A stretch of DNA of 52,853 nucleotides from Chloroflexota bacterium (lineage in GTDB: Bacteria > Chloroflexota > Anaerolineae > J036 > Brachytrichaceae), in contig JAGHYX010000001.1 in NCBI GenBank assembly GCA_017743375.1, forward strand, positions 1 to 52,853. Reading direction: 5' to 3'. The notes beneath the pieces are model-generated. The model ran no database searches, was not told the DNA's origin, and saw only the letters and a list, made by a program, of their open reading frames with translations. The position numbers and the translations under genes were made by a program. Positions 1-52,853 of this stretch are shown here, piece after piece (the first letter of the stretch is position 1; every line of letters begins with the position of its first letter).

Positions 1-1
1 G

Positions 2-139
2 ACCTTGCTCAGGCAGGCGCGCGCCCAGCTCCAGGCCGCCGGCTTTCGCGTGCTCACTCATCAAGCGGTCCCGCCAAACGACGGCGGCCTGGCCCTCGGC
101 CAGGCTGTCGTCGGCGCGTGTATGTCAGGCGCGTGGTGA
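2..139 (+). CDS. hypF: 3' end of hydrogenase maturation carbamoyltransferase HypF (partial)
   Basis: Frame 2 reads ...[32 protein letters not shown]; PxNDGGxxLGQ is the HypF C-terminal motif. Confidence 0.85.
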
Positions 140-3046
140 GCGAGTAAGCAGCTCACTCTCGATTGTCGGCATCAGCTCCGCTCGGCCAATGCGCTGCAGC
201 GCGGCCTCCAGCGAGCTGTCAAGGCTCAGCCGGCTCAGCTCGGCCTCGCTCAGATGACGCAGGAGCACTGCGCGCGCTGCGGGATTTGCGAGCAGGTCGC
301 GCACGACGCTGCCGCGATCCAGCCGGCCGGCCACGTGGCGCACGCGGGCCATGACTTGGCCGAGCGTCAGGCCGGTCGAGTGAAAGTCGTAATCACCGGA
401 GCCGATCTCGACGACCGCTACACCGCGCTTTGGGCGGACGAGCGGCGCAGGCCGCAACGGTCGGCCTGATTCGGTCACCTGCGCGGCTTTGCTCGCCGGC
501 ATATACACCGTCGCCCGCGCGTTGGGCGGGATGCTGAGCCGGAGTCGGAAGCCTTCCTCGTCCAATGCCCACGCGACGCTGAGCCGGCCATAGGGCGACT
601 CCAGCGCTGCCTGGACGCGGGTCAAGCCGCCGCCCGGTTGAGGCCGAATGATGACGTGACGATAGCCGGGCGCTTCTGGGTCAATCTCAATCCCCGCTAC
701 CACGCGATACAGCCAATCCCCGATCGCGCCGAACGCATAGTGGTTGAACGAGTTCATCCCCGGATCCTGGAAGCTCCCATCGGGTTTGATGCCGTCCCAT
801 CGTTCCCAGATGGTGGTCGCGCCCTGCTTCACGGGGTAGAGCCACGATGGATAGCCTTCCTGATTGAGCAGCTCATACGCAAGGTCGGTATAACCAAAGC
901 GGCTGAGCACGTGGCACAGGTAAGGCGTGCCGAGGAAGCCAGTGGTAGGGTGGTAATCGGCGTCGCGCACGGCCTCGGCCAAGCGTTGGGCGGCCAGGGG
1001 GCGCAGGCGCTCCGGCAGCAGGTCGAAGTGCAGCGCCAAGACATACGCCGTTTGCGTGCCGGGGCCGACGCGCCCGCGCGGCGAGACGAACTCGGCGTTA
1101 AACGCCGCTTTCACCCGTTCGTATAACGCCGCGTAGGCCTGCGCGTCATCTGTCTTGCCTAGGGCGCGGGCGGTGCGGGACATCAGATCGGCGCAGTGGG
1201 CGAAGAACGCCGTGGCGATCAACTCCGTGTTGGTCGCCGGCGCCGGCAGCAAGGGGTTCGGCCCGCGATAGTCCAGCCAATCGCCAAAGTGAAAGCCGCT
1301 CGCCCAGAGGAAGCGCTCGCCGGCCTGGCGGCGCACGAAGTCCACCCAGCGGGCCATGCTTTCATATTGCTCGGCGAGGATCTCCGTGTCACCGTAGCAT
1401 AAGTAGAGCGTCCAGGGACAGATCACGGCGGCATCCCCCCAGCCGGCGGAGGCGGCGCTGCCGTGGTTGAGGATGTCGGGCACGACGAAGGGCACGCGCC
1501 CATCCGGATATTGATCGGCGGCCAGGTCCCTGAGCCATTTGGCGAAGAAGAGGGCGACGTGGCGATTGAAACAGGCCGTGCGGATGAAGACCTGCGCATC
1601 GCCCGTCCATCCCAGGCGCTCGTCGCGCTGCGGACAATCGGTCGGCACGTCCACGAAGTTGCCCTTTTGTCCCCACACAATGTTGTGCTGGAGCTGGTTG
1701 ATGAGCGGGTTGTCGCAGGCGAACTCGCCGGCAGGCGGCATGTCCGAATGCACCACGACGCCGGTGAGGTCCTCCGGGCGCAGCTCGCCCGGCCAGCCGC
1801 GGACGCCCACGTAGCGAAAGCCCATGAAGGTGAAGCGCGGCTCGTAGACCTCCTCGCCATCCCCCCTCAGCGTGTACTGCACCGTCTGTTTGGCCGCGCG
1901 CAGGTTGGCGACGTACAGGTTGCCCTCCGCGTCGAGGACTTCGGCGTGGCGCAGCGTCACGGTCGTCCCCGCCGGCCCGCGCACCCTGAAGCGCACCCAG
2001 CCGACCATGTTCTGGCCGAAGTCGGCGATCACCTCACCGTTCGGCGCAGCGAACACGCGCACAGGCGCCAGGCAATCCTGCCGCCGCACCAGAGGGCCTT
2101 CTTGGGCGACCAAGATATCTTTAGGCTGGTTCAAGCTGCGCACGGCGCGCCAGTCGCGGTCGTCGAAATCTGGAGTCGCCCATCCATCCTGTTCCAGCCG
2201 CGCGTCGTAGGTCTCGCCGTGGTATAGCTCGGCCATGCGGAGCGGGCCGAGCGAGGCGCGCCAGCCGGCGTTGCTGGTGACGATCAAGCGCCGGCCGTCC
2301 GCGAGGTCAACGTGGAGCTGGGCCAGCAGCGCCAGGCGGTCGCCGTAGTGATTGCGTCGCCGGCCAGAGAAGCCGAGGTGACCGCGATACCAGCCATCGC
2401 CCAAAATCGCGCCGATGGCGTTCGCGCCGGCGCGCACGAGCTCGGTGACATCGTAGGTCTGGTACTGGAGCCGCTTGCGATAGCTGGTCCAGCCGGGCGT
2501 GAGCACGGCGTCGCCCACTCGCTGGCCGTTGAGATACAGCTCGTATAGCCCCAGGCTGGTGGCGTAGAGGCGGGCGGCGCGCACCTCGCCATCCACAGTG
2601 AAGGTGTAGCGCAGGAAGGGCGCAGGGCGCGCCTCATCCTCAGCGTCGTCCCAGTCCGGGGTGATCCACTCGGCCTGCCAATCGTCCACCGTCAGCAGGC
2701 CCATCTCCCACCAGGCGATCTCGCTCCAATCAGAGGGCCGGCCGGCTTCGTCCCAGACGCGCACGCGCCAGTAGCAGCGCTGGGTCGAGCGCAACGGCGG
2801 CCCTTCATAGCGCACGTGCACGGACTGGTCGGAATGCACTTTGCCAGTGTCCCAGAGGACGCTGCGCTCGCACGACGGATCGGCGGCAACGACGAGCTGA
2901 TACGCCGACTGCGCAGCGCCGCGCGCGCCGTCGTCGGCGCGCAACTGCCAGCTCAAGCGCGGCTGGCGCGCGCCCAAGCCAAGTGGGTTCTGGCGATATT
3001 CACAGGTGAGGCGATAAGGTGATAACACGCGCGATGCTCCGGACAT
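125..3046 (-). CDS. Alpha-L-rhamnosidase, glycoside hydrolase family 78
   Basis: [31 protein letters not shown] and [10 protein letters not shown] motifs; start moved to ATG 3046 because the upstream extension runs into a repeat. Confidence 0.92.
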
Positions 3047-3092
3047 TTGGATGTCAAATCGGGGTTGAGAGGCGGCGGCGCATTGTTGCGAC

Positions 3093-3201
3093 AGGCGCAC
3101 CCATCAAGATGATCAGCTCCCCACCAGGCTGCGCTGCCGGTGAATAGAGGGTGGGCGACGGCAGTGCCGTCGCCCACCCCTGAGCCGCCGTGAATGCACG
3201 C
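3093..3201 (-). mobile_element. MITE-like repeat copy (shortened)
   Basis: Perfect palindrome GGGTGGGCGACGGCA-G-TGCCGTCGCCCACCC at 3149-3179; TIR GTGAATGCACGC at 3190-3201; left end degenerate. Confidence 0.7.
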
Positions 3202-3227
3202 TGCGCAGCTTCCTCACAAAAGTTGAA

Positions 3228-3791
3228 TTAGTTCGGCGCGCTCCAGGCCCGATGTCCGCGCAACTCCTCGTAGCTCTCCGCCAGGTCATGCAAGCGCCGA
3301 TTGGCCTCGTCCAGCGCAGCGACCATGCGTTGGAAGTCTCGGTCGCCGCGAGCTAGGTCCAGCTTCATCAGCGCCACGGGCATCTCCAACAAGGTCTGAT
3401 GCGTCCTGCGCAGCTCGGCCAGGATCTGCGCCTCCAAGCGGGCGATCTCCTGGAGCACCGCGCCTGCGCCCTCTGAGCGCTGGGCGATCTTCTTCACGCG
3501 GCGCAGGCGCTCGAGCTTGCCGAGGGCGCGGTTGATGTTCTCCGGAACGCGCTGGAGCTGGCGCAGCAGCTCGGATCGTTGCCCGGAGGGGATCGCGCTG
3601 CTGGCCAACACCCCTCGAATTTCCTCCGCCAGCCGGCGCGCGTCCTCTACATACTGCGCCTCGGACATGCCGGATGGGACACGCCGCTCACGCCAGCGAT
3701 AGAGGGCGAACAGCGGCAAGGCCACAAACACGATCACGCTCACCAGCACGAGCAGCGCCGCCATCAGGAAGAGAAACGCCGCGATCCCCAT
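3228..3791 (-). CDS. Hypothetical membrane-anchored coiled-coil protein
   Basis: N-terminal hydrophobic helix, then an E/R/L-rich helical region; last gene of a minus-strand run. Confidence 0.7.
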   Translation of the reverse strand: MGIAAFLFLMAALLVLVSVIVFVALPLFALYRWRERRVPSGMSEAQYVEDARRLAEEIRGVLASSAIPSGQRSELLRQLQRVPENINRALGKLERLRRVKKIAQRSEGAGAVLQEIARLEAQILAELRRTHQTLLEMPVALMKLDLARGDRDFQRMVAALDEANRRLHDLAESYEELRGHRAWSAPN

Positions 3792-3814
3792 CGCTCATCT
3801 TCGCACGGGCTTAC

Positions 3815-4825
3815 TCAGCCCCGCTGCGCAGAGAGAGTATATAGTGAAACGTCTTTGCCGCCCAGCTTGTATTTGTATTCCTCGTTGCCCTGGAGGAAGT
3901 CGAAGACGCGCCGGCCATCGAGGATGGCCTTCTCGATCAGGCGCGCGATCAACACTTGGCCTGGGCTGAGGTAGGCGTATCTGGTCGGGTCCAGCCCGGA
4001 GTTGTAGACCAGCACGGCGTCGTTGTAGAGGAAGTTCATGTAAGCCGCGGCGCGGGCGCCGGCCACCTCCAGGAAGGCCAACTGCAGCCGGCCGACGTCG
4101 AACATCGCTTGTGCGATGGCGTGAAAGAAGCGCGCCATGCGCGGGGTCATAAACGCCGCCTTCTCCGGCGCTGACGCTTTCATCAGCGCGATGAAGTCGT
4201 CCACATCTCGCGCCAGCGCGTGTGCCTCGGTGGTAAAGGTGATCGCCACCTCCTCGCTGGCGCGGCGCAGCTTGCGCTGCAGCTCGCGGCGCTCTTTGCC
4301 GTCCAGGCTGGCCAAATAAGCGTCGAAGGATTCGGGCAGCGCGATCCTGGGGCAGGTATCCTCAAAAGCGACCTGGGGGTGCCAGCCCTCGGCGCGCAGC
4401 ATCTCAGGCAGGAGGGCCAACGTCGGCGAGGTCTCTACGATATTGCACAGGGCCAGCGATTGCCAGGCTGGGGCGTCGCTGCTCTTCAAGAAGTCCACCA
4501 CGGCGCGCAGGCAGGCCGGCTCGTGGCCGCGGGCGCAGATGAAGTCGAGGTAATCCGACACTTCTTTGCACCCCACCAGCGCGACTTCTACCGTGCCCGA
4601 CGGGCCGGGGGCAAAGAAGAGCGGAGCCAGGCCGATCAACGCGCCGTCGTCGTCGCAGATCGCCAAGATGCGCAGCTCGCCATCGCCCAGCTCGCGCCAC
4701 CAGACGCTTTGCCACTCGTGGGTGAGGAAGAGGGTATCGGCTGCCGAGCGCTGGAGCAGGGCGTTCCACTGGCCGGCCAACGCCGCAAAGCCATCGGCCG
4801 TGGCGTAAACATGGACGCGCGTCAT
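3815..4825 (-). CDS. GNAT family N-acetyltransferase (CelD/BcsL-like)
   Basis: LFLTHEWQSVWW, SDYLD, YNSGLDP..SPG, FDFLQGNEEYK motifs. Confidence 0.85.
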   Translation of the reverse strand: MTRVHVYATADGFAALAGQWNALLQRSAADTLFLTHEWQSVWWRELGDGELRILAICDDDGALIGLAPLFFAPGPSGTVEVALVGCKEVSDYLDFICARGHEPACLRAVVDFLKSSDAPAWQSLALCNIVETSPTLALLPEMLRAEGWHPQVAFEDTCPRIALPESFDAYLASLDGKERRELQRKLRRASEEVAITFTTEAHALARDVDDFIALMKASAPEKAAFMTPRMARFFHAIAQAMFDVGRLQLAFLEVAGARAAAYMNFLYNDAVLVYNSGLDPTRYAYLSPGQVLIARLIEKAILDGRRVFDFLQGNEEYKYKLGGKDVSLYTLSAQRG

Positions 4826-5334
4826 GCGGGATGCTCAAGCGGCTCCTCGTTGACCCGCCACACGCGGTCGGGGGAGACCAGCTTATCTATGTAAAGCACG
4901 CCGTCCAGGTGATCGATCTCGTGGAGGAACGCGCGCGCGACGTGGCCCTCCACCTCATACTTCACGCGGTTGCCATGGCGGTCGAGGGCGCGCACCACAA
5001 TCCGATAGGGGCGGGCCACATCGCCGCGCCAGCCGGGGATCGATAGGCAACCCTCCGGATATTCCCACGTTTCCTCAGATTGCTTGATGACTTCCGGGTT
5101 AATCAACGTGTAAAGCACGCCGCTGCCGGGGATGTCGTCGGCCTTCGGCACCTCCACGACGGCGATGCGCTGGGAGACGCCGACCTGTGGCGCGGCCAGC
5201 CCTTGGCCGTGCGCATGGTGCATCGTCTCCACCATGTCATCTATCAGCTTCAGCGTGTCGCGGGTGATCTTCTCGACTTTCTTCGCTTTCTTGCGCAGGA
5301 TGGGGTCGCCGATCTTTCTGATGGTCCTGATCAT
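4822..5334 (-). CDS. def: Peptide deformylase
   Basis: GQGLAAPQVG, EGCLS and HEIDHLDG motifs. Confidence 0.97.
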   Translation of the reverse strand: MIRTIRKIGDPILRKKAKKVEKITRDTLKLIDDMVETMHHAHGQGLAAPQVGVSQRIAVVEVPKADDIPGSGVLYTLINPEVIKQSEETWEYPEGCLSIPGWRGDVARPYRIVVRALDRHGNRVKYEVEGHVARAFLHEIDHLDGVLYIDKLVSPDRVWRVNEEPLEHPA

Positions 5335-5346
5335 AGATGGGCAGGA

Positions 5347-7092
5347 TCATAAGGTGCGCGGGGAGGGATGAATCTGTCTCAGCTCGTCGTATATGCCGAT
5401 GAGGGTCGCCAGCTCTTGCCAGCGCCGGCTGGCCTCCTCTTCCTGTTTGGCGATCCGATGGGCCTCGATGCGCATCAACAGCTCGCGCTGCACGCCCCTG
5501 GGGTTCCACACGCGCAGGAAAGACAACTCGTTCTCCATGCCGGCCGTGCGGATGATCACGTCGCCGATGTTGAACAAGTTATCCAGCAAGCCCTTCGTCG
5601 TCGCGCTGACGTTCTGGATGTTGCTCAGGCTGGCCGCGCGCTGCGACGTGCCGCCCAGCCCGAACGGGGTGCGCTTGTAGTCTATGACCTGGTCTTTGCT
5701 GATCATATATAAATCGTTGCGCCAGTCCTCGTATAGCCAGATCAGCCGCAGCAGCAGGCCAAACCCCACCAGCGCGACGAGCAGCACAGCCGGCGTGCCA
5801 AACAGCAGTTGGCGAAGGCTCGTCGTAAAGATGGCGATGATGGCCAAGACAACGATGTAAAGGAGCAACAGGAGCGCCGGCAGCAGGATCGCGCGCACGA
5901 GCACCAGCCAGTGCTTGCGATAGACGACCACGTTGCCGTCGCGCACCAACCGCATGCGGGGCAACAGTTCATTGCGCAGGTTGCGCAGCAGCGCGCGTTG
6001 TCTCGCCAGCCATGCGCTGGGCGTTTTGCGGGTGGCCACTTTTGGCGCTTCCGGCGCCGGCGGGCGCGGCAATATCCCCAGCTCGCGGCGCAGTTCGGTG
6101 CGAATCTTGGCGCGGTCTATGGCGAGCTTCTCAGCGCGCGCGCGGGCCTGTTGCTCAAGGATGAGCGATGCAACCCGATCCGGCTGGCTCACCCAATCAA
6201 ACCGGATGTTCGCCTGCGCGCCCATCGTCTCTATGAGGATATCGCCGATATCGAATAGCGAGCTGAGGGCGCTCGGGCGGTTGACCGTGACGTTTTGTAC
6301 CATCGCCAGCGGCGCTTCTTCCTGCGCGTCGTAGAGGATGAGGATGCGCTCGCGATGGACAAGGCGCTGGTCGGTGATCACGTAGTAGTCGTTCAGCCAG
6401 TCCACCAGCAGCCACAGAAAGATGACCAGCGCGATGAACAGGCCCCCCACGGAGAGCACCGGCACAAAGGCGCTGATGATCGGCTGTTGGAACGAGATGA
6501 CCCACAGACCCAACGAGAAGACGAGGAGGGCCATTGGCAAGCCCAGCCGGCGCGCAAACACCCACCAGTGTCGACGAGAGAACCACAGCACGACCTCACC
6601 AGGGCGCTGGGTGTCGAAGCGCTTGCGCTGGGTGACATATTTCTGGTTCTCGGCGTTGTAGGTCAGCGCGCCGCGCATGGCGGGGCGCCGCCGAAGCAGC
6701 TTCTGAAAGTCGTCGCGCGGGATGTACCACACCTGCGCCGGCGTCACAGCCTCGACGGTGGCCTCGCTGGGGTGACCGCTAATGAAGGCCAGCTCGTTGA
6801 GCATGTCGCCCGGCTGAGCCGTCCGGACAATCGGATCGCGGTTGTCCTTGCTCGGCACGCGCACGAACAACTTGCCCCTTCGCAACAAATAGAGGTTGGT
6901 GTCCGATGAGCCGGCGGTCACCAGGACTTCGCCGGCCAGCAGCGAGCGCACCCGCACGAGCGCCAACACGGCGCGCAGGTCGTCCGGCGAGAGCCTGGCC
7001 AGCAGGCCGGCCTGGCGCAGGCGTTTGATGAGTTCATCCGGGCGCGGGTCGTGCGGCGTGGTTTGGGCCGTCGCCTGGTTCTGCCCAACCAT
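5347..7092 (-). CDS. Membrane protein with N-terminal cyclic-nucleotide-binding domain and two bacterial PH-like domains
   Basis: cNMP-like region (LYLLRRGKL..GDMLNELAF..ATVEA); two TM pairs each followed by DWxND..IxxxR and GD(I/V)xIxT motifs; ATG 7092 overlaps the upstream TGA (TGATG). Confidence 0.75.
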   Translation of the reverse strand: MVGQNQATAQTTPHDPRPDELIKRLRQAGLLARLSPDDLRAVLALVRVRSLLAGEVLVTAGSSDTNLYLLRRGKLFVRVPSKDNRDPIVRTAQPGDMLNELAFISGHPSEATVEAVTPAQVWYIPRDDFQKLLRRRPAMRGALTYNAENQKYVTQRKRFDTQRPGEVVLWFSRRHWWVFARRLGLPMALLVFSLGLWVISFQQPIISAFVPVLSVGGLFIALVIFLWLLVDWLNDYYVITDQRLVHRERILILYDAQEEAPLAMVQNVTVNRPSALSSLFDIGDILIETMGAQANIRFDWVSQPDRVASLILEQQARARAEKLAIDRAKIRTELRRELGILPRPPAPEAPKVATRKTPSAWLARQRALLRNLRNELLPRMRLVRDGNVVVYRKHWLVLVRAILLPALLLLLYIVVLAIIAIFTTSLRQLLFGTPAVLLVALVGFGLLLRLIWLYEDWRNDLYMISKDQVIDYKRTPFGLGGTSQRAASLSNIQNVSATTKGLLDNLFNIGDVIIRTAGMENELSFLRVWNPRGVQRELLMRIEAHRIAKQEEEASRRWQELATLIGIYDELRQIHPSPRTL

Positions 7093-7844
7093 CAGCGCGA
7101 TTCTAGCATCGCGGACACGGCGAAGCGCAGCAGCGCAGTCTGCCGGCGCCAGCGCCAGGGCTGGCGAATCAGGCGATACAGCCACTCCAAGTGGGCGCGC
7201 TGGAGCCACTGCGGGGCGCGCTTTTGCACGCCGGCGATGAAATCAAACGCGCCGCCGACGCCCATCCCCAAAAGGCCGGGGCGGGCATCTGCCGTTGGCA
7301 GGAGGAGAGGTAGATTGCGAAACAGCCATTTATCTTGCGCGGGCGCGCCATAAGCGACGAAGAGAAGTTGAGGACGCCCGGCGCGCACCCGCGCCGCGAT
7401 CGCCGGCTCTTCCTCGCGCTGCGGTGTGCCAGCATACGTGCCGGCGACGGTCAATCCTGGATACCGCATCACCATCTGGGCGGCGGTGAGTTCGGCCACG
7501 CCGGGCTGCGCCCCTAAGAAGAAGACCCGCCACCGCCGGCGGGAGGCCAGCGCGCAAAGGGCCTGCATCAGGTCCACGCCCGCCACCCGCTCCCGCAGCC
7601 ACACCCCGCGCCGCCGCGCCGCCCACACCACCCCGACGCCGTCCGGCACGTTCAGCGCCGTGTGCGCCAAAACGGTCCGAAAGTCCTCGTCGCGCTGCGC
7701 GGCCATGATGAACTCGGGGTTCACCGTGGCGAACTGGTGCGCGCCCCCGCGGTCAACCAACGCCTCGGCCATTGTCACGGCCTCGTCGTAGGTCACGTCG
7801 TCCACGCGCACGCCCAAGATCGTCACCGAGCGGGGGATTGTCAC
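7092..7844 (-). CDS. WecB/TagA/CpsF family glycosyltransferase
   Basis: TVNPE, PDGVGV, ERVAGVDL, GAPAQD, GVGGAFD, RAPQW, LEWLYRL motifs. Confidence 0.93.
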   Translation of the reverse strand: MTIPRSVTILGVRVDDVTYDEAVTMAEALVDRGGAHQFATVNPEFIMAAQRDEDFRTVLAHTALNVPDGVGVVWAARRRGVWLRERVAGVDLMQALCALASRRRWRVFFLGAQPGVAELTAAQMVMRYPGLTVAGTYAGTPQREEEPAIAARVRAGRPQLLFVAYGAPAQDKWLFRNLPLLLPTADARPGLLGMGVGGAFDFIAGVQKRAPQWLQRAHLEWLYRLIRQPWRWRRQTALLRFAVSAMLESR

Positions 7845-7878
7845 CTGATCCTCACCTTAGGGACTTAGAATCGCGTCT

Positions 7879-9063
7879 GTGAATACGGGCCGCAGGTTAG
7901 TGTACCTGGACCACGCGGCGACCACGCCGGTTGCCCCCGAGGTAGAGGCGGCGATGCGACCATATTGGCGCGAGGTGTTCGGGAACGCAGCGTCGCTCCA
8001 TCACTTCGGGCGCGAAGCAGCCGCCGCGCTGGACGAAGCCCATGCCGTGCTGGGCTGCGCCATCGGCGCGCGCGCCGGCGAGGTCATATTCACCGGCTGC
8101 GGCAGCGAAGCGGACAACCTGGCCCTGAGAGGGGTCGCCCTGGCCATGCGGCGCACCGGCAAGCGCGAGCCAGGCCATATCATCACCACGCCGATTGAGC
8201 ATCAGGCCGTCGCGGCCACTGCTCAGCAGCTCAAGGATCTGTTCGGCTTCGACCTCACGTTCCTGCCGGTGGATGGCTACGGGCGCGTGGATCCCGATGA
8301 TGTGCGGCGCGCCATCCGCCCCGATACGGTCCTTGTCAGCGTGATGTTGGCCAATAACGAGGTCGGCACCCTCCAGCCGGTCCGCGAGATCGGCGCGCTT
8401 TGCCGCGAGCGCGGCATCCCTTTTCATAGCGACGCGGTGCAGGCGCCGGCCTATCTGCTGCTCGACGTGAACGCGCTCAACGTAGACTCGCTGGCGCTGT
8501 CCTCGCACAAGTTCTACGGCCCGAAGGGCGTCGGCGTGCTCTACCTGCGCGAGGGCACGCCCTACATCCCGCCGATCACCGGCGGAGGACACGAGCGCGG
8601 CCGCCGGCCAGGGACGGTGAACGTGGCAGGCGCAGTAGGCAGCGCGGCTGCGATGAAGTACGTTTCCCACCAGCGCGAGGCGCAGTCCGCCCGCCTGGCT
8701 GCCCTGCGCGACCGGCTGATCGCCGGCGTGCTCGACCGCGTGCCCGACGCGCGCTTGACCGGCCACCCGACCGACCGGCTGCCCCATCTGGCCAGCTTCG
8801 TCTTCAAGGACGTGGATGGCGAATCACTGCTGATGGCGCTGGACGTGGAAGGGTTCGCCGTCAGCACCGGCTCGGCCTGCACCAGCGGTAATCCCGAGCC
8901 GTCGCCGGTGTTGCTGGCGATGGGGATTCCACCGGCCTGGGCGTTGGGCAGCCTGCGCGTCTCCCTCGGTTACGACACCCGTCCAGAGGACATTGACGCC
9001 CTGCTCGACGTATTGCCGCGCTGCGTCGAGCGCGTGCGCCGCTATGGGTTGAGCGATGGCTAA
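7879..9063 (+). CDS. iscS: Cysteine desulfurase (IscS/NifS family)
   Basis: YLDHAATTP, HSDAVQ, SSHKFYGPKG, STGSACTS motifs; coupled to mnmA. Confidence 0.93.
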   Translation: MNTGRRLVYLDHAATTPVAPEVEAAMRPYWREVFGNAASLHHFGREAAAALDEAHAVLGCAIGARAGEVIFTGCGSEADNLALRGVALAMRRTGKREPGHIITTPIEHQAVAATAQQLKDLFGFDLTFLPVDGYGRVDPDDVRRAIRPDTVLVSVMLANNEVGTLQPVREIGALCRERGIPFHSDAVQAPAYLLLDVNALNVDSLALSSHKFYGPKGVGVLYLREGTPYIPPITGGGHERGRRPGTVNVAGAVGSAAAMKYVSHQREAQSARLAALRDRLIAGVLDRVPDARLTGHPTDRLPHLASFVFKDVDGESLLMALDVEGFAVSTGSACTSGNPEPSPVLLAMGIPPAWALGSLRVSLGYDTRPEDIDALLDVLPRCVERVRRYGLSDG

Positions 9064-10156
9064 GACGCGCGTCGTGGTGGCCATGAGCGGCGGCGTGGAC
9101 TCGTCGGTTGCAGCGGCCCTCTTGGTTCGCCAGGGCTACGAGGTGATCGGCATCATGCTGCGCCTGTGGGCCGATCAAGCCGGCGCGGACGCGGCCACCA
9201 ACGTCAACCGCTGTTGCACGCCGGAGGCTGTGGCCGACGCGCGGGCCATCGCGCGCCTGCTCGACATCCCGTTCTACGATATTCACGCCGAGGGCATCTT
9301 TAAGCAGCGCGTGGTTGACCCCTGGGTGACCGCTTACGCGGAAGCCACCACGCCCAACCCTTGCTTCAACTGCAACCGCTCCATCCGCTTTGGCTTCCTG
9401 CTTCAAAAGGCGCTGGCGCTGGGCGCGGAGTACCTGGCCACCGGCCACTACGCGCGCGTGGCGCGCAAGGCGGATGGGCGCTTTTGTCTGTTGCGCGGCA
9501 AGGACGAGAAGAAGGATCAGAGCTATGTCTTGCACGTGCTGGGCCAGCGCGAGCTTGCCCACGCCATGTTCCCGGTCGGCGACTATACAAAAGACGAAGT
9601 TCGCGCCATGGCGCGCGACTTTGGCCTGCCGACCGCCGAGCGCGCCGAGAGCCAGGATTTGTGCTTCCTGACCCAGGGCGACTACAGAGGGTTTCTCGTT
9701 CGACACGCCCCAGAGGTCGCTCGGCCTGGCCCGATCATGAACACGCGCGGCGAGGTGATCGGCCAGCACGAGGGCCTGCCCTTTTACACCATCGGTCAGC
9801 GCAAGGGGCTGCGCCTGACGACGCGCAGCGCGCAGGCCGAGCCGCTCTACGTCATCCGCCTGGACCGCGCGAACAACGCGCTGATCGTCGGCAGCGCCGA
9901 GGAGCTCGGCGCGCGCCGCGCGCGGGTGCGCGCCATGCACTACGTCAGCGGCGAGCCGCCCGCCGGGCCGCTGCGGTGCAGCGCGAAGATCCGCTACAAG
10001 GCGCGGGAAGCCGCCGGCTGGCTATATCCCGACCCCGACGGCGGCGCCACCTTCGCGTTCGATGAACCGCAGCGCGACGTGACGCCGGGACAAGGGCTGG
10101 TGTGCTACGCCGGCGATGAGGTCATCGGCGGCGGGATTATCGTGAGCGACTCGTAA
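9056..10156 (+). CDS. mnmA: tRNA 2-thiouridine synthase MnmA
   Basis: AMSGGVDSSV, PNPCFNCN, ATGHYA, KDQSY, ESQDLCF, YTIGQRKG, VTPGQ motifs. Confidence 0.97.
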   Translation: MAKTRVVVAMSGGVDSSVAAALLVRQGYEVIGIMLRLWADQAGADAATNVNRCCTPEAVADARAIARLLDIPFYDIHAEGIFKQRVVDPWVTAYAEATTPNPCFNCNRSIRFGFLLQKALALGAEYLATGHYARVARKADGRFCLLRGKDEKKDQSYVLHVLGQRELAHAMFPVGDYTKDEVRAMARDFGLPTAERAESQDLCFLTQGDYRGFLVRHAPEVARPGPIMNTRGEVIGQHEGLPFYTIGQRKGLRLTTRSAQAEPLYVIRLDRANNALIVGSAEELGARRARVRAMHYVSGEPPAGPLRCSAKIRYKAREAAGWLYPDPDGGATFAFDEPQRDVTPGQGLVCYAGDEVIGGGIIVSDS

Positions 10157-10185
10157 CCCCGGCAGCTTCCCGCACCCGACGTGGG

Positions 10186-11361
10186 CTATTTGTCCGGCAA
10201 GGCCGCGATGCCCGGCAGCATCTTGCCTTCCAGGAACTCCAGCGAGGCCCCGCCGCCGGTGCTGATGTGGGTGATGCGGTCGGCCAAGCCGGTTTGCTCG
10301 ATCGCTGCCACCGAGTCGCCGCCGCCGACGATGCTGATCGCGTTCGACTCAGCAACGGCCTTGGCGAGTTCGCGCGTGCCGACGGCGAACTTCGGGAACT
10401 CAAACACGCCCATCGGGCCGTTCCAGACGATCATCCGCGCGTTCTGGAGCTGATTGCGATACTTCTCCACGGTGTGCGGGCCGATGTCCATCGCGCGCCA
10501 GCCGGGCTTGATCTGGCCGACCGTCACCGTCTGGGTATTGGCATCGTTGCTAAACGCATCGGCGACCACCACGTCAACCGGCAACATCAGCTTGCCGCTG
10601 CAGCACAACAGCAGCTCGCGGGCCTGCTCCACCACGCTGTCCTCGACGAGCGAGTCGCCCAGCTCATACCCTTCAGCCTTGAGGAAGGTGTTGGCCATGC
10701 CGCCGCCGATCATGATCTTGTCGGCCAGGTTCATCAGGTTGTTGATCACCGGCAGCTTGTCGCTGATCTTCGCCCCGCCCAGCAGGACGACGAGCGGGCG
10801 CTCCGGGTCGTTGAGCACCTTGCCGAGGAAGTGAATTTCCTTCTCCATCAAGAAGCCGGCTGCGGCGGGCAGAAAGTGGGCCACCGCTTCCACCGAAGCG
10901 TGCGCACGATGGGCGCTGCCGAAGGCGTCGTTGACGTAGAGGTCGCCCAGCGCAGCCAACTGCTTGGCGAACTCAGGGTCGTTCTTCTCCTCCTCCTTGT
11001 GGAAGCGCAGGTTCTCCAGCAGCAGCACCTCGCCCGGCTGGAGCGCCCTGGCCTGCGCCTCGACCTCTGGGCCGACGCAGTCCTCGGCAAAGCGCACCGG
11101 CCGTCCGAGCAGCTCGCCCAGCCGTTGGGCGACGGGGCGCAGGCTCTGCGAGGGGTCTTTGCCCTTCGGCCGGCCCAGGTGCGACATCAACACCACCGAC
11201 GCGCCCTGATCGAGCGCGAACTGGATCGTGGGCAGCGCAGCGCGGATGCGCGTGTCGTCGCTGATCACGCCGTCCTGCAACGGCACGTTAAAATCAACCC
11301 GCATCAGCACGCGCTTGCCCTTGAGCGAATCGAAATCACGGATCGTCCTCTTGTTTAACAC
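10186..11361 (-). CDS. pgk: Phosphoglycerate kinase
   Basis: [44 protein letters not shown] motifs. Confidence 0.98.
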
Positions 11362-11443
11362 GGCGAAACTCCTCTATATGCTTTGTCCAATCCTGCCGAC
11401 GACCAGCGATGACCATCAGCAGCCAAGATTGTAAGCGGAGCGC

Positions 11444-11572
11444 AGGTGCGTTCACTCATCGGGGCAACCCTCAACCAGGCTATGCTGCCAGTGAGGGTGA
11501 GTTTGTTCAGAGGGTGGGCGACGGCACTGCCGTCGCCCACCCAGAGGTTTGCCCCTAGCTGTGAAAGGACCT
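11444..11572 (-). mobile_element. MITE-like repeat copy
   Basis: Ends AGGTGCGTTCAC / GTGAAAGGACCT; perfect palindrome at 11512-11542; flanks CGGAGCGC / CAGAGCGT (6/8); colinear with the reverse complement of 35557-35683. Confidence 0.8.
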
Positions 11573-11601
11573 CAGAGCGTCTGAACTGGAGAGCGTGTCA
11601 C

Positions 11602-12354
11602 GTGGCAGCCTCATCGCGCCCGATGACCAAAGCGGCGATCCGCGCTGCGGCGACGGCGATCGGCCTGACGCTGGACGACGACCAGGCCGAGAAGCTGCTC
11701 CGCCTTCGCCATCTGCTGCTCGAGGCCAACGCGCGCTTCAACCTGACGGCGATCACCGCCGATGAGGACATCCTGGCGCTCCACTTCATGGACTCGCTCA
11801 CCCCGCTGCCCTTCATCCGCGCGGCGCAGGGCGCGCCCGGCGCGCGCCTGACGCTGATTGACGTGGGCAGCGGCGCCGGCTTCCCCGGCATCCCGCTCAA
11901 GATCGCCATGCCGGAGCTGGAGGTCACGCTGATGGACGGCACAGCTAAGAAGGTGCGCTTTTGCCAGCAGGCCATCGCCGCGCTGGCGCTGGCGGACATC
12001 CGCGCGATCCACGCGCGGGCCGAAGAAGCCGGCCATCAGCGCGCGCACCGCGAGCGCTACGACGTCGTCATCGCACGGGCGGTCGCGCCGATGCCCACCC
12101 TGGCCGAGTACCTGCTGCCGCTGGCGCGCGTGGGCGGGCTGTGCATCGCCATGAAAGGGAGCGAGGCGCAGCGCGAGGCAGCGGAAGCGGCCGGCGCGAT
12201 CGCCAAACTGGGTGGCGCGCCCCCCCAGGTCCACCCCGTGCGCCTGCCCGACCGCGCCGACCAGCGCGCGCTGATCCTGGTGCACAAGGTCGCCCCCACG
12301 CCGAAGCTCTATCCTCGCGCCGGCGGCGCGCCGCGCAAGGCCGCGCTGAGATAA
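11602..12354 (+). CDS. rsmG: 16S rRNA m7G527 methyltransferase RsmG
   Basis: FNLTAI, HFMDSL, DVGSGAGFPGIPL, RAEE, ARAVA, YPR motifs; GTG 11602 follows GGAGAG (ATG 11623 is an alternative start). Confidence 0.95.
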   Translation: MAASSRPMTKAAIRAAATAIGLTLDDDQAEKLLRLRHLLLEANARFNLTAITADEDILALHFMDSLTPLPFIRAAQGAPGARLTLIDVGSGAGFPGIPLKIAMPELEVTLMDGTAKKVRFCQQAIAALALADIRAIHARAEEAGHQRAHRERYDVVIARAVAPMPTLAEYLLPLARVGGLCIAMKGSEAQREAAEAAGAIAKLGGAPPQVHPVRLPDRADQRALILVHKVAPTPKLYPRAGGAPRKAALR

Positions 12355-12494
12355 GTGCTCGTGCCCGCATGGCGAGGGTCAGGACTCCGGATGGGCAATG
12401 GGATTGCCGTCGCCTGCTATGACAGGAGGACCAACGCTTATCTTTCCTGCCTATTGGAACGAGGGGCCCTCACCAAGTCATGTTGGAGCGCCTT

Positions 12495-13235
12495 TTAGCC
12501 CAGCGCCGGCCGGATCGCGCGCGGCGAGTCGCTGATGATCCCATGCACGCCGCAGGCTGCGGCGTAAGCCGCTTGGTCAGGGGCGTTGACCGTCCAGGTG
12601 TTCACGCGCTTGCCCTGGGCCTTCAGCCGGCGCACCTCCTCCGGCGTCACCAGCCCGATGTCCGGATGGCGAAACTGATGCGGCGCGAAGGGGGCCAGCC
12701 AGACTCGGCGCAGGAAGGCCGGCATGGCGTGGTGATACAAGATGCCGCGCGGGACCTCGGGCGCGAGCTGGGCCAGCCGGCGCACCATCAGCGGGTCAAA
12801 AGAAGAGAACAGCGTCCGCGCCGCGCAGCCCCCGCGCCAGACGGCGTCCACGACGGCCGCTGCCAGCGCCTCGCGCAGGGCGACACTCGGCTTTAGCTCG
12901 ATGTTTAGCAGAAAGGGCGGATCCCAGTCGGCGGTGAAAGCGATCACCTCATCCAACGTGGGGATGCGCTGGCCCTGACCGGCGTCCAGCCGGCGCAGCG
13001 CAGCCAGCGAGAGGTCGCGCACCCGCCCCTTGCCGTCCGTGGTTCGGTCCACCGTGTCATCGTGGATCACGACCACCTCGCCGCTGGCGCAGAGCGTTAC
13101 GTCCAACTCAACGCCATCCGCGCCGTGTTCGCGCGCGGTTTGAAAGGCCAGCAACGTGTTCTCCGGCGCGTGGGCGCTTGCGCCGCGATGCCCGATGATC
13201 AGCGGTCGGTCGCGCGCGGCCAGCCAAAGGTTCAC
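12495..13235 (-). CDS. Glycerophosphodiester phosphodiesterase
   Basis: GHRGASAHAPENT, ELDV, HDDTVDRTT, NIELK, WTVN motifs; start GTG 13235 or ATG 13244. Confidence 0.92.
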   Translation of the reverse strand: MNLWLAARDRPLIIGHRGASAHAPENTLLAFQTAREHGADGVELDVTLCASGEVVVIHDDTVDRTTDGKGRVRDLSLAALRRLDAGQGQRIPTLDEVIAFTADWDPPFLLNIELKPSVALREALAAAVVDAVWRGGCAARTLFSSFDPLMVRRLAQLAPEVPRGILYHHAMPAFLRRVWLAPFAPHQFRHPDIGLVTPEEVRRLKAQGKRVNTWTVNAPDQAAYAAACGVHGIISDSPRAIRPALG

Positions 13236-13269
13236 GACCGGCATTCTACAGATAAGATATTCGCTCGGC

Positions 13270-14595
13270 ATGAGCGCGCTTGTGATCCCCGAAGACGGCA
13301 TGCGCATCACGCGCGACACCATCCTCCAGCCGGGCGTCTATTACTTGCCGCATGGCCTGGTGATCGCGGCGGACCGCGTGACGCTGGACGGCAACGGGGC
13401 GCTGATCATCGGCGCAGCGGGGCAGGGCCGCGGGGTGAGCATAGACCAACGCACCGGCGTGACGGTGAAGAACCTGCGCCTGATCGGCTTCTATCACGGC
13501 ATTTGGGTCAACGCCAGCGCCAATATCACCATTGCCGATAACCAAGTGACGCGCACCCACGAGCTGCCGGCCCCGGATACCTTCCTGGATGTCTGGCTGC
13601 CGCGCGAGCAAGCCTACGGCGGCGCGATCTTCCTCTCTGGCGTGATTGACTCGTTCGTCATAGGCAACGATGTGCGCCATCAGCAGAATGGCATCATGCT
13701 GTATGGGTGTAACCGCGTCGAGGTCTCGCGCAACGACGCCTCCTATAACAGCGGCGCCGGCATCCTGCTCTACGAATCCTCCGAGAACGTGATTGAGGAC
13801 AACACCGCCGACTTCTGCTGTCGCATCTACAGCACCGATCCGACGGGCCGCAGCTATCACAACGGCGCAGACGCGGCGGCGCTGGTGATCATGTGCAGTT
13901 CGTCGCGCAACATCGTGCGCAACAATCGCCTGCGGAGCAGCGGCGATGGGGTGTTCCTGGGCGGCTTTCACAAAGATCAAATCAAGGTGCCCTGTAACGA
14001 TAACCTCTTCGAGGACAACGACGCCAGCTACAGCCCCAACATCGCCTTCGAGGCCACCTTCTCGCAACGCAACGTCTTTCGCAACAACCGCGCCGAGCAC
14101 TGTGCGTATGGCTTTTGGCTGGGCTGGTCCAGCCATACGACTGTGGAGGGCAATGCGATCCGCGGCAATCGGATCGCCGGCGTGGCGATTGAGCACGGCC
14201 ATCACAACGTCATCTCCGGCAACGCGATCGAGCACAACGGCGTCGGCGTCCAGCTCTGGGTGAATGCGGATGGCCGGCGCGGGACGGGCGTCTTCCGCCA
14301 GTTTTACCCAGAGTGCGCCGAGAGCTACGAGACGAAGGTGATCAGCAACACGCTGATCCACAACGACTTTGGCGTGCGGGCGTGGACCGAGCGCGACGCG
14401 AGCTACGCCGGCCCGCGCTGTCATCACTTCGTCATCCACGGGAACACGGTGCGCGACAACCGGGTGGGGGTGCAGTTCGAGCGCGTGCGCGATAGCCTGA
14501 TCCAGGAGAACACGATCATCGCCAACCTCGAGGCCGGCATCAAGCTGGTCGGCTGCGCCAACATCAACACCGAGGGCAACGACATGGGCGGCTAG
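13270..14595 (+). CDS. Right-handed parallel beta-helix repeat protein (NosD/pectin-lyase fold)
   Basis: Repeated N-x-I-x-x-N and GIxL units, Asn-rich; TLDGNGA N-terminal motif; start ATG 13270. Confidence 0.85.
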
Positions 14596-15635
14596 AACGC
14601 CCGCACCTCGCTGAGCGCGCGCAGGCGCTCCGCCGCCTGCTCCGGCGTCAGGTCGCGCTGGGGCTGGGCCAGCATCTCGTAGCCCACCATGAACTTGCGC
14701 ACGGTCGCGCTGCGCAACAGCGGTGGGTAGAAGTGTAGGTGTAGCTGCCATTCATCGTGCACCTGGCCGTCGTAGGGCGCCTGGTGGATGCCCATCGTGT
14801 AAGGGAAGGGCGCGTTGAACAGGTTGTCGTAGCGCACCGTCAGGCGCTTGAGCGCGTCGGCCAGCGCGTCGCGCTCGGCCTCGCCCAGCTCGGTCAGCCG
14901 GCGGACGTGGCGGCGCGGCAAGATCATCGTCTCGAACGGCCAGACCGCCCAGAAGGGGACCAAGCAGGTGAAATGATCGTTCTCGAAGATGATCCGCCCG
15001 CCCTCCCGCCGCTCGATCTCCAGATAGTCCACCAGCAACGGCCCATGGCTGCCGGCTCGCTGAAGGTAGTTCAACTGGCCGCGCGTCTCCTTGACGATCT
15101 CGGTCGGCAAGCCGCGGGTGGCCCAGAGCTGGCCGTGCGGGTGCGGGTTGCTGGCGCCCATCATCTCCCCCTTGTTCTCGAAGATTTGGATGTAGGTGAT
15201 GTCCTCGCGCGCGCCCAGCTCGGCGCACTGCGCCACCCACGTGTCCACCACGGCGCGGATCTGCGCCGGCGGCAGCTCGGCCAGCGTCAGGTCGTGGCGC
15301 GGGGAGAAGCAGATCACGCGGCAGACGCCCGCCTCCGGCTCGGCGCGGAGCAGCGGGTGGGCCGAGCCGTCTGTCGGTCCGCTGTTCGCCGTCGGCGGCA
15401 GCAGGGCGGGGAAGTCGTTGTCGAAGACGAAGACGCCGGTGTAGGGCGGGTTGACCGCACCGTTCGCGCGCCGGTTGCCGGGGCACAGATAGCAGTTGGG
15501 GTCGTAGACCGGCCGCTGCTCGCGCGTGACCCTCTCCACCGCGCCCAACCAGGGGCGTGCGGCGCGCTGGGGCGAGACCAAGACCCACTCGCCGGTGAGC
15601 GGGTTGTAGCGTCGGTGTGGCTGTGTGAGGTCCAT
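14592..15635 (-). CDS. galT: Galactose-1-phosphate uridylyltransferase
   Basis: [45 protein letters not shown] motifs; start ATG 15635. Confidence 0.97.
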
Positions 15636-15665
15636 ACCCGTATTCTCGCTGCTTGCGCGCGTCAA

Positions 15666-15791
15666 GGGTGTATTCATAGATAGGGCAGAACGCAGGGTGG
15701 TCGACGGCACTGCCGTCGCCCACCCTCTATACACTTGCCTTCGCTGACAGCATCGCTCGATGGAAGGTTGCTCCTATTGGTGAATGCACCC
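15666..15791 (+). mobile_element. MITE-like repeat copy
   Basis: TIRs GGGTGTATTCAT / GTGAATGCACCC; flanks CGCGTCAA / TGCGTCAA (7/8); palindrome at 15695-15725. Confidence 0.85.
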
Positions 15792-15868
15792 TGCGTCAAC
15801 GTTTTATAAACGTTTGAGTGCTTAAATGAGCGTGCTTAGAATCCGAGGCTTAGGAGGATGAAACAGCC

Positions 15869-17011
15869 ATGATGTGGTTGATGCGTTCGCTCGTCGGCAT
15901 CGCGTTGGCAGTAGTAACCGCGGTCGGGGTTGCGGCGCCCGCGCGCGCCCTCGAAGAAGACAAGGGCGTCCTCATCGTCGCCGTGCAACGCGGCAGCCCC
16001 GCAGCGGAGGCCGGCCTGCGCCGTGGCGACATCATCCTCAAAGTGAACGAGGTCGAGGTGAATAGCGCCGGCGCGCTGCGCGATGCGCTGGCCGCGCTCA
16101 AGCCGGGTGACGAGGTGCGCCTGCGGATCGCGCGCGGGGAGGCCGAGCGCACCCTGAGGGTCGTCCTAGGCCAGGCAGATGGCCGGCCATACCTAGGCGT
16201 GGTGCCCTTTGAAGCGACAGCCAGGCCGCCAGCTCAGGAGAGCCGCCCGCCACAAGCTAAGCCCGATGAGGGCGGCGTCCGGCGCTGGTTGGAGCAGCGC
16301 TTCGGCGTGCAGGTGCGGGTCACCGAGGTGATCACCGACAGCCCGGCCGCCAAAGCCGGCCTGCGCGTCGGCGATGTCCTGCTCGCCATCAACGACAAGC
16401 CGCTCGACTGGTCGTCGGCGCTGGGCGACCTGCTCGCCGCCTACAAGCCCGGCGACGAGATCACGTTGAAGATCAAGCGCGATGACGCCGAGCGCAGCGT
16501 CAAGGTGCGCCTGGGCGAGAACCCCGAGAAGAAGGGCGCGCCTTATCTCGGCATCCGCTACGCCCTCGCCATAGGCTCATTCCAGTTGCCCTTTGGCTCC
16601 GCGGAGCGCATCTCCGGCGCCAGCGTGGTTGAGGTGGTCGCCGGCAGCCCGGCGGACAAGGCCGGTTTGAAAGCCGGCGACTTAATTGTGGCCGCTAACG
16701 ACAAGCCCGTTGAGCGCGCAGATGACCTGGTGCAGGTCATCCAGCGCAGCAAGCCCGGCGACCAGCTCACGCTCAGCGTCCGGCGTGCAGGCCAGGAGAA
16801 GCCGCTCTCGATGGTGGTGACTCTGGGCCGCCATCCCGACAAGGCTGGCCAAGCCTACTTGGGCGTCTCGCTGGGCAACGCCATCTTCGGGGTGCTTCCG
16901 GGCCAGGAGGGTGGGGGACTAGAAATCCTGCCGGGCTTCCGCTTGCCTTTTGAGTTGCCGATTCCGCCGCTGCCGCAGCCGCGGCCTGAGATGGAAGGGC
17001 GGGGCGCATAG
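15869..17011 (+). CDS. Secreted protein with three PDZ domains
   Basis: Signal peptide; three SPA(A/D)xAGLxxGD repeats each followed by YLG(V/I); RBS AGGAGG. Confidence 0.88.
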   Translation: MMWLMRSLVGIALAVVTAVGVAAPARALEEDKGVLIVAVQRGSPAAEAGLRRGDIILKVNEVEVNSAGALRDALAALKPGDEVRLRIARGEAERTLRVVLGQADGRPYLGVVPFEATARPPAQESRPPQAKPDEGGVRRWLEQRFGVQVRVTEVITDSPAAKAGLRVGDVLLAINDKPLDWSSALGDLLAAYKPGDEITLKIKRDDAERSVKVRLGENPEKKGAPYLGIRYALAIGSFQLPFGSAERISGASVVEVVAGSPADKAGLKAGDLIVAANDKPVERADDLVQVIQRSKPGDQLTLSVRRAGQEKPLSMVVTLGRHPDKAGQAYLGVSLGNAIFGVLPGQEGGGLEILPGFRLPFELPIPPLPQPRPEMEGRGA

Positions 17012-17199
17012 CTAGGTCGCGTCCGGCCCGCTGGTGAAGATGGCGACCCACTGGCCGAGGTCGGGCTGGGTGAGCACGACGACCTCGCGCACCCACTTGA
17101 CCCACATAAAGCCGCGCCGGCCCGGCGCGACCAAGCGCAGCGGCGCGCCGTGCCAGTGGTCGAGCGGCTCATCGCCGACGTGCGTGGCCAACAGCGCCG
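17003..17199. repeat. 197-bp direct repeat, left copy (orphan 3' end of the molybdopterin oxidoreductase gene)
   Basis: Identical by eye to 23355-23551 (offset 6352). Confidence 0.97.
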
Positions 17200-17287
17200 A
17201 GAAGAAGACCAGGGATGCGTTTTGCGAGAAGCAGCGCTTTGATCAGGGAGCGCTTATCACGCAGGTAAAGTCGTTAACGGAACTATC

Positions 17288-18811
17288 CTAGTATTTAACA
17301 CTATATTTGAATGAATTTATTTTTTGATTTATGGGCTTAAGAAATTCGTAAAGATATTTGTAAAGATTTTGATAAAGAAGCGCATAAAAATTGGTTAAAT
17401 TTTGTTCATTAGCTACAACCTCTTCTTTAACTTGAATCGCATCAGCAGCAGCCTGAGGGCTAGCATATACACCTGCACCTACGCCACCGAGCAAGGCGGC
17501 GCCGAGTGCTGTGGCCTCCTCAACTGATTTAATAATAATTGGCTTCCCAAAGACATTAGATTTTATATGCAAAAGTAACTTGTTTTTAATGCTACCTCCT
17601 GTTACAAGTAATCTTGAGTTACTTAGGTTATACTTTTGATTAAGAACATCTAAAGCATAGTGCGTTTCCATTGCCAATCCCTCTAGCACTGCTCTGAATA
17701 GTGCACCGCGTTGTGTGTCTGTGGTGAGGCCCACGAATGCGCCCATCGCAGTAGGATCGTTGTGTGGCGTGTTTGCTGTGCGTAGATGTGGCACAAACAT
17801 CGCTCCTAAGCTACCGGCAGGGACGAGTGTTGCCTCTTCAATAAGGGCCTCTACGCTGATGTCTCGTGCGGCGAATTGTTGAAACCATTCGACGGCAATG
17901 CCGGATGCAAAGAGGCCGGCCAACACGTAGTAGCCGCCAGCGACATGAGCGCCGTAGGTGTAGCCTCGGCAACATAGCTCCGGGTCAATCCTCGCCTGCT
18001 CGATGGGCAGGAAGAGCGCCTCAGCAGAACCCATCGAGTCGAGGATCGTACTCTGAGTAGTAATTCCTAGCGCAAGCGCGGCGCATACGTGGTCATGTCC
18101 CCCCACTGAAACTATAGCAGATGTGGGCAGGCCTGTAATGCTTGCGACTTCTGGTAATACAAAACCAAGCTTTGTTCCACTACATAGTAGATTAGCAAAT
18201 ATGTTATTTTTTATATTTATACTTTTCAAGATGTCTAGATCCCATTGTAAGCTGTTTAAATTGAGACTAAGTGTTCTAGAGGCAAGCGAATAATCTGTTG
18301 CGTAAATGCCGGATAGTTTATAGGATATATAATCAGATACGTTTAGCCACTTGAAGGTTCTTTTATAAATATCTGGGTGATTTTCACGAATCCAAAGTAT
18401 TTTACATAGGCTAAATATAGGATTAATATTTAAGCCAGTAGATTCGGCAATGACGTCCGGGCCGATTGCTGTTGCTATCATAGCGGCTTGAGGTTGGCTG
18501 CGCTGGTCAAACCACGCAATAAAAGGGTATAAGGGATGTCCTTGTTCATCAACCGGCACGCCCGCTTCACCCATACTAGCACAGGCAACGCCTACGACGC
18601 GCTGAGGATGGTCTATTTGTGATAACGCTGAGCGGACGACCTCGAGGACACCTTGCCAGATTTCATCTGGCTCATAATGCGCCCAGCCAGGTTGCGGATA
18701 GTGAGTAGGAGTTCGCACCCTAGCCAGGCTGACCATGTGGCCCGTGCAGTCAAAGACCGCGGCTTTAATGTGCGTCGTGCCTACGTCTATCCCTAACAGG
18801 AGTGGCTGCAT
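17288..18811 (-). CDS. FGGY-family carbohydrate kinase
   Basis: GIDVGTTHIKA, AWFDQRS, TDYSLASRT, GGHDH, RAVLEG, EATALGAA motifs. Confidence 0.92.
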   Translation of the reverse strand: MQPLLLGIDVGTTHIKAAVFDCTGHMVSLARVRTPTHYPQPGWAHYEPDEIWQGVLEVVRSALSQIDHPQRVVGVACASMGEAGVPVDEQGHPLYPFIAWFDQRSQPQAAMIATAIGPDVIAESTGLNINPIFSLCKILWIRENHPDIYKRTFKWLNVSDYISYKLSGIYATDYSLASRTLSLNLNSLQWDLDILKSINIKNNIFANLLCSGTKLGFVLPEVASITGLPTSAIVSVGGHDHVCAALALGITTQSTILDSMGSAEALFLPIEQARIDPELCCRGYTYGAHVAGGYYVLAGLFASGIAVEWFQQFAARDISVEALIEEATLVPAGSLGAMFVPHLRTANTPHNDPTAMGAFVGLTTDTQRGALFRAVLEGLAMETHYALDVLNQKYNLSNSRLLVTGGSIKNKLLLHIKSNVFGKPIIIKSVEEATALGAALLGGVGAGVYASPQAAADAIQVKEEVVANEQNLTNFYALLYQNLYKYLYEFLKPINQKINSFKYSVKY

Positions 18812-18889
18812 AGGGCTAGCGGTTCACTCTCGCTGACGAAAAGGAAGACTTGATAGCCAATTGCTCTCGTAGGAACGACTGTATCACAA

Positions 18890-19744
18890 CTAGCCCTTCA
18901 CAGCCCCTAGGGTTAACCCACGAATAATGTAGCGTTGAGCAAGCAGGGCGAACAAGGTCGGGACGAGCAATGTGAGAATGGTACGGACGCCTACAAACCA
19001 GAACTGCACGCCGCGTGTGTGCTCCGCTCCTGCAATGATCACCGGCATTGGGATGGCGGATTTAGTCGTAAGCGATAAGGCGAACAGAAATTCATTCCAA
19101 GCAAAAGCCATACATATAATCCAAGAAGCTACAAGGCTTGGAATGACTAGAGGTAGAACAATTAAAACAAGTGCTTGCCATAAACTTGCACCGTCTACGA
19201 AGGCGGCTTCTTCTAATTCTCTGGGCAGTTCACGTATAATCTGGCTAAGGATAATGATTGGGAATGGCAACGTGAATGTTGCGTTGAGTAATACCAGTGC
19301 AAGCACACTGTCAAGCAGCCGCAACTCGCGCATGATGAGGAAGAAAGGAATGACGAACAGCACTGGGGGGAGGATGCGCTGGGAGAGAAACCAAGTGGTC
19401 AACGAGCTATTCCTAGGACGTATGAACTTAAAGCGTGCCAACGCATAGGCTGCCGGTGTGCCTAGCAAGACAGCAATGGTTGCAGCGCCTGTTGAAATTA
19501 CGGCACTGTTAAGTAGCGCCTGGCGTATCTCAGGAATAGATAATTCAGCCAACCAATGTTCTAATGTAGGCTGAAATTGAATGAATGGGATAAAAGTATT
19601 GCTAAAAGTGTCTGCGGGTTTCTTTATCGAGTTGAGAAGCGCCCAGTAAAAAGGCAGAATAACCCACGCAACAGCTATTAGCAGTGCAAAAGCAGTAAAT
19701 ATAGTGTTAAGTATGTTTATACTTGATAGTTTATTCTGTCTCAT
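18890..19744 (-). CDS. Carbohydrate ABC transporter permease (MalG type)
   Basis: [12 protein letters not shown] (EAA loop), [14 protein letters not shown]. Confidence 0.93.
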
Positions 19745-20638
19745 AATTTGTGATAATCCTCCTGTATAGAGTCACAATGATAAAACTAACGATGATCAAC
19801 AAGAGAAAACCCTGTGCAGCGGCATAACCATGATCAAAGAATCGCATCGCAGTACGATATGTAAATAAGCTATATACTTCCGTAGCTCGCCCTGGTCCTC
19901 CAAGTGTTAGACTGGTTGGTATGTCAAAAACCTTAAATGATTCCACCAACCTGAGCAACAAGATCAGCGTCAGGATGGGTGTCATTAGAGGCAGCGTGAT
20001 GTATCTGAACATAGACCAGCCAGATGCTCCGTCCACTTTGGCTGCCTCGTAGAGATCGTCTGGAAGCGCTTGTAAGGCTGCGAGTGACACGAGAAAGACG
20101 AAGGGTGTCCACTGCCAGATGTCCACCAAGATTACCGTGACCAAGGCCCAGAAGGGGTTGGAGAGCCACGGAATACCACTGCCACCCAATGAACGGATGA
20201 TCGTATTCACAGGCCCGTTTTGCTCATAGAAGATAGTGATACTCAAATAGCCAATAGCAACAGGAGTAGCAAATAGAGGCAGGATCATAATCGTTCGTAA
20301 TAAGCTCCTGCCTAAAATATCTCTATTTAGCAATAACGCTAAGCCAAAACCGAGAACCATTTGCACACTCACGCTTACTATGACAAAGACAAGCGTGATC
20401 CTTAATCCAGAATGCAAGTTTGCATCATTAAACAATCTGACAAAGTTGTACAAACCTACGAATTCATTTATCCTTCCAAACCTAAAACTGAAGAGACTTG
20501 TATACAGAGCGTATAGCAATGGAAATATAGAAAACGCAAGGACCCAGATAACCGCTGGTATGATAAAAAGACGATTGTCCAGCTTGATTTGTTTATGAAT
20601 CTGTCTTGACGGTATGGATTGGCTTAGAGCCTCGTTCA
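19731..20638 (-). CDS. Carbohydrate ABC transporter permease (MalF type)
   Basis: [26 protein letters not shown] motifs; start uncertain (20638 or 20651). Confidence 0.92.
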
Positions 20639-20660
20639 TAGAGAATGACAATTGACTTCT

Positions 20661-20697
20661 CTTCCCCTTCTAGGTCTGAATGACCTAGAAGGGGAAG
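20661..20697. terminator. 16-bp perfect stem-loop between the SBP and permease genes (mRNA stabiliser or attenuator)
   Basis: CTTCCCCTTCTAGGTC-TGAAT-GACCTAGAAGGGGAAG. Confidence 0.75.
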
Positions 20698-20720
20698 GAT
20701 GAACTTTGATCGGGTTAGGA

Positions 20721-22361
20721 TTACTTCAAACCGAGGGATTCGATGTAGATCTGTCGCTGCTTCTCACGGCCCAAGCGCTCAGTGATCGCCTCGAAGTCAG
20801 CCACTGTCGCCTTCAGCGCCTCCTCTGGCGTCTTCTGCTTGGTCACTGCCTCCGAGAGACGGATATCTAGGGCCGTCCAATACTCGAACGTGCCGGGGAT
20901 GCGTAGGTAGGGGAACTGCAACGGTGCATTGAAGTTGTCAAAGTATGCCTTAGTGTAGTCCTTGATGTCCGCTTCCGCCCATCCCGCAGCGAGATAGTCA
21001 TCCAGCTTAGCCGTGCCGTCTGGAGGTAGGAAGTGAGAAGTGCGCCCAGGGTCAACACCATCCCAACCGCGAGCAGCGTAGATGAGCGACTTCGGCTTGG
21101 ACGCCATCAAGGCCAGCAGATAATAAGTCGCTTCTGGGGCCTTGGAGAACTTAGAGATCACGCCGGCCCAGGAGCCGCCTGTGGTGTTGCCCACACGATT
21201 GACCGAGTCAACCTTGATCCACTGGCCCTTCGGGATGCTGTAATACTCGTTCGTGCCCGGCAGCATCGCAGCACCGGTCTTGCCTTTGACCTTGCTGCCT
21301 TCTTGCTGAGCAAGAGCACCCAGGTCACCCCACGTGAAGGTGAGCGCTGCTTCGCCGCGCAGGAAGTGATCCCATGCCTCGCCCAAGCTCCAGCCCATCA
21401 TCGCTTCGGGTCCGAACTGAACCAGATCAACCAAGGTTTCTAGCGCTCTCAGGTGGCCTGGGCTGTCCATGAGCGGCTTCATCGTTTCTGGGTCGAACCA
21501 GAACAGGTTCTTGTTCTCAGGGCCGATCACGAACGGTGCAGCGAACGACATAAAGTGGAACATGCCCTGGCCGCCTACCTTTAGGTGCATTGTCAACCCG
21601 TTGTCTGGCTTCCCATCGCCGTTTAGGTCCTTGCCATTGAAGTATTCCGCAACATCACGGAACTCCTTCCAGGTGGTAGGCACCTTCAAATCGTAACCAT
21701 ACTTCTCTTTGAAGGCGGCTTTGTGGTTGGGATCTTCTAACAAGTCGCGCCGGTAGTACATCACTTGGCCATCATGATCGTTGGCTACCATGTACTTCTT
21801 GCCACCGTAGGTTAGAAGCGAGCGCGGACCTGCTAGAACGTCTTCAAAGTCCCATTGTGGGAAGCGAGGATCGTTGTACCACTGGTCATAGCTCAGGATG
21901 TAATCACCGCCGACCAAATCCCCGAGCCACCATGCGCCTGCGATTGACGCATCGTATTGACCTGTGCCGCTAGTGAGGTCAGTAAGGAGCTTCGGGAAGT
22001 GTTCAGCAAAGGGCACTTCAACGATGTTCAGTTTGGCCCCTGTTGCTTTCTCGAACTCTTCGCGGACCTCATAGAACGGACCTGAGATTGGTCCCTTCTC
22101 GCCAGCAGCGTTGACGATGACAGTAACCGTCTGACCCTTGAATGGACAGTTGTCTCCGCACGGTTGAGCCACTACGGGTGGTTTCAAATCACCAGCCACC
22201 ACCTCTTTTGCCACGTTCTCCTCTTGCCCTAGAGGTGTTGGCGTAGGAGCTGCACCCTGAGGGGCAGCGGGTGCTGCCTGAGGCACCGCACAAGCAGAAA
22301 CGACCAGCGTAGTTGCTAAAACAGTAACATAAATCTTGCTGAACTTCATACCAACCTCCAT
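20721..22361 (-). CDS. Sugar ABC transporter substrate-binding lipoprotein
   Basis: Lipobox VSAC, Pro/Ala linker, [25 protein letters not shown] motifs; ATG 22349 after GGAGG is a likely alternative start. Confidence 0.9.
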
Positions 22362-22445
22362 CTTTACAGTGTTTGCGCGTAGTTATTTGAAGAAATCGCT
22401 CTCAACTTAGATTAACTTTGCCATTTACCACCTCCTTCCCGAGCA

Positions 22446-23234
22446 TTAGATGGAATTTGCTCTAGATAATGCTTCGCTGGGTGACATGCCGTCGTGCACA
22501 ATGCAGCGCAGAGCTTTGATAACAGCTCGCATGTTATCACTCTGCCATATATTACGACCAAACACAATGCCTTTTGATCCTGCCTTTATCGCTTCGTCAG
22601 CAGTGCTTAATACTTCGTGCAAGGTATTCATGCGAGGACCGCCCGCGATAAATACGGGAATGGGACAATTAGCGACTACTGGTTGAAAGCTCTGGACGCT
22701 TCCTGTGTAATACGTTTTGACTAGATCAGCACCATGCTCGAAGGCCAATCGCACAGCAGAGGCGGCAACAAGAGGATCTTTTGGATCTGCAATCCGTGCA
22801 CTGGGGCAAGGCAAGGCTTCAACCATTAAAGCAATGCCTGCGCTCATGCACTCGCGCGCGACGCGTGCAACCAACCGAAAAGTCTGGAGCTCAACAGAGA
22901 GACCCATGAAGAGCATCAGCGCGACGCCCTGCGCGCCCAGTTTGAGAGCATCCTCAACAGAATGCAGTAGATCCCATTCTGTGTATGCAAGCCAGTCTTG
23001 GCTATAGATACTCGGTCCTCCATCAAGTCTGAGAAACACGGGGAGCGTGTGAGGGATAACTGAGCGGAAGTGTTTCAACACCCCAAAAGTAGTAAGGATG
23101 CCATCAATGCCTGACGAGACGATGGTTTCAAGGACGGTTCTTGGATTCTCTAAACCCTGAATCACACCGTGTGTGCGGCCGTGATCCATGGCCACTATCA
23201 GGGATCGCTCTTTATTCAAAGACAGAGGTGTCAT
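22446..23234 (-). CDS. Class I aldolase, DhnA/LsrF family
   Basis: AMDHG, GADLVKTYY (Schiff-base Lys), AGGP, FGRNIWQ motifs. Confidence 0.88.
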   Translation of the reverse strand: MTPLSLNKERSLIVAMDHGRTHGVIQGLENPRTVLETIVSSGIDGILTTFGVLKHFRSVIPHTLPVFLRLDGGPSIYSQDWLAYTEWDLLHSVEDALKLGAQGVALMLFMGLSVELQTFRLVARVARECMSAGIALMVEALPCPSARIADPKDPLVAASAVRLAFEHGADLVKTYYTGSVQSFQPVVANCPIPVFIAGGPRMNTLHEVLSTADEAIKAGSKGIVFGRNIWQSDNMRAVIKALRCIVHDGMSPSEALSRANSI

Positions 23235-23249
23235 GCTGCTTACTTTCTG

Positions 23250-23277
23250 ATTATAGGAATCCCATTTGGCTTGTCAA
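23250..23277 (-). promoter_or_regulatory. Consensus sigma70 promoter of the island operon
   Basis: TTGACA (23277-23272), 16-nt spacer, TATAAT (23255-23250), ending 15 nt before ATG 23234. Confidence 0.85.
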
Positions 23278-23354
23278 GCAGATATCGCTTGCCCTGTTTG
23301 TTCATCGCGCCTCTTTACTACCAAGTTCAGTGGTTCAAACCTCGTATCCTGCTT

Positions 23355-23551
23355 GGCGCATAGCTAGGTCGCGTCCGGCCCGCTGGTGAAGATGGCGACC
23401 CACTGGCCGAGGTCGGGCTGGGTGAGCACGACGACCTCGCGCACCCACTTGACCCACATAAAGCCGCGCCGGCCCGGCGCGACCAAGCGCAGCGGCGCGC
23501 CGTGCCAGTGGTCGAGCGGCTCATCGCCGACGTGCGTGGCCAACAGCGCCG
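23355..23551. repeat. 197-bp direct repeat, right copy
   Basis: Identical to 17003-17199; forms the 3' end of the intact oxidoreductase gene. Confidence 0.97.
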
Positions 23552-24413
23552 CGCGTGCCTCAGCGATCGGCAGGCTCCAGCGGTAGCCGGTGACCGAGAC
23601 GAAACTCACAAAACGCGCCGAGGGCAAGACGCCAACCTGATCCAATAGCGCGCCGACCGAGATGCCGCGCCAGGTCTGGGTCGAGTACCAGCCACCCGTG
23701 CAATCAAGCGTGGCGCGCAGGCTGGTCTGGGGCAGCCGCGCCAGCTCGGCATCGCTGAGCGACAACACGCGCGCGGTTGCGCCGCGCACGGTTAATCGCC
23801 AGCGGGATGTGTCTATTGGCGTGGGCCGGTCAAACAGCCAGTTGGTGATCGGGAAGGCGTTGCCGGAGTCGCTCCCTGCGTGGCGCGAGCCGGTGAAGCG
23901 CCGCTGCGCGCCCGGCAACCCGAGGGCGCGATTGAGCGCTTCCTTAGCCGGCAGCAAGGCCGCGCCGAAGCCGAGCATGCCCAGCCAGCGCAGCGCGTCG
24001 CGCCGGCCAGAGAAATCGTGACGCGCCGGACGCTTGAAGCGCAGCAGCACGTGCGCGCCCAACAGCCCGCCCAGCGCCAGGCCGGCGACGATGTGGATGT
24101 GCATGCCGTTCGGGTAGCCGGTCGGCCATTGGGCGTGCGTCCAAAACGCGCCGCTGCCGATCGCAGCGAGCGCAGCGATGGTCGTCAACGCCGAGATGGG
24201 CGTCTTCGCGTCCCAGGCCTTGAGGCGGACCAGCCGCAGGCGGACGCGGCGCAGCTTCCAGGCCAGTGGCACGAGCAAGGCAAAGCCGGCGACGGCATGC
24301 GCGGTGAGGATCGCGCGGCTGTGCTGGTCGGTCACGAGCCAAGCCCCGAAGCCGGTGAGCGCGGCGATTGCCGCCAGCCCGTAAAGCGTCCAGTCCACCA
24401 CGCGCGGGCGCAT
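23364..24413 (-). CDS. Membrane-bound molybdopterin oxidoreductase (sulfite oxidase/MsrP family)
   Basis: LDCTGGW (Mo-ligand Cys), [23 protein letters not shown]; four His-containing N-terminal TM helices. Confidence 0.88.
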   Translation of the reverse strand: MRPRVVDWTLYGLAAIAALTGFGAWLVTDQHSRAILTAHAVAGFALLVPLAWKLRRVRLRLVRLKAWDAKTPISALTTIAALAAIGSGAFWTHAQWPTGYPNGMHIHIVAGLALGGLLGAHVLLRFKRPARHDFSGRRDALRWLGMLGFGAALLPAKEALNRALGLPGAQRRFTGSRHAGSDSGNAFPITNWLFDRPTPIDTSRWRLTVRGATARVLSLSDAELARLPQTSLRATLDCTGGWYSTQTWRGISVGALLDQVGVLPSARFVSFVSVTGYRWSLPIAEARAALLATHVGDEPLDHWHGAPLRLVAPGRRGFMWVKWVREVVVLTQPDLGQWVAIFTSGPDAT

Positions 24414-24436
24414 AGGCTAATCATAACTGTCTATGA

Positions 24437-24561
24437 GGGTGCATTCACAGCCAGGGATAAGACCTTGGGTGAGTAAGGCGGTGCCGTCGCCCACCCTCAG
24501 AGATTCGTCTTCTCTGGTCGCATCGCTTGGTGAAGGGTCGGCCCTGGAGTTGAACATGCCC
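24437..24561 (+). mobile_element. MITE-like repeat copy (degenerate), followed by a further TIR-like GGGTGCGTTCAC at 24569
   Basis: Left TIR GGGTGCATTCAC; retains TGCCGTCGCCCACCCTC and the colinear 3' half. Confidence 0.75.
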
Positions 24562-24698
24562 CCTGGGTGGGTGCGTTCACGCGGAGGGGCAATGATGAGG
24601 CAGGTGTTGAGGGAGCGCCCGGCGTGACGAGCAAGTGGCCCACGCCCCTACCGGTGATGCATCCCATCCTCGCGGGAGTGCGGTAGAATATAGGGTGT

Positions 24699-24787
24699 GG
24701 AGAGATGCCGGAGTGGTTGAACGGGGCGGTCTCGAAAACCGTTGTGGCCCGTATGGGTCACCGTGAGTTCGAATCTCACTCTCTCCG
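24699..24787 (+). tRNA. tRNA-Ser(CGA)
   Basis: Acceptor GGAGAGA/TCTCTCC+G, anticodon arm GCGGT-CTCGAAA-ACCGT, long variable arm, GTTCGAATC T-loop; CCA not encoded; TAGAAT at 24684-24689. Confidence 0.96.
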
Positions 24788-24795
24788 CTCATGCG

Positions 24796-24832
24796 ACGCC
24801 AGGCCGTGATCATGCGCCTGGCGTTTTGCTTT
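24796..24832 (+). terminator. Probable intrinsic terminator of the tRNA gene
   Basis: ACGCCAGGC...GCCTGGCGT followed by TTTGCTTT. Confidence 0.7.
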
Positions 24833-24835
24833 ACC

Positions 24836-25423
24836 ATGTCCGCCCGCTGCGCAGATTGCCTGAACGAGGCCATCGAACGGTGCGAGGTCACCGGTGTGCC
24901 GCTATGCGCAGCGCACCTGTGGTATTCTGAGGATGGCCGGCGGATCAGCGAGCGCGTCGCCCGCCAGCTCATGGCTCAAGGTAAGGTGGTCTATTCGCCC
25001 GACGTATACCTGAACAAGCTCGGGCGAGCGGCCACGCTGCCTCGCCTGCCTGCGCCGGAGCCGCCGCGGATCACCCAACAGCGCAACAGCAGCGACGTGA
25101 TCGCGCTGCTGGCCGGCGTGAGCGGGATTCTCTCCATCGTCACCTGTTTCGGCATCGGCCTCGCTATCTGCATTCCCCCGCTTCCCCTGCTGCCCTTGGT
25201 GCTTGGCGGGATCGGGCTGGCCGGCGCGCGCTATGCCACGCGACCGGAGCAGGCCCGTGTGCTCTCCTGGCTGGGCATCATCGGCGGCGCGGGATTTGTC
25301 GTGATCGCCATGCTGGGCGTGACCGCTGGCCTGGCCTTTGGCGTGAACACGCTGTTGACTCCCGTGCTCCTGCCGGCCACGCCCGCCCCTGTGCCAACGC
25401 CAACCCCGATACCAGGCCCTTAA
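24836..25423 (+). CDS. Hypothetical membrane protein with N-terminal Cys/His (B-box-like) motif and DUF4190-like TM region
   Basis: CADC..CEVTGVPLCAAH, then three hydrophobic segments and a PTPTP tail. Confidence 0.7.
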   Translation: MSARCADCLNEAIERCEVTGVPLCAAHLWYSEDGRRISERVARQLMAQGKVVYSPDVYLNKLGRAATLPRLPAPEPPRITQQRNSSDVIALLAGVSGILSIVTCFGIGLAICIPPLPLLPLVLGGIGLAGARYATRPEQARVLSWLGIIGGAGFVVIAMLGVTAGLAFGVNTLLTPVLLPATPAPVPTPTPIPGP

Positions 25424-25721
25424 CCATGCCGAGCGGAGTATCCGAAATCTCCTGCTCCCCTGCAGCGCGTCGCCTTAACCCAAACGCGATGTCGCCTCCA
25501 CTACGCCGGTGCAAACGCGTTCTTCGGGCGCGTTTGTGATAGAGAGGTCACTCGGGCAAGCGCACAAGACGATAAACCTTGAAGTGGCCTTTGTTGGCGG
25601 AGCAACTGGTAGGCAGCCCCCCAAGGGCAGCATTCCCATGCTCAAGGGGTTGCGCGTATTCCTCTTGCTGGCAAGATAGGGTTACCCTACAGCACAGGTG
25701 CGTTCTACCGAATGTGCTGCC

Positions 25722-26501
25722 CTAGAAGATGTGCCAGCTCTCGGGTTTATTTGGATCCCCGTCAATCGGACAATGCGGGATGATGCTATAAGCCACGTGC
25801 AACCGTGTGTGTGAAGGGTCAACAGATGCTCTTTTGGCATCAATGAGCACGCGATCGTTTTTGACTCTATATCTGGTTACTGAAAAGCCTATGTCCTCAA
25901 CCATTTTGTATAAACAAGTAGATGTAAATCCCCAGAAGTTGCTACGGTCAGTATTGGGTTGACCTTGCTCCGGAAATCGCTCAGCGTCAGGGATAAACAT
26001 CATTATTGGAAGTTTAGACAGTTGGTTGCCAACTTTAGAATCTATACAATAAGATTCTATAATGAGTCTGTCGTTTGATAAGCTCGCACAGTTAACCAGA
26101 GCGCGATAAGGATCAGCAACATGATAGAGCAAGCCAAGCGCAAGCACGATGTCAAATGTGCCATATTCTTCTGCGCTTATGTCTAATACATTTACGTGAT
26201 AATGTAAGATGTCGTCTAGACCATTGATGTATTGGGCTAGGCCAAAGCCAGAATTGTCTTTATGCCTAAAATCAAAAGCGGTCACTTTGGCGCCGCGCCT
26301 GCGCGCCTCAAAGCTGAAGTAACCATTTGACGCCCCAATATCAGCCAGAGACATGCCCTCCATGTTTTCTGGCAGTTCGAGCTCATCCCATAATCCTTTG
26401 GGGTCATACGCGCCAACGGTGTGCACGCCGGGGATGATTTCAAAGCTGTGGTGCCAGGGTTTGTCTTTTATCAGTCTAAGGGCGGTATCTTTGTCAACCA
26501 T
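25722..26501 (-). CDS. Class I SAM-dependent methyltransferase (DUF1698/CmoB-like), low GC
   Basis: WHHSFE, DIGASNGYFSFE, FDIVLALGLLYH..P, NFW motifs; RBS AGGAG. Confidence 0.85.
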   Translation of the reverse strand: MVDKDTALRLIKDKPWHHSFEIIPGVHTVGAYDPKGLWDELELPENMEGMSLADIGASNGYFSFEARRRGAKVTAFDFRHKDNSGFGLAQYINGLDDILHYHVNVLDISAEEYGTFDIVLALGLLYHVADPYRALVNCASLSNDRLIIESYCIDSKVGNQLSKLPIMMFIPDAERFPEQGQPNTDRSNFWGFTSTCLYKMVEDIGFSVTRYRVKNDRVLIDAKRASVDPSHTRLHVAYSIIPHCPIDGDPNKPESWHIF

Positions 26502-26904
26502 GTTTCGACGTCTCCTAGTGGTATGTGCGGTGCGCCTCTCCTGTGTTGCACAACTCGCCTTATTTTAGCTTACGGATGTGCTCTTGCCCAGCATTCAGCA
26601 TGCCCATTGCTCATCCCTCGCACACAGAAGAGCTGCGAAGGCAGCACGCGCTTGGAGCGCCGGAATCTCTACCGGCATATCTCTCCGAAAGACGCGCTCG
26701 CAGGGGCAAAACGCCTTTACCCACGGAATTTCACCCAACGCCCCTTGGGCACGTTTGCAGCAGAGGACAGATCCAGGTGAGCTCGCGCAGAGACGCGCTC
26801 TCATCGTCCAGCAGCCTTCATTTGCATCGCTCCTAGTAGATATACACCGCCTTCCTCATGAATCTAAGATACACTGGTCATCGTCCGTTCAGGAGGTGTG
26901 AGCA

Positions 26905-27927
26905 ATGACCGAACAGAGAGCAACAAGCGATGGTCGCTCGGCGATGTGGGCGATCATCGGCGTCCTCGTCGGCGCCTTCTTGCCGATCTTCTTGTGCGTG
27001 TGCCTGATCGCAACCACGGTGGTTGGCCTGGGCGCGTCGCTGGGCAGCGCAGGGCCCAGCCCTGAGATTGTCGCCGGCGCTGGGCCGATCAGGGCGCGCC
27101 ATCTTTCCGGCCCGCTCACCGGCCCAGCCGTGGCCGTCATTAGCGTCAACGGCCCGATCGTCAGCGGCGAGGTGTCCGACTTCGACTTGGTCGGCATACC
27201 AGCCGTGGCTGCCTCAGCCGAGATCGCGCGCCTGGTCAAGGCCGCAGCGGAGAACAGCGATGTGAAGGCGATCTTGTTAAAAGTGGATTCCCCCGGCGGC
27301 AGCGTGATCGGCAGCGACGAGATTTACCAGGCGCTCAAGAAAGCCAGCAAGCCAGTCGTGGTGCAGATGGGCGCCATCGCAACCTCTGGTGGATATTACG
27401 TCAGCATGGCCGCCGATCACATCGTCGCTCACCCCGATACGCTCACCGGCAGCATCGGCGTGATCAGCGAATTCACCAACATCGAAGGGCTATACGAGAA
27501 GCTCGGTCTAAAGAGCACCATCATCAAGTCCGGCGAGTTTAAGGACTTCGGCAACCCCACCTCGCCGTTCACCGAGGAAGACCGCGCTCTCTGGCAAGCG
27601 GTGATTGACGAAGTGTATGAGCACTTCGTCACGCTCGTGGCCAACGGCCGCAAGATGACGGTCGAAGAGGTGAAGAAGCTGGCCGATGGCCGGATTTACA
27701 CCGGCCGGCAGGCGCTCAAGCTCAAACTGGTTGACCAACTGGGCTACTTTGAGGACGCGGTGGATAAGGCGGCTGCCTTGGGCGGGATCAGCGGCGAGCC
27801 GCGGGTGATCGAGTATCGCCGCGAGACGCCTTTTGCACAGCTCTTCGGCCTGTCGGTCGCGCGAGCCATCCTGGTTGCTTTGGGCCTGCCGGTAGATGCT
27901 CGGCCCGCTGTCCTGGAATATCGCTAG
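26905..27927 (+). CDS. sppA: Signal peptide peptidase SppA (short type)
   Basis: DSPGGS, ATSGGYY, TGSIGV, KSGEFKD, ADGRIYTGRQA motifs. Confidence 0.95.
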   Translation: MTEQRATSDGRSAMWAIIGVLVGAFLPIFLCVCLIATTVVGLGASLGSAGPSPEIVAGAGPIRARHLSGPLTGPAVAVISVNGPIVSGEVSDFDLVGIPAVAASAEIARLVKAAAENSDVKAILLKVDSPGGSVIGSDEIYQALKKASKPVVVQMGAIATSGGYYVSMAADHIVAHPDTLTGSIGVISEFTNIEGLYEKLGLKSTIIKSGEFKDFGNPTSPFTEEDRALWQAVIDEVYEHFVTLVANGRKMTVEEVKKLADGRIYTGRQALKLKLVDQLGYFEDAVDKAAALGGISGEPRVIEYRRETPFAQLFGLSVARAILVALGLPVDARPAVLEYR

Positions 27928-27937
27928 CGGCGGTCGC

Positions 27938-28315
27938 CTACTGCACGGTGGCTTTCACGATTGGCCCGCCCACGCTGAAGGTCACGCGCACTGTTTGGAG
28001 CGGCGCTTCATCGCCCAACACTTCCATCAGCGCGATCAACGATGTGCCCTTGGGGATGCCGCGCGGCAGCCACATCGTCGGCGCCGGCCGGCGTTCCATC
28101 GCGCCCACCAGCGAGACATGGCGCAACACCTCGCCGGCCTCGCTCAGGATGCTCACGTCAATCGAGGGGAACTCGGTAAAAGGCGTCAATCCCATTTCCA
28201 CCGTCACGCGCGTGCCATCCGGCCAGGGCATCACCCGATAGTCTGTGATGCGCGCGTCGCTCGGCGGGCGCTTGCCGAGCGGGGCCACGTCGTAAAACTG
28301 GACATCGTCTGACAT
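27938..28315 (-). CDS. Hypothetical protein
   Basis: 125-aa ORF filling the gap between sppA and uxuA; GATAAT 7 nt upstream of the ATG. Confidence 0.65.
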   Translation of the reverse strand: MSDDVQFYDVAPLGKRPPSDARITDYRVMPWPDGTRVTVEMGLTPFTEFPSIDVSILSEAGEVLRHVSLVGAMERRPAPTMWLPRGIPKGTSLIALMEVLGDEAPLQTVRVTFSVGGPIVKATVQ

Positions 28316-28336
28316 GAAGGTTATTATCTACAGGCG

Positions 28337-29317
28337 ATGATAAAAATTGCTGAGTTCCTCCCTCCCCAGCCATCCCCCCTGTGGAAGCTGGTCAAACAGG
28401 CCGGCGTGAACTACGTCGTCGGTGGCTTGCCCTTGCCCAGCGATTGCGGCCCAGGTGAAACGCCCTACGACTTAATGCCCCTGCTGCGCATGAAGCAGCG
28501 CTACGAAGATGCCGGTTTTAAGCTGGCCGTGATCGAAGCGCGCCCGCCGATGGATAAGCTGATACGCGGCCTGCCCGGCGGCGATCAAGAGCTGGAGTGG
28601 TGCGTCAAGCTGGTGGAGAACATGGGCAAGCTGGAGATCCCGGTCTGGTGTTATGCCTGGATGGCGGTGATCAGTTGGACGCGCACCAGGGTTGATGTCC
28701 CCTCGCGTGGCGGATCGCTGGTGACTGCATTCGACCTGGCGGAGTTCGAGCAGCGCCCGCCGCTGCCCGAAGTCCGCGAGGAAGACCTCTGGCGCAACTT
28801 AGAAGCGTTTCTCAAGGTCATGGTGCCGGTGGCCGAGCGAGCCGGCGTCAAGCTCAGCGCCCATCCTGACGACCCCCCGCTCTCCCCGCTGCATGGCGTC
28901 GGGCGCATCCTCATCAGCGTGGAGAACTTTCAGCGCGTCCTGGACTTAGTGCCCAGCGACTACAACACCCTCACCCTCTGCCAGGGCAACTTCACGCTGA
29001 TGACCGACGACTTGCCGGCAGTGATCCGTCACTTCGGTCGCCAGGGAAAGATCAGCTTCGTCCACTTCCGCGACGTGCGCGGCGATGCGCGGCGCTTTGA
29101 AGAGACCTGGCACGACGATGGGAAGACCGACATGCTGGCCTGTATGGAGGCCTATCGGGACATCGGCTTCGAGGGCGTATTGCGCCCCGATCACGTGCCC
29201 ACCGTAGAAGGCGATAGCAACGATGACCCCGGCTACTCGTCGTACGGGCGGCTATACGCCATTGGCTACATTCGCGGCCTGCGCGAGGCCGTCTATCGGC
29301 GCAAGGGGGAAGATTAG
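28337..29317 (+). CDS. uxuA: Mannonate dehydratase family protein
   Basis: CYAWM, HPDDPP, VHFRDVRG, RPDHVP, YAIGYIRGL motifs. Confidence 0.9.
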   Translation: MIKIAEFLPPQPSPLWKLVKQAGVNYVVGGLPLPSDCGPGETPYDLMPLLRMKQRYEDAGFKLAVIEARPPMDKLIRGLPGGDQELEWCVKLVENMGKLEIPVWCYAWMAVISWTRTRVDVPSRGGSLVTAFDLAEFEQRPPLPEVREEDLWRNLEAFLKVMVPVAERAGVKLSAHPDDPPLSPLHGVGRILISVENFQRVLDLVPSDYNTLTLCQGNFTLMTDDLPAVIRHFGRQGKISFVHFRDVRGDARRFEETWHDDGKTDMLACMEAYRDIGFEGVLRPDHVPTVEGDSNDDPGYSSYGRLYAIGYIRGLREAVYRRKGED

Positions 29318-29356
29318 CTTGCCTGCTTTCGCCCAGTGCATCACAATATCTCCACG

Positions 29357-30187
29357 ATGAAGATCGTCGTCACAGGCGCGAAGGGCAGGATCGGCGCCGT
29401 CCTGGTGGACTACGCGCGCAGCCAGGGCGCACAGGTGCTCGGCGTGGATAGCGTCGGTCGCGGGAGCTGGCGGGAACAGTACATTGCCGCCGACCTCACC
29501 GATACCGGCAGTTGCTACGACGTGCTCCGCGGCGCAGACGCAGTGATCAACCTCGCTGCGATCGCCGACAGCGGCATGTTCCCCAACGCCCATACCTTTC
29601 AAACCAACATGGCCATCACCTACAACGTCTTTTTGGCGGCAGCGCACCTGGGCGTGCCGCGCGTGGTATGGGCTTCGTCTATTCAGGTGAACCACACCGT
29701 GCCGGCGCATCGCCCGGTGCGCTATCAGTACTTCCCGCTGGACGAGGCGCACCCGGTTGACCCGCAGAGCGAATACGCGCTCTCTAAGTACCTCGGCGAG
29801 CAGATTGCTGAGTATTTCGCGCGCGATTACGGATTGACGACCGTGAGCCTGCGCTTCACCGACGTGGTCACCGTCGAGCGTTGGCCGAGCCTGCCACAGG
29901 CCATCCCGCCGGATCTGCGCTACCCAATACCGCACTATGTGCATATTCACGATTGCGCGCGGGCTTGCTATCTGGCTGCGACGGCGCCGTTGCCCGCCGG
30001 CTCGCATACGCTGGCCTTCATCGCCGCCCGCGATACCCATGTGGACATGCCCTCCCGTGAGCTGATCGCGCGCTATTACCCAGATGCCGAGTTGCGCGCC
30101 GACATTCAGGGCTATCAGGCGCTGATCAGCGGCCGGCGCGCGGAAGAAGCGTTTGGCTTCGTCCCGCAGTACAGTTGTCGCTCGTAG
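29357..30187 (+). CDS. NAD-dependent epimerase/dehydratase (extended SDR)
   Basis: VTGAKGRIG, NLAA, ASS, YALSK motifs. Confidence 0.9.
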   Translation: MKIVVTGAKGRIGAVLVDYARSQGAQVLGVDSVGRGSWREQYIAADLTDTGSCYDVLRGADAVINLAAIADSGMFPNAHTFQTNMAITYNVFLAAAHLGVPRVVWASSIQVNHTVPAHRPVRYQYFPLDEAHPVDPQSEYALSKYLGEQIAEYFARDYGLTTVSLRFTDVVTVERWPSLPQAIPPDLRYPIPHYVHIHDCARACYLAATAPLPAGSHTLAFIAARDTHVDMPSRELIARYYPDAELRADIQGYQALISGRRAEEAFGFVPQYSCRS

Positions 30188-30189
30188 CG

Positions 30190-31452
30190 ATGGATTTGCA
30201 GATCATCGGCCAGCGCGCGCGCAGAGCCAGCCGGCAGCTAGCGCGAGCGGACACAGCGCGCAAGGACGCAGCGCTCATCGCGCTTGCGGACGCCCTGCTG
30301 GTTTGCCAGGACGAGATTTTGCGCGCCAACGCCGAGGATGTCGCGCAGGCCAAGGCGCGCGGCGCCGAGGCACATTTCATTGATCGCTTGACGCTGACCC
30401 CACAGCGCCTGCAGGCCATGGCGCACGACGTGCGCGCCGTGGCCGGTCTGCCCGACCCGGTGGGCGAGGTCTTCGACCAAACCGTGTTGCCCAACGGCCT
30501 GCGCCTGCACAAGCGCCGCGTGCCGATCGGCGTGTTAGGGGTCATCTACGAGGCCCGGCCGAACGTCACCACCGATGTTGCGGCGCTGGCCTTGAAGAGC
30601 GGCAATGCGGTCATCCTGCGCGGCGGCAGCGATAACCTGAACAGCAACAGAGCGCTCGTGCAGGTGATCCATCAAGCCCTGTGCCGCGCTGAGCTGCCGG
30701 CGGACGCCGTGCAACTTATCGAGGACACCGATCGCGCGCGCGTGCTGGAGCTGCTTAAGCTGAGCGATTACGTGGACCTGATCATCCCGCGCGGCGGGGC
30801 TGCCTTGCATCGGCTCTGCCGTGAGCACAGCACCATCCCAGTCATCACCGGCGGCATGGGGATCAACCACATTTACGTGGACGCGACGGCGGATCAGGAC
30901 AAAGCCCTGGACGTGGTGTACAACGCCAAGGTGAGCAAGCCGACGGTTTGCAACGCGCTGGGCACGCTGTTGGTGCATGCCGAGATCGCGCCGGCGTTTC
31001 TGCCCAGGTTGGCCGCGCGGCTGGTCGAGCGGGCCGTCGAGCTGCGCTGCGACCCCCGCGCGCTGGCGATCCTCCAGTCGGCGGGCTATCCGCTGCTGCG
31101 CCTCGCAGACGAGGCGACTGACTGGGACACGGAATGGCTCGCCCTGATCTTGGGCGTCAAGATAGTAGATTCGCTCGATGAAGCGATCGCGTTCATCCAA
31201 GCGCATACGCTGGAGCACAGCGATGGCATCTGCGCCCAAGACCCCCAGGTCATCGCGCGCTTTATCCATGAAATTGATTCCTCGGCGGTGTTCGTCAATG
31301 CCAGCACGCGCTTCAACGATGGCGGCCAATTCGGCCTGGGGGCGGAGGTGGCGATCAGCACGCAGCGCATCCACGCGCGCGGGCCAATGGGGTTGCGCGA
31401 GCTGACCAGTTACAAATGGGTCTGCGAGGGCGACGGCCACGTCCGCTGGTGA
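30190..31452 (+). CDS. proA: Gamma-glutamyl phosphate reductase
   Basis: IYEARPNVT, LRGGS, PRGG, VCNAL, NASTRFNDG, HARGPMG motifs. Confidence 0.97.
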   Translation: MDLQIIGQRARRASRQLARADTARKDAALIALADALLVCQDEILRANAEDVAQAKARGAEAHFIDRLTLTPQRLQAMAHDVRAVAGLPDPVGEVFDQTVLPNGLRLHKRRVPIGVLGVIYEARPNVTTDVAALALKSGNAVILRGGSDNLNSNRALVQVIHQALCRAELPADAVQLIEDTDRARVLELLKLSDYVDLIIPRGGAALHRLCREHSTIPVITGGMGINHIYVDATADQDKALDVVYNAKVSKPTVCNALGTLLVHAEIAPAFLPRLAARLVERAVELRCDPRALAILQSAGYPLLRLADEATDWDTEWLALILGVKIVDSLDEAIAFIQAHTLEHSDGICAQDPQVIARFIHEIDSSAVFVNASTRFNDGGQFGLGAEVAISTQRIHARGPMGLRELTSYKWVCEGDGHVRW

Positions 31453-31467
31453 CTATCATTGGCCCGT

Positions 31468-31938
31468 ATGTCATCGGAGACGATCGAACAGTCGTTTGGC
31501 GTCATCCCTTTCTATCGCAAGGGCCAACGGGTTTACTTCCTGCTCGTCCAACACAACAGCGGGCACTGGTCTTTCCCGAAGGGACATCCAGAGGCCGGCG
31601 AAACCGAGGTGGACACGGCGCGCCGCGAGCTGTGCGAGGAGACCGGCATTTGCGATGTAGCGCTGCGCGCGGAGCCAGCCCTTGAAGAGGAATACACAAA
31701 GCCCGCCTGGGAGGACGCGCAACGGATTGCGACCAAGCGCGTGCGCTACTTCCTCGGCGAAGTGCGCAACCCGCAGGTGCGCCTTCAGCGCGCTGAGATA
31801 CAAGATTACTGCTGGGCGCCCTACGAGGAAGCGCGCGAGATCCTCACGTACGAGAGCAGCCGGCGCTTGCTCGAGCGCGCTGCCCAAGCGCTCGGCCTAA
31901 TCAAACAAGCGCACGACGACCTCCGCGCCGGCGGGTAG
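31468..31938 (+). CDS. NUDIX hydrolase (Ap4A hydrolase-like)
   Basis: HWSFPKGHPEAGETEVDTARRELCEETG Nudix box. Confidence 0.92.
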   Translation: MSSETIEQSFGVIPFYRKGQRVYFLLVQHNSGHWSFPKGHPEAGETEVDTARRELCEETGICDVALRAEPALEEEYTKPAWEDAQRIATKRVRYFLGEVRNPQVRLQRAEIQDYCWAPYEEAREILTYESSRRLLERAAQALGLIKQAHDDLRAGG

Positions 31939-33135
31939 ATGATCCACGCCGATCGGCGCGCAAGCCATGCCGTCCGCCCGCACCAAGCCAAAGATCAGGT
32001 TTGATTTGGTGCTGATGGGGTATGCCTCATGAATCAGCGCCAGGTCGGCGCTGTGCCAGTCGTCCAGGCGCAATTTCACCGGGAACCAGTGCTCCAGATC
32101 GCGCGGCGACCGCACGTCCCCGGCCAGCCTGGCGCGGACGAGGCGGGCTTGGGGCGGGGTGTGCGCGCCTTGAATGAGCCACAACGCCGGAGCTAAGAAC
32201 AGCGTGCCGGTGATCAGCGTGCTGATCGGGTTGCCCGGCAGGCCGAACACCGGCTTCCCATCGCAGACGGCGAACAGGGTTGGCTTACCGGGACGGAACA
32301 GGATGCCGTGCGCGAGGACGCCCGGTTGACCCAGCCCGCTGATCACTTCGGGCACGAAGTCGCGCTCGCCCACCGAGCTGCCGGCGGTGAAGACGATCAC
32401 ATCGGCCTCGCGCATGGCGCGCTGGGCTGCCTCTTCAAAGGCCTCGCGCCGATCGGGCAAAATGCCGAAGTCCAACGGCACGCCGCCGTTCCGCGCTACC
32501 AACGCAGCCAGCATCGGTTGGTTGATGTTGCGCACCTGGCCTGGTTTGGTGGGGCGCTCCGCCGGCACCAACTCATCGCCGCTGGCGATCAACGCGACGC
32601 GCGGCTTGCGCCGGACGCTGATCTGCGTGATGCCGAGCGCGAGCAAGCCGCCGATCTCCTGCTCGCGCAGGCGCGCCCCGGCGCGGACGACGACTTCGCC
32701 GGCTTTGACATCCTCACCCTCTTGGATCGCGTTCTCCCCCGGCGCGAGCTGCTTTGTGATTGTGATTCGGTTGGCGCTGTCGCCCGGCAGCGCATCCTCC
32801 GCCATGACAACCGCATCCGCCCCTGGGGGCAGGTTGCCGCCCGTGGGCACAGCCATCGCTTCGCCCGGTCCGAGCGCATCAGCCGCCAGTTCGCCCATGC
32901 GCACCTCGCCGACCACGCGCAGCGTGCCGGGCGTGTCAGCCGCGCGCACGGCGTAGCCATCTACCGTGCTGCGGCGAAACTCCGGCATGGGGATTGGTGC
33001 GCGCACATCCTCGGCGAGCACGCGGTCTCGCCCTTGCGCGGTCGGGATCGCCTCGCCGGGGAGCACCACGTGGCGCAGCGCGCTGCGCAAGCGCGCCATC
33101 GCCTCTGCAGGGGGGACAAGCTCAAGTTTGCGCAT
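31897..33135 (-). CDS. moeA: Molybdopterin molybdotransferase MoeA
   Basis: STVDGYAV, TGG..PPGADAVVM, SGDEL, RPGKPT, GLPGNP motifs; start ATG 33135 after GAGAGG. Confidence 0.95.
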   Translation of the reverse strand: MRKLELVPPAEAMARLRSALRHVVLPGEAIPTAQGRDRVLAEDVRAPIPMPEFRRSTVDGYAVRAADTPGTLRVVGEVRMGELAADALGPGEAMAVPTGGNLPPGADAVVMAEDALPGDSANRITITKQLAPGENAIQEGEDVKAGEVVVRAGARLREQEIGGLLALGITQISVRRKPRVALIASGDELVPAERPTKPGQVRNINQPMLAALVARNGGVPLDFGILPDRREAFEEAAQRAMREADVIVFTAGSSVGERDFVPEVISGLGQPGVLAHGILFRPGKPTLFAVCDGKPVFGLPGNPISTLITGTLFLAPALWLIQGAHTPPQARLVRARLAGDVRSPRDLEHWFPVKLRLDDWHSADLALIHEAYPISTKSNLIFGLVRADGMACAPIGVDHLPAGAEVVVRLFD

Positions 33136-33188
33136 GCCTCTCAGAAAGCGAAAAGCCCCGGAGCGCTCATTGCCTCTGCGCGACCGAT

Positions 33189-34328
33189 TCACACAACGGT
33201 GCTGCGTTGTTGACGCAGCTCCCTCTGCCGGCGCATGAACATCAGCACGGTGAACGCCTCGCTGATGTCATCCAGGTTCACCAAGCCCAGGTAGCGCGTG
33301 CCATCGAAGACGGCTGCCAACTGCGCGCCGTTGGCTATCAGCAGGTCGCGGACTTCATCCAACGACCGATGCGCCTCGACGCGCAGGAAGTCGCGCTGCA
33401 TAATCTCGGTCACGTAGCGGTCAATAGGATCTTCGGCCAGGGCGCGCAGCACGTCGTTGCGGGTGACGACGCCGATGATCGTGTTGCCCTGCATCACGGC
33501 GAAGTCCGGTTGGTAGCTGGTCAGGATGTAGTCCACCACCTTGCTCACCCGATCGCCGATCTCTAGGCTCAGCGCGTGTTTGTTATACGCATCGCCGACC
33601 TTTAGGCTGGTGAGGACGTTCTTGGACTCGGCGACAACGCGCTCCTGGCCGGCGCTGAAGAAGATAAACAGCGCAATCAGCGTGAGCAGAAGCTGGCCGT
33701 TAACGATGCCCAGGATGCCGAGGAGCACTGCTGCTATCTGCCCCACCGTGGTGGCGATGCGTGTCGCGCGCGTCTGACCTAGCCCCATCGCCAGCACTGC
33801 CCGCAGGATGCGTCCGCCATCCAGCGGGAAGGCCGGGACGAGGTTGAACAGCGTGAGTGTGATGTTCAGGAACAGTAACCACAGCAGCATGGTGGCGAGC
33901 GACGGGTCTCGCAGCACCGCCAACACCGCCGGCGCGTCGAGGAAGTTCACGCCGAGGCCGCCTGTGACGAAGAAGAGAATGGTTGCGATCACCACGTTGA
34001 CCAGCGGCCCCGCCGCTGCGATCACCAGCTCGTGCCAGGGTTTATCAGGGTTGCGAGAGATGAACGCCACACCACCCAGCGGATAGAGCACGATCTCGCG
34101 CACGGGGATGTCGAACACCTGCGCAGCGATGCTGTGCCCAAGCTCGTGGAGCGTGACGCAGGTGAACAGCAAGATCATCAATACAACGCCGAACAGCGCT
34201 CCCTCCAGCGGGTTATCCGGCACATTGCCAGCCCACTGCAGCGCGCCGAAGATCAAGATCAGGAAGAACGTGATGTGTACCTTGATGTCTATGCCGCGCA
34301 CGCGCGCGATGCGAAACGACCAACTCAT
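33189..34328 (-). CDS. Site-2 protease (M50) with tandem CBS domains
   Basis: HELGH, AGP, FNLVPAFPLDGGR motifs and a C-terminal CBS pair. Confidence 0.93.
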   Translation of the reverse strand: MSWSFRIARVRGIDIKVHITFFLILIFGALQWAGNVPDNPLEGALFGVVLMILLFTCVTLHELGHSIAAQVFDIPVREIVLYPLGGVAFISRNPDKPWHELVIAAAGPLVNVVIATILFFVTGGLGVNFLDAPAVLAVLRDPSLATMLLWLLFLNITLTLFNLVPAFPLDGGRILRAVLAMGLGQTRATRIATTVGQIAAVLLGILGIVNGQLLLTLIALFIFFSAGQERVVAESKNVLTSLKVGDAYNKHALSLEIGDRVSKVVDYILTSYQPDFAVMQGNTIIGVVTRNDVLRALAEDPIDRYVTEIMQRDFLRVEAHRSLDEVRDLLIANGAQLAAVFDGTRYLGLVNLDDISEAFTVLMFMRRQRELRQQRSTVV

Positions 34329-34374
34329 GGCGAAACCTCCAAGTTTAGAAAGCTTACCCAGACCAGTTACTCCG

Positions 34375-34468
34375 GCGTGCGTTCACCAGTATCGGCAAGC
34401 CGCTGACCGGCGATTGTCATCTACAGCGGGTGGGCGAAGGCGCCGCCTTCGCCCACCTCAATGTACCC
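34375..34468 (-). mobile_element. MITE-like repeat variant
   Basis: GCGTGCGTTCAC left end; palindrome GGTGGGCGAAGGCG-C-CGCCTTCGCCCACC (34429-34457); AATGTACCC right end. Confidence 0.65.
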
Positions 34469-34522
34469 CTACACTTTAGGCGTGCTCTATTAGAAACAAC
34501 GCATCAGAAAGCTAGAAAGCCA

Positions 34523-35524
34523 TTACAGCCGCTCCAGAATCGCCTCGACCACTGCTTGGGTGGTGGCCTGCCCGCCGAGATCCGGCGTGCGGGCGCCGCC
34601 CTCAACCGCAGCGTAGGTCGCCTGCTCGATGCGCTCAGCGAGTGCAGAGAGTTGCCAGTGATGGCGCAGCAGCAAGGCGGCGCTCAAGATGGCGCCACAC
34701 GGATTGGCGATGCCCTTGCCGGCGATGTCCGGTGCGCTGCCGTGCACCGGCTCGGCGATCGCGACATCCTCTCCCAAGTTCAGTGAGGGCGCCATGCCCA
34801 TCCCGCCGCCCCACACGCTGGCTATATCGCTCAAGATGTCACCGAAGAGGTTCGTCGTCACGATGACGTCGAATTGATCAGGGCGGGCGGCCAGCATCAT
34901 CGCCGCTGTGTCCACCAGCATCTCGCTGATTGCCACCTGGGGGTAGCTCGCGCCCACCTCGCGCACGGCATCTCGAAACAGGCCGTCGGTGATCGGCAGG
35001 ATGTTGGCTTTGTGCACGATGGTCACGCTCCGGCGCGGGCGCTGGTTGGCCAGCGTGAAGGCCACGCGGGCGATGCGCTCCGACGCAGCGCGGGTGATCA
35101 CCCGCTCGGCGATCGCCTCCTCGCCCTGCATGCGCTCCCGACCGGCGTATAAGTCTTGGGTGTTCTCGCGCACGATCACAAGGTCAACGTGCGCGGCGCG
35201 CGGGTCGCTGCCGGGCAGCCCGCGGGTCGGGCGCAGGTTAGCGTATAGGCCGAAGCGCTGGCGCAGTTGCACGATCGGGCTGCGGTAGCCCTCGACGCGC
35301 CTGGTGGGCGAGGACACCGCCCCAAACAAGGCGGCGCCGCATTCGGCGACAGCCTCCATGGTGTGCTGGGGTAATGGGTTGCCGGTCCGCTGAAAGCACG
35401 CCCAGCCGGCCTCTGCCTCAACCACCTCTAGATTGGGCAGGACGCGCTGTAGCACTTGGAGCGCACAAGGAATGACCTCTTGACCTACGCCATCGCCGGG
35501 GATGACGCACAGACGATAAGCCAT
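34523..35524 (-). CDS. Isocitrate/isopropylmalate dehydrogenase family, probably homoisocitrate dehydrogenase
   Basis: PGDGVG, LYANLRP, VRENT, HKAN, NLFGDILSD, EPVHGSAPDIAG; N-terminus MAYR..EAGW..SPTR resembles Thermus HICDH from memory. Confidence 0.8.
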   Translation of the reverse strand: MAYRLCVIPGDGVGQEVIPCALQVLQRVLPNLEVVEAEAGWACFQRTGNPLPQHTMEAVAECGAALFGAVSSPTRRVEGYRSPIVQLRQRFGLYANLRPTRGLPGSDPRAAHVDLVIVRENTQDLYAGRERMQGEEAIAERVITRAASERIARVAFTLANQRPRRSVTIVHKANILPITDGLFRDAVREVGASYPQVAISEMLVDTAAMMLAARPDQFDVIVTTNLFGDILSDIASVWGGGMGMAPSLNLGEDVAIAEPVHGSAPDIAGKGIANPCGAILSAALLLRHHWQLSALAERIEQATYAAVEGGARTPDLGGQATTQAVVEAILERL

Positions 35525-35556
35525 AGCCTCGGATTATGCACAACGGAAAAACTGTG

Positions 35557-35683
35557 GGGCGCATTCACAGCTAGGGGCAGAGCCCTGGGTGGGCGACGGC
35601 ACTGCCGTCGCCCACCCTCTATAGATTCGCCTTCGCTGGCAGCATAGCTTGGTAGAAGATTGCCCCTATTGGTGAATGCACCC
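35557..35683 (+). mobile_element. MITE-like repeat, best-preserved copy (127 bp) with a perfect 8-bp TSD
   Basis: TIRs GGGCGCATTCAC / GTGAATGCACCC; AAACTGTG at 35549-35556 and 35684-35691; palindrome at 35587-35617. Confidence 0.9.
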
Positions 35684-35690
35684 AAACTGT

Positions 35691-35804
35691 GCACGCGTTC
35701 AGAAGCAGACGTTTGGGTTGGGCGACGACAATCCCATCGCTAGACTTGTCTTTGTCAGCAGCAGGGCCTGTTGCAAAGGGTTATGCATGCTGGCGAACGC
35801 GCCC
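35691..35804 (+). mobile_element. Degenerate adjacent MITE copy
   Basis: GGGTTGGGCGACGAC, TAGACTTG..GCAGCA and terminal GCGAACGCGCCC are colinear with the neighbouring copy. Confidence 0.55.
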
Positions 35805-35866
35805 TGCACAATTGTTAAAGCCAAGTTAGGTTACACTTGCTTGACCAAAGCTGAGGACATAGCGAT

Positions 35867-36295
35867 ATGGAAGGCATGACCGTCCGAGATGCCATGCACC
35901 GTGGCGTGGTCACTTGCGATTCATCAACCAGCGTGCGCGATGCGGTGCGGCTGATGAACGAGAAGCGCCTGCGCTCGCTGGTCGTGGTGGATTTCGATTG
36001 CGCGCTGGCCGGCATCATTACTGAGATGGACATTGTGGCCGCGCGCTTGGTCCATGAGGGCAGCAAGCCCTGGGACCAGCTCACCGTCGGCGAGATCATG
36101 ACCAACCGAGTGTTAACGGTTACCCCCGATACGTCCTTAAAAGAAGCTGCGAAGATCCTGGTGAGCCATCGCATCCACCGCCTGGTGGTCGCCGAGTCGG
36201 ATGACATGTGCACCCCCATCGGCATCCTCTCGCTGGGTGACATCATGCGCTACCTGGAGCGCGTAGAGTCGGCGGGAGAGCGCAAAGAACAATAA
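35867..36295 (+). CDS. CBS-domain pair protein
   Basis: VRDAM, GIITEMDI, VGEIMT, GILSLGDI motifs. Confidence 0.92.
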   Translation: MEGMTVRDAMHRGVVTCDSSTSVRDAVRLMNEKRLRSLVVVDFDCALAGIITEMDIVAARLVHEGSKPWDQLTVGEIMTNRVLTVTPDTSLKEAAKILVSHRIHRLVVAESDDMCTPIGILSLGDIMRYLERVESAGERKEQ

Positions 36296-36340
36296 CCGAA
36301 AGGGGCGACCGCTTGCGCGCTGCTCACCGGCTGAAGTAGG

Positions 36341-36392
36341 GGGTGGGCGACGGCACTGCCGTCGCCCACCCAGCGTTCTACCGAATGCACAC
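36341..36392. repeat. Partial MITE-like copy between convergent genes
   Basis: Perfect 31-bp palindrome at 36341-36371, then CCGAATGCACAC. Confidence 0.75.
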
Positions 36393-36452
36393 TCCCCGCC
36401 TGGCCTCGTCACCCCAGAGGAGGAATACTCAACTTATCACTCTCCGGACAGT

Positions 36453-37658
36453 TCACTCCTCGCGCGGCACGGTGAAGTAAAAGGTCGTTCCCTTGCCTAC
36501 GGTGCTCTCGGCCCAGATCCGCCCGCCGTGCGCTTCCACGATGTGCTTGGCGATCGCCAAGCCCAGCCCGCTGCCCCCCTGGCCGCGCGCGCGATCTACT
36601 TTGTAGAAGCGCTCAAAAATGCGCGGCAGCTCCTCGCGCGGGATGCCCACCCCCGTGTCGCGCACGCCGACGACCCACACATCCTCCGGCGTCAGGTCCA
36701 CCTCCGCCAGCGCGACGCGCAGCTTGGCGAGCTGAGCGACCGCCTCTTGTGCGGAGAGCACGAACACCGTCGCGCCACCCGCGGGCGTGAACTTGATCGC
36801 GTTGTGCAGGAGGTTGGAGAGCACGCGCTGAATCTGGGCCGGGTCGAACAGGCCGTATAAGTGCTCCGGGATCTCGTTGACCAAGCGCAAGCCGGCGCTC
36901 TCCGCCTGCGGCAACAGCCGATGGATCACCGTGTTCGCCACCTGATAGAGCGACGCGCGCACCATCCGCATCGGCACCTGCCCTGCCTCGATCTGCGCCA
37001 GTTCAGAAAGCTCCTGGACCAGTTGGGTGAGCGAGGTCACCTGGGCATCCATATGGGCGATCAGGCGCTGGGGGTTCGGCGGGATAGCAGCCGCCTCCAG
37101 GCGCAGCGATTCCAGCAATAGGCCAATCGTCGCCAGCGGCGTGCGCAGCTCGTGCGAGATGTTGGCCACGAAGTCGCGCCGCGCGCGCCCCAGGCGCTGA
37201 AGCTCGCTAATGTCGCGCAGCACCAGGACTGCACCGCCGTTGTAGCGAACCGCCCGCGCCCGAAATAGGCGCTGGTCAATGTAGAAATCGCGCGGCAACT
37301 CGCAGCGCGCGTTCAGCGCATCGCCGGCCAGGCTATCCAGCTCGTGCGAGCGGATGGCCTCGATCAGCGTCTGGCCAGCTTTGCACAGGCCCAGCCGCTT
37401 GGCGATTTCATTGCCGGCCATGATGCGCCGCCGTCCATCTATCACCAGCAGCGGGTCAAAGATCGCCTCGCTCAGCGCGTCCTTCAGTGCGCAGCACTCG
37501 GTGGCCTCGCGCGCCAGCGCATCGCACTGCTGACGGAGCTGCCGGTGCTGGTCGCTCAGCGCATCCAGCTCATTCGTCAGCCGGCGGACGCGCATCAATA
37601 ACAGCATCACGGCGGCAAACGAGACGCCGATCACGCCGAACATGAAGGCTGTGTCCAT
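36453..37658 (-). CDS. Sensor histidine kinase (PhoR/WalK-like)
   Basis: ISHELRTPL, NLLHNAIKFT, DTGVGI, FERFYKVD, GSGLGLAI motifs; single N-terminal TM helix. Confidence 0.95.
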   Translation of the reverse strand: MDTAFMFGVIGVSFAAVMLLLMRVRRLTNELDALSDQHRQLRQQCDALAREATECCALKDALSEAIFDPLLVIDGRRRIMAGNEIAKRLGLCKAGQTLIEAIRSHELDSLAGDALNARCELPRDFYIDQRLFRARAVRYNGGAVLVLRDISELQRLGRARRDFVANISHELRTPLATIGLLLESLRLEAAAIPPNPQRLIAHMDAQVTSLTQLVQELSELAQIEAGQVPMRMVRASLYQVANTVIHRLLPQAESAGLRLVNEIPEHLYGLFDPAQIQRVLSNLLHNAIKFTPAGGATVFVLSAQEAVAQLAKLRVALAEVDLTPEDVWVVGVRDTGVGIPREELPRIFERFYKVDRARGQGGSGLGLAIAKHIVEAHGGRIWAESTVGKGTTFYFTVPREE

Positions 37659-37664
37659 CCTGAC

Positions 37665-37916
37665 TTACGCTGGCGAGGAAGTGGCACTGCGCCCGACCCG
37701 GAGATAAAACAGCGCGCCAAGCGTCGCAAGCAACGCGACCCCCGCCGCCAGCAGCGCCCAAGCCGGCAGCGGGCGGGCGACCGGCAAACGCATCAGCTCC
37801 TCCTTCGCGCGCGAGACGAACTCCGGCCGCGGCGCCACCGGCGTCATCGCTTGGCCCAGCGCTTGTTCTAGCCAAGCCACATCTTCGGCGCTGAGAACAG
37901 CCCTTGAACCAGCCAT
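37665..37916 (-). CDS. Small single-TM protein, putative anti-sigma factor
   Basis: ATG overlaps the sigma stop codon; PRPEF motif and C-terminal TM helix. Confidence 0.65.
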   Translation of the reverse strand: MAGSRAVLSAEDVAWLEQALGQAMTPVAPRPEFVSRAKEELMRLPVARPLPAWALLAAGVALLATLGALFYLRVGRSATSSPA

Positions 37917-38533
37917 CAGTCTAATTCTGCCATAATCTGGCGCAGTTGCAATAAAGTACGGTGATACAGCGACTTGATTGCCCCCTCGCTCCGGTTCATG
38001 ATCTGACCGATCTCCGCATTTTGCAATTGTTCCACAAACTTCAACACGAGCAGATGTTGGCGCTCAGGCGGCAGTTTGCGCACCGCCCGCAGCAGCCGCG
38101 CCCGCTCCCGCTCGCGGTCTATCCGCTGTTCGTGGTCGTCCTCGTTGGCTGCGCTGCCCAGCGCATCCACCTCCTCCAGCGGCACCGATGGCCGCCGGCT
38201 GTTGTCGCGATGGAAGTTTGCCACCACGTTGTGCGCGATGCGATACAGCCAGGCGGTGAAGGGCAACCCACGGTCGTCGTAATTGTGAATGTGGCGCAGC
38301 GCGCGGGCGAAGACGCGCGCGGTCAGGTCCTCGGCATCCTCGACGTTGCCTACTCGATAGAACACATAGCGATAGATTGCCGCCACGTGTCGCTCGTAGA
38401 GCACGCCGAAGGCTTGGCGCTCGCGCCTAGCCCGCCGGACCAGTTCCTGGTCGCTGAGCGCCTCCAGCGGTTCGGCAGGAGACGTCGGCTGGCGCGCTTC
38501 CTCAACAACAAGGACGCGGTCGTGGGCGTTCAC
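37916..38533 (-). CDS. ECF sigma-70 factor
   Basis: AEDLTARVF, AWLYRIAHN (region 2); EIGQIMNRSEGAIKS (region 4). Confidence 0.95.
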   Translation of the reverse strand: MNAHDRVLVVEEARQPTSPAEPLEALSDQELVRRARRERQAFGVLYERHVAAIYRYVFYRVGNVEDAEDLTARVFARALRHIHNYDDRGLPFTAWLYRIAHNVVANFHRDNSRRPSVPLEEVDALGSAANEDDHEQRIDRERERARLLRAVRKLPPERQHLLVLKFVEQLQNAEIGQIMNRSEGAIKSLYHRTLLQLRQIMAELD

Positions 38534-38547
38534 GAGTGGCTCAGAAA

Positions 38548-38555
38548 ATTATAAT
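38548..38555. promoter_or_regulatory. Palindromic ATTATAAT giving a TATAAT -10 element on both strands
   Basis: Centred in the 33-bp gap between two divergent genes. Confidence 0.65.
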
Positions 38556-38566
38556 GTTCGCTGCCC

Positions 38567-39508
38567 ATGCTCATCTCGGTGGTCATTCCCAACTGGAATG
38601 GCGCCCACCATCTCCCGACCTGCCTCGGCGCGCTGCGCCGGCAGACCCTCCCCCCGCTCGAAGTGATCCTGGTGGACAATGCCTCCACTGACGACTCCCG
38701 CCGGCTGGTGCGCGCGCACTTCCCGGAGGTCAGGTTGCTGGCGCTGCCGGAGAACCGCCGCTTCGCCGGCGCGTGCAACGCCGGCATCCGCGCCGCCAGC
38801 CAAGCCGCCGAGGCGATCGCCCTCTTGAATAACGACACCGAGGCCGACCCGCGCTGGCTAGAGAACGCGGCGCGCTGCCTGCGGGAACATCCCGACGCCG
38901 GCGCTGTGGCCAGCAAGGTGCGCCTGTTCGACCGACGCGAATACTTGCACAGCGCCGGCGACTTCTACTCGGTGCGCGGCGTGCCGGGCAACCGCGGGGT
39001 CTGGCAGCGCGACGATGGCCGCTTCGACGCAGAGTACGTCTTCGGCGCGTGCGGCGCGGCGGCGATCTACCGGCGCACGATGCTTGAGGCGATCGGCCTG
39101 CTGGACGAGCGCTTCGAGTTCTCCTGTGAGGACGTGGATCTGGCCTGGCGGGCGCAACTGGCCGGCTATCGCTGCGCGCTGGCCCACGACGCGATCGTGT
39201 ATCACAAAGTCAGCGCCACCGGCGGCGGCGTGCTGAACAGCTTCTACGATGGGCGCAACTTCATCTGGCTGCTGGCCAAGGACGTGCCGGCTGAGGTGTG
39301 GCGCGCGTACTGGCCCGCCATCCTGCGCGAGCAATGGCGGATCGCATGGGACGCGCTGCGCGCCTGGCGCGGGCAGGCTGCCCGCAACCGCCTGAAGGGC
39401 CAGCTCGCCGGCCTGCTCGGCCTGCCGCGCATGTTGCGCGCCCGCCGCGAGGTCCAGCGCCGGCGGACGATCTCATCTGAGGCGCTGCGCGCCCTGCTCG
39501 ACCCCTAA
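38567..39508 (+). CDS. Glycosyltransferase family 2
   Basis: SVVIPNWNG, VDNASTD, LLNNDT, EDVDLAWR motifs. Confidence 0.93.
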   Translation: MLISVVIPNWNGAHHLPTCLGALRRQTLPPLEVILVDNASTDDSRRLVRAHFPEVRLLALPENRRFAGACNAGIRAASQAAEAIALLNNDTEADPRWLENAARCLREHPDAGAVASKVRLFDRREYLHSAGDFYSVRGVPGNRGVWQRDDGRFDAEYVFGACGAAAIYRRTMLEAIGLLDERFEFSCEDVDLAWRAQLAGYRCALAHDAIVYHKVSATGGGVLNSFYDGRNFIWLLAKDVPAEVWRAYWPAILREQWRIAWDALRAWRGQAARNRLKGQLAGLLGLPRMLRARREVQRRRTISSEALRALLDP

Positions 39509-40659
39509 CGCTGCGCGCAGGCAGCCAGCACAGTCTCCAAAAAGCGTTGGCTGGCCGCATACACCCCGTCCGGATGGCGGTGCAGGTCGCCGCCGATCAG
39601 CAACACGGTGTCCACGCCATAGAGCGCCACCATGTCGGCCACCCGCCCGATGCTCATCCCGCCGGCCGGCGCGGGGAAGATCGGCTTAAGATGTCCCAGC
39701 GGCCGCCTGGCCGCCTCGGCGATCGCCAGACAATCTTCGCGGCTGAAGGAGAAGCGCCCGCCGAAGTTCGGGAAGATCGTCACGTCCGCGCCGGCCAGCC
39801 GGCCCAGCAACCCAAAGACCACCCCATGCGCCATGCCCGTGTATGGATACGTCACAAAGCTGCCCAGCAGGGCCGGGTGAAACAGGATCGGCAAGCCCAA
39901 CTGCGGGTCATCGGCCAGCGCTTGCATCCGGTCGTAGCCGACGATCCCCGGCGCGACCAAAAAGGCGCCCGCGCCGGCCTGTTTGGCCAGATAGGCGCGC
40001 TCCCATAAGGCCCTGCCCGGCGCGGTCACGTTCGGGGCATATACGCTGCGCCGACCGGTGCGCTGGTTGGCCTCCTGCACCGCCTCGGCACAGCGCTTCA
40101 CCCGCTCCGCATAAGGCGCGAAGACCTGATCGGCCAAACCGTGGTCGTCCTTGATCAGGTCAATGCCGCCGCGCGCGAAGTCGCCGGTCATCTGCGCCAG
40201 GGCTGCCGCCGACAAGCCCATCGGCTTGATCGCTGTGCACAGCAGCGGCCGCCCTGTCACCCCCAGCAATTCGCGCAGGCCGGCGACGCCGAAGCGCGGG
40301 CCGGCGTAGGCCGCTAGCAGGCTGTCCGGCAGCGCCAGGTCGGCCACCTGGATATCCGGCTTCATGCTGGTATTGCCGAAGACCACGTTCAAGAGCTGGG
40401 TGATCTCCAGGCCGGCGGTCTCAATCGCGTAGCTGATTTGGACGTGGAACAGCTGCTCGGCGCGCTGCTCCACCGACTCGATCCGCCCGAAGACGTGGGC
40501 GCGAATATCGTCGTCCGGGACCAGGTCGGCGGGGAATTCAACGGTTTGCTCGATGCAGATCTCCTCGGCCTTGCGCATGACCTCGTCGCGCGCGCCGGCG
40601 ATCTGGTAGGTAACGCGAAAGCGCGCTCCGCTGAGCGCGAGCTTCGTAGGTGCCAGCAT
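39505..40659 (-). CDS. RuBisCO-like protein (form IV, R. rubrum/DeepYkr type); probable 5-methylthioribulose-1-P isomerase
   Basis: IEQTVE, FGN, GPRFG, KPMG, GGIDLIKDDHGLADQ (His in place of the RuBisCO Glu), PAPAGG motifs. Confidence 0.88.
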   Translation of the reverse strand: MLAPTKLALSGARFRVTYQIAGARDEVMRKAEEICIEQTVEFPADLVPDDDIRAHVFGRIESVEQRAEQLFHVQISYAIETAGLEITQLLNVVFGNTSMKPDIQVADLALPDSLLAAYAGPRFGVAGLRELLGVTGRPLLCTAIKPMGLSAAALAQMTGDFARGGIDLIKDDHGLADQVFAPYAERVKRCAEAVQEANQRTGRRSVYAPNVTAPGRALWERAYLAKQAGAGAFLVAPGIVGYDRMQALADDPQLGLPILFHPALLGSFVTYPYTGMAHGVVFGLLGRLAGADVTIFPNFGGRFSFSREDCLAIAEAARRPLGHLKPIFPAPAGGMSIGRVADMVALYGVDTVLLIGGDLHRHPDGVYAASQRFLETVLAACAQR

Positions 40660-40663
40660 GGCG

Positions 40664-41713
40664 TCAGCGCGCCTCCGACCGGCTGCGCACGGCGCGGGCC
40701 AGCCCTTCCTCGTAGGGCGGATAGACCACGCCCGCCTCGGTGATGATCGCGGTGATCAAGTGAGCCGGCGTCACGTCGAAGGCGTAGTTCAGCACCGGCG
40801 ACCCCTCCGGCACCACGCGGGTCGCGCCGACGCAGGCCACCTCGTCTGCGCCGCGCTCTTCGATGGGGATCTCGTCGCCGCTGCGGATGCTCAAGTCAAT
40901 CGTGCTGGTGGGCGCGGCGACGTAAAACGGCACGCCGTGCGCCCTGGCGACCAGCGCCAGGTTATATGTGCCGATCTTATTGGCGGTGTCGCCGTTGGCC
41001 GCGATGCGATCGGCCCCGACGATGCAGAGGTCCACCTTGTGGCGCCGCATCACGAAGCCAGACGCGCCGTCCACGATCACGGTGTGCGGCACACCGAGCT
41101 GATTCAGCTCCCAGGCCGAGAGCTTGGCGCCTTGCAGGCGCGGGCGCGTCTCGTCCAGATAGACGTGGATGCGCTTGCCGATCTCATGCGCGTAGCGGAT
41201 CACCCCCAGCGCTGTGCCATAGTCCACCGTCGCCAGGCTGCCGGTGTTGCAATGGTGGATGATCGTCGCGCCGTCGGGCACGAGGGATTGGCCGTGCTGG
41301 GCGATCCGCTTGTTCACCGCGACGTCCTCTTCGGCGATCGCGTGCGCCTCGCTGAGCACGAGCGCGCGCAGGGCGTCGGCGTCCAGCGCATGGTTGGCGT
41401 GGACCTTGTCCATGACGCGCTGGATGGCCCAAAAGAGGTTCACCGCCGTCGGGCGCGAGCGGCGCAACACCTCGGCGGCCTCTTCTAGCGCGTCCAGCAA
41501 GCGCTCAGCCGGCGCGCGCTGGGCGGCCAGCGCCAACCCGTAGGCCGCCGCGGCGCCGATGGCCGGCGCGCCGCGCACGACCATCGTCCGGATCGCCTCG
41601 GCCACCTCCCGCGCGTCGCCTAAATCCAGGTATATCGTCTCCGCCGGCAGCCGGCGCTGATCGAGCAGGCGCAGCGCGCTGCCCGTCCATTCGAGGGTGC
41701 GAAAGTGGGTCAT
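40664..41713 (-). CDS. mtnA: S-methyl-5-thioribose-1-phosphate isomerase
   Basis: [55 protein letters not shown] motifs. Confidence 0.96.
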
Positions 41714-42933
41714 GCTATCTCCGGTTTGGCATCCGTCATCATCTCGACGGCCTGCGCGATCCGCTCGACGCCCCGCCGCTGCTTGAGCCAGGCGATTGCG
41801 ATGTTCAGGCCCAGGCTCTCGGCCCGCGCGCGGATGGTCACGTCGTCAATCGTCCAGAAGTCGTGCACATGCGCCATGCCGATCAGCCGGCGCATCATCT
41901 CCGCCGCGCCGAAGCCCAGCGCGTCTTGAAGGAGCTGGCGCATGTACTTGTGGCGGAACATGGCCGAGGGCCAGTCGCCGTTGCCGTGCGCTTCCCAGAG
42001 CGCCAGGAACTCTTGTTCAAAGATCGTCCAGGTGCGCGCGATCAGGTCGGCCAGCCAGCGGCGGTAGTCGGCGCGGGTTTGCGCGTCCTTGGCGTGGTAT
42101 TCCTGTGCAGCATACGAGAGCGCCAGGTTGCCCAGATACGACCCGACATCGTGACCGATTGGGCCGAAGAAGGCGAACTCTGGATCCACCACCTTGGTCT
42201 CTTGCTCGTTGAGCATGATCGAGCCGGTGTGCAGATCATTGTGAATGAGGGCCTGGGCGTGGGTCATGTAGCGCTCTTTGAGCAACAGGACCTCCGAGCG
42301 CAGGTCGTCATCGGCATACACCCTGCGCACTTGCGGCTCCAGCAGCTTCGTCCAGCGATTGTTGGGGTGGTCTATGTAAGGCTGGGTGAAGACCAGGTCC
42401 TCCTGGACCTTGCACAGCACTGGATTGATGAACTTGGGCAGCAGCGCTTTCTTATCCCCGGAGCTGAGATAGAGGTCAGATGTGTAGAACAGCGTGCGCG
42501 CCATATATACGCCCATGTGCTGGTCCACGTTTGGATACTTGATCTGCTGCATCAGCCCCTCGCGCATCACCAGGTGACGGTTGAGGTCCTCAAGGACCAG
42601 GATATGGCGCGCGTCGTCGTAGTGATAGACCTTTGGCGTCTGTTCCGGGCAATAGCGCGCCTGGTGCTCGAGGAAGGCGTGTTCGATCCGCGATCGCTCC
42701 GGCGGCATCTTAAAGTCCGGATAGCGCCAAGCGTAGGGCAGCGCCTGCTTGACGATCACGCTCTTGCTCGGATCGTCAGCCGCCGCAACGCGAAAGATCA
42801 GGTTCACGTTGCCCTCCGCAATCTGTCGGCAGGCGAACGAAGAGACGCCGTCGAAGCATTCGGGGAAGATCGGCAGCGTCTTCACGTAGTCCAGAACAGT
42901 TTCCTCGTTCAGGGGAACGATCTCTGTTTCCAT
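41710..42933 (-). CDS. mtnK: S-methyl-5-thioribose kinase
   Basis: [30 protein letters not shown] motifs. Confidence 0.94.
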
Positions 42934-42946
42934 GTCAACTCCAGGT

Positions 42947-44005
42947 TTAACGGCGAGTGGTGTAGTAGCTCAGGCCCAGCGAGACGATCAACACCAGGCC
43001 CTTGATCACGTCTTGGACATACCAGGCGATGTTCAGCATAGTCAGCCCGTTCAGCATCACCCCGACGAACACCGCGCCCAGCACCGTGCCGATCACGTTG
43101 GCGCGGCGGGCGTTGAGCACGGCGAAGCCGAAGAAGGTGGCGGCCACGCCATCCAGCAGATAAGGATCGCCGGACTTCACCGCGCCGGAGCCGATCCGCG
43201 CCGCCAGCACGAGGCCGCCGACGGTCGCCAGCACCGCGCTGATCACATAGGCGATCGTGCGCACCTTATCCACGTCAATGCCGGAGAGGCGCGCCGCCTC
43301 GCTGTTGCCCCCTACGGCATAGAAGATGCGTCCGTAGCGCGTCAGCTCCAGAAAGACGAAGGCGATGATCGCCACCCCTAGCATGATCAGCACGGGGATG
43401 GGGATGCCGCGAAAGCCCTCGCTGGCGAACACAAACCCTTGCCCAAAGCGCAGGAAGTCCGGATGGATTGCCCCCTCGGCGATGGCGCGCGTTGGACTCC
43501 ACGGGTTGGTCATCCCCTTATACACCGCGTCCCCTTTGGTGATGCTCATCTGGAGGCCCTGCACCAGGTAGAGCACGCCCAACGTCGCCAGCAGGTCGGG
43601 GATGCGCAGGCGGATGATCAGAAAGGCGTTGAGCAGGCCGACCAGCGCGCCGACGGCCAGACAGATCAGCACGGCCAGATACCATGGAACCTGCCAGATC
43701 ACCATCAGCGCCGTCGAGAGGATGACGGCCAAACCGGTCACTGCGCCGACGGATACATCGAAGCCGCGCACCACCACGGAGAAGGTGATCCCCAGCGCCA
43801 CGATCGTCAGGATCGAGACAGCGCGCAGGATGTCCAGGATGTTATCCAGCGAGGAGAACGTCTCCGTGCGCAGCGAGAAGAACAACGAGACGAGGATCAA
43901 GGTGAGGATCAGCCCGTAGCGTAGGAAGAAGTCGGAGAGCCACTTGCCGAGGTCAAGGGACGGCCCCTCGCGCTGGGCAAGCGGGGGAAGTTTCATCTTG
44001 AACAT
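42947..44005 (-). CDS. Sugar ABC transporter permease (RbsC type)
   Basis: FDVSVG, LLATLG, YAVGGNSEAARLSGI motifs. Confidence 0.94.
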   Translation of the reverse strand: MFKMKLPPLAQREGPSLDLGKWLSDFFLRYGLILTLILVSLFFSLRTETFSSLDNILDILRAVSILTIVALGITFSVVVRGFDVSVGAVTGLAVILSTALMVIWQVPWYLAVLICLAVGALVGLLNAFLIIRLRIPDLLATLGVLYLVQGLQMSITKGDAVYKGMTNPWSPTRAIAEGAIHPDFLRFGQGFVFASEGFRGIPIPVLIMLGVAIIAFVFLELTRYGRIFYAVGGNSEAARLSGIDVDKVRTIAYVISAVLATVGGLVLAARIGSGAVKSGDPYLLDGVAATFFGFAVLNARRANVIGTVLGAVFVGVMLNGLTMLNIAWYVQDVIKGLVLIVSLGLSYYTTRR

Positions 44006-44010
44006 CGTGT

Positions 44011-45522
44011 TCAGCTCCTCACATGGACTGTGCTGGCGGCAAGCCGCATTACCGCTTGGCGGTCGGCCTGCTCAGCCTCGAACTCGCCGACGAACTGCCC
44101 ATCGCGCATGACCAACACGCGGTCGGCTACGCCCAGCACTTCATCTATGTCCGACGAAGCGAAGATCACCGCCGCGCTGCGGGCCAGCTCGCGCATGATC
44201 GCGTATAGTTCCCGCTTGGCGCCCACGTCAATCCCCTGCGTCGCCTCGTCGAACAGGATCACCGCCGGCGCGCCGAACAGCCACTTGCCAACCACCACCT
44301 TCTGCTGGTTGCCGCCGCTGAGGTGTTTGGCCGGCAGGTCGGGCTTGCGCGGGACCAACTTTAGGCGATCCATCAATTGCAACACGCGCGCGTATTCCTT
44401 GCTGGGCCGCATGAAACCAAGCCGGCTGAAATCGCGGATGAACGGCAAAGTGACGTTCATTCGGACGGGCTCCTCGACCAGCAGGCCCAGGTTGCGCCGG
44501 TCCTCCGGGATCAAATACACACCATGTCGGACGGCGTCTTTGGGCAGGTGGAAGCGCACTGGCTTGCCGTTGAGGTAGATCTCGCCGCGGTCGGGTTGCT
44601 CGCAGCCGAAGAGCACGCGGAGCAGCTCGGTCTTCCCTGCGCCGGTCAGGCCGGCGATCCCCAGCACTTCGCCTTGATAAACGTCAAAAGAGATGTCCTT
44701 CAAGCGCGCCCCCCAGCACAGGCCGCGCACCTCCATCACCAGGCGCCGTTCAGCAGCCGGCTGGCGCTTGGGGTATAGCTCGCCCGGCGGCGCGCCCAGC
44801 ATGGCCTCAACGCCTTTGGCGATGTCAAACGCCTCGCCGACGAAGTGGGCCACCTTTTGCCCGTTGCGCAGCACGGTCACTTCATCGGCGATCTCCTGGA
44901 TCTCGGCTAGGCGATGAGAGACGTAGAGAAAGGCGACGCCGCGCTGTTTCAGCTCGCGCATGATCTCGAACAACCGCTCGGCATCGCGGATGCTCAGCGC
45001 CGCCGTCGGCTCATCGAGGATCAAGAACGGCGCACGGCGCGACACGGCCCGCGCGATCACCAAAAGCTGCTTCTGCGGCAGCGAAAGGTCGGCGGCCTGG
45101 GCGCGCACGTCTATCTCTAGGCCCAGCTCATCCACGATCTGCTGCGCCTGGCGATACAGCGCTTGTTTGCGGATGAAGAGGCCGCTTCCGGGCGCAGCCA
45201 GTTGCTCGATCAAAAGGTTCTCCGCCGCGCTCAGGTATGGCACCAGCGTCGTGTCCACCTCCTGATGGACGACTTCGATGCCGGCGCGGAAGGCATCCGC
45301 CGGTCGGCGGATAGCGACTGGACGGCCGTTGATCTCGATCCGTCCCTCGTATGCGTCGTAATAGCCAGTCAGGATTTTGATCAGGGTGCTCTTGCCGGCC
45401 CCGTTCGCGCCGATCAGGGCGTGGACGCTGCCGCCATGCAGCGCCAAGTCCACTCCATCCAGCGCGACGACGCCCGGAAAGGTCTTGCGCAAGCCGGTTG
45501 CTCGCAGCGATGTCATCGCCAT
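44011..45522 (-). CDS. Sugar ABC transporter ATP-binding protein (RbsA type, two NBDs)
   Basis: GANGAGKST, LDEPT, PEDR, LSGGNQQK motifs. Confidence 0.95.
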   Translation of the reverse strand: MAMTSLRATGLRKTFPGVVALDGVDLALHGGSVHALIGANGAGKSTLIKILTGYYDAYEGRIEINGRPVAIRRPADAFRAGIEVVHQEVDTTLVPYLSAAENLLIEQLAAPGSGLFIRKQALYRQAQQIVDELGLEIDVRAQAADLSLPQKQLLVIARAVSRRAPFLILDEPTAALSIRDAERLFEIMRELKQRGVAFLYVSHRLAEIQEIADEVTVLRNGQKVAHFVGEAFDIAKGVEAMLGAPPGELYPKRQPAAERRLVMEVRGLCWGARLKDISFDVYQGEVLGIAGLTGAGKTELLRVLFGCEQPDRGEIYLNGKPVRFHLPKDAVRHGVYLIPEDRRNLGLLVEEPVRMNVTLPFIRDFSRLGFMRPSKEYARVLQLMDRLKLVPRKPDLPAKHLSGGNQQKVVVGKWLFGAPAVILFDEATQGIDVGAKRELYAIMRELARSAAVIFASSDIDEVLGVADRVLVMRDGQFVGEFEAEQADRQAVMRLAASTVHVRS

Positions 45523-45531
45523 CGGTGAGGT

Positions 45532-45564
45532 GCCTGGGGGTGAAGCCGAAGCTCACCCCCAGGC
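45532..45564. terminator. 12-bp stem-loop just after the SBP stop codon (mRNA stabiliser)
   Basis: GCCTGGGGGTGA-N9-TCACCCCCAGGC. Confidence 0.65.
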
Positions 45565-45575
45565 GAAGCCGGCGT

Positions 45576-47753
45576 TTATTTGCCGGCCAGCGTGCACATC
45601 CAGGGGAACCAGTTGAGCGAGGACTCACCCAGGGCCGGCATCGCCTTGATCAGCTCCTCCATGTTCGTCACCTTGTTCTCCAGCAGAAACTCCCGCGTGA
45701 TCAACTGCGGCGGCACCAGCAGATACTTCTCCACCTTCTCCCCTGCCACCAGCGCCGCTGCCGTCCGCACCGCCAGCCGGCCCACGCTATACGAGTCCGT
45801 CGCCACCGTTGCCACCCACGGACTCCCCTCCGCCGTCATCATCTGAATGTCCTCGTTCGTGATGTCCACCGAATACACCCGATACTGCGCCGCCTTCCCC
45901 GCCTGCGTGATCGCGCGCACCGCCCCCTTCGCAAACTCGTTCCACATCGCCACCACTACGTTCGCCTGCGGATACTCCCGCATCGCCGCCTCCATCCGCG
46001 TCTGCGTGTCCGCCGCCGTGTTGTCCGTCACCGCGCCGATCTTCACCACCTCCTTCAGCCCCGGATAGCGCCACTTGAAGTCCTGCCACAGCCGGTCGCG
46101 CTTGTCCAGCGGCGCAAACCCGCCCACGTTCACATACACCACGTCCGCTCGCCCGGCATGGTCCATCGCCACCTTCTTCGACAGCATGAACCCGATCAGC
46201 ATGTCGTCCTGCTCGATCTCAGGCACGTTCGGGTTGTCCACCACCAGGTCGAAGCTGACCACCTTGATGCCCTTCGCCAGCGCCTCTTCGATCTTCGGCA
46301 TCAGCGGGTCGGGCCGGCCGTGGTCCACGATGATCGCGTCCACCCCCTGCTGGATGTAGTTCTCCATCGCGGTGACCATCTTCGCCATGTCCCCGCGCGC
46401 GGTGGCCTCCAGCAGCTCCACCCCCAGCTCTTTGGCCATCGACTGCGCGCCGGCCAGGTAGCGCTCGAAGAATGACCCTTCGCCCACCTCGCGCACCAGC
46501 GCGATCCGCACCTTCTTGTTCGCGTCGCCGAACGGCGCGGGGATCTTGTCGCTCTTGACCTGACAGATCGGCTCGGCGCTTGCTTCCTGAGCGCCGGCAG
46601 GCGCGGCCGCCACCTGCGGCATGCTGTAGCCGTTGCGGGCGAGCAGCTTCTCCATCCAGGGGAACCAGTTGAGCGAGGACTCACCCAGGGCCGGCATCGC
46701 CTTGATCAGCTCCTCCATGTTCGTCACCTTGTTCTCCAGCAGAAACTCCCGCGTGATCAACTGCGGCGGCACCAGCAGATACTTCTCCACCTTCTCCCCT
46801 GCCACCAGCGCCGCTGCCGTCCGCACCGCCAGCCGGCCCACGCTATACGAGTCCGTCGCCACCGTTGCCACCCACGGACTCCCCTCCGCCGTCATCATCT
46901 GAATGTCCTCGTTCGTGATGTCCACCGAATACACCCGATACTGCGCCGCCTTCCCCGCCTGCGTGATCGCGCGCACCGCCCCCTTCGCAAACTCGTTCCA
47001 CATCGCCACCACTACGTTCGCCTGCGGATACTCCCGCATCGCCGCCTCCATCCGCGTCTGCGTGTCCGCCGCCGTGTTGTCCGTCACCGCGCCGATCTTC
47101 ACCACCTCCTTCAGCCCCGGATAGCGCCACTTGAAGTCCTGCCACAGCCGGTCGCGCTTGTCCAGCGGCGCAAACCCGCCCACGTTCACATACACCACGT
47201 CCGCTCGCCCGGCATGGTCCATCGCCACCTTCTTCGACAGCATGAACCCGATCAGCATGTCGTCCTGCTCGATCTCAGGCACGTTCGGGTTGTCCACCAC
47301 CAGGTCGAAGCTGACCACCTTGATGCCCTTCGCCAGCGCCTCTTCGATCTTCGGCATCAGCGGGTCGGGCCGGCCGTGGTCCACGATGATCGCGTCCACC
47401 CCCTGCTGGATGTAGTTCTCCATCGCGGTGACCATCTTCGCCATGTCCCCGCGCGCGGTGGCCTCCAGCAGCTCCACCCCCAGCTCTTTGGCCATCGACT
47501 GCGCGCCGGCCAGGTAGCGCTCGAAGAATGACCCTTCGCCCACCTCGCGCACCAGCGCGATCCGCACCTTCTTATTCGGATCAGCGAAGGGGGCGGGAAT
47601 GCCCTCTGGGGTCAACGCCGGGGCTTGTTCTTTAGGGGCCGGCGTTGCCTGCTGCGCCGCCGGCGCTTGTGGCGTGGCCTGCGGCGCCGCACAACTCACC
47701 AACACAAACGACGTCGCGACAAGCGCGTGAACGAGAAAACGACTTGGTTTCAT
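45576..47753 (-). CDS. Substrate-binding lipoprotein with two tandem RbsB-type domains
   Basis: Lipobox LVSC; two identical ~307-aa periplasmic binding domains (GVDAIIVDHG, VVSFD, VYSVD). Confidence 0.92.
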   Translation of the reverse strand: MKPSRFLVHALVATSFVLVSCAAPQATPQAPAAQQATPAPKEQAPALTPEGIPAPFADPNKKVRIALVREVGEGSFFERYLAGAQSMAKELGVELLEATARGDMAKMVTAMENYIQQGVDAIIVDHGRPDPLMPKIEEALAKGIKVVSFDLVVDNPNVPEIEQDDMLIGFMLSKKVAMDHAGRADVVYVNVGGFAPLDKRDRLWQDFKWRYPGLKEVVKIGAVTDNTAADTQTRMEAAMREYPQANVVVAMWNEFAKGAVRAITQAGKAAQYRVYSVDITNEDIQMMTAEGSPWVATVATDSYSVGRLAVRTAAALVAGEKVEKYLLVPPQLITREFLLENKVTNMEELIKAMPALGESSLNWFPWMEKLLARNGYSMPQVAAAPAGAQEASAEPICQVKSDKIPAPFGDANKKVRIALVREVGEGSFFERYLAGAQSMAKELGVELLEATARGDMAKMVTAMENYIQQGVDAIIVDHGRPDPLMPKIEEALAKGIKVVSFDLVVDNPNVPEIEQDDMLIGFMLSKKVAMDHAGRADVVYVNVGGFAPLDKRDRLWQDFKWRYPGLKEVVKIGAVTDNTAADTQTRMEAAMREYPQANVVVAMWNEFAKGAVRAITQAGKAAQYRVYSVDITNEDIQMMTAEGSPWVATVATDSYSVGRLAVRTAAALVAGEKVEKYLLVPPQLITREFLLENKVTNMEELIKAMPALGESSLNWFPWMCTLAGK
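45597..46517. repeat. 921-bp intragenic direct repeat, copy 1
   Basis: Identical by eye to 46653-47573 (offset 1056); shadow ORFs of the two copies also match. Confidence 0.95.
46653..47573. repeat. 921-bp intragenic direct repeat, copy 2
   Basis: Identical to 45597-46517. Confidence 0.95.
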
Positions 47754-47771
47754 CTATATCCTCCTTAAGAC

Positions 47772-48197
47772 TTAATTAGTTTCCGGAACAGCCGACGCTG
47801 TTCGTGAAGCCTGGTCATGCGCGTATTTCTCCTTCGGCGGGATGACGCAAATAAAGCCCAGGGGTTGATCGGGAGGCGCCTTGAACTGATGGACCTCATT
47901 GGGCGCGATGAATATCGCATCGCCCACGCCGATCGGATGCCAGGTGTCGCCGAGCAGCACCTGCCCACCGCCCTGTACGATGATCACCCCATGGGGGTGC
48001 GGATGACTCTCGTAGGACGAATGCCCGCCCGGAGGGATGGTGAAGTAGCGGATGATGAAGTCCTGGGCGCCCTCGTCGCGCCCGATCAGGATGCGGCGCA
48101 CGGCGCCCGGCGCAGCGCCGCCTTCATACACGTGCGCGCGCACCGTGCTGTAGTCCCACGTGCCGGTTGGGTTGAGCTGGCGATGAATCACTCCCAT
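47772..48197 (-). CDS. Cupin-domain protein; candidate 1-methylthioxylulose-5-P methylsulfurylase
   Basis: RYF..PGGHSSYESHPHPH, HQF and PLGFIC (Cys) motifs; RBS GAGAGGAG before ATG 48197; operonic with the RLP. Confidence 0.75.
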   Translation of the reverse strand: MGVIHRQLNPTGTWDYSTVRAHVYEGGAAPGAVRRILIGRDEGAQDFIIRYFTIPPGGHSSYESHPHPHGVIIVQGGGQVLLGDTWHPIGVGDAIFIAPNEVHQFKAPPDQPLGFICVIPPKEKYAHDQASRTASAVPETN

Positions 48198-48229
48198 AAG
48201 CAATTGCTCCTCTCTTTTGGCTTGGCAGC

Positions 48230-49561
48230 TCACAACAGCAGCCCGGGCCGCTCCAGCCCGCGCTGTAGGTCGCTCAAAAAGCGCCCCACCTGCGCCCCGT
48301 CCACAACGCGGTGGTCGGCGCTCACCGTGAACGTGGCCATGGGGGCGATCCGCGTCTGCCCATCGTCAGCGGGCACGACGCGCTTCGTCGCGCGCCCGAC
48401 GGCCAGGATGGCAGCCTGGGGCGGGTTGACGATCGCCGTGAAGCGGTCCACGGCAAACATGCCCAGGTTGGAGATGGTGAACGTGCCGCCTTGCACATCG
48501 GCCAGCGTCAGCCGGCCCTCGCGCCCGCGCTGCGCCACATCGTTCAGCCGCGCGGCCACCTCCAGCAGGCTCAGCCGATCGGCGTGGTGAATCACCGGCA
48601 CGATCAACCCCTCATCTACGGTCACAGCCACGCCGATGTTGATGTCGCTCCACTCCACGATCATCTCGTCCTCAAAACCGGCGTTTAGCGCCGGATGCCC
48701 TCGCAGCGCCCAGGCGCAGGCCTTGACCAGCAGCGCGGTCAACGTCACCTTCGGTTGCCCTTCCGCTTGCGTCGCGCGCCAGTCCTCGACGATCGCCAGC
48801 GCGCGGCTCATGTCCACGTCAACGCTGACGTTGAACTGTGGGGCCTCGCGCGTGCTCTGGCTCATCCGCTGCGCGATCGTGCGGCGCATGCCGCTCAGCG
48901 GGATGCGCTGGCGCACCGCCGGCCCGCGCTGCGGCTCCGCTGTGCTCGGCGACGCAGGGGCAGGCGCAGCTTGGATCGCGACCTGCGCTTCTGCGACGCG
49001 CGCCACGTCGGCGGACTGGATGCGCCCTCCCGGCCCGCTGCCGCTGACTTGCGCTAAAGCGACGCCCAGCTCCCCTGCCAGCCGGCGCGCAGCGGGCACA
49101 GCGGCCACCTTGTCACCGCTCACTTCAGCCCGGCCGGCGCTGCGCTGTTTGGCGATGAAGGCCTCGACGTCTTGGCGGGTGATCTGGCCGTCGCGGCCTG
49201 TGCCCGGCACTTGGCTCAGATCAATCCCGTGCTCGTCAGCCAGCTTCTGCGCGATCGGCGTCGCCTTGACGGCCCGTTCGGCGGGCGCGTTCGCCGGCGA
49301 AGGGGTGGGCGCGATGGCCTCCCCGGCGGCAGCGAGATAAGCGATCGGTTGGCCGATCGGCACGCGCGCGCCCGGCTCGGCCAGCACCTGCGCCAGCACC
49401 CCATCGGCGGGCGACTCGACCTCCATGGTGATCTTGTCGGTCTCCACCTCCAGGATGGCCTCGCCCTTGTGCACGGGGTCGCCGACCTGCTTCAGCCAGC
49501 GAACGATCGTCCCGCTCTCCTGGGCCATCTCGAACTTGGGCATGATGATGGGGATCGCCAT
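48230..49561 (-). CDS. Dihydrolipoamide acyltransferase E2 (AcoC-like)
   Basis: Lipoyl motif ETDK, two peripheral subunit-binding domains, TISNLG, catalytic DHRVVDG. Confidence 0.93.
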   Translation of the reverse strand: MAIPIIMPKFEMAQESGTIVRWLKQVGDPVHKGEAILEVETDKITMEVESPADGVLAQVLAEPGARVPIGQPIAYLAAAGEAIAPTPSPANAPAERAVKATPIAQKLADEHGIDLSQVPGTGRDGQITRQDVEAFIAKQRSAGRAEVSGDKVAAVPAARRLAGELGVALAQVSGSGPGGRIQSADVARVAEAQVAIQAAPAPASPSTAEPQRGPAVRQRIPLSGMRRTIAQRMSQSTREAPQFNVSVDVDMSRALAIVEDWRATQAEGQPKVTLTALLVKACAWALRGHPALNAGFEDEMIVEWSDINIGVAVTVDEGLIVPVIHHADRLSLLEVAARLNDVAQRGREGRLTLADVQGGTFTISNLGMFAVDRFTAIVNPPQAAILAVGRATKRVVPADDGQTRIAPMATFTVSADHRVVDGAQVGRFLSDLQRGLERPGLLL

Positions 49562-49576
49562 GGCTGGCTCCTTTCT

Positions 49577-51700
49577 CTAGACTTGCAAGCGCGCCAGCTT
49601 GCGCGCAGCGGCGGCGATGTCCTCAGCTTGTGGCGTCGCTGCCCGTTCCAGCGTCCGGTTGTAGGGGATCGGCACGTCGGCTCCGCCCAGGCGCAGGATA
49701 GGCGCTTCCAGATAAGCGAACGCCTCGCTTTGGGCGATCGCAGCGGCGATCTCCGCGCCGTAGCCGCCGATCAGCGGCGCCTCGTGCGCCACCAGCAGCC
49801 GGCCCGTCTTCTTCACCGATTGCACGATCGTGTGCAGGTCATAAGGCTTCAGCGTGCGCAGGTCAATCACCTCGCACTCGATGCCTTCGCCGGCCAATTG
49901 CGCTGCTGCCTCCAGCGCGCGCGGGACGGTGATGCCGGCCCCGACGATGGTCACGTGCTGCCCGGCGCGCCGCACAGCGGCCTTGCCGATCGGCACAATG
50001 TAGGGCAGCTCCGGCACAGGGCCTTTTGCCTTGTAGAGCAACTTGTTCTCGACGAAGATGATCGGGTTCTGGTCGGCGATGGCGGCCAGCAGCAGCCCCT
50101 TCATGTCGTAGGGCGTGCTGGGCATGACGACCTTCAGGCCGGGCACGTTGACGAACCAAGACTCCAAGCTCTCGCTGTGCTGCGCGGCCGCGCCGGTGCC
50201 GCTGCCGGCTGGCAGGCGCACCACCATCTGACAGATCGTGCGCCCGCCGAACATGTAGCGCACCTTGGCCGCCTGGAGCACAAGCTGTTCCATGGCCAGC
50301 GTCACGAAGTCCTGGAACTGGAACTCGGCGATCGGCACCAGGCCGGTCATGCCGGCGCCGAAGGCCACGCCGGCGATCGCGTTCTCGCTGATTGGGGTAT
50401 CGCGCACGCGCTCGGGCCCAAAGCGGTCATACAGCCCCAGCGTGACGCCGAACGCGCCACCGTACTTGCCGATGTCCTCGCCAATCAAGATGACGTTTGG
50501 TGCGGCCTCCATCGCTTGGGCCATCGCCTCGCGGATCGCCTCGCTGCCGGTCAGCTCGCGTTCGCCCGGGGGCGGCTCGCTGCCGGCATGCCGAGCGAAA
50601 GTGCGCGTGAACCAAGTGGGCAATGGGCGACCGTTGAACGGCGCGGGCGACCCCAGCATGATGCCGCGCATCGCCGGGTCGGTGCGGTTGGCCGGCTCCT
50701 CGTAATACACCTCGTTGAGCAACTCCGAGGGATCTGGCTCCGGCGAGGCGTCGGCAAACGCCACCGCTTCTTCGATGGCCTTGACCGCTCGGTTGCGGAT
50801 GTCATCGGCCTGGGCGCGGGTGAGCAGGCCGTGTTCGATCAACAGGGCCTCGAAGCGGGCGATCGGGTCACGGGCTTGCCAGGCCTGCACCTCCTCTTTT
50901 GAGCGATAGACCTGCTTATCGCTGCGCGAGTGGCCCTTGTAGCGATAGGTCACCACCTCGATCAGCGAAGGCCCCTGGCCGGCGCGGGCGCGGTCAACAG
51001 CGGCCTTGGCCGCCTGATACACGGCCAGCACGTCCATCCCGTCCACCTGTTCACCCGGCATGGCGTAGGCCGCGGCGCGGTCGGCCACCCGCACCGGGAT
51101 GGCCTGCTTGGCCGGCATGCTCATCGCATACTGGTTGTTCTCGCAGACGAAGACCACCGGCAGCTTCCAGATCGACGCCATGTTGAGCGTCTCGTGAAAG
51201 TTGCCGTTGCTCACCGCGCCATCGCCGAAGAAGCACATCACCACGCGGCCGGTCTTGAGCAGATGCGCGCTGAGCGCCGCGCCGACCGCGCTGCCCATGC
51301 CGCCAGCGACGATGCCATTCGCGCCCAGGTTGCCCAGCTTGACGTCGGCCATGTGCATGCTGCCGCCGAAGCCACGGCAGACGCCGGTGCGCTTGGCCAA
51401 CAGCTCGGCCATCATCTCGCGCACGTCCTGGCCGATGGCGATGGCGTGGCCATGGCCGCGGTGCGTGCTGGTGATCTGATCGCCGGGTTGTAGCGCGGTG
51501 ATGCACCCCACGGCCGAGGCCTCCTGCCCGATGTAGAGGTGCATAGTGCCGTGCACCTTGCCAGCGAAGTATTGCTGCTCAGCCGCTTCTTCAAAAGCGC
51601 GGATGAGCTGCATGGTGTAGAGCATCTTCAACAGCGCCTCTGGGGATAACGCGGACAGCGCTGCGGATGGAGGGGTTGTCTCAAGGGTATGAGTGGTCAT
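49577..51700 (-). CDS. Fused TPP-dependent dehydrogenase E1 alpha-beta (acetoin/2-oxoacid dehydrogenase family)
   Basis: [35 protein letters not shown] (alpha); DTPISE, AAQHS, VIDLRTL (beta). Confidence 0.93.
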
Positions 51701-51725
51701 GGCGTGAAGTGTGTAATGACTTAGT

Positions 51726-52703
51726 TTAGCCCGTGTTAACCGCGCGCAGGATGCCGGCGGCGACGACCTCGTCGGTCACCAACGCATTCACCAGACCGCT
51801 TCGCAGCGCGCCGAGGACAGGTTCGATCTTGGCCTCGCCGGCGGCCACACCTAAGCGAATGGGAATGCGCGTCAGCGTCGAAGCATCCACGCTCATCACC
51901 CGCCGGCTGATCGGCAGCTCGAGGATGCGACCGTTGATGTCAAAGGGGATCGCGCACACGTCGCCCACCGCGCCGGCCTGGCGCTGCATCTCCAGCGACT
52001 GGCGCGGGCGAAGAAAGCCAGCCTTCACCAGCGCCGAATGGTCGGGATGGACCGAGCCGATCCCGACCAAGGCAAGCTGTGCGCGGCGCAGCAGCGCGAA
52101 TACCTCGCGGATGTGCGCGTCGCGCATCAGGCCGTCGCGGGTTTGCTCATCGCCCACCAACAACGGCGCGGGCAGCGTGGCGTACTTGGCGCTGAAGGCG
52201 CGCGCGATGCGGCGCGTCAACTCGGCCCCGTCTATCTCCGGCAGCCGCGTGCCCAACGAGCCGATCATCTGGACGACATACATGCCGCTGCGCGGCTGTG
52301 GGCGCAGCGCGCCAGCGACCGCGGCGAGCGCGCTGCCCCACGAGACGCCGATCGTCATCTCATCTCGAATCAGTTCCGAGAGCAAGCCGGCGGCCAGCGT
52401 CCCCACCCTGCCGAGCGCATCGCTCTGAAAGACGCGACCGCTCTCCAACACGCGCACGTATTCCAGCCCAAAGCTGGCCTGTAGGTCGCGCTCCAAGGAG
52501 ACAGCGCGGCGCAGCGGGTGATGAACGCGGATCTCGACGATGCCCTGATCGCGGGCCTCGCTCAGCAACCGAGAGATCATCGAGCGCGAGTAGTTCGTCT
52601 TGCGGGCGATCTGTTCTTGGTTCAGCCCATGGACAAAATACAACTCGGCGATCTGGGCAAGCATAGCAAGTCTGCTCTCAGGCACAGCATGCGTCGTGGC
52701 CAT
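51726..52703 (-). CDS. SorC/DeoR-family sugar-binding transcriptional regulator
   Basis: N-terminal HTH ([22 protein letters not shown]), GVSWG, GIG, GAVGD, LVTDE motifs; start ATG 52703. Confidence 0.93.
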
Positions 52704-52720
52704 AGTTCTGGTGATACAGA

Positions 52721-52778
52721 AGCCTAATGGCGCGCGTGCGATTGTCAAGCAAATGTGAAGGGCGTTCACAAATGTGAA
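52721..52778 (-). promoter_or_regulatory. Promoter and putative operator of the RLP operon
   Basis: TTGACA (52748-52743), 16 nt, TAGGCT (52726-52721); adjacent TGTGAA-N5-TTCACA (52754-52770) and AAATGTGAA repeated at 52751 and 52770. Confidence 0.7.
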
Positions 52779-52853
52779 TCGAGCGGCGCGCCGATCAGGA
52801 GCAGCGCCGCGCTTCGCTCAAATAGCGGGCGCGCTCCTCGCAGGTCAACTCGC

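Follow-up and report, generated by a model that had tools for sequence, protein, structure and literature searches.

We analyzed a 52,853-nt window from a hot-spring Chloroflexota bacterium (contig JAGHYX010000001.1) and on balance favor the following reading of a ten-gene operon within it: methylthioribose (MTR) is imported and converted to DXP (1-deoxy-D-xylulose 5-phosphate), which an E1/E2 complex splits into acetyl-CoA and GAP. The importer of the operon likely takes up 5-methylthioribose, and probably 5-deoxyribose as well. MtnK, MtnA and a RuBisCO-like protein (RLP) would carry MTR onward, and a cupin would probably strip methanethiol, leaving DXP. The ThDP of E1 would then attack C2, with cleavage of the C2-C3 bond and release of GAP; the resulting hydroxyethyl-ThDP would reductively acetylate the lipoyl arm of E2, which would hand the acetyl group to CoA, and the only E3 of the genome, encoded elsewhere, would reoxidise the arm (NADH). 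We infer all enzymatic steps given here, including the role of the cupin, the use of 5-deoxyribulose-1-P by the RLP and the substrate of E1.

The operon and its methylthioribose module

Ten contiguous open reading frames occupy positions 52703-39505 of the minus strand, on which each gene with coordinates below also lies. Their order is SorC, E1, E2, cupin, solute-binding protein (SBP), ATPase, permease, mtnK, mtnA and RLP, with successive gaps of 25, 15, 32, 18, 53, 5, 13, -4 and 4 nt, and we confirmed that the operon is real. Contigs from independent DNA runs bridge SBP-cupin-E2 (47544-48741) and E2-E1 (48712-51720), so the gene order is not an assembly artefact; further contigs span 38500-42777 and 42782-45626, and the whole block lies on no single piece. 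The first gene encodes a SorC/DeoR-type sugar-binding regulator (51726..52703, 325 aa; PF04198). Its start (ATG, 52703) is kept in all seven aligned genomes, along with an upstream minus-strand element (52743..52778) that we consider a candidate SorC operator and -35: a near-palindrome TTCACA-N2-TGTGAA at 52778-52765, a second half-site, and TTGACA at 52748-52743. A consensus promoter and terminator scan returned counts near shuffle levels (1 versus 1.6; 12 versus 7.7, sd 2.4) and no separate minus-strand consensus promoter between cupin and SBP. In both stretches every bin is covered by RNA-library contigs, and so is the plus-strand glycosyltransferase gene that adjoins and converges with the RLP gene; because this gene is covered too, and DNA may be present, the coverage is no proof of transcription or co-transcription.

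The sequence-only reading had proposed import of MTR or 5-deoxyribose, and the solute-binding lipoprotein (45576..47753, 725 aa) supports MTR, with 75% identity (E 3e-157) to PDB 4RY8, titled as the 5-methylthioribose transporter SBP TLET_1677. The protein consists of two tandem near-identical domains, an internal duplication (1056-nt spacing, 99%) overlooked earlier; DNA depth is about doubled across the repeat, and back-joints are present. A single-sequence model of the SBP was poor (pLDDT 50) and served solely for retrieving PDB titles. Family profile matches identify the CUT2 ABC ATPase (44011..45522, 503 aa) and permease (42947..44005, 352 aa).

Downstream lie the methylthioribose kinase MtnK (41710..42933, 407 aa; TIGR01767, 475 against a cut-off of 275) and the MTR-1-P isomerase MtnA (40664..41713, 349 aa), which exceeds the cut-offs of both TIGR00512 (430 against 279) and PRK05720. 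The RLP (39505..40659, 384 aa) is a predicted MTRu-1-P 1,3-isomerase. It had been proposed to be shunt-like, and its DeepYkr type was borne out: it carries the KDDH motif at K170, scores under the MtnW cut-offs, and finds its best PDB match in 3qfw, which we take to be R. palustris RLP1 (E 2e-86, versus 5e-55 for MtnW). DeepYkr RLPs are described as converting MTRu-1-P to MTXu-5-P, from which a cupin then forms DXP (PMC5893883). Within the block there are no universal methionine salvage genes mtnB, mtnX, mtnC or mtnD, no E3 and no aldolase, class II included; three PF00596 genes lie elsewhere in the genome.

The place that E1 holds here is taken by a split transketolase at 57 of 80 close RLP loci; 4 loci have a cupin, and the two never occur together. 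The closest operon (L031; SBP 69%, MtnK 65%) carries the transketolase between mtnA and the RLP gene, which in the window are 4 nt apart, and none was found in the genome. Because the module misses the transketolase carried by its relatives, what the RLP makes would otherwise have nowhere to go. Assembly of the operon seems recent: an older SorC-E1-E2-cupin cassette is followed by an MTR-import/MtnK/MtnA/RLP module, which would have arrived without the split transketolase usual in its kind.

DXP, in turn, lacks a biosynthetic sink, because the genome (97% complete) has HMG-CoA reductase and uses the mevalonate route, with no Dxr, IspG, ThiG, ThiC or DXR-II and no Dxs over cut-off, and IspG is absent from six of six related genomes.

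The E1/E2 complex and its clade

E1 (49577..51700, 707 aa) is a fused alpha-beta ThDP enzyme (PF00676/PF02779/PF02780) predicted from its tree position and motifs to cleave DXP or a ketose phosphate. It scores under the PDH alpha cut-offs (381 against 394 for TIGR03182, 289 against 411 for TIGR03181) and lacks the PDH loop GHSMxD, its own loop being GHSRSD, with Arg in the Met position. The form HS[KR][SN]D is found in all 89 rows inside the E1 clade and in none of the 32 outside it, and His50, Thr52 and Ser194 are specific to the clade as well. Together, the loop and these three residues may constitute a polar and basic set suited to phosphate. The tree was built with a quick method, excluding near-duplicates and any row whose match was partial or contained a stop, and gave the clade an SH-aLRT of 88. 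E1 also contains STHRGHG, which we take to be an AcoA motif, and lacks GHFEGD, presumably the AcoA E1 alpha loop signature, which is present in outgroup rows. E2 (48230..49561, 443 aa) is a dihydrolipoamide acyltransferase with lipoyl (PF00364), E3-binding (PF02817) and 2-oxoacid_dh (PF00198) domains, the lipoyl motif ETDKITM at 40 and DHRVVDG at 416. Assignment of E2 to the alpha/beta-hydrolase AcoC type was ruled out (108 versus a cut-off of 307). The genome holds two other E1 sets and, outside the operon, one E3 above cut-off.

The neighborhoods of clade members are informative regarding substrate. Sugar enzymes or PTS genes occur in 35 of 47 long E1-clade loci, whereas the eight outgroup loci yielded only Zn-dehydrogenase, in three. 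A DXR-II-family gene (PF21135) is found in 13 of the 47 long metagenome E1-clade loci and immediately precedes the E1 gene in 29 or more of the best 40 plasmid records, which come mostly from related Rhizobiales. Its product matches PDB 3UPY (E 2e-100), the DXR-II of B. abortus (PMC3847144). A candidate function for this SAF-domain partner in handling 1,5-anhydroglucitol or 1-deoxyfructose-6-P was dropped, as the protein belongs to the DXR-II family. At two loci (L135 and L160), an RLP and a type-I cupin adjoin an E1/E2 whose E1 is of a different subclade. DXR-II, xylulokinase and RLP with type-I cupin represent routes that can yield DXP; these neighbors suggest that E1 acts on DXP or something closely analogous. 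The earlier proposal of DXP cleavage by an acetoin dehydrogenase-like complex survives in part: the neighbors and the missing sink favor it, while E1 is AcoA-like at one motif only.

With confidence a little short of even, we extend this to an undescribed, widespread family of lipoyl-dependent "DXP dehydrogenase (acetyl-transferring)" that may end several catabolic routes and make DXP a catabolic hub. These routes would be methylthioribose via RLP, methylerythritol via reversed DXR-II, and deoxyxylulose via xylulokinase. Retention of E1/E2 beside an RLP in other genomes, a corollary of the sequence-only reading, holds up weakly: an RLP adjoins E1 in two of the 47 long E1-clade loci, both near-identical relatives, and E1 adjoins none of the 80 closest RLP loci, many of which have <10 kb of upstream sequence.

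The cupin and alternative substrates

The Cupin_2 protein (47772..48197, 141 aa) has an uncertain role as a methylsulfurylase by sequence comparison. Its Cys117 aligns with a Cys of Rru_A2000 and it retains the metal His residues; the type-I C-terminal tail is missing, the match to Rru_A2000 is E 2e-17 versus 6e-44 for a true type-I control cupin, and the protein is placed outside the Rru_A2000 methylsulfurylase clade (support 100/99). Relatives reside in PTS, Zn-dehydrogenase and transketolase clusters in which, among the query set used, sulfur genes are absent; at one further locus (L104), a cupin 62% identical to that of the window lies directly upstream of an RLP. Identification as an Rru_A2000-type methylsulfurylase is uncertain, given the off-clade placement and the company of E1/E2 beside xylulokinase in sister genomes. 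Regarding a thiol acceptor, the genome search found neither GshB nor BshC and one GCS2-family gene. Given the missing glutathione synthetase and the lack of a block-encoded E3, we speculate that after DXP cleavage the dihydrolipoyl arm itself might reduce a cupin methylthio-disulfide, an idea far less than half as probable as the DXP dehydrogenase family suggested above; such coupling would give a redox-neutral conversion of MTXu-5-P and CoA to methanethiol, acetyl-CoA and GAP.

The off-clade position of the cupin raises the possibility that the methylthio-ketose itself is the substrate of E1. We regard it as unlikely that E1 acts directly on 1-methylthio-xylulose-5-P (MTXu-5-P), the probable mode of the split transketolase at other loci. 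The products would be GAP together with either (methylthio)acetyl-CoA and NADH or, upon phosphoketolase-like loss of methanethiol, acetyl-CoA with no net redox change, and the cupin would have another job, such as ketose-phosphate isomerase or epimerase. Of 31 genomes whose RLP loci are of the transketolase type, one was found to have a full-length type-I cupin, so the ThDP enzymes at those loci probably use the methylthio-ketose directly; consistent with this are the mutual exclusion of transketolase and cupin, the window cupin's departure from type I and the clusters of its relatives, and the lack of GshB. However, the DXR-II neighbors indicate DXP for the E1 clade, L135 and L160 retain a type-I cupin next to their RLP and E1/E2, and the window cupin keeps Cys117 and the metal His residues and has its counterpart upstream of the L104 RLP.

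The preferred DXP reading must also be weighed against the distribution of the cassette. We found the exact gene set in this genome only, and partly in G004; the MTR module matches two of 12 genus genomes (the sequence of three of the 12 being incomplete in the comparison). In sister genomes, this E1 (87-92%) and cupin (85-95%) belong to polyol/xylulokinase clusters that lack both RLP and MtnK, with a xylulokinase over cut-off adjoining the SorC-E1-E2-cupin cassette, so xylulose-5-P fits that context too. It is conceivable, if quite improbable, that the operon joins two modules of separate pathways, in which SorC-E1-E2-cupin would serve ketose phosphates produced by xylulokinase (such as xylulose-5-P, cleaved to glycolyl-CoA and GAP) and the MTR module sulfur salvage or uptake. 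The sister pairing, the lineage-specific junction and an 83%-identical xylB retained on another contig of this genome agree with such a division; the 18-nt cupin-SBP gap, the absence of a separate consensus promoter, the MTR module's lack of its relatives' transketolase, and RLP, cupin and E1/E2 together in a second lineage argue against it. Searching the class for MtnK (matches in 29 of 401 genomes; 15 regions read) revealed no second MtnK-RLP-E1/E2 operon; the L280 region has a clade-like E1/E2, accompanied by rpe and xylB, on the other strand from mtnK.

Mutants of the PDH E1 AceE are reported to bypass Dxs (PMC10663253). Despite that precedent, the AcoA-like motif and PDH as nearest curated models, E1/E2 is very unlikely to be a conventional dehydrogenase for acetoin, pyruvate or branched-chain 2-oxoacids or to run in the DXP-forming direction, given the sub-cut-off scores, the clade-specific loop, the two other E1 sets, the sugar-gene neighborhoods and the absent DXP sink.

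Comparison with known systems

In the MTA-isoprenoid shunt of Rhodospirillum rubrum and Rhodopseudomonas palustris, MtnP and MtnA act with a DeepYkr RLP and a cupin MTXu-5-P methylsulfurylase. The operon shares MtnA, a KDDH DeepYkr-type RLP, a Cys-bearing cupin and the predicted intermediates MTXu-5-P and DXP. Unlike the shunt, it has MtnK and an MTR importer, its host lacks the MEP pathway and GshB, its cupin is off the type-I clade, and its E1/E2 is predicted to destroy DXP rather than supply isoprenoids. With the acetoin dehydrogenase system (AcoABCL) it has in common an alpha/beta E1 bearing STHRGHG, a lipoyl E2 and predicted acyloin cleavage to acetyl-CoA and an aldehyde. Here, however, alpha and beta are fused, the loop is GHSRSD and not the GHFEGD of AcoA-like outgroups, there is a SorC regulator and a sugar-phosphate context, the operon encodes no E3, and the predicted substrate is a phosphorylated C5 compound.

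The DHAP shunt (MtnK, MtnA, Ald2) of ExPEC E. coli is described as using MTR and 5-deoxyribose for carbon and energy (PMC10986504), a use via MtnK and MtnA that we also predict here; the operon block is without aldolase, and RLP and ThDP cleavage would give GAP and acetyl-CoA, not DHAP and an aldehyde. RLP and split transketolase operons (for example L031 and L100; Thermotoga lettingae, with the TLET_1677 SBP) share the importer family, MtnK, MtnA, RLP and a ThDP ketolase, but lipoyl-dependent E1/E2 and a cupin replace the transketolase here. A literature search, with most subscription journals outside its scope, found no role for the RLP-linked split transketolase and no description of an RLP paired with either E1/E2 or transketolase, nor of DXP being cleaved to acetyl-CoA.

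If correct, our reading would add oxidative ketose-phosphate cleavage to the reactions of 2-oxoacid/acyloin dehydrogenase complexes, with DXP broken down and not spent on biosynthesis. In hot-spring mats, the MTA-isoprenoid shunt would come to supply carbon and energy and might be a source of methanethiol. The reading would likewise account for the functional DXR-II genes reported in bacteria without the MEP pathway (PMC3847144). Conversion of a pentose to acetyl-CoA and GAP without CO2 loss would be of interest for metabolic engineering, and the claim is directly testable, since all proteins can be expressed and assayed.

AI-2 catabolism (LsrR/LsrK/LsrG/LsrF) likewise employs a SorC regulator, a CUT2 importer and a kinase, and takes a SAM-derived sugar to acetyl-CoA and a triose phosphate by thiolase cleavage. 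The operon shares the regulator family, importer and kinase, but its substrate differs and its ThDP/lipoyl cleavage step is non-homologous.

The ten-gene block and its input half

The ten contiguous minus-strand genes of the sequence-only reading were confirmed at 52703-39505. Intergenic gaps run from -4 to 53 nt, and the families are those that the reading assigned: a SorC regulator, fused E1 alpha-beta, E2, cupin, solute-binding protein (SBP), ABC ATPase, permease, mtnK, mtnA and a RuBisCO-like protein (RLP). A convergent plus-strand glycosyltransferase marks the downstream limit, and a consensus scan detected no minus-strand promoter anywhere inside the block. Upstream of SorC, 7/7 aligned genomes retain a near-palindrome, a second half-site and a TTGACA, as well as the start codon (ATG) at 52703. 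Contigs of independent hot-spring DNA runs span the SBP-cupin-E2 and E2-E1 junctions and cover the lower half of the block in two pieces. The SBP lipoprotein (45576-47753) consists of two near-identical domains, duplicated in tandem and in frame (spacing 1056 nt, 99% DNA identity); roughly doubled depth and back-joints in independent runs back this duplication.

A single SBP domain matches PDB 4RY8, titled 5-methylthioribose transporter solute binding protein TLET_1677 (E 3e-157, 75% identity). MtnK and MtnA both score above curated cut-offs; their E. coli counterparts are described as acting on methylthioribose (MTR) and 5-deoxyribose alike (PMC10986504). The DeepYkr-type RLP, whose closest named record is labeled Candidatus Roseilinea sp. 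(99%), carries KDDH at K170, best matches 3qfw (E 2e-86) and falls below MtnW cut-offs. DeepYkr RLPs are reported to convert MTRu-1-P to MTXu-5-P and MTRu-5-P at 3:1, after which a cupin and glutathione yield 1-deoxyxylulose-5-phosphate (DXP) (PMC5893883, PMC4334135); the thiol is expected to differ among organisms (PMC6302742). Several genomes of the class (L273, L274, L275, L276) carry a pair of divergent mtnK genes, and in many cases two mtnA, within ~7 kb, together with sugar ABC transporters.

The route we consider most likely, at slightly better than even odds and with all its enzymatic steps inferred, begins with MTR or 5-deoxyribose, which MtnK and MtnA would convert to the ribulose-1-phosphate and the RLP to the xylulose-5-phosphate analogue. 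This would give DXP directly from 5-deoxyribose, or via the cupin from MTR, and E1/E2/E3 would cleave DXP to acetyl-CoA, glyceraldehyde-3-phosphate and NADH. One E3 above cut-off is encoded on another contig, and the genome holds two further E1 sets. In the literature searched we found no description of an E1/E2-RLP pathway, in agreement with the sequence-only reading, and the reaction predicted at the operon's center is probably undescribed.

Fate of the RLP product

Among the best 80 RLP loci, a split transketolase occurs at 57, its C-terminal half directly upstream of the RLP in 53; four have a cupin, none has both, and 19 have neither (6 of these being too short upstream to tell). A ThDP ketolase therefore normally follows RLPs of this type. 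The closest whole operon, L031 (SBP 69%, permease 70%, MtnK 65%, MtnA 60%, RLP 56%), places its transketolase between mtnA and RLP, where the window has a 4-nt gap. The window genome contains no split transketolase gene, and E1/E2 is the sole ThDP enzyme in the block.

Adjacency of split transketolase and DeepYkr RLP extends across many phyla (L031:7969-11134, L068:8043-11122 and 55 more loci). Of 31 genomes sampled from these 57 loci, one had a full-length type-I cupin (Rru_A2000 methylsulfurylase clade). This arrangement probably represents a cupin-free fate of MTXu-5-P, for which we found no description in the literature searched; a Thermotoga lettingae RLP operon with transketolase has reportedly been noted before. 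Sister genomes (L021-L027, L030) encode a separate RLP, 55-60% identical, that has ABC transporters, an FGGY kinase and DhaK/DhaL-type genes as neighbors and no mtnK or mtnA; this setting suggests that the RLP clade has additional ketose 1-phosphate substrates.

The window cupin is a putative methylsulfurylase. Cys117 is kept, but the type-I tail is absent, the match to Rru_A2000 is weaker than that of a control type-I cupin (E 2e-17 vs 6e-44), and the protein groups outside the type-I clade. Relatives at ~40-50% identity lie with Zn-dehydrogenase and transketolase in 4 of 13 regions examined, or stand alone; at L104, a 62%-identical cupin directly precedes an RLP. GshB and BshC were not found in the window genome. 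Given this placement, these contexts and the two enzymes not found, the predicted conversion of MTXu-5-P to DXP stands at about even odds in this organism. E1 may instead cleave MTXu-5-P directly, which we regard as distinctly less probable than DXP cleavage. Taken together, these two readings make some kind of E1-dependent breakdown of the RLP product quite probable. Separately, window-type cupins occur in a cupin-Zn-dehydrogenase-transketolase cluster in one family of the phylum (L328, L329, L331, L334), with a PTS-EI-type gene upstream in three.

A further reading, a little less probable again, is that the E1/E2 cassette and the MTR module are uncoupled. E1/E2 recurs beside the RLP only rarely: E1 is at 0/80 best RLP loci, and RLP is in just 2/47 long E1-clade loci. 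Among 12 genus genomes, 3 of them comparable in part only, the SorC-E1-E2 cassette was matched in 9, and the MTR module in the window genome alone and partly in its relative G004. Sister E1s (87-92%) and cupins (85-95%) lie among ABC transporters, FGGY kinase, Zn-dehydrogenase and xylulokinase above cut-off; one sister has xylB directly after E2 and no cupin.

The E1 clade and its neighbors

In a tree built by a quick method from 121 alpha sequences, the window E1 falls within an 89-row clade (SH-aLRT 88). HS[KR][SN]D is found in 89/89 clade rows vs 0/32 outside rows (2 outside rows unread); PDH has HSMSD at this loop. His50, Thr52 and Ser194 are likewise clade-specific, with Phe replacing Thr52 in human PDH. 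We infer that these residues may accommodate a phosphate and widen the channel. An ordinary E1/E2 substrate seems improbable. PDH E1 mutants are reported to bypass Dxs (PMC10663253), which suggests a scaffold able to handle DXP chemistry.

Neighbors were counted in the 47 of 76 clade metagenome loci that reach 8 kb. Sugar enzymes or PTS genes occur in 35, SorC in 30, a SAF-domain oxidoreductase in 13, FGGY kinase in 6 and E3 in 1; five have none of the queried families. The eight outgroup E1 loci showed Zn-dehydrogenase in three and nothing else queried. Two loci (L135/L160) combine RLP, type-I cupin and E1/E2, with an E1 from another subclade. Xylulokinase can phosphorylate 1-deoxyxylulose, and DXR-II run backwards gives DXP. 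The SAF-domain protein matches PF21135 DRL_cat and PDB 3UPL/3UPY (E 2e-100), the latter being B. abortus DXR-II; active DXR-II is reported from bacteria lacking the MEP pathway (PMC3847144). By record coordinates (best 45 of 51 SAF records), a DXR-II-family gene lies directly upstream of E1 in at least 29 of the best 40 plasmid E1 records, mostly kin. A Ligilactobacillus DXR-II/PTS cluster has Fsa and transketolase in place of E1/E2; three other SAF records examined have neither E1 nor transketolase. DXR-II, xylulokinase and RLP with type-I cupin thus represent three upstream routes that point to DXP.

At L150, L230, L231, L233, L235, L236 and L292, a DXR-II-family gene accompanies a glucitol-type PTS (at L231, an ABC transporter), plus E1/E2 or Fsa and transketolase; these loci are candidates for a methylerythritol catabolic route.

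DXP in the window genome

The window genome (97% complete) yielded no Dxr, no Dxs at or above cut-off and no IspG, the last also not found in 5 relatives; ThiG, ThiC and DXR-II gave no tblastn match, and HMG-CoA reductase is present. Any DXP formed would need disposal. Single tblastn queries for ThiC, ThiG, ThiD and LipB were likewise unmatched, and thiamine dependence with an alternative lipoylation route is possible. Elsewhere in the window, 17288-23234 has lower GC (0.46-0.57 vs ~0.65). Its genes for a class I aldolase, CUT1 ABC transporter and FGGY kinase make up another sugar catabolic cluster, which may have been acquired.
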